Sequence record: OR992644.1 | Strand: one strand, 5' to 3' | Origin: Escherichia phage EP-B-K_E2 | Length of the DNA stretch: 43,553 bases | In this document: one piece after another, positions 1 through 43,553 of the stretch | Numbering within the stretch: the stretch's first letter is position 1 | Layout: the number at the start of each line of letters is the position of its first letter | The notes under the pieces: model-generated | What the model was told of the DNA's origin: nothing | The model's database searches: none | What the model saw: only the letters and a program-made list of their open reading frames with translations | Position numbers and translations under genes: made by a program

Positions 1-1
1 C

Positions 2-364
2 ACAAACGGTGAAAATCTTGGTTTCGGTTTCTGTGCCGAAGTTGGGGGGTTTATAAACTGCGAACGGTCGCACGCCCTCGGAAATCAGGTAGCTGGGTTT
101 TACGCGCTTAGCAATGGGAGTATGTGGGCGCACGCGTGTGTATCTAACAACAATATAGGCCACGGCTTCTATGCCCTAAACGGGGGCGTGGTTGAAGGTA
201 ATGGGCTTAGTACCGCAGACGCAGATAGGTCCAACGCCTACAGTAATGGCGGATGGGGTTTTTACGCAGTAAATGGTGGGATAATGCAGGCGTGGAACTC
301 ATATTCAACCAATAATAGTCAGGGCACTTACGGGACCTCAAACGGTGGGATAATGCTTCCATAG
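2..364 (+). CDS. tailspike C-terminal segment (continuation of the CDS starting at 42150, across the circular junction)
   Basis: Frame of 42150 ORF continues through the 55-bp terminal overlap into frame 2 at window start; stop at 362-364; repeated GFYAxNGG beta-helix-like motifs. Confidence 0.65.
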   Translation, partial: TNGENLGFGFCAEVGGFINCERSHALGNQVAGFYALSNGSMWAHACVSNNNIGHGFYALNGGVVEGNGLSTADADRSNAYSNGGWGFYAVNGGIMQAWNSYSTNNSQGTYGTSNGGIMLP

Positions 365-370
365 GTTGAA

Positions 371-394
371 GGCCCCAAACGGGGCCTTTTCTTT
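371..394 (+). terminator. rho-independent terminator after tailspike
   Basis: GC stem ggcccc-aaac-ggggcc followed by ttttcttt. Confidence 0.6.
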
Positions 395-596
395 ACTCTT
401 CTGATAACTTCTCAAGTACAAACGCCAGTTGCGCATTAGCGGCGTCTCTTTGCTGGCGTAGTCGTAGAACCTCCTCCTCGAGTTCCTTGATACGTTTTAT
501 TTCTCGCTTTAACTGCATAGCAAGAAGTTGCTCGCGGGCGTTAAGAGCGTCTTTTATCAATTCGTTGCAAGCGTCAATATCGAACTCATTACTCAT
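393..596 (-). CDS. hypothetical coiled-coil protein
   Basis: 67-aa ORF, heptad-like charged sequence, last gene of minus-strand operon. Confidence 0.5.
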   Translation of the reverse strand: MSNEFDIDACNELIKDALNAREQLLAMQLKREIKRIKELEEEVLRLRQQRDAANAQLAFVLEKLSEE

Positions 597-2017
597 TTCT
601 TACCTCGTCTCTTCATGTAGTTAAGCAACTCTTCCTGTACAGATTTCTTCTCGTCTGTACGCGCAGCAACAACCTCATCCAGCGTGTCTTTAGCTACGAT
701 ATGGTAGAGGAACACCGGGCGCTCGTGGCCCGCCTGTTTCTGGCGTACCGGGCCGATGCGCTCAACGACCTGCAAATAGTGCTCAAGGTTCCAGCCCTGC
801 GAAATAAACGCCAGATGGTGACCGCCGTCCTGTAAATTCAAACCATGCCCGGCTGACGCAGGATGTACGCATAGGATTTCGATTTCGCCACGGTTCCACG
901 CTTCCATCTGCTTATTACCCTTAGCGCCTTTTGCAAACGCCTGTGCCTGCGGGAAACGTTTCAGGATGCGTTCCAGTTCGTGCTTGAACTGATAAGCCAC
1001 AAGCAGCGGTGCACCCTGTAACTCCTCAACAATCGACCCCAGCGCATCCAGTTTCGTGTCGTGCACTTTCTCCCAGTCTTTGGTTGCTTCGCCGTCTGGC
1101 CCCGACACATACACGGCGCCGGATGCAATCTGGAGGCACTTCGACGTCTTCGCCGCCGCGTTAGCGGCTTCAACTTCTCCGCTCTCCAGTTCCGCGAATA
1201 ACTTCTCCTCCATATCGATGTACGCCTGACGCGCTTTCTTAGGCAGGTCGATTTCAACCGGTACAATAATCGGCGCTTCACAACCAAACCACTCGGCAGC
1301 GTCAATCGTGAGACTAATGTCTTTCATCTTCTGATGAATCTCAGTATCCGCACCCGGGCGGGCGTGATATTCACGCGCCATAGCCGACTTACCTTTCTGC
1401 ACTGAGTTAAACCAGCGGTCGGTGAATGCCGTGTACGATGAACCGAGGCGCTCTCCTGCGTCGATAAACCAGTTCTGGCCCCACAAGTCCTTGAGGCCGT
1501 TAGGTGATGGTGTACCAGTCAGGTTGATGAAACGCTTAACTTTACCGAATGCCACTTTGCTGAGCGCCTTCGCTCGCTTGCTCCCACCCGAACAGCTGCG
1601 GAAAGATTTTAGCTTCGTGCTTTCATCGGCAACGATAACCGTGAAAGGCCAGTCGTCTTTGCCGTAGTAGTCAATCAGCCATTCGATAACTTCGTAGTTA
1701 GTGCACACCACGTTAGCATCTGACTCCAGCGCCGCGATGCGGCGCTTCTCCGAACCAGTTGCATCTACGACACGCAGACAAGGGAATTGCCATTTCTCTT
1801 GTTCAGCGGGCCACGTACCGGACGCAACACGTAACGGGGCAAGGATTAACACGCGGTCCTCTTCCGTAAGCTGCCCGTTGCGGAACAGGCGGTTGAGCAC
1901 CCACATAGTGGAGGAGGTTTTACCTCCCCCCATTCCGCACCAGATATTACAGCGCGGGTGTTGCAGCATGAACGAAGTCATGAGCTTCTGGTACTCGCGC
2001 CTTTGAAACTTACTCAT
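593..2017 (-). CDS. SNF2/DEAD-like superfamily 2 DNA helicase
   Basis: Walker A GMGGGKTS, DExx-like VADES, helicase C-terminal region; 474 aa. Confidence 0.75.
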   Translation of the reverse strand: MSKFQRREYQKLMTSFMLQHPRCNIWCGMGGGKTSSTMWVLNRLFRNGQLTEEDRVLILAPLRVASGTWPAEQEKWQFPCLRVVDATGSEKRRIAALESDANVVCTNYEVIEWLIDYYGKDDWPFTVIVADESTKLKSFRSCSGGSKRAKALSKVAFGKVKRFINLTGTPSPNGLKDLWGQNWFIDAGERLGSSYTAFTDRWFNSVQKGKSAMAREYHARPGADTEIHQKMKDISLTIDAAEWFGCEAPIIVPVEIDLPKKARQAYIDMEEKLFAELESGEVEAANAAAKTSKCLQIASGAVYVSGPDGEATKDWEKVHDTKLDALGSIVEELQGAPLLVAYQFKHELERILKRFPQAQAFAKGAKGNKQMEAWNRGEIEILCVHPASAGHGLNLQDGGHHLAFISQGWNLEHYLQVVERIGPVRQKQAGHERPVFLYHIVAKDTLDEVVAARTDEKKSVQEELLNYMKRRGKK

Positions 2018-2939
2018 TTACCGCCCCCATGAATGCCTTTATAAATTCAGCGGCTACTTGCGGGACGATGGCATTGCCATAACCGCGCAATCGTCCCACT
2101 CTGGCGGGTACCCCATTAGCCAGCGGGAATGTGCCGGGTTCAACTGGCCTGAATTTTCCATCCCGGCATCCGAGCCAGTCAGTATCTGACCAGAAGCCGT
2201 GATGCGGATTGGCCGCGATATTTTCAGTCCCTGCTCCGTTGAGTAGTCCAGCCTGCTGAATGTCCTGTCCTTCCCGTCCTTGCGAATAACTGTCTCTCCG
2301 CTCCCTCTGTAATCGTTCGCGGTCGGCGTCACCCATGCCGCCATCGCAGCGGCCCATCCCAGTTTGTTCGGTTTCGTCCTGCCGTCTGTGCTGCGCATGT
2401 TCACGTCGTTTGTTATCAGTGATACCGCCGGTGTGGGCCAGTCTGTGCGCGCCGAAGAACAGCCTGTCGCGTTTGTGCGGTGCGCCGACGCTACAAGCTG
2501 GGAGTACGGCAAACCCGACGGCGTAGTCTTCTCCTTCCAGGTGAGTTTGTAAATCGCACATCCACGATTTTGCAATTGCTGGCGCAACTTGTTCCCCAAA
2601 GATGACTGGAGGACGGCACTCGCTGATGAGGTCAAGGAAGACTGGAGCGAGGTGTCTCGGGTCGAACTGTCCGAGTTGTTTTCCTGCCGCGCTAAACGGT
2701 TGGCAAGGCGGGCTTCCCGTCCAGAGAGGCGTATCTTCCGAAACTCCCGCAAGTCTGAGCGCGAGAGACCAGCCGCCGATACCAGCGAAAAAATGACACT
2801 GGGTGAACCCGTCAAGGTCTTCTGGTCTAACTTCAGTAATGCTTCTTTCATCTACAACTCCAAAAGGTATGTGGCCCTGTTTTATCAACTCGCGCAGCCA
2901 CGCGGTTGCGCCTTTATCCCACTCGTTGTAATAGTTCAT
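2010..2939 (-). CDS. DNA (cytosine-5)-methyltransferase
   Basis: Motif I FFAGIGG, motif IV GSPPCQPFSAAGK (PCQ), motif VIII RDRLFFG, C-terminal GNAIVP. Confidence 0.75.
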   Translation of the reverse strand: MNYYNEWDKGATAWLRELIKQGHIPFGVVDERSITEVRPEDLDGFTQCHFFAGIGGWSLALRLAGVSEDTPLWTGSPPCQPFSAAGKQLGQFDPRHLAPVFLDLISECRPPVIFGEQVAPAIAKSWMCDLQTHLEGEDYAVGFAVLPACSVGAPHKRDRLFFGAHRLAHTGGITDNKRREHAQHRRQDETEQTGMGRCDGGMGDADRERLQRERRDSYSQGREGQDIQQAGLLNGAGTENIAANPHHGFWSDTDWLGCRDGKFRPVEPGTFPLANGVPARVGRLRGYGNAIVPQVAAEFIKAFMGAVNE

Positions 2940-3127
2940 TTTGCCACCAAAACTAGCTCTTTACGCCCGAACGCCGTAACGTTACCGGTTACATCTTCGA
3001 TAACCAGTTTACCGTTTGACTCGACGAACACAGTATCAACGGCAACAGGCTGGCGGGTCTTAACGTTGAAAATCATGTCGCCAGGTACGATGTCACGTGC
3101 TGGCTTGCGGTCATATTCGTGTTTCAT
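2936..3127 (-). CDS. hypothetical protein
   Basis: 63-aa ORF tightly coupled to upstream genes, promoter immediately upstream. Confidence 0.45.
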   Translation of the reverse strand: MKHEYDRKPARDIVPGDMIFNVKTRQPVAVDTVFVESNGKLVIEDVTGNVTAFGRKELVLVAK

Positions 3128-3157
3128 TTCTCAATTCCTTATATTGTTGGTGTATGG

Positions 3158-3445
3158 CTAACTATAATAGTTCGCTATTAGGTCGTCAACCTGTTTAAAC
3201 GAACCAACGACAAAAACATTTGCACCGCGTTTACGCATCCGCTCATGCTCACGTAACTGGTGCGGGTCAGGCTTCGTGTTTTCGTCTTTCTTAACCTCGA
3301 CGAACCAGACGATGCCGCCGGGGAGAATTACCAGCAGGTCAGGGGCGCCGGAGCGCCCCTCGTACGAAAGTTTACGAACGAGGCCGCCAATGGCCTCGAA
3401 TTGCTCTTTTGCGTATTTCTGTACGCGGCCCTCTTTAGTCGCCAT
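3158..3445 (-). CDS. VRR-NUC domain nuclease (PD-(D/E)XK)
   Basis: GAPDLLVILPGG...VEVK motif typical of VRR-NUC. Confidence 0.7.
   Translation of the reverse strand: MATKEGRVQKYAKEQFEAIGGLVRKLSYEGRSGAPDLLVILPGGIVWFVEVKKDENTKPDPHQLREHERMRKRGANVFVVGSFKQVDDLIANYYS
3161..3189 (-). promoter_or_regulatory. sigma70-like promoter TTGACG-N17-TATAGT with AATAG-N4-CTATT dyad
   Basis: Read on minus strand; same architecture as 7070-7098 and 9383-9411. Confidence 0.6.
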
Positions 3446-3941
3446 GGTTGCAAAACTCTCCGTGCAGTTTTGCCCTAAATTCTCTCAGCGATTCGTCTGC
3501 TTCATTTAGGTTCTGGAAATACCCAATCTGGTGGCGTGTACCTTTAAAACCAACGCGGGCACACCAAGCATTATGGTGCTTACTCCAGTTAACCCCTTTC
3601 ACCCCGCTGGTGTTTGTAACTGGGGTCTTGCGGTTATGGTTCTGTTGAAATTCATCCGCAAGCCGTAGGTTACAAATCCGATTATCGTCCCGTATGCCGT
3701 TAATATGGTCTATTTGCTTAGTTGGCATCTCTCCGTACACCCACCACCACGCCAGCCTGTGTGCGCGGTAATACACCCTATTCCATCCTAACAATATGTA
3801 CCCTTTACGGTCCTTGTATGTAACAACATCTCCGGGTTTCGCGGTCTGGCATCTGTGCTTGACCCATTTAAATATCCCGGTATCTGGGTCGTATGACAGA
3901 AAATCTTTTATATCGTCACTTGGTGCTTTCATAATACACAC
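3435..3941 (-). CDS. HNH homing-type endonuclease with AP2-like DNA-binding domain
   Basis: HRLAWWWVYGEMPTKQIDHINGIRDDNRICNLRL HNH motif; C-terminal GVKGVNW...YFQNLNEA AP2-like. Confidence 0.65.
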   Translation of the reverse strand: MCIMKAPSDDIKDFLSYDPDTGIFKWVKHRCQTAKPGDVVTYKDRKGYILLGWNRVYYRAHRLAWWWVYGEMPTKQIDHINGIRDDNRICNLRLADEFQQNHNRKTPVTNTSGVKGVNWSKHHNAWCARVGFKGTRHQIGYFQNLNEADESLREFRAKLHGEFCNHGD

Positions 3942-4135
3942 CCCTCACGTTTCGTATGCTCAATACCGCAGCGCGGACAGATTCGGCAGTCTTCCTCATA
4001 AAACCAGTAAATTTTCATTCCAGCACCCACAGATAAATTGCGATGAACATACCCAATACGGCTACCATCATGCCGTATTACCCCTCGTGACAGTAGACAC
4101 CGGCGGCGAATCCCGCCAGTACCGCAATAATCAGT

Positions 4136-6316
4136 TTACTTAGCATAGCGCTTCATCTCCGCACCTTCCGCTACAAGAGGGAACCCCTCTGCCCACTCTG
4201 GTAATTCGCACATCAACCGTTCAAGCTCTGCGACATTGTATTCCGGTAAATCTGGCGTCTCGCAGATAATCTCATCGTGAACATGAAGCACAATTGGGTA
4301 GCCGTTTGCTTCGACGTTAAGCAGGGCATTAGCCAGCAAATCACGGCACAGCGCCTGAGTGCAGTTTTCCACCAGTTTACCGGAGTAGGTATACTGGAAG
4401 CCCCACTGCCTGGTTAACTGGTTTTCGCCCTGGTACTTGATGCGCACGTTAGTAGACACCTTCCCGTCTTCGTCTGTCTCTTTTGATACACTTAAACCAA
4501 CGCCCGGGTAAGACATAACGCGGCCCGACGGCAACGTCATGCGCAACCACCAGCCCGCGACTTTGTTGCCGTTGGTGTCTGTTTCTACGTTACGCGAAAA
4601 CTTAACGCCCCGCGGCCCTGCGGTGAACTCTTTACCTGGGTTGCGGATAGCCGCCATAGCTGCATCTTCAATATCTCGCCAGAAAGCTACTGTTTCCGGG
4701 TGAGACTCGCGCCACATGCGCTTGATAGCGTCACAGGTACGCCACACTTTCTTATCAAGAATATATGATGGTCGGTCATCCTTTTCACCTGGACGTGGTG
4801 GTCGCTTGGCTTCCTGAATACGCGCCCACTCATATCCACGTGCGGTAGCAGCCCAGATGTGGTCGGGGAAAGTCCCATCCATTGTTTTTGCCATATCAAC
4901 CAGGTCAAGGCCAAGGTTCTTGGCGAACTGTACGAATGCGCCGACGCCGCCCGCATAGCCAAGCCCAAGTTCGCAGGCCTTACCAATCTGGCGCAAATCT
5001 TTACGTTCTTTCTTAATGTAATCTGGGTCCATGCCGAACATCTTACCTGCGGTTACGCAGTAAATATCCAGTCCGGCGCGGAACGTATCTAGCGCGGTTT
5101 CTTCGCCTGCCAGCCACGCTAAACCACGGCCTTCGACGTTTGAGTAATCGGCGACGACAAACTTATGCCCCACTTCCGGTATGATGCAGCTACGTACCGT
5201 CGATGCCGTTAGCTTGGCTACATCAAAACGGCGGTGTGCCCGGCCTTTAAGTAACGCTGAAATGCCTTTATCCAATTCATCATCGTGATAGTACCCGCGC
5301 GCCAGGTTCTGCGGCTGGAAGCCTTTACCTGCAAACCGTAACGTACGCTTGGCCCCACCGTACTGGATGCAACCACGGCGTCGGTCGTCAGACGAGCGGC
5401 CCAACAGCAGCGGGTTATATTTCGTTGACGCGGTGGACGCGGCCCCGAGGCGCATTTCGATAATTGTGCGTGCGTCGTCCGGTAAATCATCGTCCGCCAG
5501 CAGGTCGTTAAGCGTCGACTTCTGTGCGTTGTGTATGCGGTGTGCAGGGGAGAGTTCACGAAGAATCGGCAGAAAGTCCTTACCAGTAAGCGAGCCGCCG
5601 TATTTGCGTTGGGCTTCCTCCTGTAACTGCGCTTTGTGTTTCTCCACGGCTTCAATAGCGGCTTCCGCCAGTGCAACGTCAACCTTAAACCCGCGGTCGT
5701 TGATTAACTGGTCCAGTTCCAGTACACGGTCTTCGAACTCAGAGTTACCCCAACGCGGCAGCTTATGGAAGACTTCACGCATCGCAGTGATGTCGCTCAC
5801 GGCGTACTTGATGAACAGCGCCCACTCGTCCGGGTGTGTTTCTGCGGTGTAGCGGCGGATTTTGTAATTCTTCGGTGTCGGTTTAGAGAAACGCTGAATC
5901 AGCGCCTTGCCGCGTTTATCTTTTGCATTGTCAGCAGACACGCCGAGCACTTCACACAGCGCATCAAGTGAACCCGGCAGCGCGTGACGAAACGCCCAAA
6001 TCATCGTATCAATGGTGTTGCTTACGGGAATATCAAAGCCCCAGCAGTGTTTCATGATGGGCCTATCGAAAAGTCCACCGTTGTGCCACACCATCTTAAT
6101 GCGGCTGTTTGGCTTCACCAGACGGCGCAGAGCACGGTGCAAATCTCCTGGCATGTCGCTGCCGTCAGTGCAATCCCATACACGTACTGGCTCGTCGTCA
6201 AAAGAGTATGTACAGATAAGCACTTCGGTTGACGGATGCTCGGCGTAAGCGTAAGAACCGACTTTCTTCAAATCGGCTTCGGAGAATGTTTCAAAGTCTA
6301 AGAACAGGTAACTCAT
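4136..6316 (-). CDS. family A DNA polymerase with 3'-5' exonuclease domain
   Basis: Exo motif LFLDFETFS; pol motif A DYSNVEGR, motif B RQIGKACELGLGYAGG, motif C VLHVHDEI. Confidence 0.85.
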   Translation of the reverse strand: MSYLFLDFETFSEADLKKVGSYAYAEHPSTEVLICTYSFDDEPVRVWDCTDGSDMPGDLHRALRRLVKPNSRIKMVWHNGGLFDRPIMKHCWGFDIPVSNTIDTMIWAFRHALPGSLDALCEVLGVSADNAKDKRGKALIQRFSKPTPKNYKIRRYTAETHPDEWALFIKYAVSDITAMREVFHKLPRWGNSEFEDRVLELDQLINDRGFKVDVALAEAAIEAVEKHKAQLQEEAQRKYGGSLTGKDFLPILRELSPAHRIHNAQKSTLNDLLADDDLPDDARTIIEMRLGAASTASTKYNPLLLGRSSDDRRRGCIQYGGAKRTLRFAGKGFQPQNLARGYYHDDELDKGISALLKGRAHRRFDVAKLTASTVRSCIIPEVGHKFVVADYSNVEGRGLAWLAGEETALDTFRAGLDIYCVTAGKMFGMDPDYIKKERKDLRQIGKACELGLGYAGGVGAFVQFAKNLGLDLVDMAKTMDGTFPDHIWAATARGYEWARIQEAKRPPRPGEKDDRPSYILDKKVWRTCDAIKRMWRESHPETVAFWRDIEDAAMAAIRNPGKEFTAGPRGVKFSRNVETDTNGNKVAGWWLRMTLPSGRVMSYPGVGLSVSKETDEDGKVSTNVRIKYQGENQLTRQWGFQYTYSGKLVENCTQALCRDLLANALLNVEANGYPIVLHVHDEIICETPDLPEYNVAELERLMCELPEWAEGFPLVAEGAEMKRYAK

Positions 6317-6375
6317 TATTTTCGACCCTTAGTAAAAAGGCCCAATGAAGGGCCTTAGTTAAATTGATTCAGATA

Positions 6376-7002
6376 TTAGCGACGGCGACGTTCGCGGCGC
6401 GGTGATCCATCTTCTTCGTCGTCTTCCAGGTCATCGACGCTTGCGGCGACTTTAGAGCCACCAAACGCTTTACCTTCCCCGACGTACTTAATCGCCAGCA
6501 GGTTAACACCGAGAACTTTATATTTCTGGCTGAACCAGATTTCGACGCTTACGTTAGCAACGCAGCCACTGTAAACCTGTTCGCCTTCAATCTGTTCACC
6601 GTCTACGTTGAAGTCCTGCTCTACCTGGGTCTCACCTTTTTTAGAGGTTACAATCAGTGGCTGTTTCTGTGCCTTCGCTTTGAAGTAGAAGCCTTCCGGG
6701 AAGTCTTCAAACGGATTGTCGCGCTCAGCAATGTCTTTAATCGCGCATTTATCCATGTGCTTACCTTCGCCATAGTTGGACTTCATCCACTTCTCGGCGG
6801 CGGCTGCACCTAACGCTTCTTCAACTACAGCGTAAACATTGTCGTAGAGTGCATCGATTTGGGCATGGTCAGACGGCAGGATAATAGTTGCGCTGTACTG
6901 GCCTTTAGTGATTGAACCATCATCGTTTTCACGGTCTTTTTCGCGTTCAAATACGTTAACCCATGCAGTGTTTACTTTACGCAGATTTAATTTCAGTCCC
7001 AT
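6376..7002 (-). CDS. DUF2815-like protein (possible ssDNA-binding protein)
   Basis: 208 aa, acidic C-terminal region, position between polymerase and DUF2800-like nuclease. Confidence 0.45.
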   Translation of the reverse strand: MGLKLNLRKVNTAWVNVFEREKDRENDDGSITKGQYSATIILPSDHAQIDALYDNVYAVVEEALGAAAAEKWMKSNYGEGKHMDKCAIKDIAERDNPFEDFPEGFYFKAKAQKQPLIVTSKKGETQVEQDFNVDGEQIEGEQVYSGCVANVSVEIWFSQKYKVLGVNLLAIKYVGEGKAFGGSKVAASVDDLEDDEEDGSPRRERRRR

Positions 7003-7069
7003 CTTGATTTCTCGCTTTTCAGTTTATATTTCAAAGTTTACTCCGGGAACTGCCCGGCCAGTGATTAGA

Positions 7070-7098
7070 ACTATAATAGCTAACTATTCAGGTGTCAA
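7070..7098 (-). promoter_or_regulatory. sigma70-like promoter TTGACA-N17-TATAGT with AATAG-N4-CTATT dyad
   Basis: Read on minus strand upstream of 6376-7002. Confidence 0.6.
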
Positions 7099-7129
7099 CC
7101 CTTCCAGCCAGTTATTTTCTCAACTATAG

Positions 7130-7360
7130 TTAGGTATAGTTAGGCCACTTCAAATTACGAACCCACTCAACTTCTTTGGCGTACACCAAATCCTCTAGCT
7201 CTATTTTCCTGCACTTGAACGCGGTATACGCGAAAAACGGAAGAAGCATTATGACAAGCGGCAATATTAGCGCGTGATAAGTTAAAAACGCCACAAAACC
7301 GCCAATTACTCTGAACATTTTACGAATCATTCTAAATCCTCCTCTGTTACCTGATTCCAC
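7130..7360 (-). CDS. small membrane protein
   Basis: 76 aa with hydrophobic stretch VIGGFVAFLTYHALILPLVIMLLPFFAY. Confidence 0.45.
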   Translation of the reverse strand: MESGNRGGFRMIRKMFRVIGGFVAFLTYHALILPLVIMLLPFFAYTAFKCRKIELEDLVYAKEVEWVRNLKWPNYT

Positions 7361-8583
7361 TCAGGACGTTTGTCGTCTGCCGTTGCGACACATGGTGCGC
7401 CCGGCTTACGGGTAATGAAGTCTTTCAGTTCTTCTTCCGGTATGACTTTAACAGCTTCGGTAGGCGTCATGAGCACTTCTTTAGTCAGCTTGTCGCCGTA
7501 GAGTTCTGTTACTTTCTCCGCGTCTTTCCACGCACGATTACCCGGGCGGCCTTCAACCAGTTTGTACCCTGGCACTTTCTTACCGGAATGCAACACGGCC
7601 GCCATCGCTTTCTCGACCTTATCGATGTGCTGGCGCAACAACGGCAACTTCTCATACTCGGCGACGAGTTGCTCCGGCGTTAGTTCTAGTGCAAAGTCGT
7701 CTTCAAGTTCTTCCGCCAGTACAGAATTAACCGTCTTTGTACGCGCGGCGCATTGTTCAGAGAACCTACACCACTGACAACCATCTACCGACGGCTTAAA
7801 GTCCGACGCTTTCAGGTTCTTCTTACCGCGGAAGTACGCATCTAGCGCTAACAGCGCGCGTTTCTGTGCGAACTTGGCGAACAGTTCCAGCCCTTCAACC
7901 GGGATGTCCCACTCCGACGCACCGCCAGCGTACGGCTGGAAGATAACCAGACGAACGGTTGTTATGTTATAACGTCTCTTAAGTCTGCGATAAACACCGA
8001 GAGCGTAAAGCATAAGCTGCTTGTTTTCTTTCGCTTCGACACGATGCCGCCCTGTTTTAAGGTCGCCGATAATGAGCATGTGCTCGTCGGTGTTTGTCAG
8101 TTCCTGAACGGCAACAAGGTCTGCGGTTCCGAACGTCTCAACGCCTTCATACCCCGGATGCAATACCTCAGTAAGATTTACGCGCATCTCCAGCTTAGCG
8201 AAAGTAGCCACGTCGATAATCGGTTTGCAGTAGTCGGTGTACTTGCGCACCTGCTCAATCATGTCCGCCGTAATCAGTACAGCGCCTTTCATAGGACTGA
8301 TTAGCGCCTTAATCTGGCCTTTGCCCTCATCCAGAACATAAGCACCGACTTCACGCTCTAACGGTAGCGCAGTTCCGCGAATATAAGCGTTGAGATGGAC
8401 CTCAGCTATAGTGTGGCACGCGGTCCCTGTAACGGCAGCTTTACCAGATGTGTTAGGAATATCTTTTTCACAGGCCAGTGATGCAGCACAACTCAGCCAC
8501 TTTTTAGCGCCTGACGGTGACAGTAAGGCATGTACATCATTATTGCCGCCGCGTTCTTTAAGAATCATACCCTGTTCTCCCAC
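7327..8583 (-). CDS. DUF2800-like PD-(D/E)XK nuclease (RecB/Cas4-like, Cys cluster)
   Basis: N-terminal HALLSPSGAKKW signature, C-terminal CQWCRF...C cysteine cluster. Confidence 0.6.
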   Translation of the reverse strand: MGEQGMILKERGGNNDVHALLSPSGAKKWLSCAASLACEKDIPNTSGKAAVTGTACHTIAEVHLNAYIRGTALPLEREVGAYVLDEGKGQIKALISPMKGAVLITADMIEQVRKYTDYCKPIIDVATFAKLEMRVNLTEVLHPGYEGVETFGTADLVAVQELTNTDEHMLIIGDLKTGRHRVEAKENKQLMLYALGVYRRLKRRYNITTVRLVIFQPYAGGASEWDIPVEGLELFAKFAQKRALLALDAYFRGKKNLKASDFKPSVDGCQWCRFSEQCAARTKTVNSVLAEELEDDFALELTPEQLVAEYEKLPLLRQHIDKVEKAMAAVLHSGKKVPGYKLVEGRPGNRAWKDAEKVTELYGDKLTKEVLMTPTEAVKVIPEEELKDFITRKPGAPCVATADDKRPEWNQVTEEDLE

Positions 8584-8837
8584 TGGTCAATTAAATGTCG
8601 CGTCTTGTGATGGCAATGCATAGCCCAGCCATACATCGACTCGAAGACATAAAAGTCAGGCTTGGCGAAAGTCGTACGCTTAATATGCGACACGTGGCGG
8701 CCTATGTCTTTAGGCCGTGGCACTTTGCCTAAGTACGCCATCTCTTCCATCTGGTGTGCACCGGACGGCGCGCGCAATAACCATAGCGCCTCTGTGTTAT
8801 CCCGCCTGTCAACGGCGCGGTATAGTTGGTAAATCAT
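8565..8837 (-). CDS. hypothetical protein
   Basis: 90-aa ORF in operon context. Confidence 0.4.
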   Translation of the reverse strand: MIYQLYRAVDRRDNTEALWLLRAPSGAHQMEEMAYLGKVPRPKDIGRHVSHIKRTTFAKPDFYVFESMYGWAMHCHHKTRHLIDQWENRV

Positions 8838-8880
8838 AATTCCGACCCTCAGTTAAAGCGGCCCGAAGGCCGCGGGATAG

Positions 8881-9351
8881 TTATTCTTCTTCAAAATACT
8901 TGTTCTTGATTGCTGTCAGGCGTTCCAGGTATTCGGCCAGGTCTTCGTCTTTAATCTCGGCAATCTTCATCTTCTTACCGGTGAACTCTTCCAGCAGTTC
9001 ATCGGAATCATCGCACGCGGCATCGCTAGGACCTTCGTTAATTGCGTCATCGATAGCCTGAATCTGGTCACGCAGAGACTGGTAATCGACTTCTTCTTTC
9101 TCTTCTTCCGGCTCTGGCGTCGGCTCCTCTACTTTAGCTTTACGCGGCTTGCGTTTCGGCTTCTCTTCTTCTGCAGGTTTAATGTCAACGACGTCTTCAC
9201 CTTCGACTGGGATTTCTTTTGTTGCTTCTTTCGCAACAGTGGTCTCGATTGTTGCGGTTTCAGCAACGACTACTTGTTTCACACTGTTCGCAGCAATCAG
9301 TTCATGTGCAACTACGAAACGTTCCAGTAATTTTAAGAATTGGTCTAACAT
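8881..9351 (-). CDS. hypothetical acidic protein
   Basis: 156 aa, Glu/Asp-rich, first gene downstream of promoter 9383-9411. Confidence 0.5.
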   Translation of the reverse strand: MLDQFLKLLERFVVAHELIAANSVKQVVVAETATIETTVAKEATKEIPVEGEDVVDIKPAEEEKPKRKPRKAKVEEPTPEPEEEKEEVDYQSLRDQIQAIDDAINEGPSDAACDDSDELLEEFTGKKMKIAEIKDEDLAEYLERLTAIKNKYFEEE

Positions 9352-9382
9352 TTGTTTCTCTCCTCTCGTTTGGTATGGGCTA

Positions 9383-9411
9383 ACTATAATAGCGAACTAT
9401 TCACATGTCAA
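9383..9411 (-). promoter_or_regulatory. sigma70-like promoter TTGACA-N17-TATAGT with AATAG-N4-CTATT dyad
   Basis: Read on minus strand; divergent from HTH gene at 9476. Confidence 0.6.
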
Positions 9412-9475
9412 TGGGCTTTTCTAAAATAATTAATATGGTACTATTCACATATCAACTAACTAAGGAGTAATTGAC

Positions 9476-9691
9476 ATGCAACCATCTGAACTAGGCATCC
9501 GTGTAGAACAACGCCGCAAAGAACTTGGAATCTCCCAGCGCCGTCTGGCTGTACTAACCGGCGTTTCCCAGGGTGCAATTAACCAGCTGGCCCTTGGGGT
9601 AACTCAGGATGTCCGCCCGGCAACGCTGTTTAAACTGGCGGAAGTGCTGCAAGTAGACGCCAAGTGGCTGGCGTTCGGTGAAGGGGCTTAA
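9476..9691 (+). CDS. XRE-family helix-turn-helix transcriptional regulator (Cro/CI-like)
   Basis: ISQRRLAVLTGVSQGAINQL HTH; SD taaggag 8 nt upstream; divergent from early promoter. Confidence 0.75.
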   Translation: MQPSELGIRVEQRRKELGISQRRLAVLTGVSQGAINQLALGVTQDVRPATLFKLAEVLQVDAKWLAFGEGA

Positions 9692-9708
9692 CGCCCCTTT
9701 CTTTTTAC

Positions 9709-11994
9709 CTATTCCAAATCCTCCTCTGTCACCACCAGCATTTCATTCGGTTCGTATATTGTCTTCGGTCTTAATCTGTCACCCATCTTTTCCGGTATCC
9801 GGTATGTGCCCGGCATAACTTCACCGTTAATATCACACCCAAGCATCAACTCCCCGTCTTTCAGCATCTTCTCAAGATGATGGTTGGTGATGGCGTGGTC
9901 ACCCGAGTTCGCTACTATCTGTCGTTGGGTAAAACCGCGTCCGGTGTCGTCAGACTGTTGCAGGTCTTCCAGCGCGGCGAGTATTGATTCCTTACGCCCT
10001 TCATCCTTCCCACGTTTCACAGCATTCTTTACGTTTTCTTTACCTTCCTTTGTCAGCCCTTCTTCCCGCTCCTTCTCCTCGTCAGTCTTGAACGGCTCGA
10101 ATCCCCACGGCATCAGCACAAGCGCCTTGTGCGGTTCCGGCAGGTCGAGGTTTACGATTGTGCCGTATTCCTCTGTGCTACCGAGGAACTCAACCGCACG
10201 GTACTCTTTCGGTGGTGGCGCTTCACGGAACTGTACCGACTCCAGCACCATGCCAACCGTCTTCTGTTGAGGCCCATGCTTAAATTTAGAGTGGTATACG
10301 TTTATCTGACGGTCAGTGGCGCGTTCGATTGTCAGTTCCACGTCGACGCCCGCATACAGCGCCCCACTACCGCGGGCTTTCTTTCCACCCTTCGGTGTAT
10401 GGTGGACGACGCCCACCGCGGCTTTAGTCGCATCACGTACTTCTTTCAGGATGGCGATAACTTTACCCATACCGATTGCCGTTGATGAGCTGTTCTCGTC
10501 GAACTTATCAATCGTCAGGGCCAGGGTCTGGTTAAGGGTGTCGAACGCGACCATGCCGATAGGTTCATCGCCCGCAGTTTCGCGCATTAACTTAATCAGG
10601 CTTTTAAGTTTGCCGACTTCGCCCATGTCGATGACGTGTACATAATCTTTACCCTCTGCGCCGTATTTAGCCGCGAGCGCGTCAATACGTGTACGTGTGG
10701 CTGCGCCCCCCTCACCGTCGATATAGAAGTGGTGGCAACGCTGGGTGTCAGCGCCTGCAAACCGGTATCCCGCCGCGCTAAGGTACATCATACCCAGCGT
10801 ATAGAATGATTTGTACGTGCCTGATTCCCCAACAATATCCCAGATACAATCCGACGGCATATACCCCTCAACGACGAAATCAGCCTTTACCGGTTCCGGT
10901 AACTCGTCCTCCTCTGAGTCCTCATCACCATCTTCCAGGTCGTCGAGGCTGCATGAGACATATTCACGTGCACCCCAGCCGATAGCCTCGGCGACTTCAC
11001 TGAATGGCAGCCCGGTCGCATCGCACGCGTATCTCCACACCTCTTTCGGCGACATGCCTTCGGTTGCCGTAATGTCGGTGTCGTGAATCATGGTTACGTT
11101 AGGCGCTTCGTAGCCCTCACGCGGGAAACACAGCAGGAAGTCATCCGGGCGAGGGGTCGGGTCGCTGTAGTTCTCTGCGTGTTCTGGTGTAGCTGGCATC
11201 TTAAGGCCGCGGGGCGTCATGATGCCGCCATACTCAAACGCCAGCGCCTCGAACGCGTCTGTAAACGCGGTGCGCAGTTCTTCCGGTATCTGGTAATCCG
11301 ATGCGCTGCTCACATCGTAATCCGGGATGCCTTCCAGTAACTCGTCCGGGTCAATCAGGTCGTTGCGACGCGACCAGATAACGGTAGAGCCGACCGGCGG
11401 CAGGTACATCGGCTGCGAAAGAGTGAACCCGCTGCGGTCCGCACCCATGCCTTTGAAGAAGTGCTCAAGCAATCCATGACGAACACGGATTATGTCACCA
11501 CCTTCAACCGGTCGGCCCAGGGGCATAACGACGCGAAAGCGCGGTGACTCATCGGTATGGGATGCCGTGGTATAGAGGCACATGGCCTGACGGCTGCGCT
11601 TAACCAGTCGCACCGCTTCCTGATACTCTTCCGGCGTTGTGCTGTCGAAGTCCAGATATGCCAGCGACGATTTGCTTACAGACGCGTCACAGCGATAAAA
11701 GAAGCCTTTACGCGCTTGCTTAAAGTCCCCGGTTTCCGGGTCTTTTACGGTGCTGTGTGTTGAGTCGCACGCGGCTGTGATATAGCCGGGCGCGGTCTTC
11801 GGGTTAACCCCATCACGAACAGCATCGAGCGGCCGGATTAACTCTTTCAGGTCGTCCAGTGTTGCCGTGTGTGTGGTTCTGACGTTTATATCCTTTTTCT
11901 CTGCTCGCGCGTTGCGACGAGACCACGAGTAGGATAAAATTACATCGGACATGTTGTATATTCCTTCAGCAAGTAATTTGGCCTCGGCGTTCAC
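9709..11994 (-). CDS. DNA primase / replicative helicase (primase domain plus RecA-like ATPase)
   Basis: 761 aa; Walker A-like VGESGTYKS in C-terminal half; size and position in replication module. Confidence 0.65.
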   Translation of the reverse strand: MNAEAKLLAEGIYNMSDVILSYSWSRRNARAEKKDINVRTTHTATLDDLKELIRPLDAVRDGVNPKTAPGYITAACDSTHSTVKDPETGDFKQARKGFFYRCDASVSKSSLAYLDFDSTTPEEYQEAVRLVKRSRQAMCLYTTASHTDESPRFRVVMPLGRPVEGGDIIRVRHGLLEHFFKGMGADRSGFTLSQPMYLPPVGSTVIWSRRNDLIDPDELLEGIPDYDVSSASDYQIPEELRTAFTDAFEALAFEYGGIMTPRGLKMPATPEHAENYSDPTPRPDDFLLCFPREGYEAPNVTMIHDTDITATEGMSPKEVWRYACDATGLPFSEVAEAIGWGAREYVSCSLDDLEDGDEDSEEDELPEPVKADFVVEGYMPSDCIWDIVGESGTYKSFYTLGMMYLSAAGYRFAGADTQRCHHFYIDGEGGAATRTRIDALAAKYGAEGKDYVHVIDMGEVGKLKSLIKLMRETAGDEPIGMVAFDTLNQTLALTIDKFDENSSSTAIGMGKVIAILKEVRDATKAAVGVVHHTPKGGKKARGSGALYAGVDVELTIERATDRQINVYHSKFKHGPQQKTVGMVLESVQFREAPPPKEYRAVEFLGSTEEYGTIVNLDLPEPHKALVLMPWGFEPFKTDEEKEREEGLTKEGKENVKNAVKRGKDEGRKESILAALEDLQQSDDTGRGFTQRQIVANSGDHAITNHHLEKMLKDGELMLGCDINGEVMPGTYRIPEKMGDRLRPKTIYEPNEMLVVTEEDLE

Positions 11995-12011
11995 CGCGTC
12001 GGGGCTTTCTT

Positions 12012-12245
12012 TTATTCCAGGTCCTCTAAAGTAGCGGTCATTCCGCGAACTTCAGCAACGGCACTATATTTCCCGCCAACATTTTTCACGACACCGGATT
12101 TAACCAGCACCTTCAACGACCCTTCAATAACGGCGGAACTATAGTACTTAAAATAACTACGGCGCAAGTCCATAACGCTGCACGACCCTTTTTTACGTGT
12201 TAATGAGACGACCGCCGTAAATACGCGTGACTGGAACTCAGTCAT
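12012..12245 (-). CDS. hypothetical protein (possible winged-helix)
   Basis: 77-aa ORF coupled to 12242-12445. Confidence 0.4.
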   Translation of the reverse strand: MTEFQSRVFTAVVSLTRKKGSCSVMDLRRSYFKYYSSAVIEGSLKVLVKSGVVKNVGGKYSAVAEVRGMTATLEDLE

Positions 12246-12445
12246 TTCACGTTCTCCTTAATCCACGCTTCCACTTTCTCCCGGTCAAACGTACCTGGCT
12301 GCCGGCGGCCCATAATGCGAATACAACAATCCGGGAACTTCCCGCTCTTTAACCAGTTATTCAGCGTGCGACGAGTAACCCCGATACGCTCAGCTACTTC
12401 ATTCTGCGTCATTCTCAACCCCTCATTATCAGTTAACGGAACCAA
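12242..12445 (-). CDS. small HTH DNA-binding protein (AlpA/excisionase-like fold)
   Basis: MTQNEVAERIGVTRRTLNNWLKSGKFP HTH; first gene of minus-strand arm. Confidence 0.6.
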   Translation of the reverse strand: MVPLTDNEGLRMTQNEVAERIGVTRRTLNNWLKSGKFPDCCIRIMGRRQPGTFDREKVEAWIKENVK

Positions 12446-12843
12446 GTATACATTGCGAATAATGGGAAATCAAACATAATCGCACCTATTGACATTATGA
12501 AAATCTTCGTTTAAGGTGCTTCTATATCTTAGTTACTTTGATTCCTGTTCACCTTGTAAGAATGTTTAACCCGTGCGTCAAGCAAAGGGTTAAACACAGG
12601 CTTACTGAACACGAGAATTATCGTAACTTTCCTTCCTAAGTATCTCCGGTTGCCCTGGGCAAGCTCTATTCTCACCGGCAGCATATCTCTTAAGTATCTG
12701 ATTTTCTTAATGTGCCGTAGATTCGCAACCGTAAAAATGTAACGATTATCGGGCAGGCTTAAGGCCTGCCCTTTAGTTACCAAGTAATAAGAATAAAGGC
12801 ACAACCTTCCCTAAAGAATCACAACGGCAACGTAACTATTCTC

Positions 12844-12872
12844 TTGCACACCCCAACATAATAGGTTACTAT
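12844..12872 (+). promoter_or_regulatory. sigma70-like promoter TTGCAC-N17-TACTAT with AATAG-N4-CTATT dyad
   Basis: Nearly identical 35-bp element to 25844-25872 and 35034-35062 (opposite strand). Confidence 0.6.
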
Positions 12873-12907
12873 TCACTTATCGAAACGAGACAGAGGAGCG
12901 AGGGGTT

Positions 12908-13093
12908 ATGTTTAAGAAGGGTCAGTTGGTTAAAGTAAACGATTACGGTTATTACGGTGCTATCGAACGAATTTCAAATAAGGTTAACGGGATGTACTAC
13001 ATCCGTACACCTAACCAGCGTTTCGGTAAGTGGTGCTTCGGGGACGAGATAAAACTCATCGGCAACAATTTTAAATTCAAAGGGGTGAAGTGA
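12908..13093 (+). CDS. hypothetical protein
   Basis: 61 aa, SD gaggagcgagggg upstream. Confidence 0.45.
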   Translation: MFKKGQLVKVNDYGYYGAIERISNKVNGMYYIRTPNQRFGKWCFGDEIKLIGNNFKFKGVK

Positions 13094-13389
13094 TGGAAGA
13101 ATTACCTCAATGCGAACGCCAGTTCATTAGCGGGTTTATCCCAGTAAATAATTTCAACATTTCTGATTTACTGGAACTAAGAGAAAATGGTGCTTTGTGG
13201 GTATGTAACGCCCGGGATGTAACAAAGGCCCGGGTATGGAATTTTAGCCGGCTGCGTCGCCCTAATAAGTCAGGGGCTGGCGCCGTGACAATGGATTTGT
13301 TACAGCGCAAAGGTAAGCTGTTTATACGAACGGCATCGAATCATGATGCTCGTGCCGACGACTCTGAGGGAGGTTGCCGTGTTAAGTAA
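13090..13389 (+). CDS. hypothetical protein
   Basis: 99 aa, ATGA overlap with previous gene. Confidence 0.45.
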   Translation: MMEELPQCERQFISGFIPVNNFNISDLLELRENGALWVCNARDVTKARVWNFSRLRRPNKSGAGAVTMDLLQRKGKLFIRTASNHDARADDSEGGCRVK

Positions 13390-13422
13390 TATTTTAACCG
13401 TTTATGTGGTGCGGGGGTTGGT

Positions 13423-13566
13423 ATGAGAGAAGCATTTGAACGGTGGGCCATCGTCGAGGGTTTGCCGATTAACAAGGGTTCGAAGAAAGAGTACCTTAAC
13501 GTTAAGACGCGTCTCGCGTGGCGGGCGTGGAAAGCTGGTGTGCAAGCTGTGATGAATACGAGGTGA
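13423..13566 (+). CDS. hypothetical small protein (47 aa, not in ORF track)
   Basis: ATG with gggggttgg SD-like upstream; fills gap between flanking genes. Confidence 0.3.
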   Translation: MREAFERWAIVEGLPINKGSKKEYLNVKTRLAWRAWKAGVQAVMNTR

Positions 13567-13569
13567 GAT

Positions 13570-13749
13570 ATGAGTAAGTGGGTTGAGTGCAGTGAGCAGA
13601 TGCCTAAATATGGGGAGTATGTCATTGTCTATGTCCGCGCCGGGTACTGCTATATAGCAAGATACAACGGTGACTTTGTCTGTGATGAATATGTTAAGTG
13701 TGCCGGGGTGACCCACTGGATGTCGTTACCCGAGCCGCCGGAAGTGTGA
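13570..13749 (+). CDS. DUF551-like small protein (59 aa, not in ORF track)
   Basis: MSKWVECSEQMP...HWMSLPEPP pattern typical of DUF551; SD aggtgag. Confidence 0.4.
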   Translation: MSKWVECSEQMPKYGEYVIVYVRAGYCYIARYNGDFVCDEYVKCAGVTHWMSLPEPPEV

Positions 13750-13782
13750 TGTTCAATAGTTTGGGATTTTACTGAGTGACTT

Positions 13783-13820
13783 ACGCTGCTACACAGCAGC
13801 GTATCATTTTTCTCATTTTT
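13783..13820 (+). terminator. rho-independent terminator
   Basis: Stem acgctgct/agcagcgt, loop acac, followed by T-rich run. Confidence 0.55.
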
Positions 13821-13873
13821 GTTCTATTTCACCAAATGCAACAATCGAAGCGACTATTGCAGGAGATGCAACA

Positions 13874-14047
13874 ATGATTACTAAAGAACAGGCTGAACGA
13901 CTAATCGCGTTAATCGACACAATGATGGATGTAAAAACCGATTTAGCACCGGCAACAGAGGAATCCGCTACCTGGTCGCTTGAAGAAAGAGAAGCAGAAG
14001 CGGAACGGGGTTTACTGGCGTTCATCGATTCAATAACACACCAATAA
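13874..14047 (+). CDS. hypothetical small protein (57 aa, not in ORF track)
   Basis: SD aggaga 7 nt upstream of ATG. Confidence 0.35.
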   Translation: MITKEQAERLIALIDTMMDVKTDLAPATEESATWSLEEREAEAERGLLAFIDSITHQ

Positions 14048-14054
14048 AATTTAC

Positions 14055-14083
14055 TTGCACACTGGGATAGAATAGACTACTAT
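14055..14083 (+). promoter_or_regulatory. sigma70-like promoter TTGCAC-N17-TACTAT with AATAG-N4-CTATT dyad
   Basis: Upstream of 14114 gene. Confidence 0.6.
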
Positions 14084-14113
14084 TCATTTACACAGACGAT
14101 AGGAGAGACAGAG

Positions 14114-14332
14114 ATGTTCCTGGAATGCAAATCCTACGATGGTTACTGGGCGCTGGCTAAAAACGACCTGTACCACATCAAAGAAGACAGCGACGAGAGT
14201 CGATGCTACATAATAGACGACAACGGCACTGAACTTGACGTCTATTACACCGGGTATGGTCGATGGGCGTTATCCGCAGACGATGCCTTTGTGTTTGAAG
14301 AATATAACGGGGAGGAACCGGATGATGAGTAA
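14114..14332 (+). CDS. hypothetical acidic protein
   Basis: 72 aa, SD aggagag upstream. Confidence 0.5.
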   Translation: MFLECKSYDGYWALAKNDLYHIKEDSDESRCYIIDDNGTELDVYYTGYGRWALSADDAFVFEEYNGEEPDDE

Positions 14333-15035
14333 CAAAAACGAAGTATTCGAGTACCTGATTAACCAACTACGGCAGCAGTTACAAGTCGTAGATGTAATGG
14401 GTGAAATCGAACGGTGGAGTATTGACCGTAGTATTGCCGGACGAGGTAACTATACCGACGAGGAAAACGCCATAATTGATGCTTACATCGGCCTGGAGCA
14501 CAACCCGTACAAGCAACAGTGCGAAGACCTGGCGCGTGAGGTGCAGTCACTTAAGAATCAGTTACGTGATGCGTCGGCGCAGATTAAGGAGTTGCAGGAA
14601 GACAACATTGAGAAATCCAGGCACATATCACATCTGGCGGGGCAATCGTCGGCGTATTGCAATGACGCTTTTCGCCTTCAAGCGCAAGTTGATGACCTGG
14701 TAAAACGGCTGGCTAAGGCCACTGGTGACGAGTCTGCGCAGATTAAGGAGTTGACGCTCGCGCTAGATAGTTTAGATAACGAGGTTATGTGTCTTCGTTC
14801 GATCGTTGACCTGGACCCTAAAGGCGCGATTGGGTACATCCGGCGGGCAAATAGTGCAATGACTGACACCATGCGCCGCCAATACCTTAGCAAAGCACTT
14901 GAGGAACTCGGATGTAAGGATTCGCCAGAACAATCCGGTTGCCATAAAGATGACGTGCAGGAATGCAAGCACGATTGGTACTTTTACGATAAAGGTGCTT
15001 CGATGATGTGCAAGAAATGTGGGTTAAAGAAATGA
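14322..15035 (+). CDS. hypothetical coiled-coil protein with C-terminal Cys cluster
   Basis: Start moved to ATG with SD ggagg; internal repeat SAQIKEL x2; C-terminal CxxxxxxC...CxxC. Confidence 0.5.
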   Translation: MMSNKNEVFEYLINQLRQQLQVVDVMGEIERWSIDRSIAGRGNYTDEENAIIDAYIGLEHNPYKQQCEDLAREVQSLKNQLRDASAQIKELQEDNIEKSRHISHLAGQSSAYCNDAFRLQAQVDDLVKRLAKATGDESAQIKELTLALDSLDNEVMCLRSIVDLDPKGAIGYIRRANSAMTDTMRRQYLSKALEELGCKDSPEQSGCHKDDVQECKHDWYFYDKGASMMCKKCGLKK

Positions 15036-15235
15036 CCAGCATCTTATTTATATGGGTGCTGTCCGCAGGCCAGATGCAACTGACGGCATCAGAAACGTTT
15101 TACTCGATGGAGGCGTGCCAGTCAGCGGCACGCGCCGCGGAGAACGCGCACTTTCTGTTTCAGGGTGACAAGCCCAACGATTCAGAGGTACGCGCTATCT
15201 GCTCACCTAAGCGACTTGGCAAACAGGAGAAGTGA
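15032..15235 (+). CDS. small protein with N-terminal hydrophobic (signal-like) segment
   Basis: ATGA overlap; MTSILFIWVLSAGQ hydrophobic N-terminus. Confidence 0.4.
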   Translation: MTSILFIWVLSAGQMQLTASETFYSMEACQSAARAAENAHFLFQGDKPNDSEVRAICSPKRLGKQEK

Positions 15236-15237
15236 TT

Positions 15238-15378
15238 ATGGTGCAGAGATACGATTTAGTAGGGGATATGGGCGGTAACTGCAACCTGAATGAAGCGCGA
15301 ATGGAAAAATCTGATGACGGGATATATGTTTACTATCGCGAGCAAATTAATAACGCAGGCTTAAAGGTGAAGAAATGA
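15238..15378 (+). CDS. hypothetical small protein (46 aa, not in ORF track)
   Basis: SD aggaga upstream of ATG. Confidence 0.3.
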   Translation: MVQRYDLVGDMGGNCNLNEARMEKSDDGIYVYYREQINNAGLKVKK

Positions 15379-15459
15379 TTATCCAGTTAAACGACATTAT
15401 GAAAGCAGACATCATTCAGCTTGAAGATTACGGTATGCAACTCGCGGAGATTGAGGAAC

Positions 15460-15753
15460 ATGAGTCTCGCAACTGACATCCTGAAACGAAGCGGCCTTGC
15501 GCCGCTGTCGCCGAGAGTTAAAACACAGATATACAAGCGTCGGGGTAACGCGCTGTACCCAGAGATTCAGGCCAGGCGCAAAGCTATCCGCGCCTGTGGA
15601 TTCCAGAACGGGAAGGCCGTGAATCTCGGTGAGTTCAAGACAAAGGAACGTGCCGCTATTGCTAATCGGTTATTTAATTACTGGAAATCGCTGGGATACG
15701 ATGATATTCCGACGAAACCACAGAGACGACAATACATCTGGAGACATAAATAA
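15460..15753 (+). CDS. hypothetical basic protein
   Basis: ORF-track ORF 15421-15753 trimmed to first ATG. Confidence 0.45.
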   Translation: MSLATDILKRSGLAPLSPRVKTQIYKRRGNALYPEIQARRKAIRACGFQNGKAVNLGEFKTKERAAIANRLFNYWKSLGYDDIPTKPQRRQYIWRHK

Positions 15754-15783
15754 ACTGTTATTAGGATAATTCTTACCCGTGGT

Positions 15784-15823
15784 ATCCTCCAGTTACTGCA
15801 TACTTAATACGCACCTGGAGGAT
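15784..15823 (+). promoter_or_regulatory. RNA hairpin sequestering the holin Shine-Dalgarno
   Basis: Perfect 9-bp inverted repeat atcctccag / ctggaggat; right arm contains GGAGG 7 nt before TTG start at 15829. Confidence 0.5.
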
Positions 15824-15828
15824 TCACC

Positions 15829-16137
15829 TTGGATAAATTTACTGAAACAGTGACAGGCTGGCTTCTGGCCGCCGCACTAGCCGGCGGGGTCATCGGGCTA
15901 CGACAACATAAGTCCGTTATTTCTGGCCCCATCGACGGCTTCTGCTTTATCGCAACTGGCTTTACTTGCGCCGTATTTGGTGCACCTCTCGCAGCGCAAT
16001 GGTTCGGCATTACTGGGGAGCGTGAAATTGCTGGCCTGGGATTCATCATTGCCATTCTCTGGATGCCTATCTATTCCCGCCTCTCCGGTATCGTCGCCGG
16101 AGAATACATCTCACGTCGAGGAGGCCCGGATGAATGA
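15829..16137 (+). CDS. putative holin (three predicted TM segments, TTG start)
   Basis: Three hydrophobic segments, charged C-terminus, directly upstream of endolysin. Confidence 0.55.
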   Translation: MDKFTETVTGWLLAAALAGGVIGLRQHKSVISGPIDGFCFIATGFTCAVFGAPLAAQWFGITGEREIAGLGFIIAILWMPIYSRLSGIVAGEYISRRGGPDE

Positions 16138-16402
16138 GCTATTCTGGTTCGGCGGTATGCTGGCAATCGGGGGCACATCGCTGTTTAACGTGTACCATCC
16201 CAGTGTGGATGACGGATTATTCGGGCGTGTACTCTATATCCTGACTGCTATTGTCTGCGCTGCCGGGTGTATCCACCTGTTACAAGGCAGCATGTCACCA
16301 ACGCTGCCTGAGACATTAATCACATTAGTTGCGCTGCGTCAGATTCGTCAGGCGTGGCTGTCATACGGAGGACATAAGCGTGTCTCGAAATATTTCAGAT
16401 AA
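16130..16402 (+). CDS. small membrane protein (second holin or antiholin-like)
   Basis: 90 aa, two hydrophobic segments, overlaps holin and endolysin. Confidence 0.4.
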   Translation: MNELFWFGGMLAIGGTSLFNVYHPSVDDGLFGRVLYILTAIVCAAGCIHLLQGSMSPTLPETLITLVALRQIRQAWLSYGGHKRVSKYFR

Positions 16403-16868
16403 TGGGTTGCATTTTACTGCTGCGTTTGAGGGATTCCGCGGAACTGCGTATCGCGCGACACCGAATGAGAAGTACCTGACTATAGGCTACGGTCACTACG
16501 GGCCAGACGTAACACCAGGTAAGACCATCACACCGGGACAGGGCCTCCTGTTACTGAATCGTGATATGGCTAAGGCCGTAGCTGCGGTTGATGCAGCAGC
16601 ACACCATTCACTGACACAGGCACAGTTCGACGCTGTGTGTGACCTGGTCTATAACGCAGGTGCGGGCGTGATTTCGGCTACTATCGGAACCGGTAAGGCG
16701 CTGCGTTCTGGCGATATTGCGACGCTGCGTGCCAAGCTGGCGCTGTTCATCAACCAGAACGGCAAACCGTTACTTGGCCTGCGCCGCCGTACCGCAGGTC
16801 GTCTGGCGCTGTTCGATGGTAAACCGTGGCAGGAGGCGGAGGCTATCGGGCGCGCGGTGAAAGGTTGA
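16380..16868 (+). CDS. endolysin, phage lysozyme (GH24-like)
   Basis: GLHFTAAFEGFRGTAYRATPNEKYLTIGYGH lysozyme signature; GTG start with SD ggagg. Confidence 0.75.
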   Translation: MSRNISDNGLHFTAAFEGFRGTAYRATPNEKYLTIGYGHYGPDVTPGKTITPGQGLLLLNRDMAKAVAAVDAAAHHSLTQAQFDAVCDLVYNAGAGVISATIGTGKALRSGDIATLRAKLALFINQNGKPLLGLRRRTAGRLALFDGKPWQEAEAIGRAVKG

Positions 16869-16934
16869 CACCTGATACCAATCCGACGATACTTAAATCA
16901 CCTCCTGTTCCATCCCTCTACTCTCCAGTTTTAT

Positions 16935-16964
16935 CCCGGCCCTGACCCAGCCGGGATTTTTTTT
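16935..16964 (+). terminator. rho-independent terminator after lysis genes
   Basis: cccggc-cctgaccca-gccggg stem followed by 8 T. Confidence 0.7.
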
Positions 16965-16986
16965 ATCTATTTTCTGCAATGACTAG

Positions 16987-17015
16987 TTGACTATTATCTA
17001 TGACCCTATTATATT
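16987..17015 (+). promoter_or_regulatory. sigma70-like promoter TTGACT-N17-TATATT
   Basis: Upstream of small-gene block beginning 17049; contains CTATT repeats. Confidence 0.55.
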
Positions 17016-17048
17016 TACTCCATCGACAACGAGAACGGAGTAGGGAAG

Positions 17049-17261
17049 ATGAAATTATATTTAGTAGAAGCCGGCTGGTGTGATTACGACCAATACGATT
17101 CTTTTGTGGTGTGGGCTAAGTCGCCAGAAGAAGCCTTGTGTCTGGTTCGCGCTAAGGACGACCCAATAACCATGAATAACTTCGACGATAACGTAAAAGT
17201 TACCGAAATCAAGAGACCAAAAGAAAGCGGTATCGTACTTGGCTCATTCAACGCGGGGTAA
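17049..17261 (+). CDS. hypothetical protein
   Basis: 70 aa, SD ggagtaggg. Confidence 0.45.
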   Translation: MKLYLVEAGWCDYDQYDSFVVWAKSPEEALCLVRAKDDPITMNNFDDNVKVTEIKRPKESGIVLGSFNAG

Positions 17262-17267
17262 GCAGAA

Positions 17268-17417
17268 ATGAAAATCACAGATATTGAAGCATTCGAAGAC
17301 GCACAACTGATGGCACGTATTGCCGTTAGTAACCTGGGTGGAAGCATTCCCGCGGATTCGTTCTGGGCAGCGGCGATGCAGGCACTTAAAGCAGCTTATG
17401 CAGGAGACAAGAAATGA
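17268..17417 (+). CDS. hypothetical small protein (49 aa, not in ORF track)
   Basis: MKITDIEAFEDAQL...KAAYAGDKK; truncated paralog at 17608. Confidence 0.35.
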   Translation: MKITDIEAFEDAQLMARIAVSNLGGSIPADSFWAAAMQALKAAYAGDKK

Positions 17418-17611
17418 AGCGTTACCAGAAGAAAACGGTAGAGAAGTTCATGGCATACCTTAATGAGATGGGTCTCTCTGTTTACGGGCCGAGTATGACG
17501 CCGGATGGGGAAGAAACGGGCGCACTAATGGATTATGACGTGGACACGATATTGGCCCGCCGTAAATATATCACTAAAGGCAATTTACGTAAGTTTGAGG
17601 GTTACGAATGA
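17414..17611 (+). CDS. hypothetical protein
   Basis: 65 aa, ATGA overlap. Confidence 0.45.
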   Translation: MKRYQKKTVEKFMAYLNEMGLSVYGPSMTPDGEETGALMDYDVDTILARRKYITKGNLRKFEGYE

Positions 17612-17679
17612 AAACCACAGATACCGAAGCATTCAAAAACGAGCAACTGAAAGCAGCCTATGCAGGAGAGAAGAAATGA
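17608..17679 (+). pseudogene. internally deleted copy of the 17268-17417 gene (23 codons)
   Basis: MKTTDTEAFKNEQLKAAYAGEKK matches N- and C-termini of 17268 product. Confidence 0.3.
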
Positions 17680-17837
17680 GCGAAAAAGAGCAAATAACCC
17701 ACCCACCATTACGTATAGGCCGTAAAGTCAGTCACACACCGTTCCCGACACGAGAGGAACTGATGAAACGCAACAGTTTTCCGGGGCCGGACAAGGACAA
17801 GTATATCAATCGCATGTGGGGAGAGCGTAAAGAATGA
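17676..17837 (+). CDS. hypothetical small protein (53 aa)
   Basis: ATGA overlap with preceding ORF. Confidence 0.35.
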   Translation: MSEKEQITHPPLRIGRKVSHTPFPTREELMKRNSFPGPDKDKYINRMWGERKE

Positions 17838-18070
17838 CTGACCGAGAATATGAAAAGATGATGGTAGAGGCCGCCGACGGCGGCGTAGACATCGGGCACG
17901 TGATGCGCGTCCTGAATACTAAAATTGCGGTAGCGGAGCAAATGGTAGAGTCGCTTTATGAGACTCGCCGTGAGCTGATTAACCGCTTCAACCTAAATAA
18001 GGGGCGCACTATTTCTGACGATTTCGATGGGGATTACCGAAATGGCGATTTTTATGAGGGAGCCGAATAA
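17834..18070 (+). CDS. hypothetical protein
   Basis: 78 aa, overlapping stop/start. Confidence 0.45.
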   Translation: MTDREYEKMMVEAADGGVDIGHVMRVLNTKIAVAEQMVESLYETRRELINRFNLNKGRTISDDFDGDYRNGDFYEGAE

Positions 18071-18375
18071 TGCCTAAAATCACAATAGCATCGCTCGAGC
18101 GCCGTATTCTGGTGCTTGAGTCAGAGAAACAGACGTTAGGCGGGCAACTGTCGATTAACGGTGAGTTTCAACTGGAGGCGTTTAAGCAGTTACTGGCTAT
18201 TAAGACGCAAGAACCGAACGTGTACGCTGGGTTGTTCGTAGGTGAGAGTGGCTCGTCACAGGCCTACTACACCACGGCAAACGGGGCCTTAAAGAATGGG
18301 GCCTTAAAGAACGGGGCCGACGTAATAATCCCGCTGTATGACAATGTAGTCGGACCAGAAGATGAAAGCGCCTGA
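18070..18375 (+). CDS. hypothetical protein (EFQLEAF motif family)
   Basis: 101 aa; shares NxEFQLEA[FY]xxLLA motif with 18910 product; NGALKNGALKNGA repeat. Confidence 0.45.
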   Translation: MPKITIASLERRILVLESEKQTLGGQLSINGEFQLEAFKQLLAIKTQEPNVYAGLFVGESGSSQAYYTTANGALKNGALKNGADVIIPLYDNVVGPEDESA

Positions 18376-18544
18376 ACCGGTAGTAATTGATGGCGTCCTG
18401 TGGAAACCTTACTCGGTTAACCACATCGACGCCGATGGGAAGAAGTTCAGCTTCTACATTTTTGCAATTAGCCGTGAGCACGCCGCTTGTGTGGTAGACG
18501 ATATACGAGAAACGGCGTGGCTTGGTGATGAGATAGTGGGGTGA
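18362..18544 (+). CDS. hypothetical protein
   Basis: 60 aa in tightly packed operon. Confidence 0.4.
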   Translation: MKAPEPVVIDGVLWKPYSVNHIDADGKKFSFYIFAISREHAACVVDDIRETAWLGDEIVG

Positions 18545-18732
18545 ATATGTTCAGTGACATCAACGCAGCAATAGAAGAAGCAATCTGGCGTCGTTACAAC
18601 GGTGAGCAACAGCGGCACTTCTGCCTGGTGCAACGCGGTAACATGGTTGCCGTAGTGCAGGACCGCGATAACAAATATCCGAATGCGATGTGGACAACGA
18701 GAGGGTTTAAAAATGCTAGTAAGAATCGATAA
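18541..18732 (+). CDS. hypothetical protein
   Basis: 63 aa. Confidence 0.4.
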   Translation: MNMFSDINAAIEEAIWRRYNGEQQRHFCLVQRGNMVAVVQDRDNKYPNAMWTTRGFKNASKNR

Positions 18733-18913
18733 GCTGGAACCGGGTATGAAAGTGGTATCTAAGAATGGGACACGCACAATAACCGGACTTAAAAGCATGA
18801 AGCAGATGCCGAATGGCCGTGTAGTGTACGCGTGGTTTGCTACGAAGTCGCACCCACGACATGCGAGAACCATAGTAGGATGTGGAGATGTCGTGATTGA
18901 GGTGGTGGAATGA
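18713..18913 (+). CDS. hypothetical protein
   Basis: ORF-track ORF trimmed to ATG at 18713. Confidence 0.4.
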   Translation: MLVRIDKLEPGMKVVSKNGTRTITGLKSMKQMPNGRVVYAWFATKSHPRHARTIVGCGDVVIEVVE

Positions 18914-19131
18914 GCAGAGTAGGTAAAGAGACATTGCGCCAACAGATAGACCGCCTGGCGTCTAAAGGTAGCCCAGAGTTAGGGCTTGGCATGACACTGA
19001 ACGAAGAGTTCCAGTTAGAGGCATATCGGATGTTACTGGCAAAACTTAGCACGTGCCGAAACTGTAACCATGAAACAACAGTAGAGGATATCGAATACAA
19101 TCAATGTGGTTTTTGCGGGTGTGATTTATGA
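18910..19131 (+). CDS. hypothetical protein with C-terminal zinc-ribbon-like Cys cluster (EFQLEAY motif family)
   Basis: CRNCNHE...CGFCGC; N-terminal motif paralogous to 18070 product. Confidence 0.45.
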   Translation: MSRVGKETLRQQIDRLASKGSPELGLGMTLNEEFQLEAYRMLLAKLSTCRNCNHETTVEDIEYNQCGFCGCDL

Positions 19132-19364
19132 TTACCAGCATTCCGAATCTGATTAAAGAATACGGCACGATGGCTGAGACATGCCGACAAACCGGCATCA
19201 ACGAAATGACGATTGCGAAGTACAGCAAAGACGTGAATTGTGAGCGCCATGTAATTTATAACAACCGTCTTATGACGCATGTTAAGACAAGCCCGGTGTT
19301 ATTCACGCGCCGGGGTATCACTAAAACCGAGCAACGTATTGCTAAAGAGGAGAGTGGGGAATGA
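19128..19364 (+). CDS. hypothetical protein, possible HTH
   Basis: MAETCRQTGINEMTIAKYS resembles an HTH. Confidence 0.4.
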   Translation: MITSIPNLIKEYGTMAETCRQTGINEMTIAKYSKDVNCERHVIYNNRLMTHVKTSPVLFTRRGITKTEQRIAKEESGE

Positions 19365-19540
19365 TTATCTTAGAATTACTTAGCAACATCGGTTACGTGG
19401 TGTTTTGGTTCGCGTTTTTAATGGCTTTCTGGACTAAGCCAGAAACATTTACCAACCTACCAAGATACATCTGGTGGCCTATGTTTTTCGGGCTAGTGGC
19501 GTCTGGTGTCGCGGACGCCATGTTGAGATTCTTAAAATGA
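19361..19540 (+). CDS. small membrane protein (59 aa, not in ORF track)
   Basis: Two hydrophobic segments; ATGA overlaps both sides. Confidence 0.35.
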   Translation: MIILELLSNIGYVVFWFAFLMAFWTKPETFTNLPRYIWWPMFFGLVASGVADAMLRFLK

Positions 19541-19638
19541 AACTGTTAATCATCCCTAACTCATGGGCGATTGCCGTAGCTAACGACCATTACGGCGGCG
19601 ATGGTAAAAGAGCACCACGACACAGCCTATACAACTGA
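19537..19638 (+). CDS. hypothetical small ORF (33 aa)
   Basis: ATGA-coupled to previous gene, ends just before terminator. Confidence 0.25.
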   Translation: MKLLIIPNSWAIAVANDHYGGDGKRAPRHSLYN

Positions 19639-19642
19639 TGCA

Positions 19643-19665
19643 AGCCCTCTACGGAGGGCTTTTCT
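19643..19665 (+). terminator. rho-independent terminator
   Basis: agccctc-tacg-gagggct followed by tttt. Confidence 0.6.
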
Positions 19666-19759
19666 GTACATCCAGCCCAATCCCCTTATATAATCCCTTT
19701 AGACGCGTAGGGCGCGTCTGGTGCGCTCTGATGGTCAGACGCATATGCAAGGGGATTCT

Positions 19760-20269
19760 ATGAAGCTGAAACTCAAGCAGCCATCGCCAGAGGTGGTGCA
19801 AGCTGCGCATGAAGAAGCTGTTAGCGCAAACCGTCGCCGTAAACGACCGCGCGGTAAACAGAGCCTTTATCAATCATCCCGTAATTCCGCTGCGCTGTGG
19901 GACCCGGACTATTGCGACGAATTGATTCGTTTCTTCGACCGCACGTCGTGGGAGCTTGTGCCTACGTCCAAAGGTGACGAACGCCCGCTGATTCAGGATA
20001 AACCGCCATCACTGGCACGCTTCGCCTTACACATCGGCGTCACTATCCCGATTATTAAGCTGTGGCTGCGCGAGATTCCCGCATTTGCAGAAGCCTGGGA
20101 GACGGCGCAGGCGCTGGAAGAGGCGTATTTCACTGAGACTGGCGCCGCGGGCATCTCCGCGACGTTCGCTGCCGCTAAGCTGGGGCTGAATAAGAAAGAT
20201 GAGCCTGAGAACGATAGCAGCACATCGCAGAACATCACAGTAGTGATAAAGAAAGATACTGGAGAGTAG
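19760..20269 (+). CDS. terminase small subunit
   Basis: Position immediately upstream of large terminase, basic N-terminus, size about 170 aa; SD aagggga. Confidence 0.55.
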   Translation: MKLKLKQPSPEVVQAAHEEAVSANRRRKRPRGKQSLYQSSRNSAALWDPDYCDELIRFFDRTSWELVPTSKGDERPLIQDKPPSLARFALHIGVTIPIIKLWLREIPAFAEAWETAQALEEAYFTETGAAGISATFAAAKLGLNKKDEPENDSSTSQNITVVIKKDTGE

Positions 20270-20327
20270 TAGACGGGCTAGATAAACGATGCTAGTATCA
20301 ACCCATCCATTGAAGTGGGTTGATACT

Positions 20328-21125
20328 ATGAATTACGAAAAGATATACGAAAGCTTTATATCTCGTTGCAGGTCGCTGCCACACCGGGGCTACGCCGAAA
20401 GACACCACATACTGCCGCGGTCCTTAGGCGGGGATGACTCCCCCGAGAATCTTATTGATTTATCCGCAAGAGAACATTTCTTCGCGCATCTCCTTCTGGC
20501 AAAAATCCACGGCGGCAACATGTGGGCCGCTCTGGCATACATGTCAAGAGGCGGCACTAAGTCAAGCAAACTACATAAATGCACATCCCGTCAGTATGAG
20601 TTTATAAAGCGTAAAGACGCTGAATGGCGTAGCTTGGCGTACCGTGGGGATAAAAACCCGTTCTACGGGAAAACGCATTCACCACAAGCCCTGGCGAAAA
20701 TGCGCAAACCTAGAGTCAATAAAGAGAGACTTTTTGGGCGGGCGGTGCCGGGTGTCGGGGCTATCATATCGTTTGTGCAGACATATAGACCCCGTGCGGT
20801 AGAAATAGATACTACGGTTAGAGACCGAATTGATAGTTGGTTCGCGGTGGACGAAGAACTGCGGCAGCTTAATGTATTCCTCGCCCGTAGCCAAGGGCAG
20901 AAAGCGCTCAATCGAGACCACCACGGCGAAAAGAACCCAAACTACGGCAATGGGAAAGCCATATCCGGCGAAAAGAACCCGATGTTCGGTAAGAAACACA
21001 GCGAAAGCACCAGGGCTAAAATTGCGGAGAAAATGAAACGCACTATGGTGTGCCCGCACTGCGGCAAAGAATCTAACATAGCAAACGCACATAGGTGGCA
21101 CTTTGACAACTGCAAACACAAATGA
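20328..21125 (+). CDS. HNH homing-type endonuclease with NUMOD3-like repeats
   Basis: HHILPRSLGGDDSPENLIDLSAREH HNH motif; repeated KNPxYGK motifs. Confidence 0.7.
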   Translation: MNYEKIYESFISRCRSLPHRGYAERHHILPRSLGGDDSPENLIDLSAREHFFAHLLLAKIHGGNMWAALAYMSRGGTKSSKLHKCTSRQYEFIKRKDAEWRSLAYRGDKNPFYGKTHSPQALAKMRKPRVNKERLFGRAVPGVGAIISFVQTYRPRAVEIDTTVRDRIDSWFAVDEELRQLNVFLARSQGQKALNRDHHGEKNPNYGNGKAISGEKNPMFGKKHSESTRAKIAEKMKRTMVCPHCGKESNIANAHRWHFDNCKHK

Positions 21126-22359
21126 GAAAGAGATGTTGCTTCTCCCGCACCAATACGAACTATTGGCTGATACCACGACAAAGATAATCGGGCTGTGTTC
21201 CGGATTCGGGGGCGGTAAAACGTACAGCGCCGCGCGTAAAGCGGTGCATCTGGCTCTTCTTAACCCAGGTGTAGACGGAATAATAACAGAGCCGACGTTT
21301 CCTCTGTTAGTGCAGGTTATGTTTCCAGAACTTATGGCGGCGCTGGACTTCTTCGGCGTCAAATACAAGTTCAACAAGGTTGAGTCTATTTTTTATTGCG
21401 ACATAAACGGGCAAACAACCCGTATTATTTGCGGAAGTATGGAGAACTATCAGCGACTTATCGGGATAAACGCCGCGTGGTGCGTGTGCGACGAGTTTGA
21501 TACCGCTAAGCAAGAAACCGCTTATGCCGCGTACATGAAGCTGCTAGGCCGCCTTCGTAGGGGTAATGTGCGCCAGTTGGTGATAGTGTCTACCCCTGAG
21601 GGTTTCAGGGCGATGTACCAGATATTCGTAACCGAAGCCGATGCCAGCAAACGGCTAATACGTGCGAAGACAACCGATAACTACCACTTACCAGCGGACT
21701 ACGTAGAGTCAATGCGCAGCCAGTACCCTGAGCAACTCATAAACGCCTATCTGAATGGCGAGTTCGTAAACCTTACATCTGGAGTTGTATATTATGGCTA
21801 TCAACGAGGTAAATGCGAATCCAACGAAACTATTAAACCGGGTGAACCTCTATACATTGGGCAGGATTTTAACGTCGGCAAAATGGCGTCGTGCGTTTAT
21901 GTAAAACGCGGTGCTGATTTTCATGCGGTAGCCGAGTTGGTCGACCTTTTTGATACCCCTGATGTAGTTCGCGTTATCAAGGAGCGGTGGGCCGGGCATC
22001 ACATAATTATGTACCCAGACGCCAGTGGTCGTAATCGTAAAAGCAACTCCGCTTCCACATCTGACATAGCTATCCTGGAGCAAGCAGGATTTGAGATTAG
22101 AGCTAAATCAAAAAATCCACCTGTGAAAGACCGTGTCGCCGCGAGTAACGCCGCGTTTGAAAAAGGTAGAGTCTTTATTAACTCGAAGGCTTGCCCTGCA
22201 ACGGCGCGAGGATTAGAGCAGCAAGCCTATGATAAAAACGGTGAGCCAGAGAAAAACGGCGTAATCGACCATATGGTTGACGCAGCTACATACTTGATCG
22301 CTTACGAGATGCCAGTAGCTAAACCTGTCATTAATATACCGGTTACTTTCGCGCTATAA
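21103..22359 (+). CDS. terminase large subunit
   Basis: Walker A-like GFGGGKTYSA, 418 aa, followed by portal. Confidence 0.8.
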   Translation: MTTANTNEKEMLLLPHQYELLADTTTKIIGLCSGFGGGKTYSAARKAVHLALLNPGVDGIITEPTFPLLVQVMFPELMAALDFFGVKYKFNKVESIFYCDINGQTTRIICGSMENYQRLIGINAAWCVCDEFDTAKQETAYAAYMKLLGRLRRGNVRQLVIVSTPEGFRAMYQIFVTEADASKRLIRAKTTDNYHLPADYVESMRSQYPEQLINAYLNGEFVNLTSGVVYYGYQRGKCESNETIKPGEPLYIGQDFNVGKMASCVYVKRGADFHAVAELVDLFDTPDVVRVIKERWAGHHIIMYPDASGRNRKSNSASTSDIAILEQAGFEIRAKSKNPPVKDRVAASNAAFEKGRVFINSKACPATARGLEQQAYDKNGEPEKNGVIDHMVDAATYLIAYEMPVAKPVINIPVTFAL

Positions 22360-22507
22360 CGTATGTGTGTTAGCATTTAAAAAGCTGCTTAATTGCGGCT
22401 TTTGTTGTTGGTGATATTTCTTACTGCGACCATCGTGTGATACCCTGTCCACACTAGGTGGGCTAATTCTTGCGCCCCGCTACAGCAAACACGAGGGCCA
22501 ACTAACA

Positions 22508-23983
22508 ATGTTAACTATGAACGGTCAGAATCAGGGTGTTAAGACAAAACACCGGGAATGGCTGCATCACTTTAGTAAATGGCAGAAGGTCCGCCACGCT
22601 CTGGAAGGCGACCTTATCCGCTATCTTCGCAACGTCGGGAAGAACGAACCTGACCCAACGTACGCGGCCCAACGGCAAGAAGAATATGAGAACGGTGCTA
22701 TCTGCTACAACTTCACCAAGCGTACTCTGGCGGGAATGGTCGGTTCAGTGATGCGCAAAGACCCTGAGCAGATTATTCCGCCTGAACTGGAATACCTGTT
22801 ACGCAATGCTGATGGTTCTGGTGTTGGCCTGTGGCAGCACGCGCAGGACACGCTGATGGAGATTGACTCAGTAGGCCGTGGTGGGTTGCTGGTTGATGCC
22901 CCAGAGACAGCTGCGGCAACGGCGGCAGAGCAGAACGCAGGATTATTAAACCCGGTCATCGCATTCTACACCGCGGAGAACATCATCAACTGGCGACTGA
23001 CCCGCATCGGTTCCGTTAACCGCGTGACTATGGTCGTGTTGCGGGAGGTATGGGAATACTCGGAACCGGGCGCAGAGTTCGAAACAAAGTTCGGGGAGCA
23101 ATACCGAGTCCTTGACCTGATTGACGGTCGCTACCGCCAGCGCATTTACCGCTTCGATGCCGAAGGTGGCGCACAGGATGAAGTAATCGAAATATTCCCG
23201 GAACTAGGCGAACAGTTGCGCGGAAAAATCCCGTTCACGTTCATTGGCGCAAGCAACAACGATGCGACCATCGACGATGCGCCTTTGCTGCCGTTGGCTG
23301 AGCTTAATATCGGGCATTTCCGCAACAGTGCAGACAATGAGGAGTCCAGCTTCGTTGTAGGCCAGCCCACGCTGTTCATCGCCCCTGGTGAGAACATGAG
23401 CATGGAGCAGTGGAAAGAAGCCAACCCGCACGGCGTGCGCATGGGGTCGCGCTCGGGCCATAACATCGGTTACGGCGGCAATGCGTTTCTGGTTCAGGCG
23501 GGAGAGAACAACCTCGCCAAACAGAACATGCTGGATAAAGAGAATCAGGCCATCCAGATTGGCGCGCAGCTTATCACCCCGACGCAGCAAATCACCGCGG
23601 AATCGGCCCGTCTGCAACGTGGAGCGGATACGTCTGTTATGGCGACAATTGCCCGTAACGTAAGCATGGCGTACACCGATGCGTTGCGCTGGGTGGCGGC
23701 GATGCTAGGGTTGCGCGAAGACACAGAGATTGAATTCAAGCTGAATATGGAGTTCTTCCTGCAACCGATGACCGCCCAGGACCGTGCTCAGTGGATGGCC
23801 GATATTAACGCGGGCCTGTTACCGGCTACTGCCTACTACGCGGCATTGCGCAAGGCTGGGGTGACTGACTGGACCGACGAGGACATTCAGAACGCTATCG
23901 AGGATGCACCTCTGCCGTTGGTTACACAGACTACCGGGGAGATTCCGTCTACAGCGCAGCAGGATGAAGAGGCGAAGCAATGA
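22508..23983 (+). CDS. portal protein
   Basis: 491 aa, position between large terminase and head morphogenesis gene. Confidence 0.7.
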   Translation: MLTMNGQNQGVKTKHREWLHHFSKWQKVRHALEGDLIRYLRNVGKNEPDPTYAAQRQEEYENGAICYNFTKRTLAGMVGSVMRKDPEQIIPPELEYLLRNADGSGVGLWQHAQDTLMEIDSVGRGGLLVDAPETAAATAAEQNAGLLNPVIAFYTAENIINWRLTRIGSVNRVTMVVLREVWEYSEPGAEFETKFGEQYRVLDLIDGRYRQRIYRFDAEGGAQDEVIEIFPELGEQLRGKIPFTFIGASNNDATIDDAPLLPLAELNIGHFRNSADNEESSFVVGQPTLFIAPGENMSMEQWKEANPHGVRMGSRSGHNIGYGGNAFLVQAGENNLAKQNMLDKENQAIQIGAQLITPTQQITAESARLQRGADTSVMATIARNVSMAYTDALRWVAAMLGLREDTEIEFKLNMEFFLQPMTAQDRAQWMADINAGLLPATAYYAALRKAGVTDWTDEDIQNAIEDAPLPLVTQTTGEIPSTAQQDEEAKQ

Positions 23984-25035
23984 GCCAGCTATCACAGATG
24001 ATTATCAGCCATCAAATATGGCTACAGAGACTCGGAACGCAAACAGCGTCGCTGTCCATCCCCTTCGTCAATAAGATGCGGGCTGAGGTGCGCGACGCGG
24101 TGCTTAAGTTCGGTGACGACGCGCGAACAGTGAAGAAGCTGAATAAAATGCTGGCAAGCCTGGATGGCGTGCTGGACGACGTCACCGGAGACTGGAAGAG
24201 CACGATAGAGAAGAGCCTGCGCGAGATTGCCGACTACGAGAATAAGTGGTTTATCCATACGTTGGAGGCCAACACGAAGCCGAAAACGTTCATTACTGGA
24301 CCTACGGCAGAAGAACTGTGGTCGCGTATCAAGTTCGCACCACTGGCGCTGGGTAACGCACCTGTTGGCGTTATGGACCTGATGTCCGGTTGGGCGCAGA
24401 CTGAGCGTAACCGCCTTGTGCGTGGCGTACAGACCGGCTTTGTGCAGGGACAGACAACCCGCCAGATTGTCTCTGCCGTTGCGGGCCCTGGCGGCCTGGC
24501 TGATATCTCTGAGCGCAACGTAATGACGGTAGTCCGAACAGCAGTGAGCCACGTATCGAACACGGCGCGAGATTCTGTGTACGTCAGCAACAGCGATATT
24601 GTGCGCAAATATCAGTGGGTATCTACGCTCGACAGCCGCACTTCGACTGTATGTAAGTCGCGCGACGGCCAGAAATATGACGTAGGTAGAGGGCCTATGC
24701 CCCCCGCACACCCAAACTGTCGCAGTACCACTATCCCAGTAATCGAAGATGACTTCCTGGACTTTCTCGACGAGGGGGCTAAGCGGGCGGCTAAGGGTGC
24801 AGACGGGGGTACTCAGGTAAGCGCAGACACCACCTATTACGAGTTCCTGAAACAACAACCGGCGTGGTTTCAGGACCAGGCGCTCGGCCCGGTGCGCGGT
24901 AAGATTTTCCGTAACAGCGGTATATCGCCGGAAGAGTTTCGCGTAATATCTGTAGATGGTTTCGGGAATCCGCTCACGCTTAAGCAGATGGCGGAACTCG
25001 ATAAACGTGTTGCCGATTATCTGAAAGGGGAATAA
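23980..25035 (+). CDS. head morphogenesis / minor capsid protein (SPP1 gp7 / Mu F-like)
   Basis: 351 aa directly after portal with overlapping stop/start. Confidence 0.6.
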   Translation: MSQLSQMIISHQIWLQRLGTQTASLSIPFVNKMRAEVRDAVLKFGDDARTVKKLNKMLASLDGVLDDVTGDWKSTIEKSLREIADYENKWFIHTLEANTKPKTFITGPTAEELWSRIKFAPLALGNAPVGVMDLMSGWAQTERNRLVRGVQTGFVQGQTTRQIVSAVAGPGGLADISERNVMTVVRTAVSHVSNTARDSVYVSNSDIVRKYQWVSTLDSRTSTVCKSRDGQKYDVGRGPMPPAHPNCRSTTIPVIEDDFLDFLDEGAKRAAKGADGGTQVSADTTYYEFLKQQPAWFQDQALGPVRGKIFRNSGISPEEFRVISVDGFGNPLTLKQMAELDKRVADYLKGE

Positions 25036-25496
25036 TGATGGGCTTTTTCAAAGTAACTGATGTGCCGTCGCGTCGCGTAGTCCAGTACGCCCGTGTGTCT
25101 GGCTCCGGCGAGAACGTGGTATTTATTGAGGACGAAAGTGTACTTGGTACACCTGTAGACGACATGCCGTTTGCCGATAAAACAGGCATTGCGCTGCCAG
25201 CGGCGGGTATGCTTTACGAGATTCCGTATCTGGCTGATGCGGGTGATGTGTATTTCTCTGTGCAACCGAAAGACGCTGAACTTGCGGACGGCAGCGCAAA
25301 TATCACTGTCGAAGTTAAGGCGGGCAAAGCTCCGTATTCACTTACCTGGTACAAGGACGGTAAGGAAGTGGTGAACGCCCCCGAGGAGGCTATGTCTCTG
25401 AGGGTTAACGCGGTCGGTGAATACTTCGTTAAAGTCGCCGATGCCGACGGCGTAGAGGCGGTAAGCAAAGCGGCGAAGGTTACTAAGCCAGAATGA
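25035..25496 (+). CDS. Ig-like domain protein (possible capsid decoration)
   Basis: C-terminal YSLTWYKDGKEV Ig-like strand motif shared with 29159 product. Confidence 0.45.
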   Translation: MMGFFKVTDVPSRRVVQYARVSGSGENVVFIEDESVLGTPVDDMPFADKTGIALPAAGMLYEIPYLADAGDVYFSVQPKDAELADGSANITVEVKAGKAPYSLTWYKDGKEVVNAPEEAMSLRVNAVGEYFVKVADADGVEAVSKAAKVTKPE

Positions 25497-25500
25497 TAGA

Positions 25501-25529
25501 AGGCCCTGAAAGGGCCTTATTTTTTTTTA
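25501..25529 (+). terminator. rho-independent terminator
   Basis: aggccct-gaa-agggcct followed by 9 T. Confidence 0.7.
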
Positions 25530-25808
25530 TACAAATACGAATCCATCGCTGGTAGAGGTGTATCGGGTGGCGCCGTTTTTCGTTTCAGGCCAACAGATAT
25601 ATGAGCGACCATGATACTCTATCCACCAAAGTTCTACATCGGCACCTTCATTAGGTCGCGTCAACCACCCGTGGTGCAGCCAATACTTGCGCCCTATTTT
25701 AAATATGCCTTCTTCGCCTGAAGGCCTGCAACAGGCGACGCACTCTACTTGAATACCATCAACCTGCACACATGTCATATGTAAATTACTGTTTGAGTAT
25801 TTAGCCAT
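25527..25808 (-). CDS. reverse-oriented orphan gene, Cys-rich hypothetical protein
   Basis: 93-aa ORF with own promoter (25844-25872) and SD aaggaa; opposite to flanking structural genes. Confidence 0.55.
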   Translation of the reverse strand: MAKYSNSNLHMTCVQVDGIQVECVACCRPSGEEGIFKIGRKYWLHHGWLTRPNEGADVELWWIEYHGRSYICWPETKNGATRYTSTSDGFVFV

Positions 25809-25843
25809 TTCTAAATTCCTTATCTCTCGTTTCGATGTAATGA

Positions 25844-25872
25844 ATAGTACCCTATTATGCTGGTGTGTGCAA
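25844..25872 (-). promoter_or_regulatory. sigma70-like promoter TTGCAC-N17-TACTAT with dyad (minus strand)
   Basis: Near-identical to 12844-12872 element. Confidence 0.6.
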
Positions 25873-25926
25873 ACTATTTATTTACATATTCCAGTTATTC
25901 CGCTCAATTGTAAATGTTGGAATAAA

Positions 25927-25967
25927 CTATTCGAATAGTTGACTTTTCACTAAAAATGTGATAAGCT
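25927..25967 (+). promoter_or_regulatory. palindrome CTATTCGAATAG abutting a TTGACT -35 and extended -10-like TGaTAAGCT
   Basis: Perfect 12-bp palindrome at 25927-25938; promoter-like spacing 17. Confidence 0.45.
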
Positions 25968-26143
25968 CCACCTGAGCTTGTGAAGTATGAACAAGCGACC
26001 GCGGCGCGGGCAGGTAACGGAGCGGGACGTAAGTCATGAGTGTAGTTACGCTGACGCGTTCGGAAGGGCCATACTCTATTGCTTGTGTAAAAAGTAACTG
26101 GTTTACTGAGATTACGCCGTTTCTATGTTTAAATGATAAGGAC

Positions 26144-26171
26144 TAGCGCCCCGCTTTAAGGCGGGGCTTTA
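26144..26171 (+). promoter_or_regulatory. GC-rich hairpin in leader upstream of spanin genes (possible attenuator)
   Basis: gccccgc-tttaag-gcggggc followed by tttactt. Confidence 0.4.
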
Positions 26172-26191
26172 CTTATCGAGAAAGGAGAAAC

Positions 26192-26578
26192 ATGAATCTT
26201 AAAGCAACTGTCGTAGCAGGAGCATGTTTCATCATCCTGGCTTACGCGCACGGCATCTACCAGTATCGCAGCGGCTGGAACGAAGGCCGGGTGAATCTCG
26301 TTTCGCAGCAACATCAGAAAGCACAGGCGGAGCTAGCGAAGAAAACACAACGGCAGCAGCAGGATGAATCAAAGGCCGCAGCCGCCGACAACGAAGGCAA
26401 GACGAAATCAGAGGTGATTACCCGTGAAGTCGTTAAGTACATTAAAACGCCTGGCCGCAGCGTGTGCACTTTCGACGATGCTCGCGTCCTGCTCAAGTCC
26501 CGCGCCGTCGCCAACGCCAATTCCATCCCCGGATACGACAATGATGCAGCCTCCGTGCAAACTGGCGGCGCCAAGTAG
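26192..26578 (+). CDS. i-spanin (Rz-like)
   Basis: N-terminal TM helix, Gln/Ala/Lys-rich periplasmic region, overlapping lipoprotein gene in +1 frame. Confidence 0.6.
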   Translation: MNLKATVVAGACFIILAYAHGIYQYRSGWNEGRVNLVSQQHQKAQAELAKKTQRQQQDESKAAAADNEGKTKSEVITREVVKYIKTPGRSVCTFDDARVLLKSRAVANANSIPGYDNDAASVQTGGAK

Positions 26579-26690
26579 CGACGCCGACGAGGATTTGGCT
26601 ATCGACGTTCAGAACGCCGAATGTGCACGGCAACTGAGACTGAAAGTGTTCATGCTGCAGGACTGGGTACGGAATGTGATGGCGGAATAA
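26424..26690 (+). CDS. o-spanin (Rz1-like outer-membrane lipoprotein), GTG start
   Basis: Signal peptide with lipobox LASC, Pro-rich mature region, overlapped architecture with i-spanin. Confidence 0.6.
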   Translation: MKSLSTLKRLAAACALSTMLASCSSPAPSPTPIPSPDTTMMQPPCKLAAPSSDADEDLAIDVQNAECARQLRLKVFMLQDWVRNVMAE

Positions 26691-26691
26691 G

Positions 26692-26715
26692 AAAAGCCCC
26701 TTATGGGGCTTTGTT
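26692..26715. terminator. bidirectional rho-independent terminator
   Basis: aagcccc-ttat-ggggctt flanked by A-run upstream and T-rich downstream. Confidence 0.55.
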
Positions 26716-26718
26716 GCG

Positions 26719-26883
26719 TTAAAAGTTTCCGTATACAAAATTACGTTTTCTGGTTCTCAATGGGACCCATGCAGGTATGTTATCATTGTGGACGAAATGT
26801 TCCTCATAGAAGAAAACCTTTTTGGTATTGCTGGACCAATGGTCCATTTTTAAAATTCTTCTTGCTTTTGCGTTTCTGGTCAT
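26719..26883 (-). CDS. reverse-oriented small ORF (54 aa, not in ORF track)
   Basis: Strong SD acaggaggg 7 nt upstream of ATG; convergent with spanins; shares bidirectional terminator. Confidence 0.4.
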   Translation of the reverse strand: MTRNAKARRILKMDHWSSNTKKVFFYEEHFVHNDNIPAWVPLRTRKRNFVYGNF

Positions 26884-26910
26884 TCTTATGCCCTCCTGTT
26901 TAAGTTACCT

Positions 26911-26932
26911 CCTATAATAGCACCCTATTATA
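26911..26932. promoter_or_regulatory. AATAG-N4-CTATT dyad element with TATAAT/TATTAT boxes (strand ambiguous)
   Basis: ctataatagcaccctattatat matches the dyad family at 25844 and 35034. Confidence 0.45.
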
Positions 26933-27033
26933 TTGGTGTCTATAGGGGTGGTTGCCTTCTGATGTGGAATAATTTATTCTTGACATGTAAATCCGGGTGG
27001 CCCGGGTTCCAACGTCCAGGGGACATACTGACT

Positions 27034-27735
27034 ATGAATCTTTTTTTACGCTATCCGTTCCAGGAAGAAGCTGGGGCAGAAGATAAAGCGGGTGGCGGTG
27101 ATGCACCGAAAATGTTCACCGCTGAAGAAGTTCAGGCGCTGATTGAGAAAGAAGTCGCCGGGCTTAAGGCCAATCAGGAAGCGTTGCTCGCGGAGAAGAA
27201 AGAAGCCGCTCGCAAAGCAAAAGAGGCCGAAGAAGAACGGCAGCGCGCCCACCAGGAGGCGTTAAAAGCCGCCGGTAAGATGGACGAGTTCGAAAAGACG
27301 ATTCGTAGCCAGTATGACCCGGTGTTAGCCGAGAAAGATGGTCGCATCTCCAAAATGGCAGAGCGCATCCTCGGCAGCGAACGTAAAGCGGTGTTAGGCT
27401 CTTTCGCGGGCGACTTTATCACCCCTGAAGCAGTAGACATTCTTGCACCGTTCGTTAAGACTGAGTTCGAAGGTGACGATGTGGTTACTAAGTTTGTCGG
27501 CGCAGACGGCAACGTAATCACGACTGACCCGGAACAGTTCCGCAAATACCTACGTGAACACAAAGCGTTTTCGCATTTGATTAAAGCAAATGCAGCTTCC
27601 GGCGGCGGGGCTTCCGGTGGCAAAGGCGGCGGGGCCGCACCAGCGTTTAAAGACATGAGTGAAGCGGAGCGTTTAGCTCTGTACAAATCGAACCCTGCCG
27701 AATTTGAACGGCAACTTAAAGCCCTGAGGAAATAA
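27034..27735 (+). CDS. scaffolding protein
   Basis: Ala/Glu/Lys-rich coiled coil, immediately upstream of major capsid gene. Confidence 0.6.
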   Translation: MNLFLRYPFQEEAGAEDKAGGGDAPKMFTAEEVQALIEKEVAGLKANQEALLAEKKEAARKAKEAEEERQRAHQEALKAAGKMDEFEKTIRSQYDPVLAEKDGRISKMAERILGSERKAVLGSFAGDFITPEAVDILAPFVKTEFEGDDVVTKFVGADGNVITTDPEQFRKYLREHKAFSHLIKANAASGGGASGGKGGGAAPAFKDMSEAERLALYKSNPAEFERQLKALRK

Positions 27736-27737
27736 TA

Positions 27738-28787
27738 ATGGCAATTACCACTATCGGCGATATCGTAACTGGCAACATCCCGGTCCTGGCGTCTTATATG
27801 ACCGAGGACCCGGTAGAAAAAACCGCGTTCTTCCAGTCCGGTATTCTGACCCCGACTCCGTACGCTGCCGAGATCGCTCGCGGCCCGTCCAACATCGCCA
27901 ACATTCCTTTCTGGAAAGCGATTGATACTTCTATTGAGCCTAACTACTCGAACGATGTGTATCAGGATATCGCTACCCCACGTAATGTGCAGACCGGCGA
28001 GATGATGGCCCGCGTTGCCTACCTGAACGAAGGCTTTGGCCAGGCAGACCTGACGGTTGAACTGACCAGTCAGAATCCGCTGCAATCCGTGGCTTCTCGC
28101 TTGGATAACTTCTGGCAGCGCCAGGCACAACGCCGTCTGATTGCTACCGCTCTCGGTCTGTACAATGACAACGTAGCCGCTACCGATGCTTACCACGAGC
28201 AGAACGACATGGTTATCGACGTGTCCGCTACTCTGGGCTTCGACGCAGGCGCATTCATCGACGCTACCCAGACTATGGGTGACGCCCTGATGGGCAACGG
28301 TGGTGAAGTGCTGGGCGCCATCGCGATGCACAGCTTCGTTTATGCGCAGGCACGTAAGCAGCAGCTTATTGACTTCATTAAAGACGCTGACAACGACACC
28401 CTGTTCGCCACCTACCAGGGTTATCGTGTGATTGTTGACGACAGCATGACCGTAGTCGGTACTGGCGGTGGCCGTAAGTTCATCTCTATCATCTTCGGTA
28501 ACGGCGCTATCGGTTACGGCGAGGGCAACCCGTCCAACCCGCTGGAATATGAACGCGAACCGTCTCGCGGTAACGGTGGTGGCGTCGAAACCCTGTGGAC
28601 TCGTAAGACCTGGCTGCTGCACCCACTGGGCTACAGCTTCACCAGCGCAGTAATCACCGGTAACGGCACCGAGACTGTCGCACGTTCTGCTTCCTGGCAG
28701 GACCTGGCGAACGCCTCCAACTGGAACCGTGTGGTTGATCGTAAGCACGTACCTATTGCCTTCCTGGTAACTGGTGTCGGTGCTTAA
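27738..28787 (+). CDS. major capsid protein
   Basis: 349 aa after scaffold gene, followed by strong terminator. Confidence 0.7.
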   Translation: MAITTIGDIVTGNIPVLASYMTEDPVEKTAFFQSGILTPTPYAAEIARGPSNIANIPFWKAIDTSIEPNYSNDVYQDIATPRNVQTGEMMARVAYLNEGFGQADLTVELTSQNPLQSVASRLDNFWQRQAQRRLIATALGLYNDNVAATDAYHEQNDMVIDVSATLGFDAGAFIDATQTMGDALMGNGGEVLGAIAMHSFVYAQARKQQLIDFIKDADNDTLFATYQGYRVIVDDSMTVVGTGGGRKFISIIFGNGAIGYGEGNPSNPLEYEREPSRGNGGGVETLWTRKTWLLHPLGYSFTSAVITGNGTETVARSASWQDLANASNWNRVVDRKHVPIAFLVTGVGA

Positions 28788-28803
28788 GGTTAAGCTATAA
28801 TCG

Positions 28804-28830
28804 AGAGGGACTTCGGTCCCTCTTTTCATT
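28804..28830 (+). terminator. rho-independent terminator with UUCG tetraloop
   Basis: agagggac-ttcg-gtccctct followed by tttcatt. Confidence 0.7.
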
Positions 28831-28846
28831 TACTAAGAGGTAAATT

Positions 28847-29146
28847 ATGGTTAAGACCGGAAAAGGCTTACCGCGCAGCCTTCAGAATGTCGATTTCGGC
28901 GACTTTGATATCCCTGTCACGCCTGCTACTACCAGCGTGGTTGGTGGGGTTAAAAAGTCAGCTACTGTAGCCGCACCAGCGGCCATTACCGCTGGCGAAG
29001 GAGCGCAGTCTGCTGATGCTCCAACTAAGACAGAGTTCGATGCCCTTGTAGCAGAGTACAACAGACTCCGAACTGATGTTACCGCGCTGCGCACTACCGT
29101 AGCAAATCTGTTGACTGCGCTTAAAAACGCAGGAACCGTAAGCTAA
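28847..29146 (+). CDS. hypothetical structural protein
   Basis: 99 aa, SD taagaggtaa upstream. Confidence 0.5.
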   Translation: MVKTGKGLPRSLQNVDFGDFDIPVTPATTSVVGGVKKSATVAAPAAITAGEGAQSADAPTKTEFDALVAEYNRLRTDVTALRTTVANLLTALKNAGTVS

Positions 29147-29158
29147 AGGAGCTTAAAA

Positions 29159-29509
29159 ATGGTTGATGTAATCAAACGTCGTATTACCGGTGTTTCTGAT
29201 GATTCTCCTGCCGATGGTCAGGTTGAAATCGATATGGCAAATATCTCGCCGGCATCTTTTTCTACCGCGCTGAACGCTACCACAGCAGTTACAGCCGGGC
29301 AGACTATGACACTGACCGTAGTTGTTACTGGTGGTCTGGGGCCGTATTCCTACCAGTGGTACAAAGATAACAACGCCATCGCCGGGGCTACCGCAGCTAC
29401 CTACGCTAAAGCGTCAACCACTACCGCAGATTCTGGTACGTATAAAGTGGTTGTTCACGATGTGTATGGTAATATTATCTCCAGCAGCACTGTAGCGACT
29501 GTATCTTAA
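29159..29509 (+). CDS. Ig-like domain protein (possible decoration protein)
   Basis: YSYQWYKDNNAIAG...GTYKVVVHD Ig-like motif. Confidence 0.5.
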   Translation: MVDVIKRRITGVSDDSPADGQVEIDMANISPASFSTALNATTAVTAGQTMTLTVVVTGGLGPYSYQWYKDNNAIAGATAATYAKASTTTADSGTYKVVVHDVYGNIISSSTVATVS

Positions 29510-29545
29510 TATGGCGGCCCTTCGGGGCCGTAATAAGGAAAGACC

Positions 29546-29725
29546 ATGGCAGATAATTACGTAATCCGCGAAAAGTACACCCACGTTGATGTTGTTGACG
29601 GTCAGGTGATGCCGGTCCGCGGTGTTGTAGAGGCGGATGAACTGGTTACAACCCAACCGGACAACGAAGAAGCGCACAACAACGGCGGTGGTGCTAAGCG
29701 TCGTCGCCGTAAGTCAGAGGAATAA
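29546..29725 (+). CDS. hypothetical small protein (59 aa, not in ORF track)
   Basis: SD aaggaaag upstream; basic C-terminus. Confidence 0.35.
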   Translation: MADNYVIREKYTHVDVVDGQVMPVRGVVEADELVTTQPDNEEAHNNGGGAKRRRRKSEE

Positions 29726-29728
29726 TTT

Positions 29729-30241
29729 ATGCCGCTAATCGTGGAAACTGGGGTGATCGTCCCGAATGCCGACAGTTACGTTAGTCTGGCTGACGCCCGC
29801 GCGTTAGCGGCTAATTATGGCCTGGAGCTGCCGGAAGACGATACTGCCGCCGAAGTTGCCTTACGCAACGGTGCTACTTATGTTGGGCTGGCAGAACCGC
29901 AGATGTGTGGCCGTCGCGTATCCGCTGAACAGTCTCTGGCGTTCCCCCGCACTGGCGTTACGTTGAATGGTTTCCTCGTAGCTAACAATGCCATTCCGAA
30001 ACAGGTAATTCTTGCGCAGGTAATCGCCTCTGCTACATATGGCGCGGGTACTGAGGTTCGTGCTAACTCTGACGGTCGCTCTGTGCAGACTGAGCGTGTA
30101 GAAGGAGCGGTAACGGTGACGTACTTCAACAACGGCAGCAGTGGCGCCACGACTGCGATTACCGCCGCTGACGACGCCTTACGCCCGTTACTGTGCGGTG
30201 GTCTTAACAATGGCTTCTCGTTTAACGTGTACCGGGGTTAA
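29729..30241 (+). CDS. putative head-tail connector/adaptor protein
   Basis: Position after capsid genes; 170 aa. Confidence 0.4.
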   Translation: MPLIVETGVIVPNADSYVSLADARALAANYGLELPEDDTAAEVALRNGATYVGLAEPQMCGRRVSAEQSLAFPRTGVTLNGFLVANNAIPKQVILAQVIASATYGAGTEVRANSDGRSVQTERVEGAVTVTYFNNGSSGATTAITAADDALRPLLCGGLNNGFSFNVYRG

Positions 30242-30243
30242 AA

Positions 30244-30858
30244 ATGGCGAAGACTAAAACAGAGATATTTACGCTAATCGGTTCAGAGCTACCCGATAAC
30301 ACGAACGGACTTATCACACCAGCGAAGTTACGCGGGGTGTTAACACAGATGGCGGACTCACCTATCTACGCCACTCCCGGTGTTAAAGAGGTTGAAGTTC
30401 TCCGCGCGGTGTCGGCTGACGCCCAAGCGCCTACCGCGGTAGATACGGCATTGCAGTTATCGTTTGGCTCCGCTCAGGGAAGTGCATCCGACCCAGTAAT
30501 GATTAATGCTGCGGGGCTGGTTACGTTCAACACTGCGGGTAACTACGCCGTTCGCATCAAGTTACAAGCGGGTCGCACAGGCGCTAGTGGGACCTCTATC
30601 CTTTTATCGCGCATTCTGGTTAATGGCGCACAATACGGCTCGCCCGCTGCCACAAAACTGGTAAGCGCGGACACCACAATTCCTATTGAGTCCCGCGTTG
30701 TTATTAACCCAACCGCAGGACAGACGTTTGCCGTTCAGATTATGCGGGATAGCGCCGGGAGTAACTTCGGTGGCGTATACCCTCAAGCGGCTACCGTAAC
30801 CGCATGGGGGACCGCACCATCCGCGCTACTGGTTATTTCGAGACTGGAGGCCGCGTAA
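30244..30858 (+). CDS. hypothetical structural protein
   Basis: 204 aa in head-tail joining region. Confidence 0.45.
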   Translation: MAKTKTEIFTLIGSELPDNTNGLITPAKLRGVLTQMADSPIYATPGVKEVEVLRAVSADAQAPTAVDTALQLSFGSAQGSASDPVMINAAGLVTFNTAGNYAVRIKLQAGRTGASGTSILLSRILVNGAQYGSPAATKLVSADTTIPIESRVVINPTAGQTFAVQIMRDSAGSNFGGVYPQAATVTAWGTAPSALLVISRLEAA

Positions 30859-31217
30859 TGGGCACCGCTTTCAGTAGACGTATGCAAGGTGTGGGCACGC
30901 GCCTGCTAACCAAATTCGGCAGCACGGTATCCCTGGTTCGCGCTGGCTCTAAAGTATGGGACGAAGTCCTCGGGGAATACGTCTGGTCCGCCGACGAAGT
31001 GTTGCCGTTGAAGGCTGTTCCGGTTCCGGTAAACGCTGGACTGGTGAACGGTACGACGATTCAGGCGGGAGACATGATTGTTAAAGCGGATTGCAGTGTC
31101 GTACCAAAAATGGAAGACAAGGTGCAATTCGGCGGCGAGCAATGGTCTGTCGTAGCTATCGAGAAGAAGATGGTTAACGACGATGTCGTGGCATACTTTA
31201 TTCAGGTGCGCAAATGA
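30858..31217 (+). CDS. putative head closure / neck protein
   Basis: ORF trimmed to ATG with SD ggagg; position. Confidence 0.4.
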   Translation: MGTAFSRRMQGVGTRLLTKFGSTVSLVRAGSKVWDEVLGEYVWSADEVLPLKAVPVPVNAGLVNGTTIQAGDMIVKADCSVVPKMEDKVQFGGEQWSVVAIEKKMVNDDVVAYFIQVRK

Positions 31218-31612
31218 CACCATTTGAACAGTCTATTCAGAATTTTATAAAGAAGGCCAAAAAGAACCCTGAACTGGTGGTTCGCCAGGTCACGATTAAA
31301 TTATATTCTCAGATTATAATGGCAAGTCCCGTTGACACGGGTAGATTCAGGATGAATTGGCAGGTCAGTAATAACAAGCCAGCAACGGGTGTTTTAATAG
31401 CAGACGATCCTTCCGGGAGCAGAGCTATAGGTCGGATGACAAATTACGTTATATCATCTCCTGAGTGGGAAAATTTCTGTTTTACAAATAATTTGCCATA
31501 TGCGGAAAGGTTAGAATATGGGTACTCACAACAAGCACCTCAAGGCATGGTCCGTGTGACTGTCGCCAGATTTCAACGTCTACTCAACGAAGCTGCGGCG
31601 AGGGCAGATTGA
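31214..31612 (+). CDS. HK97 gp10-like tail/neck component
   Basis: SPVDTGRFRMNW motif resembling HK97 gp10 family. Confidence 0.45.
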   Translation: MTPFEQSIQNFIKKAKKNPELVVRQVTIKLYSQIIMASPVDTGRFRMNWQVSNNKPATGVLIADDPSGSRAIGRMTNYVISSPEWENFCFTNNLPYAERLEYGYSQQAPQGMVRVTVARFQRLLNEAAARAD

Positions 31613-32025
31613 TGGGCTATTTCGAGGACTTAACAAAAGCGTTCGATGTGCCGCTGGTAGCCTTCGGAACCGCCAACGGCATCAAGGTTGCGCTTGAAAA
31701 CATCGACGCGCCGACGTCAACAGATACGCCGTATCTGGCTAGTTACATGTTGCTGGCGGATACGGAACAGGCGGATTTGTTCTTCACAGAACAACGCTCT
31801 GGTATTTATCAGGTTGACATTAACTACGCATCGGTGAAAGGTAGCGCGCCAATCAATAAAATGGCAGACTTACTTAACACGGCGTTTAAAGCAGGTAAGT
31901 CATTTTCACGTAACGACATCTGCGCCGAGGTTCAATCGGTTAGCCTGGGGCCGCTGATTGTAGAAAACGGATGGGCCAAACGGCCATTGTCAATTAACTT
32001 TATTGCATTCACCAAGAGGCTGTGA
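31609..32025 (+). CDS. putative tail terminator/completion protein
   Basis: Position immediately upstream of major tail protein. Confidence 0.4.
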   Translation: MMGYFEDLTKAFDVPLVAFGTANGIKVALENIDAPTSTDTPYLASYMLLADTEQADLFFTEQRSGIYQVDINYASVKGSAPINKMADLLNTAFKAGKSFSRNDICAEVQSVSLGPLIVENGWAKRPLSINFIAFTKRL

Positions 32026-33194
32026 ATATGGCTACAACTCCTTTTAAGGGCGCGAATACCGCGCAATTCTATGTGGCGGAAACTACCCCGGGCGTAACAC
32101 CTACTAACCCGGTCTGGTCGCCGTTGCGTAACACCGGCGGTGTCCCCGCTGTAACCCGCGATGCGCTGACTTCTAACGAACTGGACGGCAGCCGAGAAAC
32201 CACATCCATTCGCACCGGTAACAAACAGGTAAGCGGGGAGTATGCCATCGAACTTAGCTCACGTAGCCAGGATGATTTCCTTGCGGGTGCTATGACTTCT
32301 ACGTGGCAGGATGGGGTAGAGATTACGGGTGCCAAAATTACGGTCGCCCCAGCAGGTAAAACATTCACCCGCGCTGCCGGTAGCTTCATTACTGACGGTG
32401 TAGAAGTTGGCGACCTGATTGCGTTCACCGACTTAACCGGCGACAACGCAAAACCGTTTATCGTGACCGCGGTTTCTGCTCTTGTAGTTACGGGTTCGGG
32501 CATTCAGCACACGCTGACCGCAGAGACTGTAACCACCAACGCTAAAACTGGCGATAAACTGGAAACCAGCAACACATGTAAGACGTTCTCCATCCTGACA
32601 TGGTTCAAAGGCCAGTGCGGAAACCCGGACGCGTACATGTTGACCAAAGGCGTGGAAATCTCTGGCTTCACCATTGAACAGGCGGTGAACGCAATGGTAA
32701 CTGGCAGCTTCCCGTTCATCGGCCTGAGCCAGGAGATTCTTACCGCACCGCCGTCTGGCTCTAATTTCTCTCAGGTGACGTTCACCGATGAGCCGTTCTC
32801 TTCTGTAGATGTGTCTGTGCTCGACGGTTCTACACCGTTGCGTTGCGACACACTTACCATCACCAACGACAACGGCGCTTCCGCACAGTTTGAACTAGGG
32901 AACAGTAGCGTTGCATTCGTGGAACGTGGCCGCGCGGCTAACACCTTCTCTATCTCCGGCAAGCTGTACGACATGGCGATGATTCAGAAGTTTATCAACG
33001 AACAGCAGGTGGAGATTAACTCTATTCTGGCGGGGGTAAACGGGGCTATGTCTTTCAGTTTGAAACGTGCCGAACTTACGGCGGTTACACCAGAGATTGG
33101 CGGGCCTGAGTCAATCACTCAGTCTATTGAAGGCCAGGCTACGGGCAACCAGTACCAGTCGTCTATTGTTATCCAGCGTATCACCTACGCATAA
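32022..33194 (+). CDS. major tail protein
   Basis: 390 aa, upstream of chaperone and tape measure, followed by strong terminator. Confidence 0.55.
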   Translation: MNMATTPFKGANTAQFYVAETTPGVTPTNPVWSPLRNTGGVPAVTRDALTSNELDGSRETTSIRTGNKQVSGEYAIELSSRSQDDFLAGAMTSTWQDGVEITGAKITVAPAGKTFTRAAGSFITDGVEVGDLIAFTDLTGDNAKPFIVTAVSALVVTGSGIQHTLTAETVTTNAKTGDKLETSNTCKTFSILTWFKGQCGNPDAYMLTKGVEISGFTIEQAVNAMVTGSFPFIGLSQEILTAPPSGSNFSQVTFTDEPFSSVDVSVLDGSTPLRCDTLTITNDNGASAQFELGNSSVAFVERGRAANTFSISGKLYDMAMIQKFINEQQVEINSILAGVNGAMSFSLKRAELTAVTPEIGGPESITQSIEGQATGNQYQSSIVIQRITYA

Positions 33195-33195
33195 A

Positions 33196-33226
33196 ACTAA
33201 GGCCCCTTTCGGGGCCTTTTTTTTCT
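33196..33226. terminator. bidirectional rho-independent terminator
   Basis: aaggcccc-tttc-ggggcctt with A-run upstream and 8 T downstream. Confidence 0.7.
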
Positions 33227-33456
33227 TACTCGTCAATATTGCTTCGATACTCCCGTAACTTCTCCAGACTTTCAATTGCTTCCGCTAAGTCTGTTCCGGT
33301 GTCCTTGTGCCCGCGCAAGCCCATACACAATAGCTTCTTCAATGCATGCTGTAACGCCGGGTCGCGGATGTCGAAGGCGCGTAGCACATCATAAACGTCT
33401 ACTGTCATAGTGCTGCCGTGAGTGTTTGTCATGGTGCGGTTGTATTTATTTGTCAC
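33226..33456 (-). CDS. DUF3310-like small protein
   Basis: DVYDVLRAF...ALKKLLCMGLRGHKD...LAEAIESLEKL resembles DUF3310 signature. Confidence 0.45.
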   Translation of the reverse strand: MTNKYNRTMTNTHGSTMTVDVYDVLRAFDIRDPALQHALKKLLCMGLRGHKDTGTDLAEAIESLEKLREYRSNIDE

Positions 33457-33642
33457 TGTTAACTCTCTTAAATCGGGCTATGCCTGACTCGTTAATGTTG
33501 CCTATTTCAAAGAAGCTGCGATATTTAGGCTAATACATTCTTACGTCGCCATTCTCTAGGGTTATTCCTTCATATACAGCACCTACTTAGAACCCATTTT
33601 TCTCTGCGTACGGACTCACATCGGTGCATTCATACATGTCTC

Positions 33643-34773
33643 TCATCCCAGCATCTCCGGTGAAATAGTTAAACGTGCAACCTCGCCATATTCGGCGCTA
33701 TAAGTAATTACATTTGCACTACGGCCCGACATCCACCCTCCGCGGGAAGCATATGCATCTTTCGCCGCCAGGGTTCGGTGCTGCTCGACAATCATGTTAC
33801 GGCTTTCTACGATTTTCTGATGGTGCAGGTGGCCTACGTGGGCGTAGCTGTACTCGCTTTCGCCAAACGCTTTGCGGAACTTAGCTATCATAATTGGTTC
33901 GACCACCTCAAACCGACATTTATGGCCATGTGTAAAGAACAGAGTCGTTTTGCCGTGTTGTACCATCTTGTACACATCCGGCGACGTATCGACGAACACA
34001 CGAGGCTCATTGTCGTACAGCGTACTGAACATCTCAGCCAGCCAAATCATTCCGCTTTCGTCGTGGTTCCCTTGCACTATAAGCAAACGAACATTTCTAT
34101 GCTTAACAAGTGCCATATCTACAACACGGCGTACCATACGAATCATGTAGCGGACCAGTTTCTGATAGCGCGTGTCAGCGTCAAGGACATGACCACTAGT
34201 TGGCGTAACGGCATCCAGGCTATCGAAGTGCGCGAAGTCGCCTAGCAGGTTAATAACTCCAGTTCCTGCATCCGGTGCTTTCTGAAACGCCGCGTCGAAC
34301 CAGCGGGAGAACAGGTCTTCCGCAATCTTCATGTCCCAGTCGTCGCCGCTCTCGTCGGCCCAGGCCAGCATACCGAGATGAAAATCAGATACCGTGTAAA
34401 GATTGAGTAGCTTGTCGTCGCGTTTGGCGCGTGCTGCTTTAACAGGGGCGACTGGCGTAATCTCTGATTTCATTCCTTCGATTACGGCTTTCATCAACTC
34501 GACCTGACGTTCGGCATCGGTGTCTGTCTTAACCCATTGCAACTTAGTGTTGCCGAACTCGTCCACCAGTGACGACGTTCCTTTAATCTTGTAGCCGTCT
34601 GGTACTAGATGGCTAACGTCACGCCCGTGGCCTACGCCTTTTTTCGCCAGCTTCGCTTTACGGATACGAATAACGCGGTCTGAGATGCCGTATTTACGGG
34701 CGATATCTATATTCTTCATCCCGGCGTTCAATTCTTCCTGTAACTGTTCGTCGGTTATTTTCTTCTGGGCCAT
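33643..34773 (-). CDS. HTH domain fused to calcineurin-like metallophosphoesterase
   Basis: N-terminal HTH IDIARKYGISDRVIRIRKAKL; motifs SDFHLG, GDFAHFD, VQGNHDE, THGH, VGHLHH; start set to ATG with SD gaggaag. Confidence 0.7.
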   Translation of the reverse strand: MAQKKITDEQLQEELNAGMKNIDIARKYGISDRVIRIRKAKLAKKGVGHGRDVSHLVPDGYKIKGTSSLVDEFGNTKLQWVKTDTDAERQVELMKAVIEGMKSEITPVAPVKAARAKRDDKLLNLYTVSDFHLGMLAWADESGDDWDMKIAEDLFSRWFDAAFQKAPDAGTGVINLLGDFAHFDSLDAVTPTSGHVLDADTRYQKLVRYMIRMVRRVVDMALVKHRNVRLLIVQGNHDESGMIWLAEMFSTLYDNEPRVFVDTSPDVYKMVQHGKTTLFFTHGHKCRFEVVEPIMIAKFRKAFGESEYSYAHVGHLHHQKIVESRNMIVEQHRTLAAKDAYASRGGWMSGRSANVITYSAEYGEVARLTISPEMLG

Positions 34774-34811
34774 GCTTACTTCCTCGTGTTTAGGATTTGT
34801 CTTATAGTAGC

Positions 34812-35003
34812 CTACTTCTCTTTCACGTTCGAGTTGCAAGCCCAGATTAAAATAAATACCCACGGCAGCAGAACCCAGCCAAGAAACAGATTAGCCATGA
34901 ATATCGCCAACTTCGCTTTATGGTTACGGAAGTACGCAACCAGGAAAGGCGCGAAATAAGCGAGCAGTGCAAACAGAATTAAGGAAACTGGTAAACTGGA
35001 CAT
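34812..35003 (-). CDS. small membrane protein (alternative start 35018)
   Basis: Two hydrophobic helices; SD aagggg 6 nt before second ATG; directly downstream of promoter 35034-35062. Confidence 0.5.
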   Translation of the reverse strand: MSSLPVSLILFALLAYFAPFLVAYFRNHKAKLAIFMANLFLGWVLLPWVFILIWACNSNVKEK

Positions 35004-35033
35004 TTTAAACCCCTTCATTGTTGGTGTAAGTGA

Positions 35034-35062
35034 ATAGTACCCTATTATATTGGGGTACGCAA
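35034..35062 (-). promoter_or_regulatory. sigma70-like promoter TTGCGT-N17-TACTAT with dyad (minus strand)
   Basis: Near-identical to 12844-12872 and 25844-25872 elements. Confidence 0.6.
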
Positions 35063-35169
35063 GTAATGTGATAGAATAATTTTGCGCCTAGTGTCGCACA
35101 CGAAAAGCGGGTGGTTCCCGTCTGGCGCATTTCCCTTAACCTGTAACCTCTTAACCAAAGGATTAAAGA

Positions 35170-35586
35170 ATGAAACTTTCTGATTTTTATTTCGAAGAGA
35201 AAGCACTGGTAGGCAAGAAGATGCCGATTCTCCTGCCAAATGGTGAAGACTCAGGGGAATGGCTTAATGTTGTAAATCCGGATGCGGATGCCGCCGTTAA
35301 AGCGGGGCGTGCTTTCATTATCGCGTACCGTCGCGGACTGGCGCGTTTCGAAGAACTGGAAAAAACCGCTAAAGCCTCCGGCGACTATACAGAATACAAC
35401 CTGGCGGTTAACGAACTGGCGGAAGACCTCAACCGGCAACTTGCGGCAGAAGTCGTAAACGGCTGGAGCTTTGACGAGCCTTTCTCTAAGGAAGCGTTTA
35501 ACAAGTTGCTCGACCAGTTCAAGGCATTAGGCACACAGGTAGCCGCGTTCCATAACGCTGAGCGCAAAGCATTACAGGAAAAGTAG
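35170..35586 (+). CDS. tail assembly chaperone (G-like)
   Basis: 138 aa immediately upstream of tape measure with overlapping downstream frame. Confidence 0.6.
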   Translation: MKLSDFYFEEKALVGKKMPILLPNGEDSGEWLNVVNPDADAAVKAGRAFIIAYRRGLARFEELEKTAKASGDYTEYNLAVNELAEDLNRQLAAEVVNGWSFDEPFSKEAFNKLLDQFKALGTQVAAFHNAERKALQEK

Positions 35587-35618
35587 ACGCGCTGTACAGG
35601 TTCGCCACCTACGAGTTT

Positions 35619-35951
35619 GTGGATAAGCATAAAATCAGAGAGTTTGATTCTATAGCTGACGGACACGAGCAGGCGCTTATCGCGATGGGTGTAATCGATA
35701 AGAAAAAACGTGCAGCGCGACGGGGTGGGCCGGAATGTCCGCCCCTTTTTATATCCACCTTTGAGACGTATTGCGACATTAAGTTTACGCGACACGTGCG
35801 CGAGGACGCTGTAGTATTGTTTGCAAGAGAATCCGTTACGTGGCAAGACCTGAAAGCCTATCTCGACGTTACGAAAAAACAGCTTAGCCTGTTCGAGATA
35901 GACATTATCATGGGCTTAGAAGCAATCTTTGAAGGTAGAAACCATGGCTGA
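35619..35951 (+). CDS. tail assembly chaperone extension (T-like), probably expressed by -1 frameshift; frame open from 35562
   Basis: No SD before GTG; frame-0 ORF overlaps end of 35170 gene around GGAAAAG at 35577-35583. Confidence 0.45.
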   Translation: MDKHKIREFDSIADGHEQALIAMGVIDKKKRAARRGGPECPPLFISTFETYCDIKFTRHVREDAVVLFARESVTWQDLKAYLDVTKKQLSLFEIDIIMGLEAIFEGRNHG

Positions 35952-38217
35952 TATCGCTAGCTTGATAGTACGAGTATCCGCAACCGGCGTCGATAAAGTC
36001 ACATCACAACTGAACGGGCTTACTAAAGCCGCAGGCGCTGCGGCTGCCGCCGTTGTCAGCCTGGAAACCGCTAAGCAGGTGTTCAGTGCGCTGGTGGACT
36101 CCCAGCGAAACTTCGATAAGCTGAACTCCGGCCTAATCACAATGACCGGGAGTGCTGAGAACGCGGCTAAGGCTTTCAGCGTCCTGCAACAGTTCGCAAA
36201 AGAAACCCCGTATGGCCTCAATCAGGCGGTCGAGGGCTTCACTAAACTTGTAGCTCTTGGTCTTAACCCCAGCAAAGAGGCGTTAATCTCCTACGGCAAC
36301 ACCGCCGCTGCGATGGGCAAAGACCTTAATCAGATGATTGAGGCTGTGGCGGACGCCAGTACATTTGAGTTTGAGCGACTGAAAGAGTTTGGTATCAAGT
36401 CGTCACAGCAGGCGGATACAGTGTCGTTCACGTTCCGCGGTGTTACCACCACGGTTAAGAAGAACTCCGAAGAGATTCAGAAATACCTTCTGAATATTGG
36501 TAACACTGATTTCGCCGGAGCGATGGAAACGCGTTCGAAAACCCTTGACGGGCAGTTATCCAGCCTCGCGGACTCCTTTGACGGCCTTGTACTTGCGGTG
36601 GCGCAATCAGGTTTCGGCGACGCCGTAGGTGAGCAAGCTGCGAGGGCGGAAGATGCTATCACGGCGCTTACTGATGCCATCGCGTCTAATGAGATAGCAG
36701 CCACGCTCCAGGATTGGGTAACACTGTTCAATGAATCGTTCAAGTTTATCTCTGATGCCTTGAACGACCTGGCATACGATACCGAGGACAAATCCGTGGA
36801 TATGTCCGACTCGCTGGGGGGTATACCGGACGCTATCCGTGAGTGGTTGCCCGACATTCAGCAGACATTCCACGAGGTTATTGCGTGGTTCCAGCGCATT
36901 GACGATTATGCCGTAGCGTTAGGCCAGACCCTTGCCGACGTGTTTGACCCGAGCAAAACGGCGGCGCTTACATTTAAAAACCTTACCGCAGAGGCTGATG
37001 CCGCATACGATGCCAGCATAAAACGGGCGGAGGCCGAGTCGCAGGCCATTACCAACAGGTCTAAGCAGCGTAAGAAAGAAATTGAGGAACAACGCAAGCA
37101 GTATGATGAGCGCAAGAAGCAAGAGATTGACTTAGCCAGCCTTGTTAATAAAAAGGGCGGAACTGGTGGAACGGGGGAAACCGACGATAAAGCAGCAAAA
37201 GCCGCCGCCAAGAAAGCAGAGCAATTGCGCAAACAGGCGCAAGATTACCTCGACACTTTGGCCCGTCAGAACAACGACGAGTTAAAAGCTATTGACGCGC
37301 AGGAACAGCAGAAACTGGCTAAAGCGAAAGAGTTCTACAGCCAGGGCGCACTGTCACTGAAAGAATACGAACAAGCTAAAACAGCTATCGTCCTCGAAGC
37401 CGGACAAAAACGGCAAGATGAACTGGATAAACGCCAGAAAGAAGCCCTGGAAAAGCAGCAGAAAGGCGACGACTTCATGGCTCAGATTATGGGCCAGAAC
37501 GCTACTGAGCTTGAGCTTCTCGACATCCAGGAACAGCAGAAACTGGCGGTAGCGGATAAGTACCGCGAGCAGGGTTTGATTAGCGAGAAGCAGTATCAGG
37601 CCGCGCTTAACGCCATCAACGAGCAATACGCCACCAAGCGTGCTGATGCAACGGCAACGGCCTTTGGTAACATGGCCTCAAACATCGGGTCTGCGTTGGG
37701 TGAGGCTTCTGGCGCGTACAAGGCATTCGCTATCGTACAGGCCACCATAGCCACGTACACCGCGGCTATCGAGGCGTACAAGTCCACGGCGGCTATCCCC
37801 ATAGTCGGCCCGTTCCTGGCCCCTGTAGCCGCTGCCGCTGCCGTTGGTGCAGGTATGGCTCAGGTTTCCGCTATCAGGTCAGCACGTGAACAAGGTGGTC
37901 AGTTATCCGCGGGGCAGGCTTCTACTATAGCAGAACGCGGAAAACCAGAAGTTATCATGCCTGCCGGGGCATCGCGTGTGCGCACCGCACAGCAGATGAA
38001 AGAAATTATGGGCCAAAACGGGTCTTCTTCCGGCCCGTCCAATGTTACTATCGTAAACAACACGAGTTCTCAAATCGGCAACGTATCCACCGAGCAAGAT
38101 GATGAAGGCCGTTTGCGTATCATCATCGAGGAGCAAGTGGCAGCCTCTTTGCAGAACAGCAACAGTAAGATTAGCAAGGCCCGCAAGGCCACAAGAAATG
38201 CGCCGGGGTTTAAATAA
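35944..38217 (+). CDS. tail tape measure protein
   Basis: 758 aa, Ala/Gln-rich coiled coil, internal repeats, position. Confidence 0.8.
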   Translation: MADIASLIVRVSATGVDKVTSQLNGLTKAAGAAAAAVVSLETAKQVFSALVDSQRNFDKLNSGLITMTGSAENAAKAFSVLQQFAKETPYGLNQAVEGFTKLVALGLNPSKEALISYGNTAAAMGKDLNQMIEAVADASTFEFERLKEFGIKSSQQADTVSFTFRGVTTTVKKNSEEIQKYLLNIGNTDFAGAMETRSKTLDGQLSSLADSFDGLVLAVAQSGFGDAVGEQAARAEDAITALTDAIASNEIAATLQDWVTLFNESFKFISDALNDLAYDTEDKSVDMSDSLGGIPDAIREWLPDIQQTFHEVIAWFQRIDDYAVALGQTLADVFDPSKTAALTFKNLTAEADAAYDASIKRAEAESQAITNRSKQRKKEIEEQRKQYDERKKQEIDLASLVNKKGGTGGTGETDDKAAKAAAKKAEQLRKQAQDYLDTLARQNNDELKAIDAQEQQKLAKAKEFYSQGALSLKEYEQAKTAIVLEAGQKRQDELDKRQKEALEKQQKGDDFMAQIMGQNATELELLDIQEQQKLAVADKYREQGLISEKQYQAALNAINEQYATKRADATATAFGNMASNIGSALGEASGAYKAFAIVQATIATYTAAIEAYKSTAAIPIVGPFLAPVAAAAAVGAGMAQVSAIRSAREQGGQLSAGQASTIAERGKPEVIMPAGASRVRTAQQMKEIMGQNGSSSGPSNVTIVNNTSSQIGNVSTEQDDEGRLRIIIEEQVAASLQNSNSKISKARKATRNAPGFK
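37300..37547 (+). repeat. in-frame direct repeat inside tape measure gene
   Basis: Exact 20-mer caggaacagcagaaactggc at 37300 and 37528 (228 bp apart); protein repeat IDAQEQQKLA / LDIQEQQKLA. Confidence 0.7.
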
Positions 38218-38717
38218 TGAGCGACTTATATTTCCCACGTAGCCTTAAGCCGGTGGTATCGAAAGGCTACTCAATGACCAGACGCAACAACGTCTGGAGT
38301 GTCGATTTAGCAGGTGGTGGTGTGCGCCAGGGCCGTGACACGTATTACGACGTGTTCCCGATAAGCGTAACCCTGATTACATCGGCACTAGGGCGGCAGG
38401 CGTTTCTGTCGTTCCTTGAGAAAGTCGATGGCGGTGCGTCAAGTTTCTGGATGGCGCACGACTTCGGCATGGGCATCGAGGATTACCAGGTAACAATCAC
38501 GTCCACCATCGCGGAGTCAACCGAAGACGGCATTAACTGGACAATTACCTTCACGGCAACCGCCGAGAAATCACCGTTCCAGGATGAAGATAACCAGTGC
38601 CTTGTTAACAATCTACCAGATTTGTATGGTTGCTATGGCGACGGGCTGGGATGTTTCCTTAAAGCCTACGGAACCGCGCAATCAACGTTTCCACGAATTT
38701 GGGACCCGATGCAATGA
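38217..38717 (+). CDS. minor tail protein (distal tail, lambda M-like position)
   Basis: 166 aa immediately after tape measure. Confidence 0.45.
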   Translation: MSDLYFPRSLKPVVSKGYSMTRRNNVWSVDLAGGGVRQGRDTYYDVFPISVTLITSALGRQAFLSFLEKVDGGASSFWMAHDFGMGIEDYQVTITSTIAESTEDGINWTITFTATAEKSPFQDEDNQCLVNNLPDLYGCYGDGLGCFLKAYGTAQSTFPRIWDPMQ

Positions 38718-39229
38718 GTCAGGAATCAGTAGAAGCAGCCTATCGCCGTAAGCTGGCCTCAAATCCCGACGGCGAGATGGACTACATCACGTTGCAAATC
38801 AGCCACCCGTTACTATCGAAGACGTACTATCTTGTGCGCGGGCTACAGGAACTTACGGCAACACTGGAGACGGGTGAAACTATAACCTTCGAACCCACCC
38901 CGATGGAAGCGTCGGGGGCCTCTAACAACAGCGATATGGACCAGACGACGACGTTTACTTTACCGGATATTCTCAACCAACTGGACGATGAGATGGATAA
39001 AATCCCGATGAGTAACACCGAGTTGCCGAAATTCGTCTTCCGCCGTTACGTCAGCACCGACCTGTCTTATCCCGCTGATGGCCCGGTCGTGTACGAGTTG
39101 CAGGCCATCAACCAGGAAAAGGGCGAGTTCTCCGCGGATGTCGGTACACCTATGCTGAACCAACGAAGCACTGGTATACTGATGACACCTAAAGAGATAC
39201 CGTTATTACGCGGGCTGTTGACCACATGA
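38714..39229 (+). CDS. minor tail protein (lambda L-like position)
   Basis: ORF trimmed to ATG 38714; position. Confidence 0.45.
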   Translation: MSQESVEAAYRRKLASNPDGEMDYITLQISHPLLSKTYYLVRGLQELTATLETGETITFEPTPMEASGASNNSDMDQTTTFTLPDILNQLDDEMDKIPMSNTELPKFVFRRYVSTDLSYPADGPVVYELQAINQEKGEFSADVGTPMLNQRSTGILMTPKEIPLLRGLLTT

Positions 39230-39591
39230 ATATTAACGACTACACGGGCATACCGTACGACTTTCGTAAACGTAATTGCTGGCATCACGTGCGCATTGTC
39301 CGCGCGGATGCCGGGTTAGAGACGCCAGCGTTCGACGTCACAAGCCCAACGGCAATTAATGAAGCGTTCGACGAAGGCCACCGCAACACGAAGGGGCTTA
39401 CGAAAATTGATAAGCCTGAAAACTTCTGTGCGGTGCTTATGGGGTATCGCCGTGGGGGTCGCATCGTGTGGCACGCAGGAGTTTACTTCAATGGTATGGT
39501 GAGTCATTGCGAGCTTGCGTCCCGTCAGGTACGGCTTGACAGGCTGGCGGACCTCAGAGACACGTACACGGAGATTGAATTTTGGCGATAA
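39226..39591 (+). CDS. NlpC/P60-family tail protein (lambda K-like position)
   Basis: Candidate catalytic Cys in RNCWHHV and His in VWHAGVY. Confidence 0.5.
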   Translation: MNINDYTGIPYDFRKRNCWHHVRIVRADAGLETPAFDVTSPTAINEAFDEGHRNTKGLTKIDKPENFCAVLMGYRRGGRIVWHAGVYFNGMVSHCELASRQVRLDRLADLRDTYTEIEFWR

Positions 39592-42137
39592 TCCTGCACT
39601 ACACGCGAAACGCTGAAGGCGCTTTCGACCGTACAAAACACGTCGGGATGCCGATGGAGTTTGTCGTTAACCGTATCCCGGACGGCGTGCCGGTGCGCGT
39701 CTATCTCGGTGAGATTGGTGATGATACCGACGTAACTGACGACTTCGACGCGCTTAAAGATGAAGACGCTGTGTACCACATTATTGAGGGCGCTGGTGGT
39801 GGGATAGGTAACGCTATTGGGAAGGTATTCGGCTTTATCCTTAAGCCAATCGCTAAGTTGTTCGGGCTTAACACCGCGGCTAACGCTAATTATTCAGCAA
39901 CCAACAATCAGACAACGTCACCGAACAACAGCCTTACCGACCGCTCCAACAAGCCGCGACCTTACGAGCGCTCTTATGACATATGCGGTACTGTGCAGAC
40001 AATCCCTAATGACCTGATGCAGACGTATAAGGCGTTCAACTCAACTGGTGCTTTGCTGGAGTATTCATACTACGACGCCGGGCGCGGGCATCTGCATATC
40101 GAAGCGGATGGTGTCACAGAAGGTGATACCCAGATTAGCGGTATTACCGGCTCCTCTGTTGCTGTGTACGCCCCATACACTTCACCAAACAACACAACTA
40201 CACCGCAGTTACAGATCGGCGACGTTATAAACCAAAAATTATACATTACTTTTATGAACGATGATGTTGACGGTGTTGTGCTTAAGGCACCTAACGATTT
40301 AGGCGTAGTTTTTGACGGTGAAACGGCATTCGTATCCGTCTCGGGCAACACCGGCACCCTAACCGAAACTTCGTCGGCGGTAGATTTCAGTGAAGACATA
40401 TCCGTAGGTGACATCGTAGTTTGCAGCCCTATGTGGACGACAAACGACGTGTCTCTTACTGGTCATTACCGGGTTTTAGACGTATCAGAAAACACGGTTA
40501 CTCTAAATATTACAGGGCGCGAATCCGACTGGAACGCCGCCGTAGGGTATGCCATTCGGGGGAACGACGCAGAGAACTCTATGCGCCCGCAGGACACATA
40601 CAACAAGTCGCTAACCGACTGGTACTACATCACCAGAGGAAGTGTTGACCGTGTCCTGGCTAACTTCGCCGGCGCTAATGGTATGTACCGCTACAACGGC
40701 AGCTATAGCACTGCAAGCGCCACGATAGAGCTGCAATTTCAAGCGGTAAACGAACAAAGACAGCCGATTGGCGATATTTACACGACACGGGTTGTAGTAA
40801 CTGGTCGCAACACCGATTACACTGGAACAAGCGCCTACGGCTACCTTCCAATGGCAAGCAGGGTCCGCGTAAGAGCTAGACGGGTTAGCAACTCTGATAA
40901 AGATTTCGACGGTACGGTAAGTGACGAGATAACGTTCATCAACCTGTACGGGCAGTCTCTGGATACAACCCCCCACTACGGTAACAGAACTACGGTACAT
41001 TGCGCCCGTAAACAGACCCCGCGAGCCGCCAGTATCGACAACCCGGAACTGCGCATGATTGCAACCGAGATGTGTTACAAATACCTCGGTAATGGTGTAT
41101 TCGATACGGTAATGACTCCGAACACGCAGGCGGTGCAGTCACTAATCAGACTGGCTCGGGACCCTGCGGTTGGCAATCTGGAACTGACAACGGCAAACAT
41201 GGACAAGTTACTTGCTGTGCAGGAAGAGATTGAGTCCTATTTCGGAAGTGAATTAGCGGGTCAGTTCTGTTACACGTTCGACGACTACGACACCACGATG
41301 CAGGACATCGTTCAGACTATAGCTGAAGCCGTGTTCTGTACCGCGTACCGTAAAGGCGCGGATATTATGCTGAGATTCGACCGTCCTGTTGCTGGGCCTG
41401 AAATGGTGTTCACCCACCGCAGTAAGACGACCGGTACAGAGAAATGGTCCCGCACGTTCAACGATTCGACAACCTACGATAGTCTGTCGTTCTCGTACAT
41501 CGACCCGGATACTAACGTACAGGAAACGATTTATATCCCGGAAGAACTCGGAGCAAACACCGAGGAGTACGAATCTAAGGGCGTGCGCAACTATCAGCAA
41601 GCGTACTGGCTGGCGTGGCGTCGCTATCAGCGCAACGCGTTAAGTAAAGTTGTCGTAGAGTTCGAAGCCACCGAAGAAGGCGCTCTCGCTACTCCCGGCG
41701 GCGTAATCAGCGTGGTTAAAGGCTCGCGTATCGCGCCGCAGGATGGCTATGTTGTTGCCGTTAATGGGCTTACACTTACACTATCCCAGCCTGTTACGTT
41801 TACTCCTGGCGATGACCACTCCATCATTCTTAAGAAGCGCGATGGCTCGGTGCAGAGTATCTCTGTTATCAAAGGAAGCCACGACCGAGAAGTGATTATG
41901 CTCTCCGCACCTGAGGAGGCAATTTACACAGGGAATAGCGCACTAAAAACTGAGTTTTCATTCGGCAACGAAGCAAGGCATAATGCCCAGAAGATAGTTG
42001 TTTCTTCAATCGACCCGGGCGACGACCGCACGGTCAAGATTACGGGTTACAACTATGACGACGGATTCTACAAATACGACGGCGTCGCACCTTTAGGTCG
42101 CGGTTTCTCCGACGGATTCAGCAATGGTTTTAATTAA
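39582..42137 (+). CDS. tail tip / central fiber protein (lambda J-like host specificity protein)
   Basis: 851 aa, last large tail gene before tailspike. Confidence 0.6.
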   Translation: MAIILHYTRNAEGAFDRTKHVGMPMEFVVNRIPDGVPVRVYLGEIGDDTDVTDDFDALKDEDAVYHIIEGAGGGIGNAIGKVFGFILKPIAKLFGLNTAANANYSATNNQTTSPNNSLTDRSNKPRPYERSYDICGTVQTIPNDLMQTYKAFNSTGALLEYSYYDAGRGHLHIEADGVTEGDTQISGITGSSVAVYAPYTSPNNTTTPQLQIGDVINQKLYITFMNDDVDGVVLKAPNDLGVVFDGETAFVSVSGNTGTLTETSSAVDFSEDISVGDIVVCSPMWTTNDVSLTGHYRVLDVSENTVTLNITGRESDWNAAVGYAIRGNDAENSMRPQDTYNKSLTDWYYITRGSVDRVLANFAGANGMYRYNGSYSTASATIELQFQAVNEQRQPIGDIYTTRVVVTGRNTDYTGTSAYGYLPMASRVRVRARRVSNSDKDFDGTVSDEITFINLYGQSLDTTPHYGNRTTVHCARKQTPRAASIDNPELRMIATEMCYKYLGNGVFDTVMTPNTQAVQSLIRLARDPAVGNLELTTANMDKLLAVQEEIESYFGSELAGQFCYTFDDYDTTMQDIVQTIAEAVFCTAYRKGADIMLRFDRPVAGPEMVFTHRSKTTGTEKWSRTFNDSTTYDSLSFSYIDPDTNVQETIYIPEELGANTEEYESKGVRNYQQAYWLAWRRYQRNALSKVVVEFEATEEGALATPGGVISVVKGSRIAPQDGYVVAVNGLTLTLSQPVTFTPGDDHSIILKKRDGSVQSISVIKGSHDREVIMLSAPEEAIYTGNSALKTEFSFGNEARHNAQKIVVSSIDPGDDRTVKITGYNYDDGFYKYDGVAPLGRGFSDGFSNGFN

Positions 42138-42149
42138 AGAGGACTCTAT

Positions 42150-43553
42150 ATGTCAAGCGGATGCGGTGACGTTTTAAGCCTGGCGGATTTACAGATTGCG
42201 AAGAAGCACCAGCTTTTCGAGGCTGAGGTTATCACAGGCAAATCAGGCGGCGTATCAACTGGTACTGATATTGATCACGCAACCAACGCTGTTACTGGGC
42301 AAGTGCAGAAAACAATGCCAGCCATTTTGAGAGATGTAGGATTTGAACCGGCGGCGTTCGATTTTTACACTGGAGGTACTCTTAGCGTGACTGACCGTAA
42401 TAAGGCGGTGTTATGGCCTTTAGGTTCTGGCGGAGATGGTGCGTGGTATAATTGGGAGGGCGCTTTGCCGAAAGTGGTCCCCGCTGCGTCTACTCCTGCT
42501 ACCACCGGGGGCATCGCCGCTGGTGCGTGGAAGCTAACTATGGACCCTACATTACGCAGTGACCTGACTAATGTGGAGTCAGACCTGGCCGAACTTAATT
42601 CCGATTTTGAAGCGTATAAGACATCACTGGCATCTGCAAACAGTGGCCTCCTGGTTGATGATAGCAACATAAAAGTCCAGGGCGACTTTAACAACACCGT
42701 AATCCGCACTCAGCACTCAAAAAATAATGACACACCAACCGTAAAAGATTTTGGTGCAATAGGCGACGGCGTAACCGACGATACTGCGGCACTCCATGCC
42801 GCGTTTGCCTCCGGTGTGTACTATTTCCCTCACGGCTTATATAAGACTACTACCGCATCGACGATATCACAGTTAGCCAAATCCGACGGCCCGGGTGTGA
42901 TAACGTTTAACGGGGTTAACTTCCCTGCGTCGCGCACGGTTGATAATGCTGTGTATCTTGTGTCGGTTCCTGAAATGTTCCCTACTATCCAGGCGGCCCT
43001 TGACTTCTTCAGTTTTAAACGTGCAGCTAATAACGCGTGGTTTCGCATTCAGGTCGATAATGGGGTGTACCAGGTTAAAAACATTCGTTCCAGGGTAAAA
43101 GACTGGCACGCCTTGCAAATTATAGGTAATGAGTCAAACCCTCTGGACTGTCAATTACAAGTAGACACTACTGACAACGGGTGTGGTTTTATTTTTGAAG
43201 ATGGGTTTGGGGCCGCGGTTATAAACGGCTTCCATATTTTCGGTGTAGGAGGATGGTCATCTAAGGGTGTATGGGCTAATCAAAGTTACGGAGCCGCTAT
43301 TCGTGTTATAGGGTCAGGTTCTAAGGTATCAACAGGAACCGCCATTCGTACGGAAAGAATATATTACGGATTCCAGGCGTTGTACGGCGGCACTATCAAC
43401 TGTCAGGGGACTACCGCCGTTCAGGCAGGGGACTGCGGATACCATGCATATGCTGCGACGATTAATGCTTACGGATGCACCGCACAGGACTGTGCGCACA
43501 CAAACGGTGAAAATCTTGGTTTCGGTTTCTGTGCCGAAGTTGGGGGGTTTATA
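42150..43553 (+). CDS. tailspike with pectate-lyase-like beta-helix (N-terminal part; continues at 2-364)
   Basis: SD aaagagga; KDFGAIGDGVTDDTAALHAAFASG pectate-lyase-type motif; no stop before window end; total 571 codons if circular. Confidence 0.7.
   Translation, partial: MSSGCGDVLSLADLQIAKKHQLFEAEVITGKSGGVSTGTDIDHATNAVTGQVQKTMPAILRDVGFEPAAFDFYTGGTLSVTDRNKAVLWPLGSGGDGAWYNWEGALPKVVPAASTPATTGGIAAGAWKLTMDPTLRSDLTNVESDLAELNSDFEAYKTSLASANSGLLVDDSNIKVQGDFNNTVIRTQHSKNNDTPTVKDFGAIGDGVTDDTAALHAAFASGVYYFPHGLYKTTTASTISQLAKSDGPGVITFNGVNFPASRTVDNAVYLVSVPEMFPTIQAALDFFSFKRAANNAWFRIQVDNGVYQVKNIRSRVKDWHALQIIGNESNPLDCQLQVDTTDNGCGFIFEDGFGAAVINGFHIFGVGGWSSKGVWANQSYGAAIRVIGSGSKVSTGTAIRTERIYYGFQALYGGTINCQGTTAVQAGDCGYHAYAATINAYGCTAQDCAHTNGENLGFGFCAEVGGFI
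43499..43553. repeat. 55-bp terminal redundancy identical to 1-55
   Basis: Exact identity; lies inside tailspike coding frame, consistent with circular-contig overlap. Confidence 0.9.

What the first reader, a model, noticed from the sequence alone, without database searches (positions are those of the whole stretch)
2010..2939. Phage-encoded C5-cytosine methyltransferase translationally coupled to the helicase
The motif order (FxGxG, PCQ, RxR, GN) is that of a cytosine-5 methyltransferase. The gene overlaps the helicase start by 8 nt. No cognate restriction endonuclease is present, so this is probably an orphan anti-restriction methylase whose target specificity is unknown.
Basis: partly seen in the sequence, partly recalled or inferred. 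Interest (0 to 1): 0.35.

Follow-up and report, generated by a model that had tools for sequence, protein, structure and literature searches.

The report
Two-frame, two-subunit phage cytosine methyltransferase
The gene is a real phage cytosine-5 DNA methyltransferase, but 86% of it also encodes, one base out of frame, a second conserved protein that most likely is the enzyme's missing small subunit, an arrangement proven once (M.EcoHK31I, 1995), which I found in almost every relative examined from phages and bacteria.

Summary
ORF 2010..2939(-) encodes a 309-aa C5-cytosine methyltransferase (Pfam PF00145, E 4e-17) with motifs I, IV, VI, VIII and X in order. It overlaps the SNF2 helicase start by 8 nt (ATGAGTAA). 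I found no restriction endonuclease in the window.

B has its own ATG, a GGAG Shine-Dalgarno 6 nt upstream, and its own PHROG family. It has about 10,000 homologue clusters. In essentially every complete locus examined (83/83, then about 55/57, then 76/78), B sits in the +1 frame of a C5-methyltransferase ORF. These loci include N15, Pseudomonas, Xanthomonas and Rhodobacter phages, a Lacticaseibacillus phage, a cyanophage and many prophages.

Codon-position variability shows a mosaic: A-only coding, then dual coding, then B-frame coding over the variable region, where A is an unconserved, polar linker of variable length. A second dual stretch follows, then A-only coding at motif X. B ends in QLNPAHSRWLMGYPPEW, which resembles motif IX.

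The architecture matches M.EcoHK31I, whose β chain is encoded inside α in another frame and is required for activity. Most likely the window encodes an orphan α/β methyltransferase. Homology to M.EcoHK31I itself, enzymatic activity and target site remain untested.

The parts
2010..2939 (-). ORF A (alpha): 309-aa C5-cytosine DNA methyltransferase large chain, with motifs I, IV, VI, VIII and X
   Evidence: ORF list. Pfam PF00145, E 4.4e-17. phrog_363, E 3.9e-88. hhalign to M.HhaI residues 2-170, probability 97%. At least 8000 homologues.
2054..2851 (-). ORF B (proposed beta): 265-aa ORF wholly inside ORF A in the +1 frame (ATG 2851..2849, TAG 2056..2054)
   Evidence: ORF list. phrog_1008, E 1e-59. 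5400 homologues and 9937 representative clusters. Annotated as 'putative Mte8-like protein' / 'DNA methyltransferase' in K1ind phages. Always found in the +1 frame of a C5-methyltransferase ORF.
2858..2861 (-). GGAG Shine-Dalgarno-like sequence 6 nt upstream of the ORF B start codon; a TAG in the B frame immediately precedes the ATG
   Evidence: Sequence GGAGTTGTAGATG. Anti-SD duplex energy -5.9 kcal/mol. Across 132 loci the first B-frame ATG falls at alpha residues 21-40 in 116, with median SD energy -5.8 against -3.0 background.
2772..2789 (-). Alpha motif I (FAGIGG, AdoMet binding)
2691..2711 (-). Alpha motif IV (PPCQPFS, catalytic cysteine)
2454..2480 (-). Alpha motif VIII (PHKRDRLFF); the same nucleotides encode conserved beta residues (ASAHRT...)
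2205..2447 (-). Alpha aa 165-245: unconserved, polar linker kept open in frame A. The same DNA in frame B encodes the variable region of beta (aa 136-215) with W-x-T-P anchors (WPTP 2429..2440, WVTPTANDY 2309..2335)
   Evidence: Column conservation here is 0.12-0.37 in A and up to 0.59 in B. Third-position periodicity follows frame B. The linker is 36-222 aa long across loci, 72% polar or disorder-promoting residues and 15% hydrophobic. Repeat number is 0-6.
2513..2611 (-). Beta aa 81-113 (LQSSLGNKLRQQLQNRG...YKLTWKEKTTPSG): start of the conserved beta core, overlapping alpha motif VI
   Evidence: Conservation. Synonymous-site entropy in frame A drops from 1.3-1.8 to 0.9-1.2 bits. Present in N15, Haboob, R23.9 and Cy-LDV1.
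2087..2209 (-). Doubly constrained stretch. Beta aa 215-255 (IRITASGQILTGSDAGM...QLNPAHSRWLMGYPPEWDDC, motif-IX-like) lies over alpha aa 244-284 (part of the conserved block WSDTDWLGCRDGKFRPVEPGTFPLANGVPARVGRL... that precedes motif X)
   Evidence: Both frames have conservation of 0.6-0.9. All three codon positions have low entropy. The only hhalign match of the B profile to M.HhaI falls on motif IX (residues 273-290), E 0.2.
2061..2078 (-). Alpha motif X (GNAIVP); ORF B stops within it
   Evidence: A-only codon signature from gene nt 841 onward.
2010..2017 (-). 8-nt overlap ATGAGTAA between the methyltransferase stop and the SNF2 helicase start (helicase 593..2017)
2936..2939 (-). 4-nt overlap ATGA between the upstream 63-aa ORF (2936..3127) and the methyltransferase start

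Best explanation
The locus encodes an orphan, phage-borne C5-cytosine methyltransferase made of two polypeptides translated from one stretch of DNA in two frames.

Chain alpha (ORF A, 309 aa) carries the catalytic large-domain motifs I-VIII. A disordered linker follows, then a conserved block and motif X. Chain beta (ORF B, 265 aa) starts at its own SD and ATG at 2851, in the +1 frame. It carries the variable W-x-T-P region and a motif-IX-like C-terminus, which are the parts that form the small, DNA-reading domain in monomeric enzymes.

Beta is proposed to dock on alpha and complete the DNA-binding cleft, as shown experimentally for M.EcoHK31I alpha/beta. The holoenzyme would then methylate phage DNA during replication, consistent with its place in the replication operon, and so blunt host restriction.

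Shown here: both ORFs exist, both are conserved under frame-specific constraint, and no restriction enzyme is present. Inferred: beta is translated separately, both chains are needed, beta holds the specificity determinants, and the role is anti-restriction.
For: 1. ORF B is open for 265 codons in the +1 frame. In 300 shuffles of the window gene that kept the alpha protein and its codon usage, none reached that length (mean 109, maximum 233).

2. The arrangement recurs in three independent samples. In 83/83 loci found through B, frame A was open across B and carried motifs IV and X, and nearly always I and VI too. The +1 frame was open for 220-424 codons, with the WLMG motif, in nearly all complete loci found through A. 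It held in 75 of 80 bacterial genome loci, and 76 of 78 once two loci cut by contig ends are set aside and L167, which only failed my length rule, is counted. In N15, Haboob, PhiXhv-18, RcDora, EBPR siphovirus 2, Lacticaseibacillus phage R23.9 and cyanophage Cy-LDV1 I worked out the frame myself from coordinates and ORF lists, and B is in the +1 frame of alpha in every one.

3. Codon-position entropy over 132 unique loci shows an A-only signature at gene nt 1-300. Synonymous variability is reduced at 300-500. B-frame periodicity, with A unconserved, holds at 500-740. All positions are constrained at 750-840, and the signature is A-only again at 841-930.

4. The first B-frame ATG clusters at alpha residues 21-40 in 116 of 132 loci and has an enriched SD. 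In the window the SD is GGAG, 6 nt upstream.

5. In other lineages frame B continues without a stop into bona fide domains: Dam, MT-A70, Endonuclease VII and DUF2800.

6. The alpha region overlying the B variable region is 36-222 aa long, 72% polar and 15% hydrophobic.

7. There is an experimental precedent. [quoted passage not shown] Both are required, and separate expression reconstitutes activity in vivo (PMC2836561; PMC3404938).

8. The only hhalign match of the B profile to M.HhaI lands on motif IX.

9. Orphan status: no restriction endonuclease in the window or its relative, and prophage or methyltransferase neighbours elsewhere.
Against: - There is no direct evidence of translation of B in this phage.
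- B has no Pfam or PDB sequence match. The motif IX match is not significant (E 0.2).
- AlphaFold2 models of both chains alone were of very low confidence (pLDDT 47 and 37), so no structural test was possible.
- Alpha has its own stretch, RPVEPGTFPLANGVP, that loosely fits the motif IX pattern (my reading of the sequence). Alpha might therefore be self-sufficient.
- The first roughly 75 residues of B show no B-frame selection.
- In GC-rich relatives the +1 frame stays open fairly often by composition alone (up to 146 of 300 shuffles in one locus). Openness alone is weak evidence there.
Confidence: 0.7

Rival explanations
1. ORF A is a self-sufficient monomeric methyltransferase. ORF B is translated but does something else, such as an anti-defence or DNA-binding accessory function, and merely shares the DNA.
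For: B has no detectable sequence similarity to any Pfam family or solved structure. Alone, it is predicted to be mostly disordered. Alpha carries a loosely motif-IX-like stretch before motif X (sequence). In some lineages B is fused to unrelated enzymes.
Against: In every one of more than 200 loci B is physically tied to a C5-methyltransferase ORF and was never found free-standing. Between motifs VIII and X alpha has only an unconserved polar linker where a folded variable region should be. The fusion partners include two other DNA methyltransferases. The M.EcoHK31I precedent also argues against it.
Confidence: 0.15
2. A programmed +1 ribosomal frameshift fuses the alpha N-terminal catalytic part to the beta C-terminal part. 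With a second shift back, this would rebuild a canonical single-chain enzyme.
For: Database proteins exist that read alpha N-terminus then beta C-terminus, for example P0122, which joins after motif VIII. The order alpha(I-VIII), beta(variable region, IX), alpha(X) would mimic a canonical enzyme.
Against: The fusions are rare (6 of 268 proteins, plus one B-to-A fusion), and their junctions sit at different places: after motif I, after IV, after VIII. That pattern is what sporadic indels or assembly errors give. Frame B is open from far upstream and has its own conserved ATG and SD. A single shift would lose motif X. Chimeric sequences did not improve or extend the PF00145 match. In M.EcoHK31I, beta is initiated separately. 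I did not screen for slippery sites.
Confidence: 0.05
3. ORF B is not expressed. The open, apparently conserved +1 frame is a by-product of the alpha protein sequence and base composition.
For: Over gene nt 88-300, B conservation simply mirrors alpha constraint: A3 (= B2) is the most variable position. In GC-rich loci, synonymous shuffles often keep the +1 frame open.
Against: In the window none of 300 shuffles reached the observed length. In the variable region alpha is not conserved, yet B anchors (W-x-T-P) are, and the periodicity follows frame B. Frame A synonymous variability drops where the B core begins. The third frame stays open for only 37-94 codons at most. B also shows in-frame fusions to real domains and a conserved start with an SD.
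Confidence: 0.05

Closest known systems
M.EcoHK31I (E. coli HK31; Lee, Kam & Shaw 1995, as described in PMC2836561 and PMC3404938)
   Same: It is a C5-cytosine methyltransferase made of two chains. Beta is encoded entirely inside the alpha gene in another reading frame. [quoted passage not shown] The N-terminal part of beta is dispensable, which parallels the lack of B-frame selection over the first ~75 residues here. From memory, alpha is 309 aa, the same length as ORF A.
   Different: M.EcoHK31I belongs to a restriction-modification system (site YGGCCR), whereas this one is an orphan in a lytic phage. The literature places the predicted target-recognition domain of M.EcoHK31I in alpha. Here the variable region is selected in the beta frame. 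Beta here is longer (265 aa against 176 aa, the latter from memory). Sequence homology between the two was not tested, so the two may share an origin or be convergent.
M.AquI (Agmenellum quadruplicatum; Karreman & de Waard 1990, cited in PMC3404938)
   Same: It is a naturally two-chain C5-methyltransferase split within the variable region. Both chains are needed.
   Different: M.AquI is split end to end: alpha holds I-VIII and beta holds IX-X. It is not nested. Here motif X stays on alpha, and beta is embedded in alpha's coding sequence.
Monomeric C5-methyltransferases such as M.HhaI and M.HaeIII (PF00145)
   Same: The catalytic motifs I, IV, VI, VIII and X match. Alpha aligns to M.HhaI residues 2-170.
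   Different: No folded variable region or small domain is encoded in the alpha frame. The N-terminal motif order looks rearranged: a motif-II-like YYNEWD precedes motif I, and the alignment needs a 35-aa gap where motifs II and III normally sit.
Rz/Rz1 spanin genes of phage lambda (recalled from general knowledge)
   Same: One phage gene is wholly embedded in the +1 frame of another. The two products work together as one complex.
   Different: The function is unrelated (lysis) and the embedded gene is much shorter. Here the overlap is about 800 nt and spans enzyme core motifs.

Membership tests
C5-cytosine DNA methyltransferase (PF00145) | Whole-protein score above the Pfam gathering threshold | tested here: met
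   62.9 bits against a cut-off of 22, E 4.4e-17, covering aa 74-181. TIGR00675 scored below its cut-off (39 against 100.65).
C5-cytosine DNA methyltransferase (PF00145) | Motif I (FxGxG), motif IV (PCQ with the catalytic Cys), motif VI (ENV-like), motif VIII (QxRxR-like) and motif X (GN), in that order | tested here: met
   FAGIGG 51-56, PPCQPFS 77-83, FGEQV 114-118, HKRDR 155-159 and GNAIVP 288-293. Motifs I-VIII align to M.HhaI.
C5-cytosine DNA methyltransferase (PF00145) | A folded variable region (TRD) plus motif IX between motifs VIII and X on the same chain | tested here: not met
   In alpha, aa 165-245 are unconserved (0.12-0.37), of variable length (36-222 aa) and 72% polar. Neither Pfam nor hhalign aligns anything beyond motif VIII. 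The conserved variable-region anchors and the motif-IX-like segment lie in frame B.
M.EcoHK31I-type alpha/beta C5-methyltransferase | The beta ORF lies entirely within the alpha ORF in a different reading frame | tested here: met
   B is 2054..2851, inside A at 2010..2939, in the +1 frame. The arrangement is conserved in more than 200 loci.
M.EcoHK31I-type alpha/beta C5-methyltransferase | Alpha carries motifs I-VIII and X | tested here: met
M.EcoHK31I-type alpha/beta C5-methyltransferase | Beta carries motif IX | tested here: inconclusive
   The B segment QLNPAHSRWLMGYPPEWD is the sole hhalign match to M.HhaI. No B-family member hit PF00145.
M.EcoHK31I-type alpha/beta C5-methyltransferase | Beta is translated from its own start | tested here: inconclusive
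   ATG with GGAG 6 nt upstream. The start position is conserved and the SD enriched across 132 loci. No expression data were examined at codon resolution.
M.EcoHK31I-type alpha/beta C5-methyltransferase | Both chains are required for methylation | not testable with these tools
   This needs biochemistry or genetics.
M.EcoHK31I-type alpha/beta C5-methyltransferase | Sequence homology to M.EcoHK31I alpha and beta | not tested
   The original paper (PMC306636) is not held.
Orphan (solitary) phage methyltransferase | No cognate restriction endonuclease in the genome | tested here: met
   The relative's 76 annotated genes include none. Ten ORFs tested from the larger window-specific segments gave only HNH homing endonucleases and structural genes. 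Short window-specific ORFs and segments were not all scanned.
Programmed ribosomal frameshift gene | A fixed shift site joining the two frames, with the downstream frame lacking its own start | tested here: not met
   B has a conserved ATG and SD. The rare fused database proteins join at different positions. I did not screen for slippery motifs.

The most novel reading that the evidence does not exclude
The DNA-reading part of this enzyme family, a variable array of 0-6 W-x-T-P modules plus motif IX, is encoded only in the +1 frame. It would then be a separate, exchangeable specificity subunit, while the alpha frame across it is just a tether. That would make this one of the most widespread long same-strand overlapping gene pairs known in phages and bacteria (about 10,000 clusters at 50% identity, from Lacticaseibacillus phages to cyanophages). 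It is systematically missed or mis-called by annotation pipelines, and it may explain multi- or relaxed-specificity phage C5-methyltransferases.
Probability: 0.4. Interest if true: 0.65.

Novelty: new member of a known kind. Interest (0 to 1): 0.5.

Why it matters
- **Gene model.** Annotating this locus as one monomeric methyltransferase hides a second protein that is probably essential for activity and specificity. Many phage records list only one CDS. One record leaves the locus blank, and PGAP splits a prophage copy into two 'incomplete' pseudogenes.
- **Experiments.** Cloning ORF A with recoded or 'optimised' codons would destroy beta and could give an inactive enzyme. Specificity prediction from the annotated protein looks at a linker.
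- **Biology.** An overlap of about 800 nt, conserved across phyla with a clean mosaic of frame-specific constraint, is a strong natural test case for how overlapping genes evolve. It also bears on how C5-methyltransferase domains can be split.
- **Phage-host conflict.** The family is overwhelmingly prophage- or phage-borne and often sits next to other methyltransferases, which fits a broad anti-restriction toolkit.

Tried and rejected
- **AlphaFold2 models.** ORF B with a 65-sequence alignment gave pLDDT 46.9. ORF A with a 50-sequence alignment gave pLDDT 36.6. Both are too poor to use, so I ran no fold search. The alignments allowed by the tool were too shallow (identity above 57%).
- **B profile against all PDB sequences.** No hit at E up to 10.
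- **Pfam on B and on 48 diverse B members.** No PF00145 hit.
- **Pfam on three chimeras** (alpha 1-165 + beta 137-265; the same with a return to alpha at motif X). The score was not improved and the alignment did not extend (60.3-61.7 against 62.9 bits). There is therefore no profile support for a double-frameshift 'canonical' product.
- **hhalign of B against M.HhaI.** It matched only motif IX and was not significant.
- **Literature.** 'Mte8' leads only to a passing mention. I found no paper linking phage C5-methyltransferases to an embedded beta gene. The YGGCCR search led to an unrelated m4C enzyme in Paracoccus. The 1995 M.EcoHK31I paper and the 2009 supplement are not held.
- **E. coli genome search for a restriction-modification-linked copy.** All 68 hits are on chromosomes. 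The two whose surroundings I inspected lie among phage-type genes, with no restriction enzyme.
- **Codon-position counts in the 19 closest relatives.** These were underpowered in the variable region because of indels (40/39/53 changes, not significant). The 132-locus entropy profile is the better evidence.
Full report
**What the window is.** The region 1900-3200 is 100% identical to Escherichia phage EP-M-A. It is 92-94% identical to Kagunavirus phages (Guernseyvirinae) such as fEg-Eco06 and K1ind1-3. The gene lies in a minus-strand replication operon: DNA polymerase A, an HNH endonuclease, VRR-NUC, a 63-aa ORF, the methyltransferase, an SNF2 helicase and a toprim protein.

**Checking the observation.** ORF 2010..2939(-) encodes 309 aa.
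- It passes Pfam PF00145 (62.9 bits against a cut-off of 22, E 4.4e-17).
- It matches phrog_363 end to end (E 3.9e-88).
- It aligns to M.HhaI residues 2-170 with 97% hhalign probability.
- Motifs I (FAGIGG), IV (PPCQPFS), VI (FGEQV), VIII (HKRDR) and X (GNAIVP) stand in the stated order.
- The helicase ORF is 593..2017(-), so the overlap is the 8 nt ATGAGTAA. The upstream ORF overlaps the methyltransferase start by 4 nt.

I found no restriction endonuclease. The relative's 76 genes include none. Among ten ORFs tested from the larger segments lacking a match to that relative, the only endonucleases are two HNH homing enzymes.

The ORF list shows a 265-aa ORF, B, at 2054..2851(-). It lies wholly inside the methyltransferase gene and is offset by 88 nt, which puts it in the +1 frame. 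The third frame is full of stops. B matches its own PHROG family, phrog_1008 (E 1e-59). GenBank records of the K1ind phages annotate it as 'putative Mte8-like protein', and RefSeq calls it a second 'DNA methyltransferase'. Most other records list one CDS only. B has 5400 homologues at E below 1e-3 in the 90% clustered collection. It has 9937 representative clusters at 50% identity.

**The dual-frame arrangement is general.** By tblastn, B-like sequence lies under annotated cytosine methyltransferase genes in phages of Klebsiella, Burkholderia, Xanthomonas, Vibrio, Pseudomonas, Bordetella, Rhodobacter and others. In every case where I worked out the frame, B is in the +1 frame of the methyltransferase ORF:
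- N15 gp58, Pseudomonas phage Haboob and Xanthomonas phage PhiXhv-18, which annotates both ORFs;
- Rhodobacter phage RcDora and EBPR siphovirus 2;
- the Gram-positive Lacticaseibacillus phage R23.9 and cyanophage Cy-LDV1.

Three independent samples agree.
- Of 83 loci found through B, all 83 have frame A open across B. All carry motifs IV and X, and nearly all carry I and VI as well. The third frame is typically open for only 7 codons there.
- Among 65 viral loci found through A, not B, essentially all complete ones have the +1 frame open for 220-424 codons with the WLMG motif. The +2 frame reaches only 37-94 codons. One locus, L131, has a single stop in B.
- Of 80 bacterial genome loci, 75 passed my criteria. 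That becomes 76 of 78 once two loci cut by contig ends are excluded and L167, which only failed my length rule, is counted. These loci come from Alpha-, Beta- and Gammaproteobacteria and Desulfovibrio. They also include MAGs labelled Bacteroidetes, Planctomycetaceae, Lentisphaeraceae and Woesearchaeota.

**Is frame B under selection?**
- *Shuffling test.* I permuted synonymous codons within the window gene, keeping the alpha protein and its codon usage. None of 300 shuffles reached 265 open codons (mean 109, maximum 233). Over all 132 unique loci, 653 of 39,600 shuffles reached the observed length. In GC-rich loci the test is weak.
- *Conservation.* Column conservation over the 132 loci shows alpha strongly conserved at gene nt 1-480 and 750-900. 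It is poorly conserved at 500-720 (0.12-0.37). B is best conserved at 300-500, at the W-V-T-P anchor (0.59) and at 720-880 (up to 0.86).
- *Codon-position entropy.* This gives a clean mosaic:

| Gene nt | Pattern | Reading |
|---|---|---|
| 1-300 | Alpha third positions carry 1.3-1.8 bits against 0.3-0.9 at positions 1-2 | A-only coding; B is merely open |
| 300-480 | Alpha third-position entropy falls to 0.9-1.2 bits | Extra constraint from B |
| 500-740 | Most variable position is B3; at 598-627 the B1/B2/B3 entropies are 0.96/0.82/1.55 | B-frame coding |
| 750-840 | All three positions are low | True double constraint |
| 841 onward | A-only signature returns | Motif X |

- *Start site.* The first B-frame ATG maps to alpha residues 21-40 in 116 of 132 loci, just upstream of motif I. 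SD pairing there is enriched (median -5.8 against -3.0 kcal/mol). In the window the context is GGAGTTGTAGATG, and a B-frame TAG sits immediately before the ATG.
- *Fusions.* In other lineages frame B runs on without a stop into real domains. These are Dam (E 4e-53), MT-A70 (E 8e-25), Endonuclease VII (E 6.5e-24) and DUF2800/PD-(D/E)XK (E 4.6e-50).

Together these results make 'unexpressed by-product' very unlikely.

**What the two products look like.** Alpha holds motifs I-VIII. An 81-aa stretch follows (aa 165-245, rich in R, G, Q, D and E). Across loci this stretch is 36-222 aa long, 72% polar and only 15% hydrophobic. A conserved 42-aa block and motif X come next.

Beta begins with about 75 residues that show no selection of their own. 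The conserved core follows:
- LQSSLxxRLxxxLxxxGSxLYxLTWK;
- a variable region built from 0-6 W-x-[TS]-[PAT] anchors;
- an invariant C-terminus, RITASGxxLTGSxAGMExxGQLNPAHSRWLMGxPPEWDxC.

By eye this C-terminus resembles the end of the variable region plus motif IX of monomeric enzymes (M.HhaI...RKLHPRECARVMGYPDSY). The only hhalign match of the B profile to M.HhaI falls exactly there, but it is not significant (E 0.2).

**Mechanism and precedent.** In monomeric C5-methyltransferases the small domain, made of the variable region and motif IX, makes all base-specific contacts (PMC3404938). M.EcoHK31I is a documented exception with the architecture seen here. [quoted passage not shown] Both chains are needed. 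Silently removing the beta start codons abolishes activity, and expressing alpha and beta from separate plasmids restores it. The N-terminal 42 residues of beta are dispensable in vitro (PMC2836561).

The best explanation is that the window encodes such an alpha/beta enzyme. Here, on the selection evidence, the whole variable region belongs to beta, and the alpha frame across it is only a tether that keeps motif X attached. Separate translation, the need for both chains, specificity residing in beta and the anti-restriction role are all inferences.

**Rivals.**
- *Programmed +1 frameshift.* Rare database proteins do read alpha then beta (P0122, P0133, P0115 and others). Their junctions differ, as sporadic indels would give. 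B also has its own start, and chimeric sequences gain nothing against PF00145.
- *Alpha self-sufficient, B doing something else.* This cannot be excluded without experiments. But B was never found apart from a methyltransferase ORF, and alpha lacks a conserved variable region.

**Comparison and novelty.** The kind is known from M.EcoHK31I, and more loosely from the end-to-end split M.AquI. This phage gene pair has sat in GenBank as two CDSs since 2010, without functional interpretation.

In the literature I could search, I found nothing that recognises the nested alpha/beta layout as the rule for a very large, mostly phage- and prophage-borne methyltransferase family. I could not test sequence homology to M.EcoHK31I itself. 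The two may be homologous or convergent. I therefore file this as a new member of a known kind. A variant reading remains open, in which the target-recognition domain lies in beta.

**Practical consequences.** Annotation is inconsistent:
- only one CDS in many records;
- no CDS at all in Salmonella phage SAP012;
- two 'incomplete' pseudogene fragments in a RefSeq prophage copy.

Codon-optimised cloning of ORF A would silently delete beta.

**Limits.** Both AlphaFold2 runs gave unusable models, so there is no structural evidence. No expression data were examined at codon resolution. One transcriptome paper on a Kagunavirus lists two adjacent methyltransferase-type genes expressed late (PMC12645636), but I did not map them onto these ORFs. 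The target sequence remains unknown.

Noticed in passing
window 3435..3941 (-) and 20289..21125 (+): Two free-standing HNH endonuclease genes are absent from the 92-94% identical relative fEg-Eco06. One (HNH_3, E 2e-12) lies between VRR-NUC and the DNA polymerase. The other (HNH + NUMOD3, E 3.7e-19) lies directly upstream of, and overlaps, the terminase large subunit gene 21103..22359. They look like mobile homing endonucleases.
   Followed up: partly
window 2772..2933 (-), ORF A residues 3-56: The N-terminal motif order looks rearranged. A motif-II-like YYNEWD (aa 3-8) and VDERSI precede motif I (FAGIGG, aa 51-56). The alignment to M.HhaI needs a 35-aa gap where motifs II and III normally sit. 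The alpha chain of Lacticaseibacillus phage R23.9 has the usual order. This may be a local permutation of the AdoMet-binding fold in the N15/Kagunavirus subfamily.
   Followed up: no
L021:2459-3934, L014:2411-3757, proteins P0139 and P0141: In other lineages the beta reading frame continues without a stop into a further domain: MT-A70 adenine methyltransferase, Endonuclease VII (Klebsiella phage KpV2811 group), Dam methyltransferase, or DUF2800/PD-(D/E)XK nuclease.
   Followed up: partly
L156 (E. coli Ec1117 prophage) 2908..4077; L239 (Salmonella phage SAP012) 1156..1949: Automatic annotation mishandles the locus. PGAP splits a prophage copy into two 'incomplete' pseudogene fragments, next to a frameshifted MT-A70 gene. 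In SAP012 the whole region carrying the homologue is left unannotated.
   Followed up: no
L158-L237 (80 bacterial genome loci), flanks: The nearest large neighbours of the alpha/beta pair in bacterial genomes are prophage genes (integrases, replication proteins, terminases, NinG, antiterminator Q) and other DNA methyltransferases (N6_N4_Mtase in 9, D12 class in 4, Dam in 1). No restriction enzyme family is among the 25 commonest. This suggests methyltransferase clusters in prophages.
   Followed up: partly
window 2205..2447 and homologous loci: The number of W-x-T-P anchors in beta (0-6) and the length of the alpha linker (36-222 aa) vary widely, even among related phages. Some beta proteins carry long tandem arrays of GWPTP modules (for example P0137). 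This recalls the tandem target-recognition domains of multispecific Bacillus phage methyltransferases.
   Followed up: no
L131 (IMG/VR contig 3300035670_000075) 979..981: This is the one viral locus where frame B is interrupted by a single in-frame stop while frame A stays open. It could be a sequencing error, a decaying beta, or a beta that starts downstream.
   Followed up: no

What the first reader, a model, noticed from the sequence alone, without database searches (positions are those of the whole stretch)
3161..3189. Genome-wide AATAG-N4-CTATT dyad embedded in two fixed promoter architectures
At least nine intergenic sites carry the dyad AATAG-N4-CTATT (3167-3180, 7076-7089, 9389-9402, 12859-12872, 14070-14083, 25844-25857, 26917-26930, 35034-35047, and a one-mismatch copy at 9432-9445), plus an inverted-order palindrome CTATTCGAATAG at 25927-25938. 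They occur in two rigid contexts. Minus-strand early promoters read TTGAC(A/G)-N17-TATAGT with the dyad in the spacer (3161-3189, 7070-7098, 9383-9411). A second class reads TTGC(A/G)(C/T)-N17-TACTAT with the dyad overlapping the -10 (12844-12872, 14055-14083, 25844-25872 minus, 35034-35062 minus). Three of the second class share about 35 bp of near-identical sequence including the spacer, which is more conservation than sigma70 recognition requires. A 10-specified-base pattern is expected far less than once by chance in 43 kb. This implies a single phage-encoded DNA-binding protein, or a modified RNA polymerase specificity, coordinating both early arms and the reverse-oriented morons.
Basis: seen in the sequence. 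Interest (0 to 1): 0.7.

Follow-up and report, generated by a model that had tools for sequence, protein, structure and literature searches.

The report
Cro-like repressor operator at phage promoters
A 14-bp palindrome sitting inside nearly all strong promoters of this lytic E. coli phage (a Kagunavirus) is most likely the binding site of the phage's own small 434-Cro-like repressor. The motif was already published, mislabelled as a "phage RNA polymerase promoter", so this is a sensible re-reading of a known kind of system rather than a new one.

Summary
AATAG-N4-CTATT occurs 8 times exactly (0.03 expected) and 11 times with up to one mismatch (1.17 expected). Every copy lies in a promoter region.

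The window is a complete Kagunavirus genome (Guernseyvirinae, obligately lytic). The four best sigma-70 promoter matches in the genome all overlap a dyad.

The dyad is not a fixed promoter element. Its position relative to the -35 box differs within this genome and in relatives: N4, N10 and N7 spacings, and copies directly over the -35.

At orthologous promoters its sequence changes by lineage:
- Kagunavirus and Jerseyvirus: AATAG/CTATT
- Pantoea phage AH01: AATAC/GTATT
- Cornellvirus-like phages: ATTAG/GTAWT
- Dhillonvirus and YeP4: none

Only one recognisable DNA-binding protein follows this distribution: the 71-aa HTH_3 protein at 9476-9691. Its closest solved relative by sequence and by fold is phage 434 Cro, which binds 14-bp operators. 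Its own promoter is bracketed by two dyads.

An unrelated GC-rich CI/Cro immunity region with similar recognition helices carries three AATAC-N4-GTATT dyads.

Best reading: a dispersed operator set for a Cro-like repressor that occludes promoters. Binding is inferred, not shown. The motif was previously reported by PHIRE as a "phage RNAP promoter", which is not supported.

The parts
3166..3179 (.). Operator dyad AATAGTTCGCTATT in the spacer of minus-strand promoter 3161-3189 (TTGACG-17-TATAGT). It drives 2936-3127, the methyltransferase and the helicase.
   Evidence: 14.2 bits
7075..7088 (.). Operator dyad AATAGCTAACTATT in the spacer of minus-strand promoter 7070-7098 (TTGACA-17-TATAGT). It lies upstream of the Gp2.5-like SSB gene and the DNA polymerase gene.
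   Evidence: 15.5 bits; orthologous promoter compared across lineages
9388..9401 (.). Operator O1, AATAGCGAACTATT. It lies in the spacer of leftward promoter 9383-9411 and abuts or overlaps the -35 box (TTCACA, 9400-9405) of the rightward promoter of the HTH_3 gene.
9432..9445 (.). Operator O2 (one mismatch), AATATGGTACTATT. It lies at about +1 of the HTH_3 promoter. It is part of a tandem copy (9431-9455, 84% identical) of the 9387-9411 promoter-operator unit.
   Evidence: D3
9400..9427 (+). Predicted promoter of the HTH_3 gene (TTCACA-16-TAAAAT), bracketed by O1 and O2.
   Evidence: 11.4 bits
9476..9691 (+). 71-aa HTH_3 (Xre / 434-Cro-like) protein, the proposed dyad-binding repressor. It is a monocistronic unit that ends in terminator hairpin 9680-9700.
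   Evidence: Pfam HTH_3 48.2 bits. Best PDB sequence hit is 434 Cro, E 1.9e-6, full length. AF2 model of five helices, pLDDT 81. Best Foldseek hit 2cro, TM 0.73/0.79, 39% identity. Phyletic pattern.
12860..12873 (.). Operator dyad AATAGGTTACTATT overlapping the -10 box of rightward early promoter 12844-12872 (TTGCAC-17-TACTAT). A leftward sigma-70 match of similar score shares the dyad.
14071..14084 (.). Operator dyad AATAGACTACTATT at plus-strand promoter 14055-14083, upstream of 14114-14332.
16982..16995 (.). One-mismatch dyad ACTAGTTGACTATT over the -35 box of strong plus-strand promoter 16987-17015 (TTGACT-17-TATATT). The promoter follows the lysis-cassette terminator and precedes the small genes, terminase and head genes.
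   Evidence: 14.2 bits. The imperfect form is kept in Bas73. In Jerseyvirus the mismatch is in the other arm.
25843..25856 (.). Operator dyad AATAGTACCCTATT in the divergent region between minus-strand moron 25527-25808 and the plus-strand late genes. The minus-strand promoter is 25844-25872. A plus-strand match is TTTCGA-17-TATTAT.
   Evidence: homology with Bas73 breaks exactly here
25927..25947 (.). CTATTCGAATAG palindrome plus one-mismatch dyad AATAGTTGACTTTT over the -35 box of plus-strand promoter 25939-25967 (TTGACT-17-TAAGCT).
   Evidence: 10.8 bits; conserved in Bas73
26916..26929 (.). Operator dyad AATAGCACCCTATT between the 54-aa minus-strand moron (26719-26883) and the scaffold gene (26962). 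The minus-strand promoter is 26914-26942 (TAGACA-17-TATTAT), with its -10 box at dyad positions 11-16.
   Evidence: 11.0 bits. It lies in a roughly 275-bp insertion relative to Bas73.
35033..35046 (.). Operator dyad AATAGTACCCTATT shared by a divergent promoter pair. The minus-strand promoter 35034-35062 faces the superinfection-immunity moron. The plus-strand match TTGGTG-16-TATTAT (35021-35048) faces the tail-chaperone and tail operon.
   Evidence: (Imm_superinfect). The orthologous site in PVP-SE2 is a symmetric TTGCAT-N7-dyad-N7-CGTCAA. The orthologous AH01 site is shown.

Best explanation
The dyad is a 14-bp operator with two 5-bp arms and a free 4-bp centre. It is bound by a dimer of the phage's own 71-aa HTH_3 protein (9476-9691), a 434-Cro-like repressor.

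The operator lies inside core promoters: in the -35/-10 spacer, across the -10 box, or over the -35 box. A bound dimer should therefore exclude sigma-70 RNA polymerase.

The protein would be made early from its own promoter, which is bracketed by O1 and O2, and would limit its own synthesis. As it accumulates it would turn down the replication-arm promoters, the rightward early promoter, and the divergent moron / structural-operon promoters.

The phage has no CI repressor and no integrase, so this is the Cro half of a lambdoid-type switch, used as a genome-wide throttle in an obligately lytic phage.

Shown here:
- the motif, its statistics and its placement in promoters;
- the lineage-specific variants;
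- the family and fold of the protein, and its co-distribution with the dyad.

Inferred:
- that this protein binds the dyad;
- that binding represses;
- the timing of its action.
For: 1. The dyad is real and confined to promoters. There are 8 exact copies against 0.03 expected. The four sigma-70 matches scoring at least 14 bits in the whole genome (0.35 expected) all overlap a dyad.

2. It behaves as an independent element, not as part of the promoter.
- The arms are kept while the 4-bp centre and the rest of the spacer vary at an orthologous promoter.
- Its register relative to the -35 box is N4 or N10 here, N7 at 26916 and in Jerseyvirus, and N5 in one Kagunavirus. At 16982 and 25934 it lies over the -35 box.

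3. The variants are lineage-specific and concerted across orthologous promoters.
- AATAG/CTATT: 8, 7, 3 and 4 copies in two Kagunavirus and two Jerseyvirus genomes.
- AATAC/GTATT: 5 copies in Pantoea phage AH01.
- ATTAG/GTAWT: 5 copies in Cornellvirus-like phage sp9.
- Each variant has zero copies in the other lineages. There are no copies in Dhillonvirus EP23 or YeP4.
- Jerseyvirus and Cornellvirus both infect Salmonella, which argues for a phage-encoded factor.

4. HTH_3 is the only recognisable DNA-binding protein present in every dyad-bearing lineage and absent from EP23 and YeP4. HTH_17 and p77 are missing from sp9 and AH01. The NinH-like protein is missing from AH01.

5. HTH_3 is 434-Cro-like by sequence and by fold. 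From my own knowledge, 434 Cro and P22 c2 bind two-fold symmetric operators with non-contacted central bases; the 434 operator is 14 bp.

6. The HTH_3 gene occupies the cro position. It is divergent from the leftward replication operon. In Cornellvirus, AH01 and Scapp it is followed directly by the primase-helicase gene. Two dyads bracket its promoter.

7. Independent association. The IMG/VR contig L068 (62% GC) has a divergent CI(S24)/Cro pair with helix-3 sequences VSQGTIGHIESG and LSQGAISHIETG. The corresponding helices are MTQGGIGHIVTG in AH01 and VSQGAINQLALG in the window. L068 carries three exact AATAC-N4-GTATT dyads (0.002 expected). One lies between the two genes.

8. Helices 2 and 3 are invariant among HTH_3 variants that are only 77-80% identical overall.
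Against: - There are no binding, footprint or transcript-start data for any Guernseyvirinae phage in the searchable literature.
- The recognition helix does not covary simply with the half-site. Jerseyvirus (VSQSLITHLATG) shares the Kagunavirus dyad, yet its helix looks more like that of Cornellvirus (VTQSAISHLCCG), which has a different dyad.
- AH01 and sp9 could carry non-orthologous small DNA-binding proteins that I did not detect. AH01_5 is annotated as a DNA-binding protein.
- The arms are -10-like. Flank plus arm gives TATAAT or TATTAT, so part of the conservation at divergent sites could reflect paired -10 boxes.
- Operators also face the tail and scaffold operons. A simple early shut-off model does not explain that.
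- The class-2 promoters share far more sequence (37 nt at 89%) than an operator plus sigma-70 boxes would need.
Confidence: 0.55

Rival explanations
1. The dyad is an operator, but for a different phage protein. Candidates are the 56-aa HTH_17/Xis-like protein (12242-12412, minus strand), the neighbouring 77-aa protein, the NinH-like 78-aa protein (19128-19364), or an unrecognised small protein.
For: The dyad behaves as an operator. HTH_17 scores 33.3 bits to Pfam HTH_17, and the 78-aa protein weakly matches NinH. HTH_17 is 80% conserved between Kagunavirus and Jerseyvirus, which share the same dyad. The HTH_3 helix does not covary cleanly with the half-site.
Against: HTH_17 and p77 are undetectable in sp9, Shemara and AH01, and the NinH-like protein is undetectable in AH01. 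All of these genomes carry 5 or more dyads. The HTH_17 operon promoter (12445-12473) has no dyad. Xis/MerR-type HTH_17 proteins are not known for 14-bp 5-4-5 operators (my own knowledge). L068 links the dyad to HTH_3-type repressors.
Confidence: 0.15
2. No dedicated binding protein. The repeat reflects descent and gene conversion of mobile promoter cassettes. Its symmetry comes from paired, divergent -10-like hexamers (TATTAT / TATAAT) in bidirectional sigma-70 promoters.
For: - Four dyad sites (12860, 25843, 26916, 35033) lie between divergent genes. Their sigma-70 scores are 8.0, 8.0, 11.0 and 8.0 in one direction, against 7.5, 7.2, 7.3 and 8.3 in the other.
- The PVP-SE2 site 27267 is a symmetric TTGCAT-N7-dyad-N7-CGTCAA.
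- Flank plus arm spells TATAAT.
- The class-2 units are 37 nt long and 89% identical.
- Homology breakpoints with Bas73 fall at the dyads, and a moron-plus-promoter insertion carries one.
Against: - Class-1 sites lie within a co-directional minus-strand gene run, with opposite-direction scores of only about 2 to 8.6 bits. Both arms are nevertheless kept in the spacer across genera, while the centre and the other spacer bases drift.
- The changes are concerted and lineage-specific: G to C at position 5, A to T at position 2, mirrored in the other arm. That does not fit -10 function alone.
- L068 has the same dyad in a classical immunity region.
Confidence: 0.12
3. A host (E. coli or Salmonella) transcription factor or nucleoid protein binds the dyad, and the phage exploits it.
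For: The motif is AT-rich and promoter-associated. Kagunavirus (E. coli) and Jerseyvirus (Salmonella) share it.
Against: Jerseyvirus and Cornellvirus both infect Salmonella but use different dyads. The same dyad type appears beside HTH_3 repressors in a 62% GC contig that is not enterobacterial. I know of no enterobacterial factor with this consensus (my own knowledge; not tested).
Confidence: 0.06
4. The motif is a promoter for a phage-encoded or phage-modified RNA polymerase. This is the PHIRE label used in the fBC-Eco01 paper and the reader's second option.
For: PHIRE lists the same 20-mers as "phage RNAP promoters" with consensus tgAATAGTa-ccTATTat-T (PMC9825357). The class-2 units are conserved over about 35 bp, as phage-RNAP promoters are.
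Against: - No RNAP or sigma gene is annotated in Bas73, PVP-SE2, Shemara or AH01.
- The only ORFs of 700 aa or more are the polymerase, primase-helicase, tape-measure and tail proteins.
- The motif is two-fold symmetric and occurs at several registers and in both orientations relative to genes.
- It sits inside near-consensus sigma-70 promoters.
Confidence: 0.03

Closest known systems
Phage 434 Cro / 434 repressor and their 14-bp operators; also P22 c2/Cro (lambdoid immunity regions)
   Same: - The 71-aa protein aligns over its full length with 434 Cro (E 1.9e-6, 39% identity). The predicted five-helix fold matches 2cro, 3cro, 1pra and P22 c2.
- The operator is 14 bp and two-fold symmetric, with conserved outer bases and a free centre.
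- The gene is in the cro position, with operators bracketing its own promoter and a divergent promoter.
- The glutamine at the start of helix 3 is invariant. From my own knowledge, it is the residue that contacts the outermost adenine in 434.
   Different: - There is no CI partner, no integrase and no lysogeny.
- Operators number 8-11 and are spread over the whole genome, including late and moron promoters, rather than clustered at OR and OL.
- The half-site is AATAG, not ACAA.
- Binding has not been shown.
Dispersed-operator phage repressor regulons: P1 C1 operators, phiC31 c repressor CIR sites, mycobacteriophage L5 gp71 stoperators (named from my own knowledge; not tested here)
   Same: One small phage repressor with many copies of a short conserved site scattered through the genome at or near promoters.
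   Different: Those repressors maintain lysogeny in temperate phages. The P1 and L5 sites are asymmetric, and the L5 sites act on elongation. Here the phage is virulent, and the sites are symmetric and lie inside core promoters.
PHIRE-predicted "phage promoters" of Kagunavirus fBC-Eco01 (PMC9825357)
   Same: It is the same sequence element. PP1-PP7 are TGAATAGTACCCTATTATAT, TGAATAGTACCATATTAATT, TGAATAGTAGTCTATTCTAT and so on.
   Different: That paper assigns them to a phage-encoded RNA polymerase, which these phages do not have. It proposes no operator or regulator.
Mobile promoter cassettes such as the PeSL early-promoter stem-loops of T4-type phages (my own knowledge)
   Same: Near-identical promoter units flank small accessory genes. 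Mosaic breakpoints coincide with them.
   Different: The repeated unit here carries an operator-like dyad, not a stem-loop. Mobility is inferred from a single genome comparison.

Membership tests
HTH_3 / Xre (434 Cro, lambda-repressor-like) DNA-binding proteins | Sequence match to the HTH_3 profile above the curated cut-off | tested here: met
   PF01381, 48.2 bits against a cut-off of 23. PHROG transcriptional repressor families also match.
HTH_3 / Xre (434 Cro, lambda-repressor-like) DNA-binding proteins | Five-helix globular fold superimposable on 434 Cro or the repressor N-terminal domain | tested here: met
   The AF2 model has five helices (H5-17, 21-28, 32-39, 48-57, 62-66) and pLDDT 81. 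The top Foldseek hit is 2cro, TM 0.73/0.79.
Cro-type repressor-operator system | Two-fold symmetric operator of about 14-18 bp with conserved arms and a variable centre, repeated at regulated promoters | tested here: met
   AATAG-N4-CTATT, 8 exact copies. The centres are all different, while the arms are kept across genera.
Cro-type repressor-operator system | Operators overlap the regulator's own promoter and a divergent early promoter | tested here: met
   O1 (9388-9401) and O2 (9432-9445) bracket P9400-9427. O1 lies in the spacer of P9383-9411.
Cro-type repressor-operator system | The protein binds the operator as a dimer and represses transcription | not testable with these tools
   Only co-distribution and the L068 association bear on this.
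Lambdoid bistable CI/Cro switch | A CI-type maintenance repressor and an integration module are present | tested here: not met
   No S24-domain repressor or integrase appears in the window ORFs or in the annotated relatives. All large-database homologues of HTH_3 are 45-84 aa, and those on long contigs sit on contigs of about 28-45 kb. The temperate relative YeP4 has both a repressor and an integrase, but no dyads.
Phage-RNA-polymerase promoters (PHIRE label) | The phage encodes its own RNA polymerase or sigma factor | tested here: not met
   No such gene is annotated in four relatives. No unassigned ORF is large enough.
Phage-RNA-polymerase promoters (PHIRE label) | An asymmetric element in one fixed orientation and at a fixed distance from the start site | tested here: not met
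   The element is a palindrome. It occurs at four registers relative to the sigma-70 boxes and in both orientations relative to genes.
Sigma-70 promoters | -35 and -10 hexamers separated by 16-18 bp, scoring above background | tested here: met
   Class 1 and P16987 score 14.2-15.5 bits, above the 99.9th percentile of background (12.0). Only 0.35 such sites are expected per genome. Class 2 scores only 8.0 bits, at about the 98th-99th percentile.
Symmetry-driven bidirectional promoters | Divergent -10 hexamers overlapping within about 7 bp, giving start sites about 18 bp apart (geometry recalled from my own knowledge) | tested here: inconclusive
   At the N7-type sites the two -10 boxes lie at opposite ends of the 14-bp dyad, which implies start sites about 30 bp apart. 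That geometry differs. No transcript-start data are available.

The most novel reading that the evidence does not exclude
An entire subfamily of obligately lytic phages (Guernseyvirinae) has kept only the Cro half of an ancestral temperate switch. It has spread the Cro operator to essentially every strong promoter, early, late and moron alike.

Part of the spread would be through mobile promoter-operator-moron cassettes that recombine at the dyads.

Graded operator quality would then set the order of shut-off. Perfect dyads sit at the replication and moron promoters. The promoter upstream of the packaging and head genes keeps a conserved single mismatch, placed in opposite arms in Kagunavirus and Jerseyvirus.

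Repressor and operators would co-evolve as a lineage-specific code: AATAG, AATAC or ATTAG.
Probability: 0.25. Interest if true: 0.55.

Novelty: new member of a known kind. Interest (0 to 1): 0.36.

Why it matters
Kagunavirus and Jerseyvirus phages are common therapy and biocontrol candidates. According to the BASEL-collection preprint, they are also being taken up as small chassis for phage engineering.

Their gene regulation is uncharacterised, and the one published description of this motif assigns it to a polymerase the phage does not have.

If the 71-aa protein is a global promoter throttle:
- it gives a handle on the timing of the lytic programme;
- it provides a set of matched promoter-operator parts with lineage-specific orthogonal variants;
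- it offers a route by which a cell expressing a repressor of the same specificity could blunt infection by a "virulent" phage.

As biology, it is an extension of the Cro/operator paradigm, not a new principle.

Tried and rejected
- **Phage RNAP or sigma promoter.** Rejected: no such gene exists, and the element is symmetric with a variable register.
- **HTH_17 (12242-12445) as the binder.** Rejected as the best candidate because it is absent from sp9, Shemara and AH01. I also found that its real start is probably the ATG at 12412 (56 aa) and that its own promoter (12445-12473) lacks a dyad.
- **NinH-like protein as the binder.** It is absent from AH01.
- **A residue-to-base recognition code across five HTH_3 lineages.** No clean covariation emerged.
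- **Dyads beside 13 more distant HTH_3 homologues in IMG/VR loci.** Only L068 has them.
- **Information-content logos from sites selected by the pattern.** These are circular for the arms. I replaced them with a comparison of an orthologous promoter anchored on a downstream conserved sequence.
- **CI-type long homologues of HTH_3 in the 5.8-billion-protein database.** None found; only close phage copies turned up.
- **Rfam scan of the window.** No hits.
- **Literature searches for transcript mapping or regulator work in Guernseyvirinae.** Nothing found.
- **A 5' stem-loop after P7075.** Its fold is not better than shuffled sequence, z = 0.27.
Full report
**What the window is**

The first 14.4 kb is 100% identical to Escherichia phage EP-M-A. 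The rest of the first 20 kb is about 91% identical to NTEC3, the K1ind phages and Bas73. Bases 1-55 repeat exactly at 43499-43553 (D4). The window is therefore a complete genome of about 43.5 kb from a Kagunavirus (Guernseyvirinae), a group regarded as strictly lytic.

Gene order follows Bas73:
- a minus-strand replication arm, from about 12.4 kb down to 0.4 kb;
- a plus-strand arm of small early genes and the lysis cassette (12.9-16.9 kb);
- plus-strand packaging, head and tail genes, interrupted by three short minus-strand inserts (25527-25808, 26719-26883, 33226-35018).

**The observation**

AATAG-N4-CTATT has 8 exact copies against 0.03 expected, and 11 copies with up to one mismatch against 1.17 expected.
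The promoter spans are right.
- All eleven copies lie in promoter regions.
- The 3166 copy overlaps the last codons of ORF 3158-3445, so it is not strictly intergenic.
- An unbiased repeat search puts these promoter units among the top repeat families. It confirms a 37-nt, 89% match between 12843-12879 and 35027-35063 (alignment).

**Relation to sigma-70 promoters**

I scored promoters with a simple position-weight model of the -35 box, the spacer and the -10 box.
- Only four sites in the genome reach 14 bits (0.35 expected): 9383-9411, 7070-7098, 3161-3189 and 16987-17015. All four overlap a dyad or its one-mismatch form.
- In the three minus-strand "class 1" promoters the dyad fills the spacer (TTGACR-N4-dyad, then ATAGT).
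- In "class 2" (TTGCAC-N10-dyad) the -10 box TACTAT lies inside the dyad, and the score is a modest 8.0 bits.
- At 26916 the best promoter is TAGACA-17-TATTAT, with the -10 box at dyad positions 11-16.
- At 16982 and 25934 the dyad-like sequence covers a TTGACT -35 box.

Relatives add further spacings. Jerseyvirus PVP-SE2 has an N7 arrangement, including a perfectly symmetric TTGCAT-N7-dyad-N7-CGTCAA. One Kagunavirus has an N5 variant. The dyad is thus a separable unit placed at several positions within core promoters. That is what an operator looks like, and what an RNA polymerase recognition element does not.

Four dyad sites (12860, 25843, 26916, 35033) lie between divergent genes. Their sigma-70 scores in the two directions are of similar order, and -35-like hexamers are kept on both sides in AH01 and PVP-SE2. 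They are probably shared operators of bidirectional promoter pairs, some facing the scaffold/capsid and tail operons.

**Conservation pattern**

I anchored on a conserved sequence downstream of the SSB-gene promoter and read the upstream promoter in about 30 distinct relatives.
- Within Kagunavirus and Jerseyvirus the -35 box, the arms and the -10 box are largely kept, with occasional single-base arm changes.
- The four central bases (TTAG, CGAG, CAAA, TTGG, TAGA, TACT and others) and the four bases between the -35 box and the dyad drift.
- Other lineages carry variant arms.

The arms differ by lineage, and they do so concertedly at orthologous promoters:

| Lineage | Dyad | Exact copies |
|---|---|---|
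| Two Kagunavirus, two Jerseyvirus genomes | AATAG/CTATT | 8, 7, 3, 4 |
| Pantoea phage AH01 | AATAC/GTATT | 5 |
| Cornellvirus-like sp9 | ATTAG/GTAWT | 5 |
| Dhillonvirus EP23 (polymerase 65% identical) | none | 0 |
| Temperate relative YeP4 | none | 0 |

Each variant has zero copies in the other lineages. Jerseyvirus and Cornellvirus share a host genus, so a host factor is unlikely. A co-evolving phage protein is the economical explanation.

**Which protein**

The window has three or four small candidate DNA-binding proteins.

| Candidate | Distribution | Source |
|---|---|---|
| 71-aa HTH_3 protein (9476-9691) | in all dyad-bearing lineages at 39-51% identity; absent from EP23 and YeP4 | |
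| HTH_17 and its 77-aa neighbour | Kagunavirus and Jerseyvirus only | |
| NinH-like protein | missing from AH01 | |

A whole-proteome comparison found no other recognisable DNA-binding protein with the same distribution as HTH_3.

Features of the HTH_3 protein:
- Its best solved relative is phage 434 Cro, itself 71 aa (E 1.9e-6, full length).
- A single-sequence AlphaFold2 model (pLDDT 81, five helices) has 2cro as its top structural match.
- The gene is a self-contained unit of promoter, gene and terminator in the cro position. In Cornellvirus, AH01 and Scapp it is followed directly by the primase-helicase gene, as cro is followed by replication genes in lambdoid phages.
- Its predicted promoter (TTCACA-16-TAAAAT, 9400-9427) has O1 on its -35 box and O2 at its start site.
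- Helices 2 and 3 are invariant among natural variants that are only 77-80% identical overall.

An independent line comes from IMG/VR contig L068 (62% GC), which was retrieved through a different HTH gene.
- It contains a divergent pair of a CI-like (S24) repressor and a Cro-like protein.
- Their recognition helices resemble those of AH01.
- It has three exact AATAC-N4-GTATT dyads (0.002 expected). One lies between the two genes and two lie in the next promoter.

**Mechanism proposed**

A dimer of the Cro-like protein binds the 14-bp operator and blocks RNA polymerase. It limits its own synthesis and turns down most of the phage's strong promoters as it accumulates.

Repression is inferred from position: the dyad centres lie between about -33 and -12. 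Binding itself is inferred from co-distribution. No experimental data exist in the searchable literature.

Weak points:
- There is no clean code linking helix residues to half-site bases.
- The arms resemble -10 boxes.
- Operators face late operons.
- The conservation of the class-2 units exceeds what an operator and sigma-70 boxes require.

That excess conservation is probably due to cassette mobility. Homology with Bas73 breaks exactly at the 25843 dyad. The 26916 dyad lies in a roughly 275-bp moron insertion, and its leader matches a Bas73 gene located elsewhere.

**Prior knowledge and novelty**

The fBC-Eco01 genome paper lists the same 20-mers as seven PHIRE "phage RNAP promoters", with consensus tgAATAGTa-ccTATTat-T (PMC9825357). 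The motif is therefore already in print, with an interpretation these data do not support.

The operator/Cro reading, the lineage-specific variants and the link to the 71-aa protein appear to be unpublished. They extend a classical paradigm. I rate this a new member of a known kind, of moderate interest.

Noticed in passing
window 12474-12843 (+ strand RNA candidate 12524-12782): A conserved non-coding stretch lies between the two early arms.
- The ORF 12529-12804 (-) is split by frameshifts in Jerseyvirus.
- On the + strand a TTGACA-17-TAAGGT promoter match (12489-12517, 12.0 bits) precedes a roughly 260-nt region that ends in terminator-like hairpin 12751-12771.
- That region folds far better than shuffled sequence (-78.3 against -55.5 kcal/mol, z = -5.2).
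- In 13 relatives many conserved G-U pairs favour the + strand. Three pairs show compensatory changes, and a hypervariable 5' hairpin appears to keep its stem by eye; the alignment-based fold did not pair it.
- There is no Rfam match.

This is a candidate phage ncRNA, or a structured origin or leader.
   Followed up: partly
window 12445-12517: A back-to-back divergent promoter pair without any dyad. TTGATT-17-TATACT (minus strand, 12.4 bits) drives the HTH_17 / p77 / primase-helicase operon. TTGACA-17-TAAGGT (plus strand) drives the candidate RNA. This part of the early programme appears to escape the dyad system. The HTH_17 gene most likely starts at the ATG at 12412 (56 aa), not the TTG at 12445.
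   Followed up: partly
window 1-55 and 43499-43553: An exact 55-bp direct repeat at the two ends of the window. The record is a complete genome with an assembly or terminal overlap, so the true length is about 43,498 bp (D4).
   Followed up: no
window 25841 and 26676-26950, against L001 (Bas73) 5140-6004: Mosaic junctions coincide with the dyads. Homology to Bas73 starts exactly at the 25843 dyad, with a different minus-strand moron on the other side. Window 26676-26950 (the 54-aa minus-strand gene plus its dyad promoter) is an insertion relative to Bas73, and its leader matches the Bas73 moron at 5140-5183. This suggests recombination at, or mobility of, promoter-operator-moron cassettes.
   Followed up: partly
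window 7020-7064 (- strand), downstream of P7070-7098: The 5' leader sequence ATCACTGGCCGGGCAG..CCCGGAGT of the Gp2.5-like SSB gene is conserved across Kagunavirus, Jerseyvirus, Cornellvirus-like and L046 lineages, while the promoter spacer drifts. Its small CCGGG/CCCGG hairpin is not thermodynamically unusual, z = 0.27. It may be a translational or stability signal.
   Followed up: partly
window 16982-16995; L002 (PVP-SE2) 1537-1550: The strong promoter after the lysis cassette always carries an imperfect dyad over its -35 box. In Kagunavirus the mismatch is in the left arm (ACTAG-TTGA-CTATT). In Jerseyvirus it is at the mirror position of the right arm (AATAG-TTGA-CTAGT in promoter orientation). 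A deliberately weakened operator at the promoter upstream of the packaging and head genes is a possibility.
   Followed up: no
L068 8174-9240 (IMGVR_UViG_2636415719_000003): A GC-rich contig (62% GC) carries a classical divergent pair: a Cro-like protein (8174-8374, minus strand) and a CI-S24 repressor (about 8470-9150, plus strand). It has three exact AATAC-N4-GTATT dyads at 8409, 9195 and 9220 (0.002 expected). This is the same dyad type as in Pantoea phage AH01.
   Followed up: partly
L053 about 9780-9930; also L002, L004, L009, L010, L046: The sequence TGCAAGCACTTTA next to the cro-proximal operator is conserved across Jerseyvirus, Cornellvirus, AH01 and the L046 and L053 lineages, but is replaced in the window. 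In L053 it forms a longer palindrome, AAAGTGCT-ATGCA-AGCACTTT. Its function is unknown. It may be a second regulatory site.
   Followed up: no
window 17384-17417 and 17646-17679: A 34-nt direct repeat (91% identical), ACTTAAAGCAGCTTATGCAGGAGACAAGAAATGA. It spans a ribosome-binding site and start codon at two neighbouring small genes (D1).
   Followed up: no

What the first reader, a model, noticed from the sequence alone, without database searches (positions are those of the whole stretch)
3435..3941. Second HNH endonuclease (HNH plus AP2-like domain) inside the replication module
An HNH motif with an AP2-like C-terminal DNA-binding domain is inserted between the VRR-NUC gene and the DNA polymerase, overlapping the VRR-NUC gene's start. 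Two unrelated HNH genes in one 43-kb genome suggest ongoing homing-endonuclease traffic.
Basis: partly seen in the sequence, partly recalled or inferred. Interest (0 to 1): 0.35.

Follow-up and report, generated by a model that had tools for sequence, protein, structure and literature searches.

The report
Free-standing HNH-AP2 homing endonuclease gene

Summary
ORF 3435..3941 (-) most likely starts at ATG 3932 and encodes 165 aa. The protein has an I-HmuI-like HNH (HNN-type) nuclease domain followed by an AP2/ERF-fold DNA-binding domain, and all catalytic residues are intact. Its stop overlaps the VRR-NUC start by 11 nt. Two tiny ORFs separate it from the DNA polymerase gene.

The window is a Kagunavirus (Guernseyvirinae), 100% identical to Escherichia phage EP-M-A. 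The "homing traffic" interpretation is supported:
- The ortholog occurs in 54 GenBank phage records, against 438 that carry the neighbouring VRR-NUC, and in 2 of 49 IMG/VR relatives.
- The closest complete genome, NTEC3, has a 50-aa membrane ORF in exactly this slot.
- Synonymous divergence of the HNH gene between E. coli and Salmonella phages (0.13-0.19) is 3-8 times lower than in the flanking core genes.
- dN/dS is 0.08-0.18.
- A second allele, a nonsense-truncated copy and an internally deleted remnant (phage Jersey) occupy the same slot.
- More distant phages carry 56-70% identical orthologs at the same position.

A second, unrelated HNH+NUMOD3 gene lies at 20289..21125. Cleavage and homing themselves are inferred, not shown. 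This kind of gene is known and its orthologs are already annotated, so interest is low.

The parts
3435..3932 (-). HNH(HNN)-AP2 free-standing homing endonuclease gene, 165 aa from ATG 3932. The longest ORF extends to GTG 3941.
   Evidence: orthologs are annotated with this start
3762..3932 (-). N-terminal beta-hairpin region (aa 1-57), equivalent to the I-HmuI N-terminal DNA-contacting sheet. The first ~75 nt are ~93% identical between the two alleles found in this slot.
   Evidence: AF2 strands 12-15, 20-23, 46-50, 53-56; 1U3E alignment; allele comparison
3633..3761 (-). HNH_3 / His-Me finger catalytic core (aa 58-100). D75 is at 3708-3710, H76 at 3705-3707, N88 at 3669-3671, N100 at 3633-3635.
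   Evidence: Pfam HNH_3 on aa 58-95 of the 168-aa ORF; invariant columns; alignment to I-HmuI 'DHkdGnkdnNlstNLR'
3453..3614 (-). AP2/ERF-fold DNA-binding domain (aa 107-160): three beta strands plus one helix.
3441..3928 (-). Cassette body, the stretch with no counterpart in phage NTEC3. NTEC3 has 147 bp encoding a 50-aa membrane ORF (gp51) here. The junctions lie at the ATTATGA start overlap and at VRR-NUC codon 2.
3435..3445 (-). 11-nt overlap between the HNH stop and the VRR-NUC start. The cassette supplies the VRR-NUC ATG and an extra Ala codon (MATKEG against MTKEG, MSTPEG or MTPEG in genomes without it).
3158..3445 (-). VRR-NUC nuclease gene (95 aa), a conserved downstream neighbour.
3929..4018 (-). 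29-aa Cys-rich ORF 'B' (MKIYWFYEEDCRICPRCGIEHTKREGCVL). Its TGA overlaps the HNH ATG (ATGA), and it is conserved in relatives.
4015..4146 (-). 43-codon membrane ORF 'A' overlapping the end of the polymerase gene. It is interrupted by an in-frame TAA in this window.
4136..6316 (-). Family A DNA polymerase gene, the upstream neighbour.
20289..21125 (+). The other, unrelated HNH gene (HNH + NUMOD3, 278 aa), between the terminase small and large subunit genes.

Best explanation
The gene is a free-standing homing endonuclease gene of the HNN-AP2 type, embedded in the replication operon of a Kagunavirus.

Proposed mechanism:
1. The protein is an extended monomer. An I-HmuI-like N-terminal beta-sheet and a His-Me finger (D75-H76 as general base and metal ligand, N88 structural, N100 metal ligand) cut or nick DNA. 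The C-terminal AP2 domain provides sequence recognition.
2. It is transcribed with its neighbours and translated by coupling to the preceding 29-aa ORF (ATGA overlap). It in turn carries the start codon of the downstream VRR-NUC gene.
3. In a mixed infection it would cut the cognate site of a related phage that lacks it, probably at or near the ORF-B/VRR-NUC junction.
4. Recombinational repair from the HNH-carrying genome would then copy the cassette in (intron-less homing).
5. Once fixed, the gene decays by nonsense mutation and internal deletion, and is lost or replaced.

Shown here: domain architecture, intact catalytic residues, purifying selection, patchy distribution, same-site occupancy over a wide range of phages, more recent ancestry than the flanking genes, and degenerate copies.

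Inferred: nuclease activity, the target site, whether it nicks or makes a double-strand cut, and the homing event itself.
For: Architecture:
- HNH_3 E=2e-12 and PHROG 99 E=7e-65.
- The family profile hits I-HmuI 1U3E at 3.7e-7 and AP2 structures at 8.5e-6 and 1e-3.
- AF2 model pLDDT 92.7. Foldseek matches 1u3e, 7et5 and 1gcc at probability 1.0.
- Invariant D75, H76, N84, N88, R90, N100.

Patchy distribution:
- 54 records have the ortholog at >=90% aa and none lies between 60 and 90%, against 438 records with VRR-NUC at >=80%.
- 2 of 49 IMG/VR relatives carry it.
- NTEC3 has another ORF in the slot, with exact junctions.

Recent spread:
- dS of HNH is 0.19 (95% CI 0.11-0.28) against 0.75 (0.62-0.93) for VRR+orf63+SNF2 and 1.6 for pol, comparing the window with Salmonella phage SETP3. 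The pattern is similar for SETP7, EM1 and KMB36.
- HNH is the most similar segment of the locus.
- HNH-positive genomes are scattered among HNH-negative ones in flank similarity.

Functional constraint: dN/dS is 0.08-0.18.

Decay cycle:
- A second allele (50% aa) sits in the same slot in ZCEC5, with a premature TAG. Its intact form is P0012.
- Phage Jersey has an internally deleted remnant of that allele.

Site specificity: orthologs at 56-70% aa identity sit in the same slot, overlapping the VRR-NUC start, in phages whose polymerase is only 65-67% identical.

Literature:
- HNN-AP2 free-standing endonuclease genes that spread and degenerate in phage genomes are described in PMC2248197.
- Homing endonucleases are listed as mobile accessory genes of Jerseyvirus in PMC8425127.
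Against: - No cleavage or homing data exist for this protein or any close ortholog that I could find.
- The slot between pol and VRR-NUC also exchanges non-nuclease cassettes (89-1125 bp, several small ORFs). Presence/absence alone could therefore arise from ordinary recombination at conserved gene boundaries.
- No clear co-conversion gradient is visible in the flanks.
- Most of the 51 Salmonella records are near-clonal isolates (the Kenya-K series), so the number of independent lineages carrying the gene is small.
- No promoter of its own was found.
- Long-term association with VRR-NUC in distant phages is also compatible with a functional partnership.
Confidence: 0.8

Rival explanations
1. 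Passive cassette. The gene encodes an HNH-AP2 protein, but its patchy distribution is produced by ordinary homologous or microhomology recombination at conserved gene boundaries (the shared TTATGA start overlaps and the conserved VRR-NUC 5' end), like the other small cassettes in this slot. The nuclease does not drive its own spread.
For: - The slot holds at least five alternative occupants and combinations, all joined at ATGA overlaps.
- In EM1 the HNH follows a different upstream cassette.
- There is no visible co-conversion tract.
- The backbone is generally mosaic.
Against: - The gene is under purifying selection with intact active-site residues, which passive hitch-hiking does not explain.
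- Its dS is 3-8 times lower than that of the flanks in four independent comparisons.
- The same lineage is found at the same site in much more distant phages.
- The protein family is the classic phage homing/nicking endonuclease type.
Confidence: 0.1
2. Domesticated accessory nuclease. The HNH works for the phage, for example by nicking DNA for replication or recombination together with the translationally coupled VRR-NUC resolvase, or by excluding related co-infecting phages. It is kept for that benefit.
For: - Stop/start overlap with VRR-NUC, and the same pairing in distant phages.
- dN/dS is 0.08-0.18.
- It has no promoter of its own and is embedded in the replication operon.
Against: - It is absent from about 88% of relatives that keep VRR-NUC, including the closest complete genome, so it is dispensable.
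- Nonsense and deletion derivatives exist in viable phages.
- There is no hit to defence-system models.
- Exclusion of competitors is not really a rival, since it is what homing endonucleases do.
Confidence: 0.08
3. Nuclease-dead AP2 DNA-binding regulator derived from a homing endonuclease.
For: - The AP2 fold is a transcription-factor domain in plants and Apicomplexa.
- One relative is annotated 'pathogenesis-related transcriptional factor and ERF protein' (H59).
Against: All residues invariant in the family's His-Me finger are present, and the HNH_3 score is well above the cut-off.
Confidence: 0.02

Closest known systems
I-HmuI (Bacillus phage SPO1 intron-encoded HNH nicking homing endonuclease; PDB 1U3E)
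   Same: - The N-terminal beta-sheet plus HNN-type His-Me finger match. The family profile hits 1U3E at E=3.7e-7 over query 30-104, and Foldseek gives probability 1.0 with rmsd 3.9 A over 98 columns.
- The D-H...N-L-R motif is conserved.
   Different: - I-HmuI is intron-encoded, and its C-terminal DNA-binding part is helical (helix-turn-helix; my own knowledge of the 2004 structure paper). Here the gene is free-standing and the C-terminal domain is an AP2 fold.
- Sequence identity is only about 22%.
- The HMM alignment places the invariant N100 three residues away from the I-HmuI Asn that I recall as the metal ligand, so that assignment is tentative.
HNN-AP2 free-standing endonuclease genes of phages (Xanthomonas phages Xp10/OP1/Xop411; T5, T1, Rtp, RB16/RB43), described in PMC2248197
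   Same: - Same two-domain architecture and the same conserved boxes (HRLAW, DH, DNR, NLR).
- No Cys dyads.
- Multiple scattered copies in phage genomes, with degenerate and truncated copies.
- T5 and T7 gp3.8 relatives appear among the tblastn hits.
   Different: The Xoo study found varying locations and no conserved flanks. Here one lineage is tied to one site (the pol/VRR-NUC junction) across divergent phages.
Annotated orthologs: SETP3 'putative NHN endonuclease', EM1 gp62, KMB36 'HNH endonuclease motif protein'
   Same: 93-98% aa identity, in the same slot with the same overlap with VRR-NUC.
   Different: None of substance. The window's own GenBank twin, EP-M-A OR992643, is unannotated.
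Intron-less homing of free-standing endonuclease genes in T-even phages (Seg and Mob genes)
   Same: The gene sits between conserved genes, has a patchy distribution among relatives, and has presumed targets in the neighbouring conserved DNA (my own knowledge of that literature; not tested here).
   Different: Seg proteins are GIY-YIG enzymes. The Mob-like HNH+NUMOD3 type corresponds to the window's other gene at 20289..21125, not to this one.

Membership tests
HNH_3 (PF13392) / HNN-type His-Me finger nucleases | Profile match above the curated cut-off | tested here: met
   46.9 bits against 24.8, E=2e-12
HNH_3 (PF13392) / HNN-type His-Me finger nucleases | Catalytic Asp-His pair and the conserved Asn residues of the beta-beta-alpha-metal motif | tested here: met
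   D75, H76, N84, N88 and N100 are invariant in 58 homologs. They align to the I-HmuI DH...N..NLR motif. The model has strands 73-76 and 89-92 followed by helix 94-98.
HNH_3 (PF13392) / HNN-type His-Me finger nucleases | Metal-dependent DNA nicking or cleavage | not testable with these tools
   Needs purified protein.
AP2/ERF DNA-binding domain (PF00847) | Profile match above the curated cut-off | tested here: not met
   14.4 bits against 33.3, E=0.047 for this sequence alone. Many homologs do carry a precomputed PF00847 hit.
AP2/ERF DNA-binding domain (PF00847) | Three-stranded antiparallel sheet packed on one helix; similarity to solved AP2 domains | tested here: met
   The family profile hits WRI1 at 8.5e-6 and TEM1 at 1e-3. 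The AF2 model has strands 114-117, 122-129 and 132-139 plus helix 142-160. Foldseek gives 1gcc rmsd 1.6 A and 7et5 rmsd 1.8 A, both at probability 1.0.
Free-standing homing endonuclease gene | Sporadic presence among close relatives at one and the same site | tested here: met
   54 against 438 GenBank records. 2 of 49 IMG/VR loci. The same slot is used in distant phages.
Free-standing homing endonuclease gene | Ancestry of the gene discordant with, and younger than, that of the flanking genes | tested here: met
   dS is 0.13-0.19 against 0.43-0.77 (flanks) and 0.73-1.6 (pol), with non-overlapping bootstrap intervals.
Free-standing homing endonuclease gene | Degenerate copies at the same site (invasion-decay-loss cycle) | tested here: met
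   ZCEC5 has a premature stop and Jersey an internal deletion.
Free-standing homing endonuclease gene | Co-conversion of flanking markers | tested here: inconclusive
   The small-ORF flank is 86% identical against 70% for the pol 3' end in the SETP3 comparison, but VRR-NUC is no more similar than the background.
Free-standing homing endonuclease gene | Cleavage of the endonuclease-less allele and super-Mendelian inheritance in crosses | not testable with these tools
   Requires an experiment.

The most novel reading that the evidence does not exclude
The cassette may be more than selfish. Its 5' end takes over the translational coupling from ORF B, and its 3' end carries the start codon of VRR-NUC. 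Any imprecise loss would therefore silence the downstream resolvase, a kind of 'addiction by translational coupling'.

This would explain three observations:
- Both ends of the gene are retained in the Jersey remnant.
- The ends are nearly identical between the two otherwise 50%-identical alleles.
- The HNH/VRR-NUC pairing persists in distant phages.

A stronger form of the idea is that the HNH and VRR-NUC act as a functional nick-and-resolve pair.
Probability: 0.1. Interest if true: 0.5.

Novelty: already known. Interest (0 to 1): 0.22.

Why it matters
The finding matters little beyond annotation. HNN-AP2 homing endonuclease genes are a textbook class of selfish phage genes, and this one has annotated orthologs going back to phage SETP3.

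The modest added value is a clean natural example. One endonuclease lineage is tied to one site (the polymerase/VRR-NUC junction) across two genera and beyond. The intact, truncated, deleted, replaced and empty states are all represented in public genomes, and there is a quantitative signal of recent spread between E. coli and Salmonella phages. That makes the locus a convenient system for testing intron-less homing in therapeutic-type siphoviruses. It is also a caution that recombination between Kagunavirus and Jerseyvirus phages happens.

Tried and rejected
- A single-sequence search against PDB sequences gave only a chance hit. The family profile was needed.
- I looked for a paralog of the focal gene elsewhere in the window by tblastn with it and four related HNH-AP2 proteins and found none.
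- ORF 15421..15753 looked AP2-like by eye. Pfam found nothing and hhalign gave only 25% probability, so it is left as unproven.
- The promoter and terminator scan gave no signal above shuffled expectation on the coding strand.
- Base composition is only slightly lower in G+C than the polymerase gene (0.48 against 0.54) and is not diagnostic.
- PADLOC defence models gave no hit for the HNH or the VRR-NUC.
- A terminase-associated HNH role was rejected. The gene lies in the replication module, and most relatives package without it.
- A co-conversion gradient was sought and not clearly found.
- The Magnani et al. 2004 paper (PMC520932) could not be opened, so it is cited only through PMC2248197.

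Full report
**What is there**

The minus strand of the window carries a replication operon. In gene order it reads:
- family A DNA polymerase (4136..6316);
- a 43-codon membrane ORF 'A' (4015..4146), interrupted here by an in-frame TAA;
- a 29-aa Cys-rich ORF 'B' (3929..4018);
- the focal ORF (3435..3941);
- VRR-NUC (3158..3445);
- a 63-aa ORF;
- a C5 DNA methyltransferase (2010..2939);
- an SNF2 helicase (593..2017).

The focal ORF's longest form starts at GTG 3941. However, ATG 3932 lies 8 nt after a GAGGGG motif, overlaps the stop of ORF B (ATGA), and is the start annotated in orthologs. The gene is therefore 3435..3932, 165 aa.

**Domain content**

- Pfam gives HNH_3 at E=2e-12, above the cut-off, and AP2 at E=0.047, below the cut-off.
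- PHROG 99 'HNH endonuclease' matches at 7e-65.
- Of 760 homologs at E<=1e-10, many carry both PF13392 and PF00847.
- In an alignment of 58 homologs, D75, H76, N84, N88, R90 and N100 are invariant.
- A profile of that alignment hits the solved HNH homing endonuclease I-HmuI (1U3E, 3.7e-7), then the AP2 domains of WRI1 (8.5e-6) and TEM1 (1e-3).
- The AlphaFold model is confident (pLDDT 92.7, pTM 0.78). It ends in three strands plus a long helix.
- Foldseek matches I-HmuI and the AP2 domains of TEM1 and AtERF1, with rmsd 1.6-1.8 A for the AP2 matches, all at probability 1.0.

**Origin of the window**

The window is 100% identical to Escherichia phage EP-M-A over the part that record holds. It is about 90% identical to Kagunavirus genomes such as NTEC3, which places it in Guernseyvirinae.

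**Is it mobile?**

*Distribution.* tblastn finds the protein at >=90% identity in 54 phage records and nowhere between 60 and 90%. blastn lists them: EP-M-A, EM1 and KMB36 from Escherichia, and SETP3, SETP7, BPS11Q3/T2, SaTp-04, the Kenya-K series and the KE series from Salmonella. The adjacent VRR-NUC is found at >=80% identity in 438 records. Among 49 IMG/VR relatives retrieved through VRR-NUC, only SETP3 and SETP7 carry the gene. Many of the Salmonella records are near-clonal, so independent carriers are few.

*The slot.* NTEC3 aligns with the window up to 3929 and again from 3440. Between those points it has 147 bp encoding a 50-aa membrane protein, in place of the 488-bp HNH body. Across relatives the pol-to-VRR-NUC distance ranges from 89 to 1125 bp. 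The space is filled by alternative small cassettes, each starting at a TTATGA overlap with the preceding stop. EM1 has another cassette between ORF B and the HNH. The HNH cassette brings the VRR-NUC start codon with it: the protein begins MATKEG, against MTKEG, MSTPEG or MTPEG elsewhere.

*Age.* Between the window and Salmonella phage SETP3 the HNH gene is the most similar segment of the locus. It is 92.5-95.7% identical at the nucleotide level, against 68-83% for pol and 85% for VRR-NUC and SNF2. Synonymous divergence (dS), with 95% bootstrap intervals:

| Comparison | HNH | VRR+orf63+SNF2 | pol |
|---|---|---|---|
| Window vs SETP3 | 0.19 (0.11-0.28) | 0.75 (0.62-0.93) | 1.6 |
| Window vs EM1 and KMB36 | 0.13 | 0.43-0.56 | 0.73-0.76 |

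The gene therefore shares a more recent ancestor than its surroundings, which means it has moved between lineages infecting different hosts. HNH-positive genomes are not the window's nearest relatives in the flanking genes.

*Constraint.* dN/dS is 0.08-0.18.

*Decay.* ZCEC5, Shashou and Sciku carry a second allele in the same slot, 50% identical at the protein level. It shares the first ~75 nt and the last ~25 nt with the window's allele. In ZCEC5 it ends at a premature TAG, and the intact form exists as P0012. Phage Jersey keeps only the 5' ~80 nt and 3' ~50 nt of that allele.

*Site fidelity.* Three metagenomic phages have polymerases only 65-67% identical and VRR-NUC 44-55% identical to the window's. 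They carry 56-70% identical orthologs in the same position, again overlapping the VRR-NUC start. One of them has two HNH-AP2 genes in tandem.

**Traffic elsewhere**

The window's other HNH gene (20289..21125; NUMOD3 3.7e-19, HNH 4e-4) sits between the two terminase genes. It is found at >=60% identity in only about ten records. Relatives carry further HNH genes in other positions:
- upstream of pol (EM1, KMB36);
- directly after pol (L012, L014);
- in place of the methyltransferase (EM1);
- in the early region and near the tail genes (NTEC3).

These are seen. Polymerase inteins are annotated in SETP3-like phages.

**Mechanism**

By analogy with I-HmuI and the HNN-AP2 class, the protein should bind DNA as an extended monomer, with the AP2 domain reading the sequence and the His-Me finger cutting one or both strands nearby. 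The natural target is most likely the junction that the cassette interrupts, between ORF B and VRR-NUC. Repair from the carrier genome would copy the cassette in. All of this is inference. No activity data were found.

The main alternative is passive shuffling at conserved gene boundaries. It is plausible for the slot as a whole, but it does not explain the purifying selection on an intact active site or the site fidelity over large distances. A domesticated role is unlikely because about 88% of relatives lack the gene. The persistent pairing with VRR-NUC and the conserved gene ends leave a small chance that expression coupling, or cooperation with the resolvase, contributes to its retention.

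**Comparison with what is known, and novelty**

HNN-AP2 free-standing endonuclease genes that scatter and degenerate in phage genomes were described for the Xanthomonas phages Xp10, OP1 and Xop411, and noted for T5, T1 and others (PMC2248197). Homing endonucleases and inteins are reported as mobile accessory elements of Jerseyvirus genomes (PMC8425127). Orthologs of this very gene are annotated in SETP3, EM1 and KMB36. The finding is correct but ordinary.

**Verdict**

Novelty is 'already known', and interest is 0.22.

Noticed in passing
window 20289..21125 (+): A 278-aa HNH + NUMOD3 endonuclease gene is wedged between the small (19721..20269) and large (21103..22359) terminase genes. Only about 10 GenBank phage records have it at >=60% aa identity, and NTEC3 lacks it. 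More distant relatives are Mob-like genes of T4-type phages.
   Followed up: partly
window 4015..4146 (-): The 43-codon membrane ORF that overlaps the end of the polymerase gene has an in-frame TAA at codon 23 here. In relatives it reads CAA and the ORF is intact. In SETP3 the same ORF has lost its ATG.
   Followed up: partly
window 3929..4018 (-): A conserved 29-aa ORF with a CxxCxxC...C pattern (MKIYWFYEEDCRICPRCGIEHTKREGCVL) is joined by ATGA overlaps to whatever cassette follows. Its function is unknown.
   Followed up: no
window 3440..4138; loci L003-L050: The pol-to-VRR-NUC interval is a hypervariable array (89-1125 bp) of alternative small cassettes: a 50-aa membrane protein, a 64-aa protein, a 25-aa peptide, and other HNH genes. 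All are joined at TTATGA stop/start overlaps, which suggests recombination at these micro-homologies.
   Followed up: partly
L082 3288..3776 (ZCEC5); L046 3867..4000 (Jersey): A second HNH-AP2 allele (50% aa identity) occupies the same slot. It carries a premature TAG in ZCEC5 and is internally deleted in phage Jersey, apparently between short AAGTGG(C/T)C..GCGG repeats. The two alleles share nearly identical first 75 nt and last 25 nt.
   Followed up: yes
L087 3453..4495: A distant relative carries two different HNH-AP2 genes in tandem between the polymerase and the VRR-NUC homolog.
   Followed up: no
window 2010..2939 (-): The C5 cytosine methyltransferase occupies another variable slot. EM1 has an HNH gene there, NTEC3 has a shorter, different methyltransferase, and SETP3 aligns at only about 48%.
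   Followed up: no
window 15421..15753 (+): A 110-aa ORF has a stretch (GKAVNLGEFKTKERAAIANR) that resembles the AP2 strand-helix. hhalign against the HNH-AP2 family gives only 25% probability. It is possibly a decayed endonuclease remnant, but this is unproven.
   Followed up: partly
L083 4196..7291 (KMB36); L030 (SETP3): The polymerase genes of some relatives are about 900 nt longer. They are annotated as intein-containing in SETP3-like phages. This is another selfish element in the same module, and it is absent from the window.
   Followed up: no

What the first reader, a model, noticed from the sequence alone, without database searches (positions are those of the whole stretch)
9352..9475. 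Divergent promoter switch with a Cro/CI-like XRE regulator in an apparently virulent phage
The 124-bp region holds a strong minus-strand promoter (TTGACA-N17-TATAGT, 9383-9411) driving early replication genes, back-to-back with a plus-strand element (TACTAT at 9439-9444 with a weak -35) driving a 71-aa XRE-family HTH gene, the only plus-strand gene inside the minus-strand arm. Both promoters overlap dyad sites, the classic geometry of an autoregulated switch. No integrase, excisionase-integrase pair or long repressor with a peptidase domain was found in the window, so this may be a lytic-timing switch rather than a lysogeny switch.
Basis: partly seen in the sequence, partly recalled or inferred. 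Interest (0 to 1): 0.55.

Follow-up and report, generated by a model that had tools for sequence, protein, structure and literature searches.

The report
Cro-like regulator at phage promoter hub
In this lytic E. coli phage a small 434-Cro-like gene sits back-to-back with the phage's strongest promoter, and both promoters carry a 14-bp palindrome that recurs at about ten other early promoters, which suggests one repressor turns down most early transcription; which protein binds the palindrome is not established.

Summary
The window is a Kagunavirus genome (Guernseyvirinae). Positions 9352-9475 hold a minus-strand TTGACA-17-TATAGT promoter, one of only two 11/12 sigma-70 matches in 43.5 kb. Back-to-back lies a conserved extended -10 (TGgTACTAT) for a 71-aa protein whose closest solved relatives are 434 Cro and 434 repressor.

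The conserved dyad is AATAG-N4-CTATT: perfect at 9388-9401 in the minus promoter's spacer, 9/10 at 9432-9445 over the XRE -10. The repeat finder's palindrome ATTCACATGTCAAT is not conserved.

This dyad is not local. It occurs 8 times exactly (0.03 expected) plus 3 near-copies. All overlap predicted core promoters of early, replication or accessory operons, in several registers. None lies at the late operon promoter or the HTH_17-primase operon promoter. It is also the top dyad in Jerseyvirus SETP3.

So the region is one node of a genome-wide operator network rather than a private two-promoter switch. The binder is unproven. XRE is the best candidate (about 0.5). Against it, its recognition helix differs between genera that share the dyad, whereas a second HTH protein (HTH_17) is conserved.

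This is an ordinary kind of system. It is uncharacterised in this phage group, and one paper claims a carrier state for a relative.

The parts
9383..9411 (-). Strong sigma-70 promoter (P_rep) for the operon p156, exonuclease, SSB, DNA polymerase: -35 TTGACA 9411-9406, 17-nt spacer, -10 TATAGT 9388-9383. The inferred transcription start is near 9376.
   Evidence: 11/12 to consensus, one of two such sites in the window against 0.30 expected. Conserved in 37 Kagunavirus loci and, as TTGCAT-17-TATAGT, in Jerseyvirus.
9388..9401 (.). Operator O1: a perfect 14-bp dyad, AATAG-CGAA-CTATT. It lies in the spacer of P_rep at -25..-12.
   Evidence: Among 16 distinct Kagunavirus sequences the arms never vary, while three of the four central positions do.
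9417..9435 (-). A/T-rich tract (18 of 19 bases) at -41..-59 of P_rep, the position of an UP element. The same bases form the spacer of the XRE promoter.
   Evidence: Sequence read directly. The UP-element role is inferred from the known -40 to -60 A/T-rich UP element of E. coli promoters.
9432..9445 (.). Operator O2: a variant dyad, AATAT-GGTA-CTATT, with 9 of 10 arm positions. It spans -19..-6 of the XRE promoter, and its right arm forms most of the -10 hexamer.
   Evidence: Only one central base varies among Kagunavirus sequences. Jerseyvirus has ATTAC-TGTA-CTATT at the same place.
9436..9444 (+). P_xre: an extended -10 promoter, TGgTACTAT, with no usable -35. The inferred transcription start is near 9451.
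   Evidence: The same TACTAT -10 serves the class B promoters at 12860, 14071, 25843 and 35033. In Jerseyvirus the XRE gene has TTGCAC-17-TACTAT instead.
9462..9467 (+). Shine-Dalgarno sequence AAGGAG of the XRE gene, 8 nt before the ATG.
   Evidence: Conserved in Kagunavirus, Jerseyvirus and Cornellvirus.
9476..9691 (+). XRE gene: 71 aa, a 434-Cro-like five-helix HTH protein with recognition helix SQGAINQL.
   Evidence: Pfam HTH_3, E 1.1e-12. 434 Cro E 1.9e-6 by sequence. The AF2 model's best PDB fold matches are the 434 repressor DNA-binding domain and 434 Cro. Helix 3 is invariant among relatives down to 77% identity. The orthologue is transcribed in phage K1B4 infection (PMC12645636).
9680..9700 (+). 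Intrinsic terminator of the XRE transcript, overlapping the last XRE codons and ending before the convergent primase-helicase gene. No T-run follows it on the minus strand.
   Evidence: A terminator is annotated at the same place in SETP3.
8881..9351 (-). First gene of the P_rep operon: a 156-aa acidic protein (p156) of unknown function, labelled '13.88 kDa late protein' in some records.
   Evidence: It is the divergent partner of XRE in all four genera examined.
3166..3179 (-). Dyad in the spacer of a class A promoter, TTGACG-17-TATAGT.
7075..7088 (-). Dyad in the spacer of the class A promoter TTGACA-17-TATAGT upstream of the SSB gene.
   Evidence: A perfect copy sits upstream of the SSB-like gene (gp52) even in Serratia phage Otaku.
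12860..12873 (+). Dyad over the -10 of the class B promoter TTGCAC-17-TACTAT, at the head of the rightward arm of small early genes.
14071..14084 (+). Dyad over the -10 of a second class B promoter in the rightward arm.
16982..16995 (+). One-mismatch dyad, ACTAG-TTGA-CTATT, overlapping the -35 (TTGACT) of a promoter downstream of the endolysin gene.
   Evidence: The equivalent site in SETP3 is AATAGTTGACTAGT.
25843..25856 (-). Dyad over the -10 of a class B promoter. It drives a minus-strand 93-aa gene inserted in the structural region.
25934..25947 (+). One-mismatch dyad, AATAG-TTGA-CTTTT, overlapping a TTGACT -35.
26916..26929 (-). Dyad at -22..-9 of a promoter for a minus-strand 54-aa ORF.
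35033..35046 (-). Dyad at the promoter of a minus-strand cassette encoding a superinfection-immunity-like protein, a metallophosphoesterase and a 76-aa protein.
12242..12412 (-). HTH_17 gene: excisionase/Cox-like, 56 aa counted from the internal ATG. It is the first gene of the primase operon and the main rival candidate for binding the dyad. Its own promoter region has no dyad.
   Evidence: It is 88% identical to the SETP3 orthologue with the same HTH. It is absent from Cornellvirus SE1, and no homologue was detected in Otaku. It is classed 'early' in K1B4 RNA-seq.

Best explanation
The 124-bp region is a back-to-back pair of host-RNA-polymerase promoters.

- P_rep is the strongest sigma-70 promoter of the phage. 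It reads leftward into the operon for p156, exonuclease, SSB and DNA polymerase.
- P_xre is a weak extended -10 promoter. It reads rightward into a one-gene unit encoding a 71-aa 434-Cro-like XRE protein.

Each core promoter contains the phage's 14-bp operator, AATAG-N4-CTATT. The copy in the P_rep spacer (O1) is perfect. The copy over the P_xre -10 (O2) has a weakened left arm.

The same operator overlaps the core of about ten other early, replication and accessory promoters. It is absent from the late structural promoter and from the promoter region of the HTH_17-primase operon.

The proposed mechanism is as follows.
1. On infection, all of these promoters fire with host polymerase.
2. The XRE protein accumulates and binds as a dimer to the perfect operators first, occluding RNA polymerase.
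3. XRE fills the weaker O2 last, which limits its own synthesis.

Shown here: the promoters, the operator family and its positions, their conservation, and the fold of XRE. Inferred: that the dyad is a repressor site, that XRE is the protein that binds it, and the order in which sites are filled.
For: Operator family:
- 8 exact copies against 0.03 expected, and 11 copies with at most one mismatch against 1.1 expected.
- It is the top-ranked dyad in both the window and Jerseyvirus SETP3.
- It sits at orthologous places in SZH-1 and phiSD1 with different central bases.
- The arms are invariant and the centre varies among 16 distinct O1 sequences.

Operator rather than polymerase element:
- The dyads overlap predicted core promoters in several registers: -25..-12, -22..-9, -19..-6 and over the -35.
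- Spacers are 17 nt, which is not the MerR-activator geometry.

XRE as the binder:
- Its closest solved relatives are 434 Cro and 434 repressor, by sequence and by fold.
- Relatives at 34-41% identity have 14-bp dyads directly upstream of their genes: ATAAC-N4-GTTAT in Magia, ACAAC-N4-GTTGT in locus L055, ACAG-N6-CTGT in a Yersinia phage cro.
- Two operators flank its own promoter. It diverges from P_rep in all four genera examined.
- Its helix 3 is invariant within Kagunavirus down to 77% identity.
- Cornellvirus SE1 lacks HTH_17 and the 77-aa winged-helix protein p77 but keeps XRE. Its promoters keep quasi-dyads, AWTAS-N4-STAWT, including at the XRE / p156-operon pair.
- The orthologue is expressed in mid-infection in phage K1B4.
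Against: - There is no binding or expression data for this phage.
- XRE is only 49% identical between Kagunavirus and Jerseyvirus. Helix 3 reads SQGAINQL in one and SQSLITHL in the other, yet both genera use the identical dyad.
- HTH_17 is 88% identical between those genera with an unchanged HTH. It is found only in the two genera that have strict dyads.
- Otaku's XRE shares the SQG start of the helix, but its own promoter region has no such dyad. That genome has a single copy.
- In Jerseyvirus the two operators next to XRE are the imperfect ones: AATCG in place of one AATAG arm at O1, and ATTAC in place of AATAG at O2.
- The K1B4 RNA-seq paper classes DNA polymerase as 'late'. That fits early shut-off of P_rep poorly, although the paper's time classes are coarse.
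Confidence: 0.45

Rival explanations
1. The dyad is the operator of another phage protein. The most likely is the early Cox/excisionase-like HTH_17 (12242-12412); the winged-helix p77 (12012-12245) is a weaker candidate. On this reading the XRE gene is just one of the regulated targets. XRE itself would then act elsewhere, for example on host genes or on superinfecting phage, or through an unrecognised local site.
For: - HTH_17 has an identical HTH in Kagunavirus and Jerseyvirus, which share the strict dyad, whereas XRE has diverged.
- HTH_17 and p77 are absent from Cornellvirus SE1 and undetected in Otaku. In those genomes the dyad is degenerate or nearly absent.
- HTH_17 is transcribed from a region without a dyad and is classed 'early' in K1B4.
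- p77 is predicted to be a winged helix.
Against: - By general knowledge of the family, small HTH_17/excisionase/Cox-type proteins typically bind direct repeats as monomers or filaments, not 14-bp palindromes.
- The phyletic pattern rests on a single evolutionary event, because Kagunavirus and Jerseyvirus are sister genera.
- SE1 keeps symmetric quasi-dyads at its promoters without either protein.
- p77 carries the same acidic C-terminal ...EDLE tail as the primase-helicase and the exonuclease. That points to a replisome role.
- No dyad lies near the HTH_17 gene itself.
Confidence: 0.3
2. The region is the control point of a repressed, non-integrated carrier or pseudolysogenic state. The dyad-binding repressor silences essentially all early and middle promoters, so the genome can persist as an episome and confer superinfection immunity. 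P1 and N15 do this with scattered operators.
For: - Operators lie at nearly every non-late promoter.
- A superinfection-immunity-like gene lies behind one dyad promoter.
- A paper on Jerseyvirus SGP-C (94% identical to SETP3) reports turbid plaques and phage-releasing, immune colonies. It proposes an episome and names these two HTH genes as the module (PMC8790156).
- All database copies of XRE lie on phage-sized contigs, which is compatible with a state that never integrates.
Against: - No partition, plasmid-replication or integrase function was recognised.
- XRE has no oligomerisation or cleavage domain, so no induction route is evident.
- The group is otherwise described as strictly lytic with clear plaques.
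- Mixed resistant and sensitive carrier cultures would explain the SGP-C data without any repression.
- The promoter region of the HTH_17-primase operon lacks the operator, so replication functions would not be silenced.
Confidence: 0.1
3. The repeated dyad has no binding protein. It would be a shared part of a family of duplicated promoter cassettes, copied around the genome together with their leaders. The XRE gene would be a decaying remnant of an ancestral immunity region.
For: The promoters also share leader sequences (ACCAAACGAGAGGAG, ATCGAAACGAGA) and -10/-35 variants, so they are clearly paralogous cassettes. In Cornellvirus and Otaku the dyad is degenerate or rare.
Against: - The dyad keeps perfect two-fold symmetry while its centre and its register relative to -35 and -10 change. 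Neutral cassette copying does not predict this.
- XRE is intact in more than 500 phage records, and its helix 3 is invariant among the Kagunavirus variants aligned.
- The gene has a conserved Shine-Dalgarno sequence, promoter and terminator, and it is transcribed.
Confidence: 0.1

Closest known systems
Phage 434 Cro and its OR/OL operators (and lambda Cro)
   Same: A single-domain five-helix HTH of 71 aa, and the closest solved sequence and fold match. Both systems use 14-bp two-fold symmetric operators with conserved arms and a variable centre. The operators overlap a pair of back-to-back promoters whose inferred starts are about 75 bp apart, one of which serves the regulator gene. The expected role is also the same: turning down early lytic transcription, with autoregulation through a weaker site.
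   Different: There is no CI partner and no lysogeny genes. The regulator sits on the weak-promoter side (the PRM-like position), not at the head of the early operon. There is one operator per promoter instead of three tandem sites. About ten further operators are scattered over the genome. The half-site is AATAG rather than ACAAG. Binding is untested.
Phage P1 C1 repressor (scattered operators) and mycobacteriophage L5 gp71 stoperators
   Same: One short operator sequence is repeated at many transcription units across a phage genome, so a single protein can govern most non-late transcription (established knowledge of those systems).
   Different: Those operators are asymmetric (17 bp in P1, 13 bp in L5) and they maintain a prophage. 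Here the site is a palindrome, always overlaps a core promoter, and the phage group is regarded as lytic.
Controller (C) proteins of restriction-modification systems (C.AhdI, C.BclI)
   Same: Small XRE-family HTH dimers, which appear among the fold matches. They sit next to their own dyad operators and act as a timing device through sites of graded affinity.
   Different: C proteins activate and then repress a single promoter that they share with the endonuclease gene. They do not act on a set of promoters across a genome.
P2 Cox / 186 Apl (excisionase-type transcriptional regulators)
   Same: The rival candidate HTH_17 belongs to this broad class (PHROG 66 'excisionase and transcriptional regulator'). 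In P2-like phages such proteins repress promoters of the developmental switch.
   Different: Cox and Apl bind arrays of direct repeats, and those phages integrate. Here the site is a palindrome and no integrase is present.

Membership tests
Cro/CI-type XRE (Pfam HTH_3) phage regulators, 434 Cro-like | HTH_3 domain above the curated threshold | tested here: met
   48.2 bits against a cut-off of 23, E 1.1e-12.
Cro/CI-type XRE (Pfam HTH_3) phage regulators, 434 Cro-like | Five-helix globular fold of the 434 Cro / 434 repressor DNA-binding domain | tested here: met
   The AF2 model has five helices. The top PDB matches are 1pra, 2cro and 3cro, with TM-scores of 0.73-0.81. By sequence, 434 Cro gives E 1.9e-6.
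Cro/CI-type XRE (Pfam HTH_3) phage regulators, 434 Cro-like | Cro-like rather than CI-like: a single domain, with no C-terminal oligomerisation or S24 peptidase domain | tested here: met
   The protein is 71 aa and has HTH-family hits only.
Cro/CI-type XRE (Pfam HTH_3) phage regulators, 434 Cro-like | Binds two-fold symmetric operators that overlap promoters next to its own gene | tested here: inconclusive
   Suitable 14-bp dyads are present at both adjacent promoters. Binding cannot be tested here, and comparison between genera argues partly against XRE as the binder.
Lambdoid immunity region (CI-Cro bistable lysogeny switch) | A divergently transcribed maintenance repressor (CI) opposite the Cro-like gene | tested here: not met
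   The divergent partner is the p156-exonuclease-SSB-polymerase operon. No second XRE or CI gene was found.
Lambdoid immunity region (CI-Cro bistable lysogeny switch) | Integrase or recombinase, and prophage copies in bacterial genomes | tested here: not met
   There are no integrase or resolvase hits in the candidate ORFs. All 20 protein clusters lie on contigs of 45 kb or less. Not every small ORF was scanned.
Multi-operator phage regulons (P1 C1 type) | The same operator repeated at many transcription units | tested here: met
   8 exact and 3 near copies, all at promoter-like sites. Also present in SETP3, SZH-1 and phiSD1.
Multi-operator phage regulons (P1 C1 type) | The repressor maintains a plasmid or integrated prophage | not testable with these tools
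   The only evidence is an indirect published claim for a relative (PMC8790156).
MerR-type activators that bind in the promoter spacer | A dyad centred in an over-long 19-20 bp spacer | tested here: not met
   Spacers are 17 nt, and the dyad's register varies between promoters.

The most novel reading that the evidence does not exclude
The dyad network, together with the orphan Cro-like XRE and perhaps the Cox-like HTH_17, forms a complete genome-silencing circuit. It would let phages catalogued as strictly lytic (Kagunavirus, Jerseyvirus), which are widely proposed for therapy and biocontrol, enter a repressed, integrase-free carrier state with superinfection immunity.
Probability: 0.1. Interest if true: 0.7.

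Novelty: new member of a known kind. Interest (0 to 1): 0.4.

Why it matters
Kagunavirus and Jerseyvirus phages account for hundreds of sequenced isolates. They are promoted for therapy and food biocontrol, and they are used as small chassis for synthetic biology. Their transcription programme is essentially undescribed, and this gene is variously labelled 'repressor', 'DicA', 'Cro' or 'hypothetical'.

Two consequences follow from finding one 14-bp operator at most early, replication and accessory promoters:

- It gives a concrete, testable wiring diagram. A single protein-DNA pair could be used to time or silence the early programme.
- It bears on the recurring safety question of whether a 'repressor' gene in these phages signals temperate behaviour. 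The evidence here points to a Cro-type lytic regulator, but it does not exclude a carrier state.

Tried and rejected
Local features rejected as functional sites:
- The near-palindrome ATTCACATGTCAAT (9399-9412) and its inverted partial copy ATTGACATG over the XRE start codon. Both vary in sequence and length among 37 Kagunavirus loci.
- The alternative plus-strand promoter TTCACA-16-TAAAAT (9400-9427, 10/12). Its -35 lies in the variable patch, and its -10 is lost in locus L038 and altered in L019.
- A second minus-strand promoter in the 25-nt direct repeat (TTGATA-18-AATTAT). It has a poor -10 and is not conserved in Jerseyvirus.
- No other 5-N4-5 dyads conserved within a genus were found in the XRE-proximal region.

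The covariation test of helix 3 against half-site across genera was inconclusive. Kagunavirus and Jerseyvirus share the dyad despite different helices. Cornellvirus has relaxed arms, and Otaku has almost no copies.

Searches that added nothing:
- The word-indexed protein search returned only relatives of at least 77% identity.
- Rfam and the tRNA scan found nothing.
- Pfam and PHROG scans of 40 window ORFs, mostly small, found no further recognisable regulator.
- Literature searches for MB78, 'Jerseyvirinae' promoters and SETP3 promoters found no description of the operator. One of these searches was badly framed and uninformative.

The structure of p77 gave only a generic winged helix.

Scanning public collections for the dyad was not attempted, because ten specified bases are too few to be specific.
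Full report
**Identity of the window.** The 43.5-kb window is essentially a complete genome of a Kagunavirus (subfamily Guernseyvirinae, family Sarkviridae). The 3.7 kb around the finding is 99.9% identical to Escherichia phage EP-M-A and 91-94% identical to SZH-1, phiSD1, K1ind1 and others. In all, 436 phage records match, mostly Salmonella Jerseyviruses and E. coli Kagunaviruses. The literature describes these phages as small, glycan-targeting and strictly lytic siphoviruses.

**Gene layout.** A minus-strand replication arm runs from about 12445 down to 593. Reading leftward it encodes:
- HTH_17
- a 77-aa protein (p77)
- the primase-helicase
- a 156-aa acidic protein (p156)
- a PD-(D/E)XK exonuclease
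- a Gp2.5-like SSB
- DNA polymerase A
- nucleases, a methylase and an SNF2 helicase

The 71-aa ORF at 9476-9691 is the only gene on the opposite strand within this arm. The same holds in annotated relatives.

**Checking the observation.**
- The minus-strand promoter TTGACA-17-TATAGT (9411..9383) is present. Promoter-like matches as such are no more frequent here than in shuffled sequence. Matches of at least 11/12 are rare: two in the whole window against 0.30 expected, the other being at 7098..7070.
- Upstream of its -35, positions 9417-9435 are 18/19 A/T and span -41..-59. That is where an UP element sits. This is read from the sequence, and the function is inferred.
- On the plus strand, TACTAT (9439-9444) is only 4/6 to consensus and lacks a -35. 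It is preceded by TG at -15/-14.
- Among 38 Kagunavirus sequences the T and G never change, while the base between them and the hexamer does.
- In Jerseyvirus the same gene has a conventional TTGCAC-17-TACTAT promoter.
- AAGGAG lies 8 nt before the ATG. A plus-strand terminator (9680-9700) spans the last XRE codons and the gap before the convergent primase-helicase gene.

**The protein.** The ORF matches Pfam HTH_3 (E 1.1e-12). Its best solved relative by sequence is 434 Cro, which is also 71 aa (E 1.9e-6). An AlphaFold model has five helices, and its best structural matches are the 434 repressor DNA-binding domain and 434 Cro. There is no C-terminal domain. More distant phage relatives include:
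- a genuine cro next to cI in a Yersinia phage
- the N-terminal domain of the Burkholderia phage Magia immunity repressor

**Which dyads are real.**
- The repeat finder reported a 25-nt direct repeat (9387-9411 and 9431-9455) and a near-palindrome, ATTCACATGTCAAT.
- Alignment of 37 Kagunavirus loci shows that the centre of that palindrome is the one hypervariable patch of the region. It reads CACATG, CACGTG, CACTTG or CATGATG, with length changes.
- What is conserved inside the direct repeat is a different 14-bp dyad: AATAG-CGAA-CTATT (9388-9401) and AATAT-GGTA-CTATT (9432-9445).
- Among 16 distinct versions of the first site the ten arm positions never vary, while three of the four central positions do. 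This is the pattern expected of a dimer-binding site with an uncontacted centre.

**The dyad is genome-wide.**
- AATA-N6-TATT occurs 10 times in the window against 0.69 expected.
- The stricter AATAG-N4-CTATT occurs 8 times against 0.03 expected. Eleven sites have at most one mismatch, against 1.1 expected.
- In an unbiased enumeration of all 5-mer inverted repeats it ranks first in the window. It also ranks first in Jerseyvirus SETP3, with 5 exact copies plus variants.
- SZH-1 has 7 exact copies and the sequenced half of phiSD1 has 6. These lie at orthologous places with different central bases.
- Every site lies at a promoter-like position upstream of an operon.

**Promoter classes.** The dyad overlaps the core promoter in several registers.

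| Class | Sites | Promoter | Dyad position |
|---|---|---|---|
| A | 3166, 7075, 9388 (replication arm) | TTGAC(A/G)-17-TATAGT | in the spacer, -25..-12 |
| B | 9432 (P_xre), 12860, 14071, 25843, 35033 | TTGCAC-17-TACTAT (P_xre lacks the -35) | -19..-6; its right arm overlaps the -10 hexamer |
| other | 26916 | TAGACA-17-TATTAT | -22..-9 |
| variant | 16982, 25934 | TTGACT as -35 | over the -35 |

- SETP3 shows a further register.
- The shifting register argues that this is an independent protein-binding site placed to occlude RNA polymerase, rather than part of polymerase recognition.
- The 17-nt spacers argue against MerR-type activation.

**Where the dyad is absent.**
- No dyad lies at the late structural operon. 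That operon has its own terminator-promoter junction at 19642-19694 (TGTACA-18-TATAAT).
- None lies at the predicted promoter of the HTH_17-primase operon.

- The back-to-back geometry is real and old. XRE diverges from the p156-exonuclease-SSB-polymerase operon in Kagunavirus, Jerseyvirus, Cornellvirus SE1 and Serratia phage Otaku.
- In SE1 and Otaku, XRE additionally heads the primase operon.
- In Kagunavirus and Jerseyvirus the primase block lies in the opposite orientation and is headed by HTH_17 and p77. XRE is left as a one-gene unit convergent with it.
- The region is therefore not a private switch. It is one node of a regulon that covers most non-late promoters.

**Who binds the dyad: evidence for XRE.**
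- The site is a 14-bp palindrome with 5-4-5 geometry, like 434 operators.
- Relatives of XRE carry dyads of the same size directly upstream of their genes:

| Relative | Recognition helix | Upstream dyad |
|---|---|---|
| Magia immunity repressor | SQPAIAKV | ATAAC-N4-GTTAT |
| IMG/VR locus L055 | SQQLISKI | ACAAC-N4-GTTGT |
| Yersinia phage cro | KQQSLQQI | ACAG-N6-CTGT |

- XRE is flanked by two copies of the site.
- Its helix 3 is invariant among Kagunavirus variants down to 77% identity.
- PHROGs places only XRE, and more weakly HTH_17, in the transcription-regulation category among the 30 window proteins scanned against that library.
- Cornellvirus SE1 has no detectable HTH_17 or p77. It still has XRE, and it keeps symmetric quasi-dyads (AWTAS-N4-STAWT) at its promoters, including both members of the XRE / p156-operon pair. 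A second Cornellvirus differs only in a central base.

**Who binds the dyad: evidence against XRE.**
- XRE is 49% identical between Kagunavirus and Jerseyvirus. Helix 3 is SQGAINQL in one and SQSLITHL in the other, yet the dyad is identical in both.
- HTH_17 is 88% identical between them with an unchanged HTH. It occurs only in these two genera.
- Otaku's XRE begins its helix with SQG, but Otaku has a single dyad, upstream of its SSB-like gene, and none beside XRE.
- In Jerseyvirus the two XRE-proximal sites are the imperfect ones.

**Weighing the candidates.**
- The phyletic argument for HTH_17 rests on one evolutionary event.
- By general knowledge, excisionase/Cox-type proteins favour direct repeats rather than palindromes.
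- p77 is a generic winged helix. Its C-terminal ...LEDLE tail resembles the ...TEEDLE tails of the primase-helicase and the exonuclease, which suggests a replisome role.
- I put XRE at about 0.5, HTH_17 at about 0.2, p77 at about 0.1, and an unrecognised phage or host factor at about 0.2.

**External data.**
- A temporal RNA-seq study of Kagunavirus vB_Eco_K1B4 lists a plus-strand 216-nt gene between a 471-nt gene and the primase. This is the orthologue of XRE, and the paper classes it 'middle'. It classes the HTH_17 orthologue among four 'early' genes and DNA polymerase as 'late' (PMC12645636). The classes are coarse (5-120 min) and no expression table is held, so this shows only that the gene is expressed.
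- A paper on Jerseyvirus SGP-C (94% identical to SETP3) reports turbid bull's-eye plaques and phage-releasing, superinfection-immune colonies. It proposes an episomal state, and it reads XRE as 'Cro' and HTH_17 as 'cI/Cox' (PMC8790156). The evidence there is compatible with a mixed carrier culture.
- In the 5.8-billion-protein collection, every cluster of this XRE sits on contigs of 45 kb or less, and no integrase was found. Integration is therefore unlikely, but a repressed non-integrated state is not excluded.

**Verdict.**
This is most likely a Cro-type negative-feedback and shut-off node of a lytic programme, built from familiar parts: a 434-Cro-like HTH, a palindromic operator overlapping sigma-70 promoters, and a weaker autoregulatory site.
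- The added value is that the operator defines a genome-wide network conserved in two genera.
- The main open question is which protein reads the operator.
- I rate it a new member of a known kind, with moderate interest (0.4).

Noticed in passing
window 7327-8583, 9709-11994, 12012-12245 (all minus strand): Three replication-arm proteins end in nearly the same acidic C-terminal tail. The exonuclease ends ...QVTEEDLE, the primase-helicase ...VVTEEDLE, and the 77-aa winged-helix protein ...TATLEDLE. This looks like a shared docking peptide for one partner, perhaps the Gp2.5-like SSB or the polymerase, by analogy with the acidic tails in T7.
   Followed up: partly
window 12446-12907: A 460-bp gap between the two divergent arms has no convincing gene. 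It contains a plus-strand TTGACA (12491-12496) with a weak -10, and a strong hairpin with a T-tail at 12751-12771. It could be a small non-coding transcript or the replication origin. Rfam finds nothing, and SETP3 carries a predicted promoter at the equivalent place.
   Followed up: partly
window 25527-25808, 26719-26883, 33226-35018 (minus strand, inside the plus-strand structural region): Three small opposite-strand cassettes sit inside the late region, each behind its own dyad promoter. One encodes a superinfection-immunity-like protein (34812-35018) followed by a metallophosphoesterase.
   Followed up: partly
window 19642-19694: A hairpin terminator is followed immediately by TGTACA-18-TATAAT, just upstream of the small terminase gene. 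This is a candidate late promoter with a perfect -10, a poor -35 and no dyad.
   Followed up: no
window 9356-9376, 12875-12900, 25812-25840, 3125-3160: The leaders downstream of the dyad promoters are similar to one another (ACCAAACGAGAGGAG, ATCGAAACGAGA(C/G)AG, ACACCAACAAT). The promoters are therefore paralogous cassettes that include the 5' UTR and the ribosome-binding site.
   Followed up: no
L041 (Cornellvirus SE1) 4112-7823 and L058 (Otaku) 26573-30339, compared with window 8881-12445: In Cornellvirus and Otaku the primase-helicase lies downstream of XRE on the same strand. In Kagunavirus and Jerseyvirus that block is in the opposite orientation and has HTH_17 and p77 at its head. This looks like an inversion that created the second divergent region and left XRE convergent with the primase gene.
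   Followed up: partly
window dyad flanks compared with L040 (SETP3): In Kagunavirus the base before the half-site is often G preceded by T (TGAATAG, 6-7 of 16 half-sites). In SETP3 it is T in all 12 (TAATAG, giving a 16-bp palindrome). This is a possible genus-specific difference in operator recognition.
   Followed up: no
window 9709-9476 (minus-strand read-through): No minus-strand terminator follows the primase-helicase stop codon. Transcripts of the HTH_17-primase operon should therefore run antisense through the XRE gene and into P_rep, which would allow transcriptional interference with XRE expression.
   Followed up: no

What the first reader, a model, noticed from the sequence alone, without database searches (positions are those of the whole stretch)
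12446..12907. 460-bp non-coding divergence region between the two genome arms
The region has no convincing ORF (the 91-aa minus ORF in the track is basic and lacks an SD). It contains a TTGACA box at 12489, a 9-bp inverted repeat gtttaaccc/gggttaaac (12565-12596), a GC hairpin gggcaggc-ttaa-gcctgccc (12750-12770), direct repeats of TAAGTATCT (12638, 12692) and the early plus promoter at 12844. It is a candidate for a replication origin, a small RNA or a regulatory hub.
Basis: seen in the sequence. Interest (0 to 1): 0.4.

Follow-up and report, generated by a model that had tools for sequence, protein, structure and literature searches.

The report
Conserved structured early RNA in Guernseyvirinae phages
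The gap between the two oppositely transcribed halves of this E. coli phage genome holds two back-to-back promoters and what looks like an undescribed, roughly 255-base structured non-coding RNA gene, whose folding is preserved by compensating mutations in relatives from two phage genera; nothing found supports a replication origin.

Summary
The window is a Kagunavirus-like siphophage (subfamily Guernseyvirinae).

The region is a transcription-control hub that very probably includes an RNA gene.
- **Promoters:** a leftward promoter (12473→12445) and a rightward promoter PR1 (TTGACA 12489, N17, TAAGGT) stand back to back. Both are invariant in all relatives examined.
- **D1 hairpin (12531-12628):** it folds at -38 kcal/mol (z -7.6). 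Eighteen of its 34 pairs change on both sides while pairing is kept, and 95.9% of cells pair against 32-42% for slid controls.
- **Strand:** G·U pairs and consensus folding energies favour the + strand, which matches PR1.
- **Downstream of D1:** a conserved unpaired CU-rich linker, two UAAGUAUCU copies, a weaker hairpin D2, and the best-ranked intrinsic terminator in the 12.4-32 kb scan (12751-12778).
- **PR2 (12844):** this second promoter belongs to a four-copy phage-wide motif and starts the early genes.

There is no Rfam family, no E. coli homologue and no literature. No iterons, DnaA boxes or AT-rich unwinding element support an origin. Expression and function remain untested.

The parts
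12242..12412 (-). First gene of the leftward arm: a 56-aa HTH_17 (excisionase-like) DNA-binding protein. Included as context; it may regulate this region.
   Evidence: Pfam HTH_17, E 3.6e-8; PHROG 66. Annotated as a 171-nt gene in relatives. It is 41-55/56 identical in relatives whichever RNA module they carry.
12445..12473 (-). Leftward promoter PL: TTGATT-N17-TATACT.
   Evidence: Consensus scan. Both hexamers lie in blocks (AATGGGAAATCAA and AGTATAC) that are invariant in 18 distinct homologues.
12489..12517 (+). Rightward promoter PR1: TTGACA (12489-12494), 17-bp spacer, TAAGGT (12512-12517). The predicted start is near A12524.
   Evidence: Read from the sequence. CACCTATTGACATT is invariant and the -10 is TAAGGT or TAAGTT in all homologues. 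Annotated as a promoter in phage Jersey. The -10 matches only 3 of 6 positions, so the consensus scan did not list it.
12524..12778 (+). Predicted non-coding RNA of about 255 nt (PR1 start to the terminator U-tract).
   Evidence: Folds at -78.2 kcal/mol, z -4.6. No conserved ORF. No Rfam family. The ends are inferred, not measured.
12531..12628 (+). Domain 1: a 98-nt extended hairpin with helices P1-P5, a 4-nt CCUU bulge and a variable apex.
   Evidence: -38.0 kcal/mol, z -7.57. Covariance model R1 finds exactly one strong forward-strand copy per genome. 18 of 34 pairs change on both sides and 95.9% of cells pair, against 32-42% for slid controls. At least five different apical stem sequences all pair.
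12629..12649 (+). Conserved unpaired CU-rich linker UUUCCUUCCUAAGUAUCUCCG, containing repeat copy 1 (TAAGTATCT, 12637-12645).
   Evidence: Nearly invariant columns in A2. Unpaired in the minimum-energy and consensus folds. A UUAGUAUCU motif also occurs in the otherwise different K1ind3 module.
12650..12681 (+). Domain 2: a short irregular hairpin, UUGCC.UGGG.AA / UU.CUCA..GGCAG. This is a tentative assignment.
   Evidence: 98.8% of cells pair, and five pairs vary on one side only, always through G·U-compatible changes. There is no change on both sides and the energy is not above shuffles (z -0.59). The same hairpin appears in the independent fold of phage Jersey.
12691..12699 (+). Repeat copy 2 (TAAGTATCT), within the conserved CUUAAGUAUCUGA.
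   Evidence: TTAAGT is invariant and the rest of the motif is almost invariant in 37 homologues.
12751..12778 (+). Intrinsic terminator: a 9-bp GC-rich stem (GGGCAGGC(U)/(A)GCCUGCCC) followed by UUUAGUU.
   Evidence: Top-ranked terminator-like site in the 12.4-32 kb scan. -18.5 kcal/mol, z -4.5. The stem is invariant and the loop variable in 27 distinct homologues. The U-tract is interrupted, so termination is probably partial (inference).
12844..12872 (+). Promoter PR2: TTGCAC-N17-TACTAT, heading the rightward early genes.
   Evidence: Belongs to a repeated motif also found at 14055 (+), 25872 (-) and 35062 (-). The 20-mer has 3 copies against 0 expected. It is conserved even in phages with a different upstream module.
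12908..13093 (+). First rightward early ORF (61 aa, PHROG 12538, function unknown).
   Evidence: the homologous ORF is annotated in relatives.

Best explanation
The region is the early transcription-control hub of the phage. Besides two divergent sigma-70 promoters, it contains a free-standing gene for a structured non-coding RNA.

**Proposed sequence of events.** Host RNA polymerase starts at PR1 (TTGACA-N17-TAAGGT), at about 12524. It transcribes a 98-nt extended hairpin (D1), then a conserved unpaired CU-rich linker with two UAAGUAUCU motifs that flank a short hairpin (D2). It stops, at least partly, at the hairpin 12751-12771 plus UUUAGUU. The product is an RNA of about 255 nt, made as soon as the DNA enters the cell. 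The early protein genes have their own promoter, PR2 (12844).

**Proposed function.** I take the RNA to act mainly in trans, on a host or phage protein or RNA. D1 would serve as a stable scaffold or a processing and protein-binding platform. The invariant single-stranded linker and repeats would be the contact surface. A fraction that reads through the terminator would also serve as a 5' leader for the early operon.

**Shown in silico:**
- conservation of both promoters;
- compensatory evolution of D1;
- plus-strand bias of wobble pairs;
- the terminator;
- the absence of a conserved ORF.

**Inferred, not shown:**
- that the RNA is actually made, and its exact ends;
- trans versus cis action;
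- the target.
For: 1. **Promoter.** The block CACCTATTGACATT and the -10 TAAGGT/TAAGTT at a 17-bp spacing are invariant in all homologues from two genera. Phage Jersey's curators annotated the same site as a promoter.
2. **D1 structure.** It folds at -38 kcal/mol with z -7.57. In the model-based alignment of 34 distinct sequences, 95.9% of cells pair, against 32-42% when partners are slid. 18 of 34 pairs and 185 cells change on both sides, and no shuffle reached this.
3. **Independent covariation.** Within Kagunavirus-type sequences alone, on a plain MAFFT alignment, 6 pairs covary. One pair occurs as G-C, A-U and U-A. The apical stem exists in at least 5 different sequences that all pair.
4. 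**Strand.** D1 has 46 G·U cells against 10 A·C cells. D2 varies only through G·U-compatible changes. The consensus folding energy is about twice as good on the + strand (-27.9 against -14.9; -8.3 against -4.0).
5. **Terminator.** It is the best-ranked terminator-like site in its 20-kb scan and is followed by a separate promoter of a repeated class.
6. **Non-coding.** No ORF is conserved.
7. **Selection.** The region is as conserved as or more conserved than adjacent coding sequence between genera.
8. **Same design elsewhere.** Relatives with unrelated sequence at this locus (Bas76, K1ind3) keep the same layout of strong promoter, significantly structured non-coding stretch, terminator hairpin and PR2.
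9. **Precedent.** Short RNAs from promoter-proximal terminators are documented in virulent Pseudomonas phages, where two were confirmed by northern blot (PMC10914365).
Against: - There are no expression data of any kind, and no literature on this region was found.
- The -10 hexamer matches the consensus at only 3 of 6 positions and was not picked up by the consensus scan.
- The terminator U-tract is short and interrupted. The Jersey-type 3' module has a hairpin without a U-tract. In those phages the RNA may be only a leader.
- D2 has no change on both sides and no energetic significance.
- The D1 covariation comes partly from a two-clade phylogeny, and the alignment used for the count was fitted to the structure.
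- No complementary target exists within the phage: the longest complement is a single 13-mer, on the antisense strand of a gene, which is about what chance gives. No host target could be searched for.
- A single-stranded DNA hairpin on the + strand would give the same covariation and wobble pattern.
Confidence: 0.6

Rival explanations
1. The element is a cis-acting leader that makes RNA polymerase terminator-resistant, as HK022 put RNA does. Polymerase starting at PR1 would transcribe D1 and D2, and the nascent RNA would bind it. The modified polymerase would then read through the terminator at 12751 and later terminators along the >30-kb rightward arm. Polymerase starting at PR2-type promoters would remain terminator-sensitive.
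For: - The arrangement is right: promoter, then stem-loops, then a strong terminator, then a long co-oriented gene array.
- Several further plus-strand terminator-like sites lie downstream, at 13782, 22380, 25500, 26148 and 28803.
- No phage RNA polymerase or known antiterminator protein turned up in the six ORFs scanned or in the annotated stretches of relatives.
- The lower helices P1, P3 and most of P4 in D1 never vary in sequence. That pattern suits sequence-specific recognition.
Against: - There is no sequence or model match to any known antiterminator RNA, even at Rfam E<=10.
- D1 is one long 98-nt hairpin, not two short stem-loops.
- The early genes have their own conserved promoter PR2, so read-through is not needed to express them.
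- No functional data exist.
Confidence: 0.17
2. The region is a replication origin. It would act either as a transcription-activated, RNA-primed origin or through a single-strand initiation hairpin on the + strand, recognised by the adjacent helicase-primase.
For: - It lies about 420 bp from the helicase-primase gene, at the divergence point of the two arms, where cumulative GC skew has its minimum.
- A conserved hairpin with plus-strand-specific wobble pairs would also fit a single-stranded DNA priming signal.
Against: - There are no iteron arrays, only two-copy repeats.
- The P4-type iteron TGTTCACC occurs once here, and its 4 copies are scattered through the genome.
- No DnaA box lies in the region.
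- The only AT-rich part (GC 0.32-0.33) is the promoter block itself.
- The skew switch coincides exactly with the switch in gene orientation.
- The hairpin sits precisely between a conserved promoter and a terminator. An RNA gene predicts that placement; an origin does not.
Confidence: 0.08
3. The region is a purely DNA-level control region. The conserved blocks, including the two TAAGTATCT repeats 54 bp apart, would be operators for the adjacent HTH_17 protein or for host factors. These would time the left and right promoters, possibly through AlpA-like, protein-mediated antitermination at the 12751 terminator. Any transcript would be a by-product.
For: - An HTH_17 DNA-binding protein is encoded immediately to the left and is conserved in all relatives.
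- The repeats are conserved and spaced about five helical turns apart.
- HTH proteins of this broad class include AlpA, which loads at a promoter and lets polymerase bypass a downstream terminator (PMC9371919 and PMC7969949).
Against: - Operators do not explain the compensatory base-pair changes or the plus-strand wobble bias in D1.
- The HTH protein does not match the Pfam AlpA family or the AlpA structures.
- Phages with an unrelated sequence at this locus have nearly the same HTH protein (49/56 and 41/56 identical). The RNA module therefore does not co-vary with the protein.
Confidence: 0.1

Closest known systems
5'UTR-derived or promoter-proximal ncRNA candidates of virulent phages (phiKZ, PAK_P3, LUZ19, YuA and others; Putzeys et al. 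2024, PMC10914365)
   Same: A host-type promoter is followed within about 250 nt by a terminator. This gives an abundant short RNA plus a read-through fraction. The sequences are conserved within a phage genus, carry no ORF, and have unknown function.
   Different: Those RNAs were found by transcriptomics in Pseudomonas phages and lack covariation evidence. This one is predicted from sequence only. It is in enterobacterial siphophages, is conserved across two genera, has strong structural covariation, and is followed by a separate promoter for the downstream genes.
HK022 put RNA (cis-acting antiterminator RNA). Comparison from established knowledge; no model was available.
   Same: A structured RNA is encoded directly downstream of an early promoter and upstream of a terminator, at the head of a long operon, in a phage that uses host RNA polymerase throughout.
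   Different: put consists of two short stem-loops of about 70 nt in total and occurs on both early operons. Here there is one 98-nt hairpin plus a weak second hairpin, on the rightward side only. No sequence similarity could be tested, and the genes downstream have their own promoter.
RNase III processing hairpins in the T7 early leader (from established knowledge)
   Same: A long irregular hairpin with internal loops lies in the first few hundred nucleotides of the early transcript of a virulent coliphage. D1 stacks about 34 bp of interrupted duplex, which is enough for RNase III.
   Different: T7 sites lie between genes of one polycistronic mRNA and are not followed by a terminator. No cleavage data exist here, and the conserved single-stranded linker and repeats have no T7 counterpart.
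Iteron or DUE-type phage and plasmid origins, and P4 ori/crr
   Same: The position next to a helicase-primase gene, at a strand-switch point. One copy of the P4 iteron octamer TGTTCACC lies inside D1.
   Different: There are no iteron array, no DnaA boxes and no separate AT-rich unwinding element. The helicase domain is AAA_25/RepA-like in Pfam. From my own knowledge, not tested here, the P4 alpha helicase belongs to a different superfamily (SF3).

Membership tests
Stand-alone bacterial or phage small-RNA gene (promoter + structured non-coding transcript + intrinsic terminator) | Own promoter directly upstream, conserved in relatives | tested here: met
   TTGACA-N17-TAAGGT/TAAGTT is invariant in all homologues and is annotated as a promoter in phage Jersey. 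The -10 matches only 3 of 6 positions.
Stand-alone bacterial or phage small-RNA gene (promoter + structured non-coding transcript + intrinsic terminator) | Rho-independent terminator at the 3' end | tested here: met
   A 9-bp GC-rich stem at -18.5 kcal/mol followed by UUUAGUU; top-ranked in its scan. The U-tract is interrupted, and the Jersey-type 3' module lacks a U-tract.
Stand-alone bacterial or phage small-RNA gene (promoter + structured non-coding transcript + intrinsic terminator) | No conserved ORF | tested here: met
   ORFs differ or are absent among the 35 distinct homologues. The 91-aa minus ORF has no family match.
Stand-alone bacterial or phage small-RNA gene (promoter + structured non-coding transcript + intrinsic terminator) | Secondary structure conserved through compensatory changes on the transcribed strand | tested here: met
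   D1: 18 of 34 pairs change on both sides and 95.9% of cells pair, against 32-42% for slid controls. G·U 46 against A·C 10. The + strand consensus energy is about twice that of the - strand. D2 is only compatible with pairing.
Stand-alone bacterial or phage small-RNA gene (promoter + structured non-coding transcript + intrinsic terminator) | A discrete transcript detected in infected cells | not testable with these tools
   No transcriptome of any Guernseyvirinae phage was found in the literature library.
Any curated RNA family (Rfam 15) | Score at or above a family's gathering threshold | tested here: not met
   No hit in the whole window. At E<=10 there were only three chance-level hits, the best being Hrs12 at 20.8 bits against a threshold of 70.
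HK022 put-type antiterminator RNA | Structured RNA just downstream of an early promoter and upstream of a terminator | tested here: met
   PR1, then D1 and D2, then the terminator at 12751.
HK022 put-type antiterminator RNA | Two short stem-loops with the put consensus; similarity to putL or putR | tested here: inconclusive
   No put sequence or model was available. The architecture differs: one 98-nt hairpin plus a weak 32-nt hairpin.
HK022 put-type antiterminator RNA | Confers terminator read-through in cis | not testable with these tools
   This needs reporter assays or in vitro transcription.
Iteron/DUE replication origin | Array of three or more directly repeated initiator-binding sites | tested here: not met
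   Only two-copy repeat families of 8-14 nt were found. TAAGTATCT has 2 exact copies, and its genome-wide count is at chance level.
Iteron/DUE replication origin | DnaA boxes and/or a distinct AT-rich unwinding element | tested here: not met
   No DnaA box at <=1 mismatch lies in 12400-12930. The lowest GC (0.32) is at the promoter block 12440-12560.
Iteron/DUE replication origin | Origin activity or a copy-number peak | not testable with these tools
   The GC-skew minimum at about 12.0-12.5 kb coincides with the gene-orientation switch and does not discriminate.
P4-type origin (alpha-protein iterons) | Clustered TGTTCACC iterons | tested here: not met
   One copy lies in the region. The window has 4 scattered copies against 1.15 expected.
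AlpA-type protein antitermination module | Regulator belongs to the AlpA family | tested here: not met
   The protein matches HTH_17, and the Pfam AlpA family is not among its hits. The PDB sequence search returned no AlpA chain.
6S RNA | Match to 6S covariance models; a long hairpin with a large central bubble | tested here: not met
   No Rfam hit even at E<=10. D1's internal loops are 4 nt or smaller.

The most novel reading that the evidence does not exclude
D1/D2 may be a new class of cis-acting, polymerase-modifying antiterminator RNA, analogous to put. It would license only PR1-initiated host RNA polymerase to traverse the terminator at 12751 and all later terminators of the >30-kb rightward arm. 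That would supply the missing early-to-late switch of Guernseyvirinae, for which I found no phage RNA polymerase or antiterminator protein.
Probability: 0.15. Interest if true: 0.75.

Novelty: new member of a known kind. Interest (0 to 1): 0.45.

Why it matters
Guernseyvirinae (Jersey-like and K1G-like phages) are among the phages most often isolated for Salmonella and E. coli therapy and biocontrol. They are also used as small chassis for phage engineering.

Nothing is published on how they time their gene expression. In most of the deposited genomes I looked at, this roughly 0.5-kb segment is blank or carries spurious small ORFs.

A conserved early RNA with solid covariation would give three things:
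- a concrete, testable handle on early regulation or host takeover;
- a new family for RNA databases;
- a warning to genome engineers that this "empty" intergenic region is under selection.

Other members of the subfamily carry unrelated but equally structured modules at the same site. This suggests an exchangeable RNA cassette, which would be unusual.

Tried and rejected
- **Coding potential.** Neither the 91-aa minus ORF nor any small plus-strand ORF (including the 25-codon ORF starting ATGTTTAA at 12562) is conserved.
- **Known RNA families.** Rfam gave nothing at the gathering thresholds and nothing meaningful at E<=10. There are no tRNA or tmRNA genes.
- **P4-like origin.** The idea came from the octamer TGTTCACC inside D1. 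It occurs once here, which is chance level.
- **DnaA boxes, iterons and AT-rich element.** None found.
- **Antisense target inside the phage.** The longest complement is one 13-mer on the non-coding strand of a gene. Nothing was found for the linker. A duplex-energy scan timed out.
- **Host homologue.** Nothing was found in 5,426 E. coli genomes. Short seed matches cannot be searched with these tools.
- **Promoter-spacer repeat.** The 14-nt inverted repeat between the PR1 spacer (12492-12505) and 12700-12713 (I1) is not conserved in Jersey-type sequences and was dropped.
- **Alternative long-range helices.** CGGUUGC/GCAACCG appears in the window's minimum-energy fold but is not conserved in Jersey-type sequences. 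CGGCA/UGCCG is kept in three different 3' modules and competes with D2. It is left unresolved.
- **Pairing between the two TAAGTATCT repeats.** An A/U polymorphism in copy 1 is not compensated.
- **Co-variation of the HTH protein with the RNA module.** None.
- **AlpA membership of the HTH protein.** Not met.
- **Wider relatives.** Searching through the neighbouring 77-aa protein recovered only contigs of the same phage group, with no more distant relatives.
- **Literature.** Seven searches found nothing on this region. One of them was too broad to be useful.

Full report
**Identity of the window**

The window is essentially a complete siphophage genome of the Kagunavirus type (subfamily Guernseyvirinae). 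The 1-kb stretch around the finding is 100% identical to Escherichia phage EP-M-A. It is 91-96% identical to many Kagunavirus records.

Long ORFs run on the minus strand from about 600 to 12412 and on the plus strand from 12908 onward. GC skew changes sign at this point. The finding therefore sits at the divergence point of the two arms, as stated.

The left-flanking gene is a 56-aa HTH_17 protein. Next come a 77-aa protein of unknown function and a 761-aa replicative helicase-primase.

**Check of the observation**

Every feature exists, some with a one-base offset:
- TTGACA at 12489-12494.
- The inverted repeat at 12563-12572 / 12587-12596.
- The GC hairpin at 12751-12758 / 12764-12771, followed by TTTAGTT.
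- TAAGTATCT at 12637 and 12691.
- TTGCAC-N17-TACTAT at 12844-12872.

The region is non-coding. The 91-aa minus ORF matches no family. Among 35 distinct homologous segments, ORFs differ in position, frame and strand, and six segments have no ORF of 30 aa or more.

The segment is far from random. It matches 447 phage records, 326 of them Salmonella phages of the sister genus Jerseyvirus, at 70-80% identity over most of its length. Compared with phage Jersey, the stretch 12633-12702 is 79% identical. Third codon positions of the two neighbouring genes are 54-77% identical, and the first kilobase of the helicase-primase gene is 57% identical.

**Anatomy: promoters**

Alignments of the window with relatives show two invariant promoter blocks standing back to back.
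- **PL**, on the minus strand, is TTGATT-N17-TATACT (12473→12445). It serves the HTH gene.
- **PR1**, on the plus strand, is TTGACA-N17-TAAGGT (12489-12517). The -35 box is perfect and invariant. The -10 keeps only the three key positions (TAnnnT), so the consensus scan missed it. The curators of phage Jersey annotated the same site as a promoter.

**Anatomy: the D1 hairpin**

A start near A12524 is followed by a 98-nt extended hairpin, D1 (12531-12628). It folds at -38.0 kcal/mol with z -7.57.

The lower helices P1, P3 and most of P4 never vary in sequence. P2 is completely recoded between the genera: UGAUUC/GAAUUA against AAGUUU/AAACUU. The last pair of P4 occurs as G-C, A-U and U-A. The apical stem exists in at least five unrelated sequences, and all of them pair.

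I built a covariance model (R1) from 22 Kagunavirus-type sequences. It finds exactly one strong forward-strand copy per genome and also recovers the Jersey-type copies. On the resulting alignment:
- 95.9% of cells pair, against 32-42% with slid partners.
- 18 of 34 pairs change on both sides.
- No shuffle reached the observed covariation score.

On the plain MAFFT alignment of Kagunavirus-type sequences alone, which was not fitted to any structure, six pairs still covary.

**Which strand folds**

D1 contains 46 G·U cells and only 10 A·C cells. Consensus folding energies are about twice as favourable on the + strand: -27.9 against -14.9 for D1, and -8.3 against -4.0 for D2. This agrees with the direction of PR1 and of the terminator.

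**Anatomy downstream of D1**

- An almost invariant, unpaired, CU-rich linker (UUUCCUUCCUAAGUAUCUCCG), which contains repeat copy 1.
- A short hairpin, D2 (12650-12681). All its variation is G·U-compatible, but no pair changes on both sides and its energy is not significant. I treat D2 as tentative.
- Repeat copy 2 (CUUAAGUAUCUGA).
- A highly conserved 3' segment.
- A 9-bp GC-rich hairpin plus UUUAGUU (-18.5 kcal/mol). It is the best-ranked terminator-like site in the 12.4-32 kb scan.

The whole 259-nt stretch folds with z -4.6.

**The second promoter, PR2**

About 70 bp beyond the terminator lies PR2. Its 20-bp core, CATAATAGGTTACTATTCAC, recurs at 25840-25859 (-) and 35030-35049 (-). A looser copy lies at 14055 (+). 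All four are at the heads of transcription units, and the expected number of copies is zero.

A published PHIRE analysis of another Kagunavirus reported the same motif, as its reverse complement, as a seven-copy "phage promoter" (PMC9825357). The early protein genes therefore have their own promoter of a phage-wide class. PR1, D1/D2 and the terminator form a separate unit.

**The locus is modular**

Phage Jersey and some relatives keep PR1, D1, the linker and D2. They replace the 3' segment with another long hairpin that has no U-tract. A third type of 3' module has yet another GC-rich hairpin, followed by UUUU.

Bas76 and K1ind3 carry entirely different sequence after a strong promoter. Model R1 does not match them, but the sequence is again significantly structured (z -5.1 and -2.6) and ends in the same terminator and PR2 modules. 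K1ind3 retains a UUAGUAUCU motif. The HTH protein is nearly the same in all of them.

**Interpretation**

The simplest reading is an early-expressed, structured non-coding RNA gene of about 255 nt, embedded in a divergent-promoter hub. Several lines point to a stand-alone RNA rather than a mere leader:
- its own promoter;
- its own terminator;
- a separate promoter for the downstream genes;
- an invariant single-stranded segment.

Because the U-tract is interrupted, I expect part of the transcripts to read through. This is the pattern reported for promoter-proximal ncRNA candidates in virulent Pseudomonas phages (PMC10914365).

I found no target inside the phage and could not search host transcriptomes for short seeds. 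There is no homologue in E. coli genomes. There is also no Rfam family and no paper that mentions the region.

**Rivals**

- **put-like cis-antiterminator RNA.** It fits the layout, and several more terminator-like sites lie downstream. It has no direct support, and PR2 makes read-through unnecessary for the early genes.
- **Replication origin.** It has only positional support. There are no iterons, DnaA boxes or separate AT-rich element, and the skew switch is confounded with gene orientation. A single-stranded DNA initiation hairpin on the + strand cannot be formally excluded from sequence alone.
- **DNA operators for the HTH protein.** These may well exist in the promoter block, but they do not explain the compensatory changes in D1. 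The protein is not an AlpA-family member.

**Limits**

- Everything about expression, transcript ends and function is inferred.
- The D1 covariation is partly carried by the Kagunavirus/Jerseyvirus split, and the main count was made on a model-fitted alignment. The within-genus MAFFT count and the slid-partner control reduce this concern but do not remove it.
- D2 and the competing CGGCA/UGCCG helix remain unresolved.

**Verdict**

The "small RNA / regulatory hub" reading is supported and the "origin" reading is not. The element is an undescribed member of a known kind: a phage promoter-proximal structured ncRNA. It is of moderate interest and could be tested directly with a northern blot and a handful of compensatory mutants.

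Noticed in passing
window 12844-12872 (+), 14055-14083 (+), 25844-25872 (-), 35034-35062 (-): A repeated promoter-like motif, TTGCAC-N17-TACTAT, with a conserved spacer ((C/T)ATAATAGG(G/T)TACTATTCA), lies at the heads of transcription units. The 20-mer has 3 copies at <=2 mismatches against 0 expected. The same motif was reported by PHIRE as a 7-copy 'phage promoter' in Kagunavirus fBC-Eco01 (PMC9825357). I found no RNA polymerase gene in these phages, which suggests a host-polymerase promoter class with a phage-specific recognition element.
   Followed up: partly
L042:1020-1200 (Bas76) and L043:870-1195 (K1ind3): Phages of the same subfamily carry unrelated but significantly structured non-coding modules (z -5.1 and -2.6) at the same locus. 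They lie between a strong promoter and the shared terminator and PR2 block. The locus looks like an exchangeable RNA cassette.
   Followed up: partly
L004:1468-2435 (Salmonella phage LSPA1): The homologous non-coding gap is about 970 bp in LSPA1, and probably in PBSE191, whose match spans a similar length. About 450 bp of extra GC-rich, hairpin-rich sequence is inserted after the terminator module. It is unannotated.
   Followed up: no
window 9383-9411, 7070-7098, 3161-3189 (all - strand): Three near-consensus sigma-70 promoters (TTGACA or TTGACG, N17, TATAGT; 10-11 of 12 matches) are spaced along the leftward replication arm. This suggests several host-polymerase entry points.
   Followed up: no
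window 25496-26192: A second large gap of about 700 bp has no convincing ORF. It contains plus-strand terminator-like hairpins at 25500 and 26148 and a minus-strand copy of the PR2-type motif at 25844-25872. It may be another regulatory or non-coding RNA region.
   Followed up: no
window 12242-12445 (-): The mechanical ORF list starts the HTH gene at TTG 12445 (67 aa). Relatives annotate a 171-nt gene, which corresponds to ATG 12412 (56 aa). The longer version would overlap the PL promoter.
   Followed up: yes
window 12672-12681 versus 12650-12654 and 12713-12717: The segment CGGCAG can pair either upstream (UUGCC, which forms D2) or downstream (UGCCG). The downstream partner is retained in three otherwise different 3' modules. 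This could be an RNA switch formed by alternative helices.
   Followed up: partly
phage records OR992643 (EP-M-A), MT074482 (horsemountain), NC_073173 (blauehaus), PQ571293 (EM1): Three deposited genomes (horsemountain, blauehaus, EM1) end inside this intergenic region. The 100%-identical record EP-M-A is only 24 kb long and unannotated. The ends differ between records, so they look like arbitrary linearisation points rather than physical termini.
   Followed up: no
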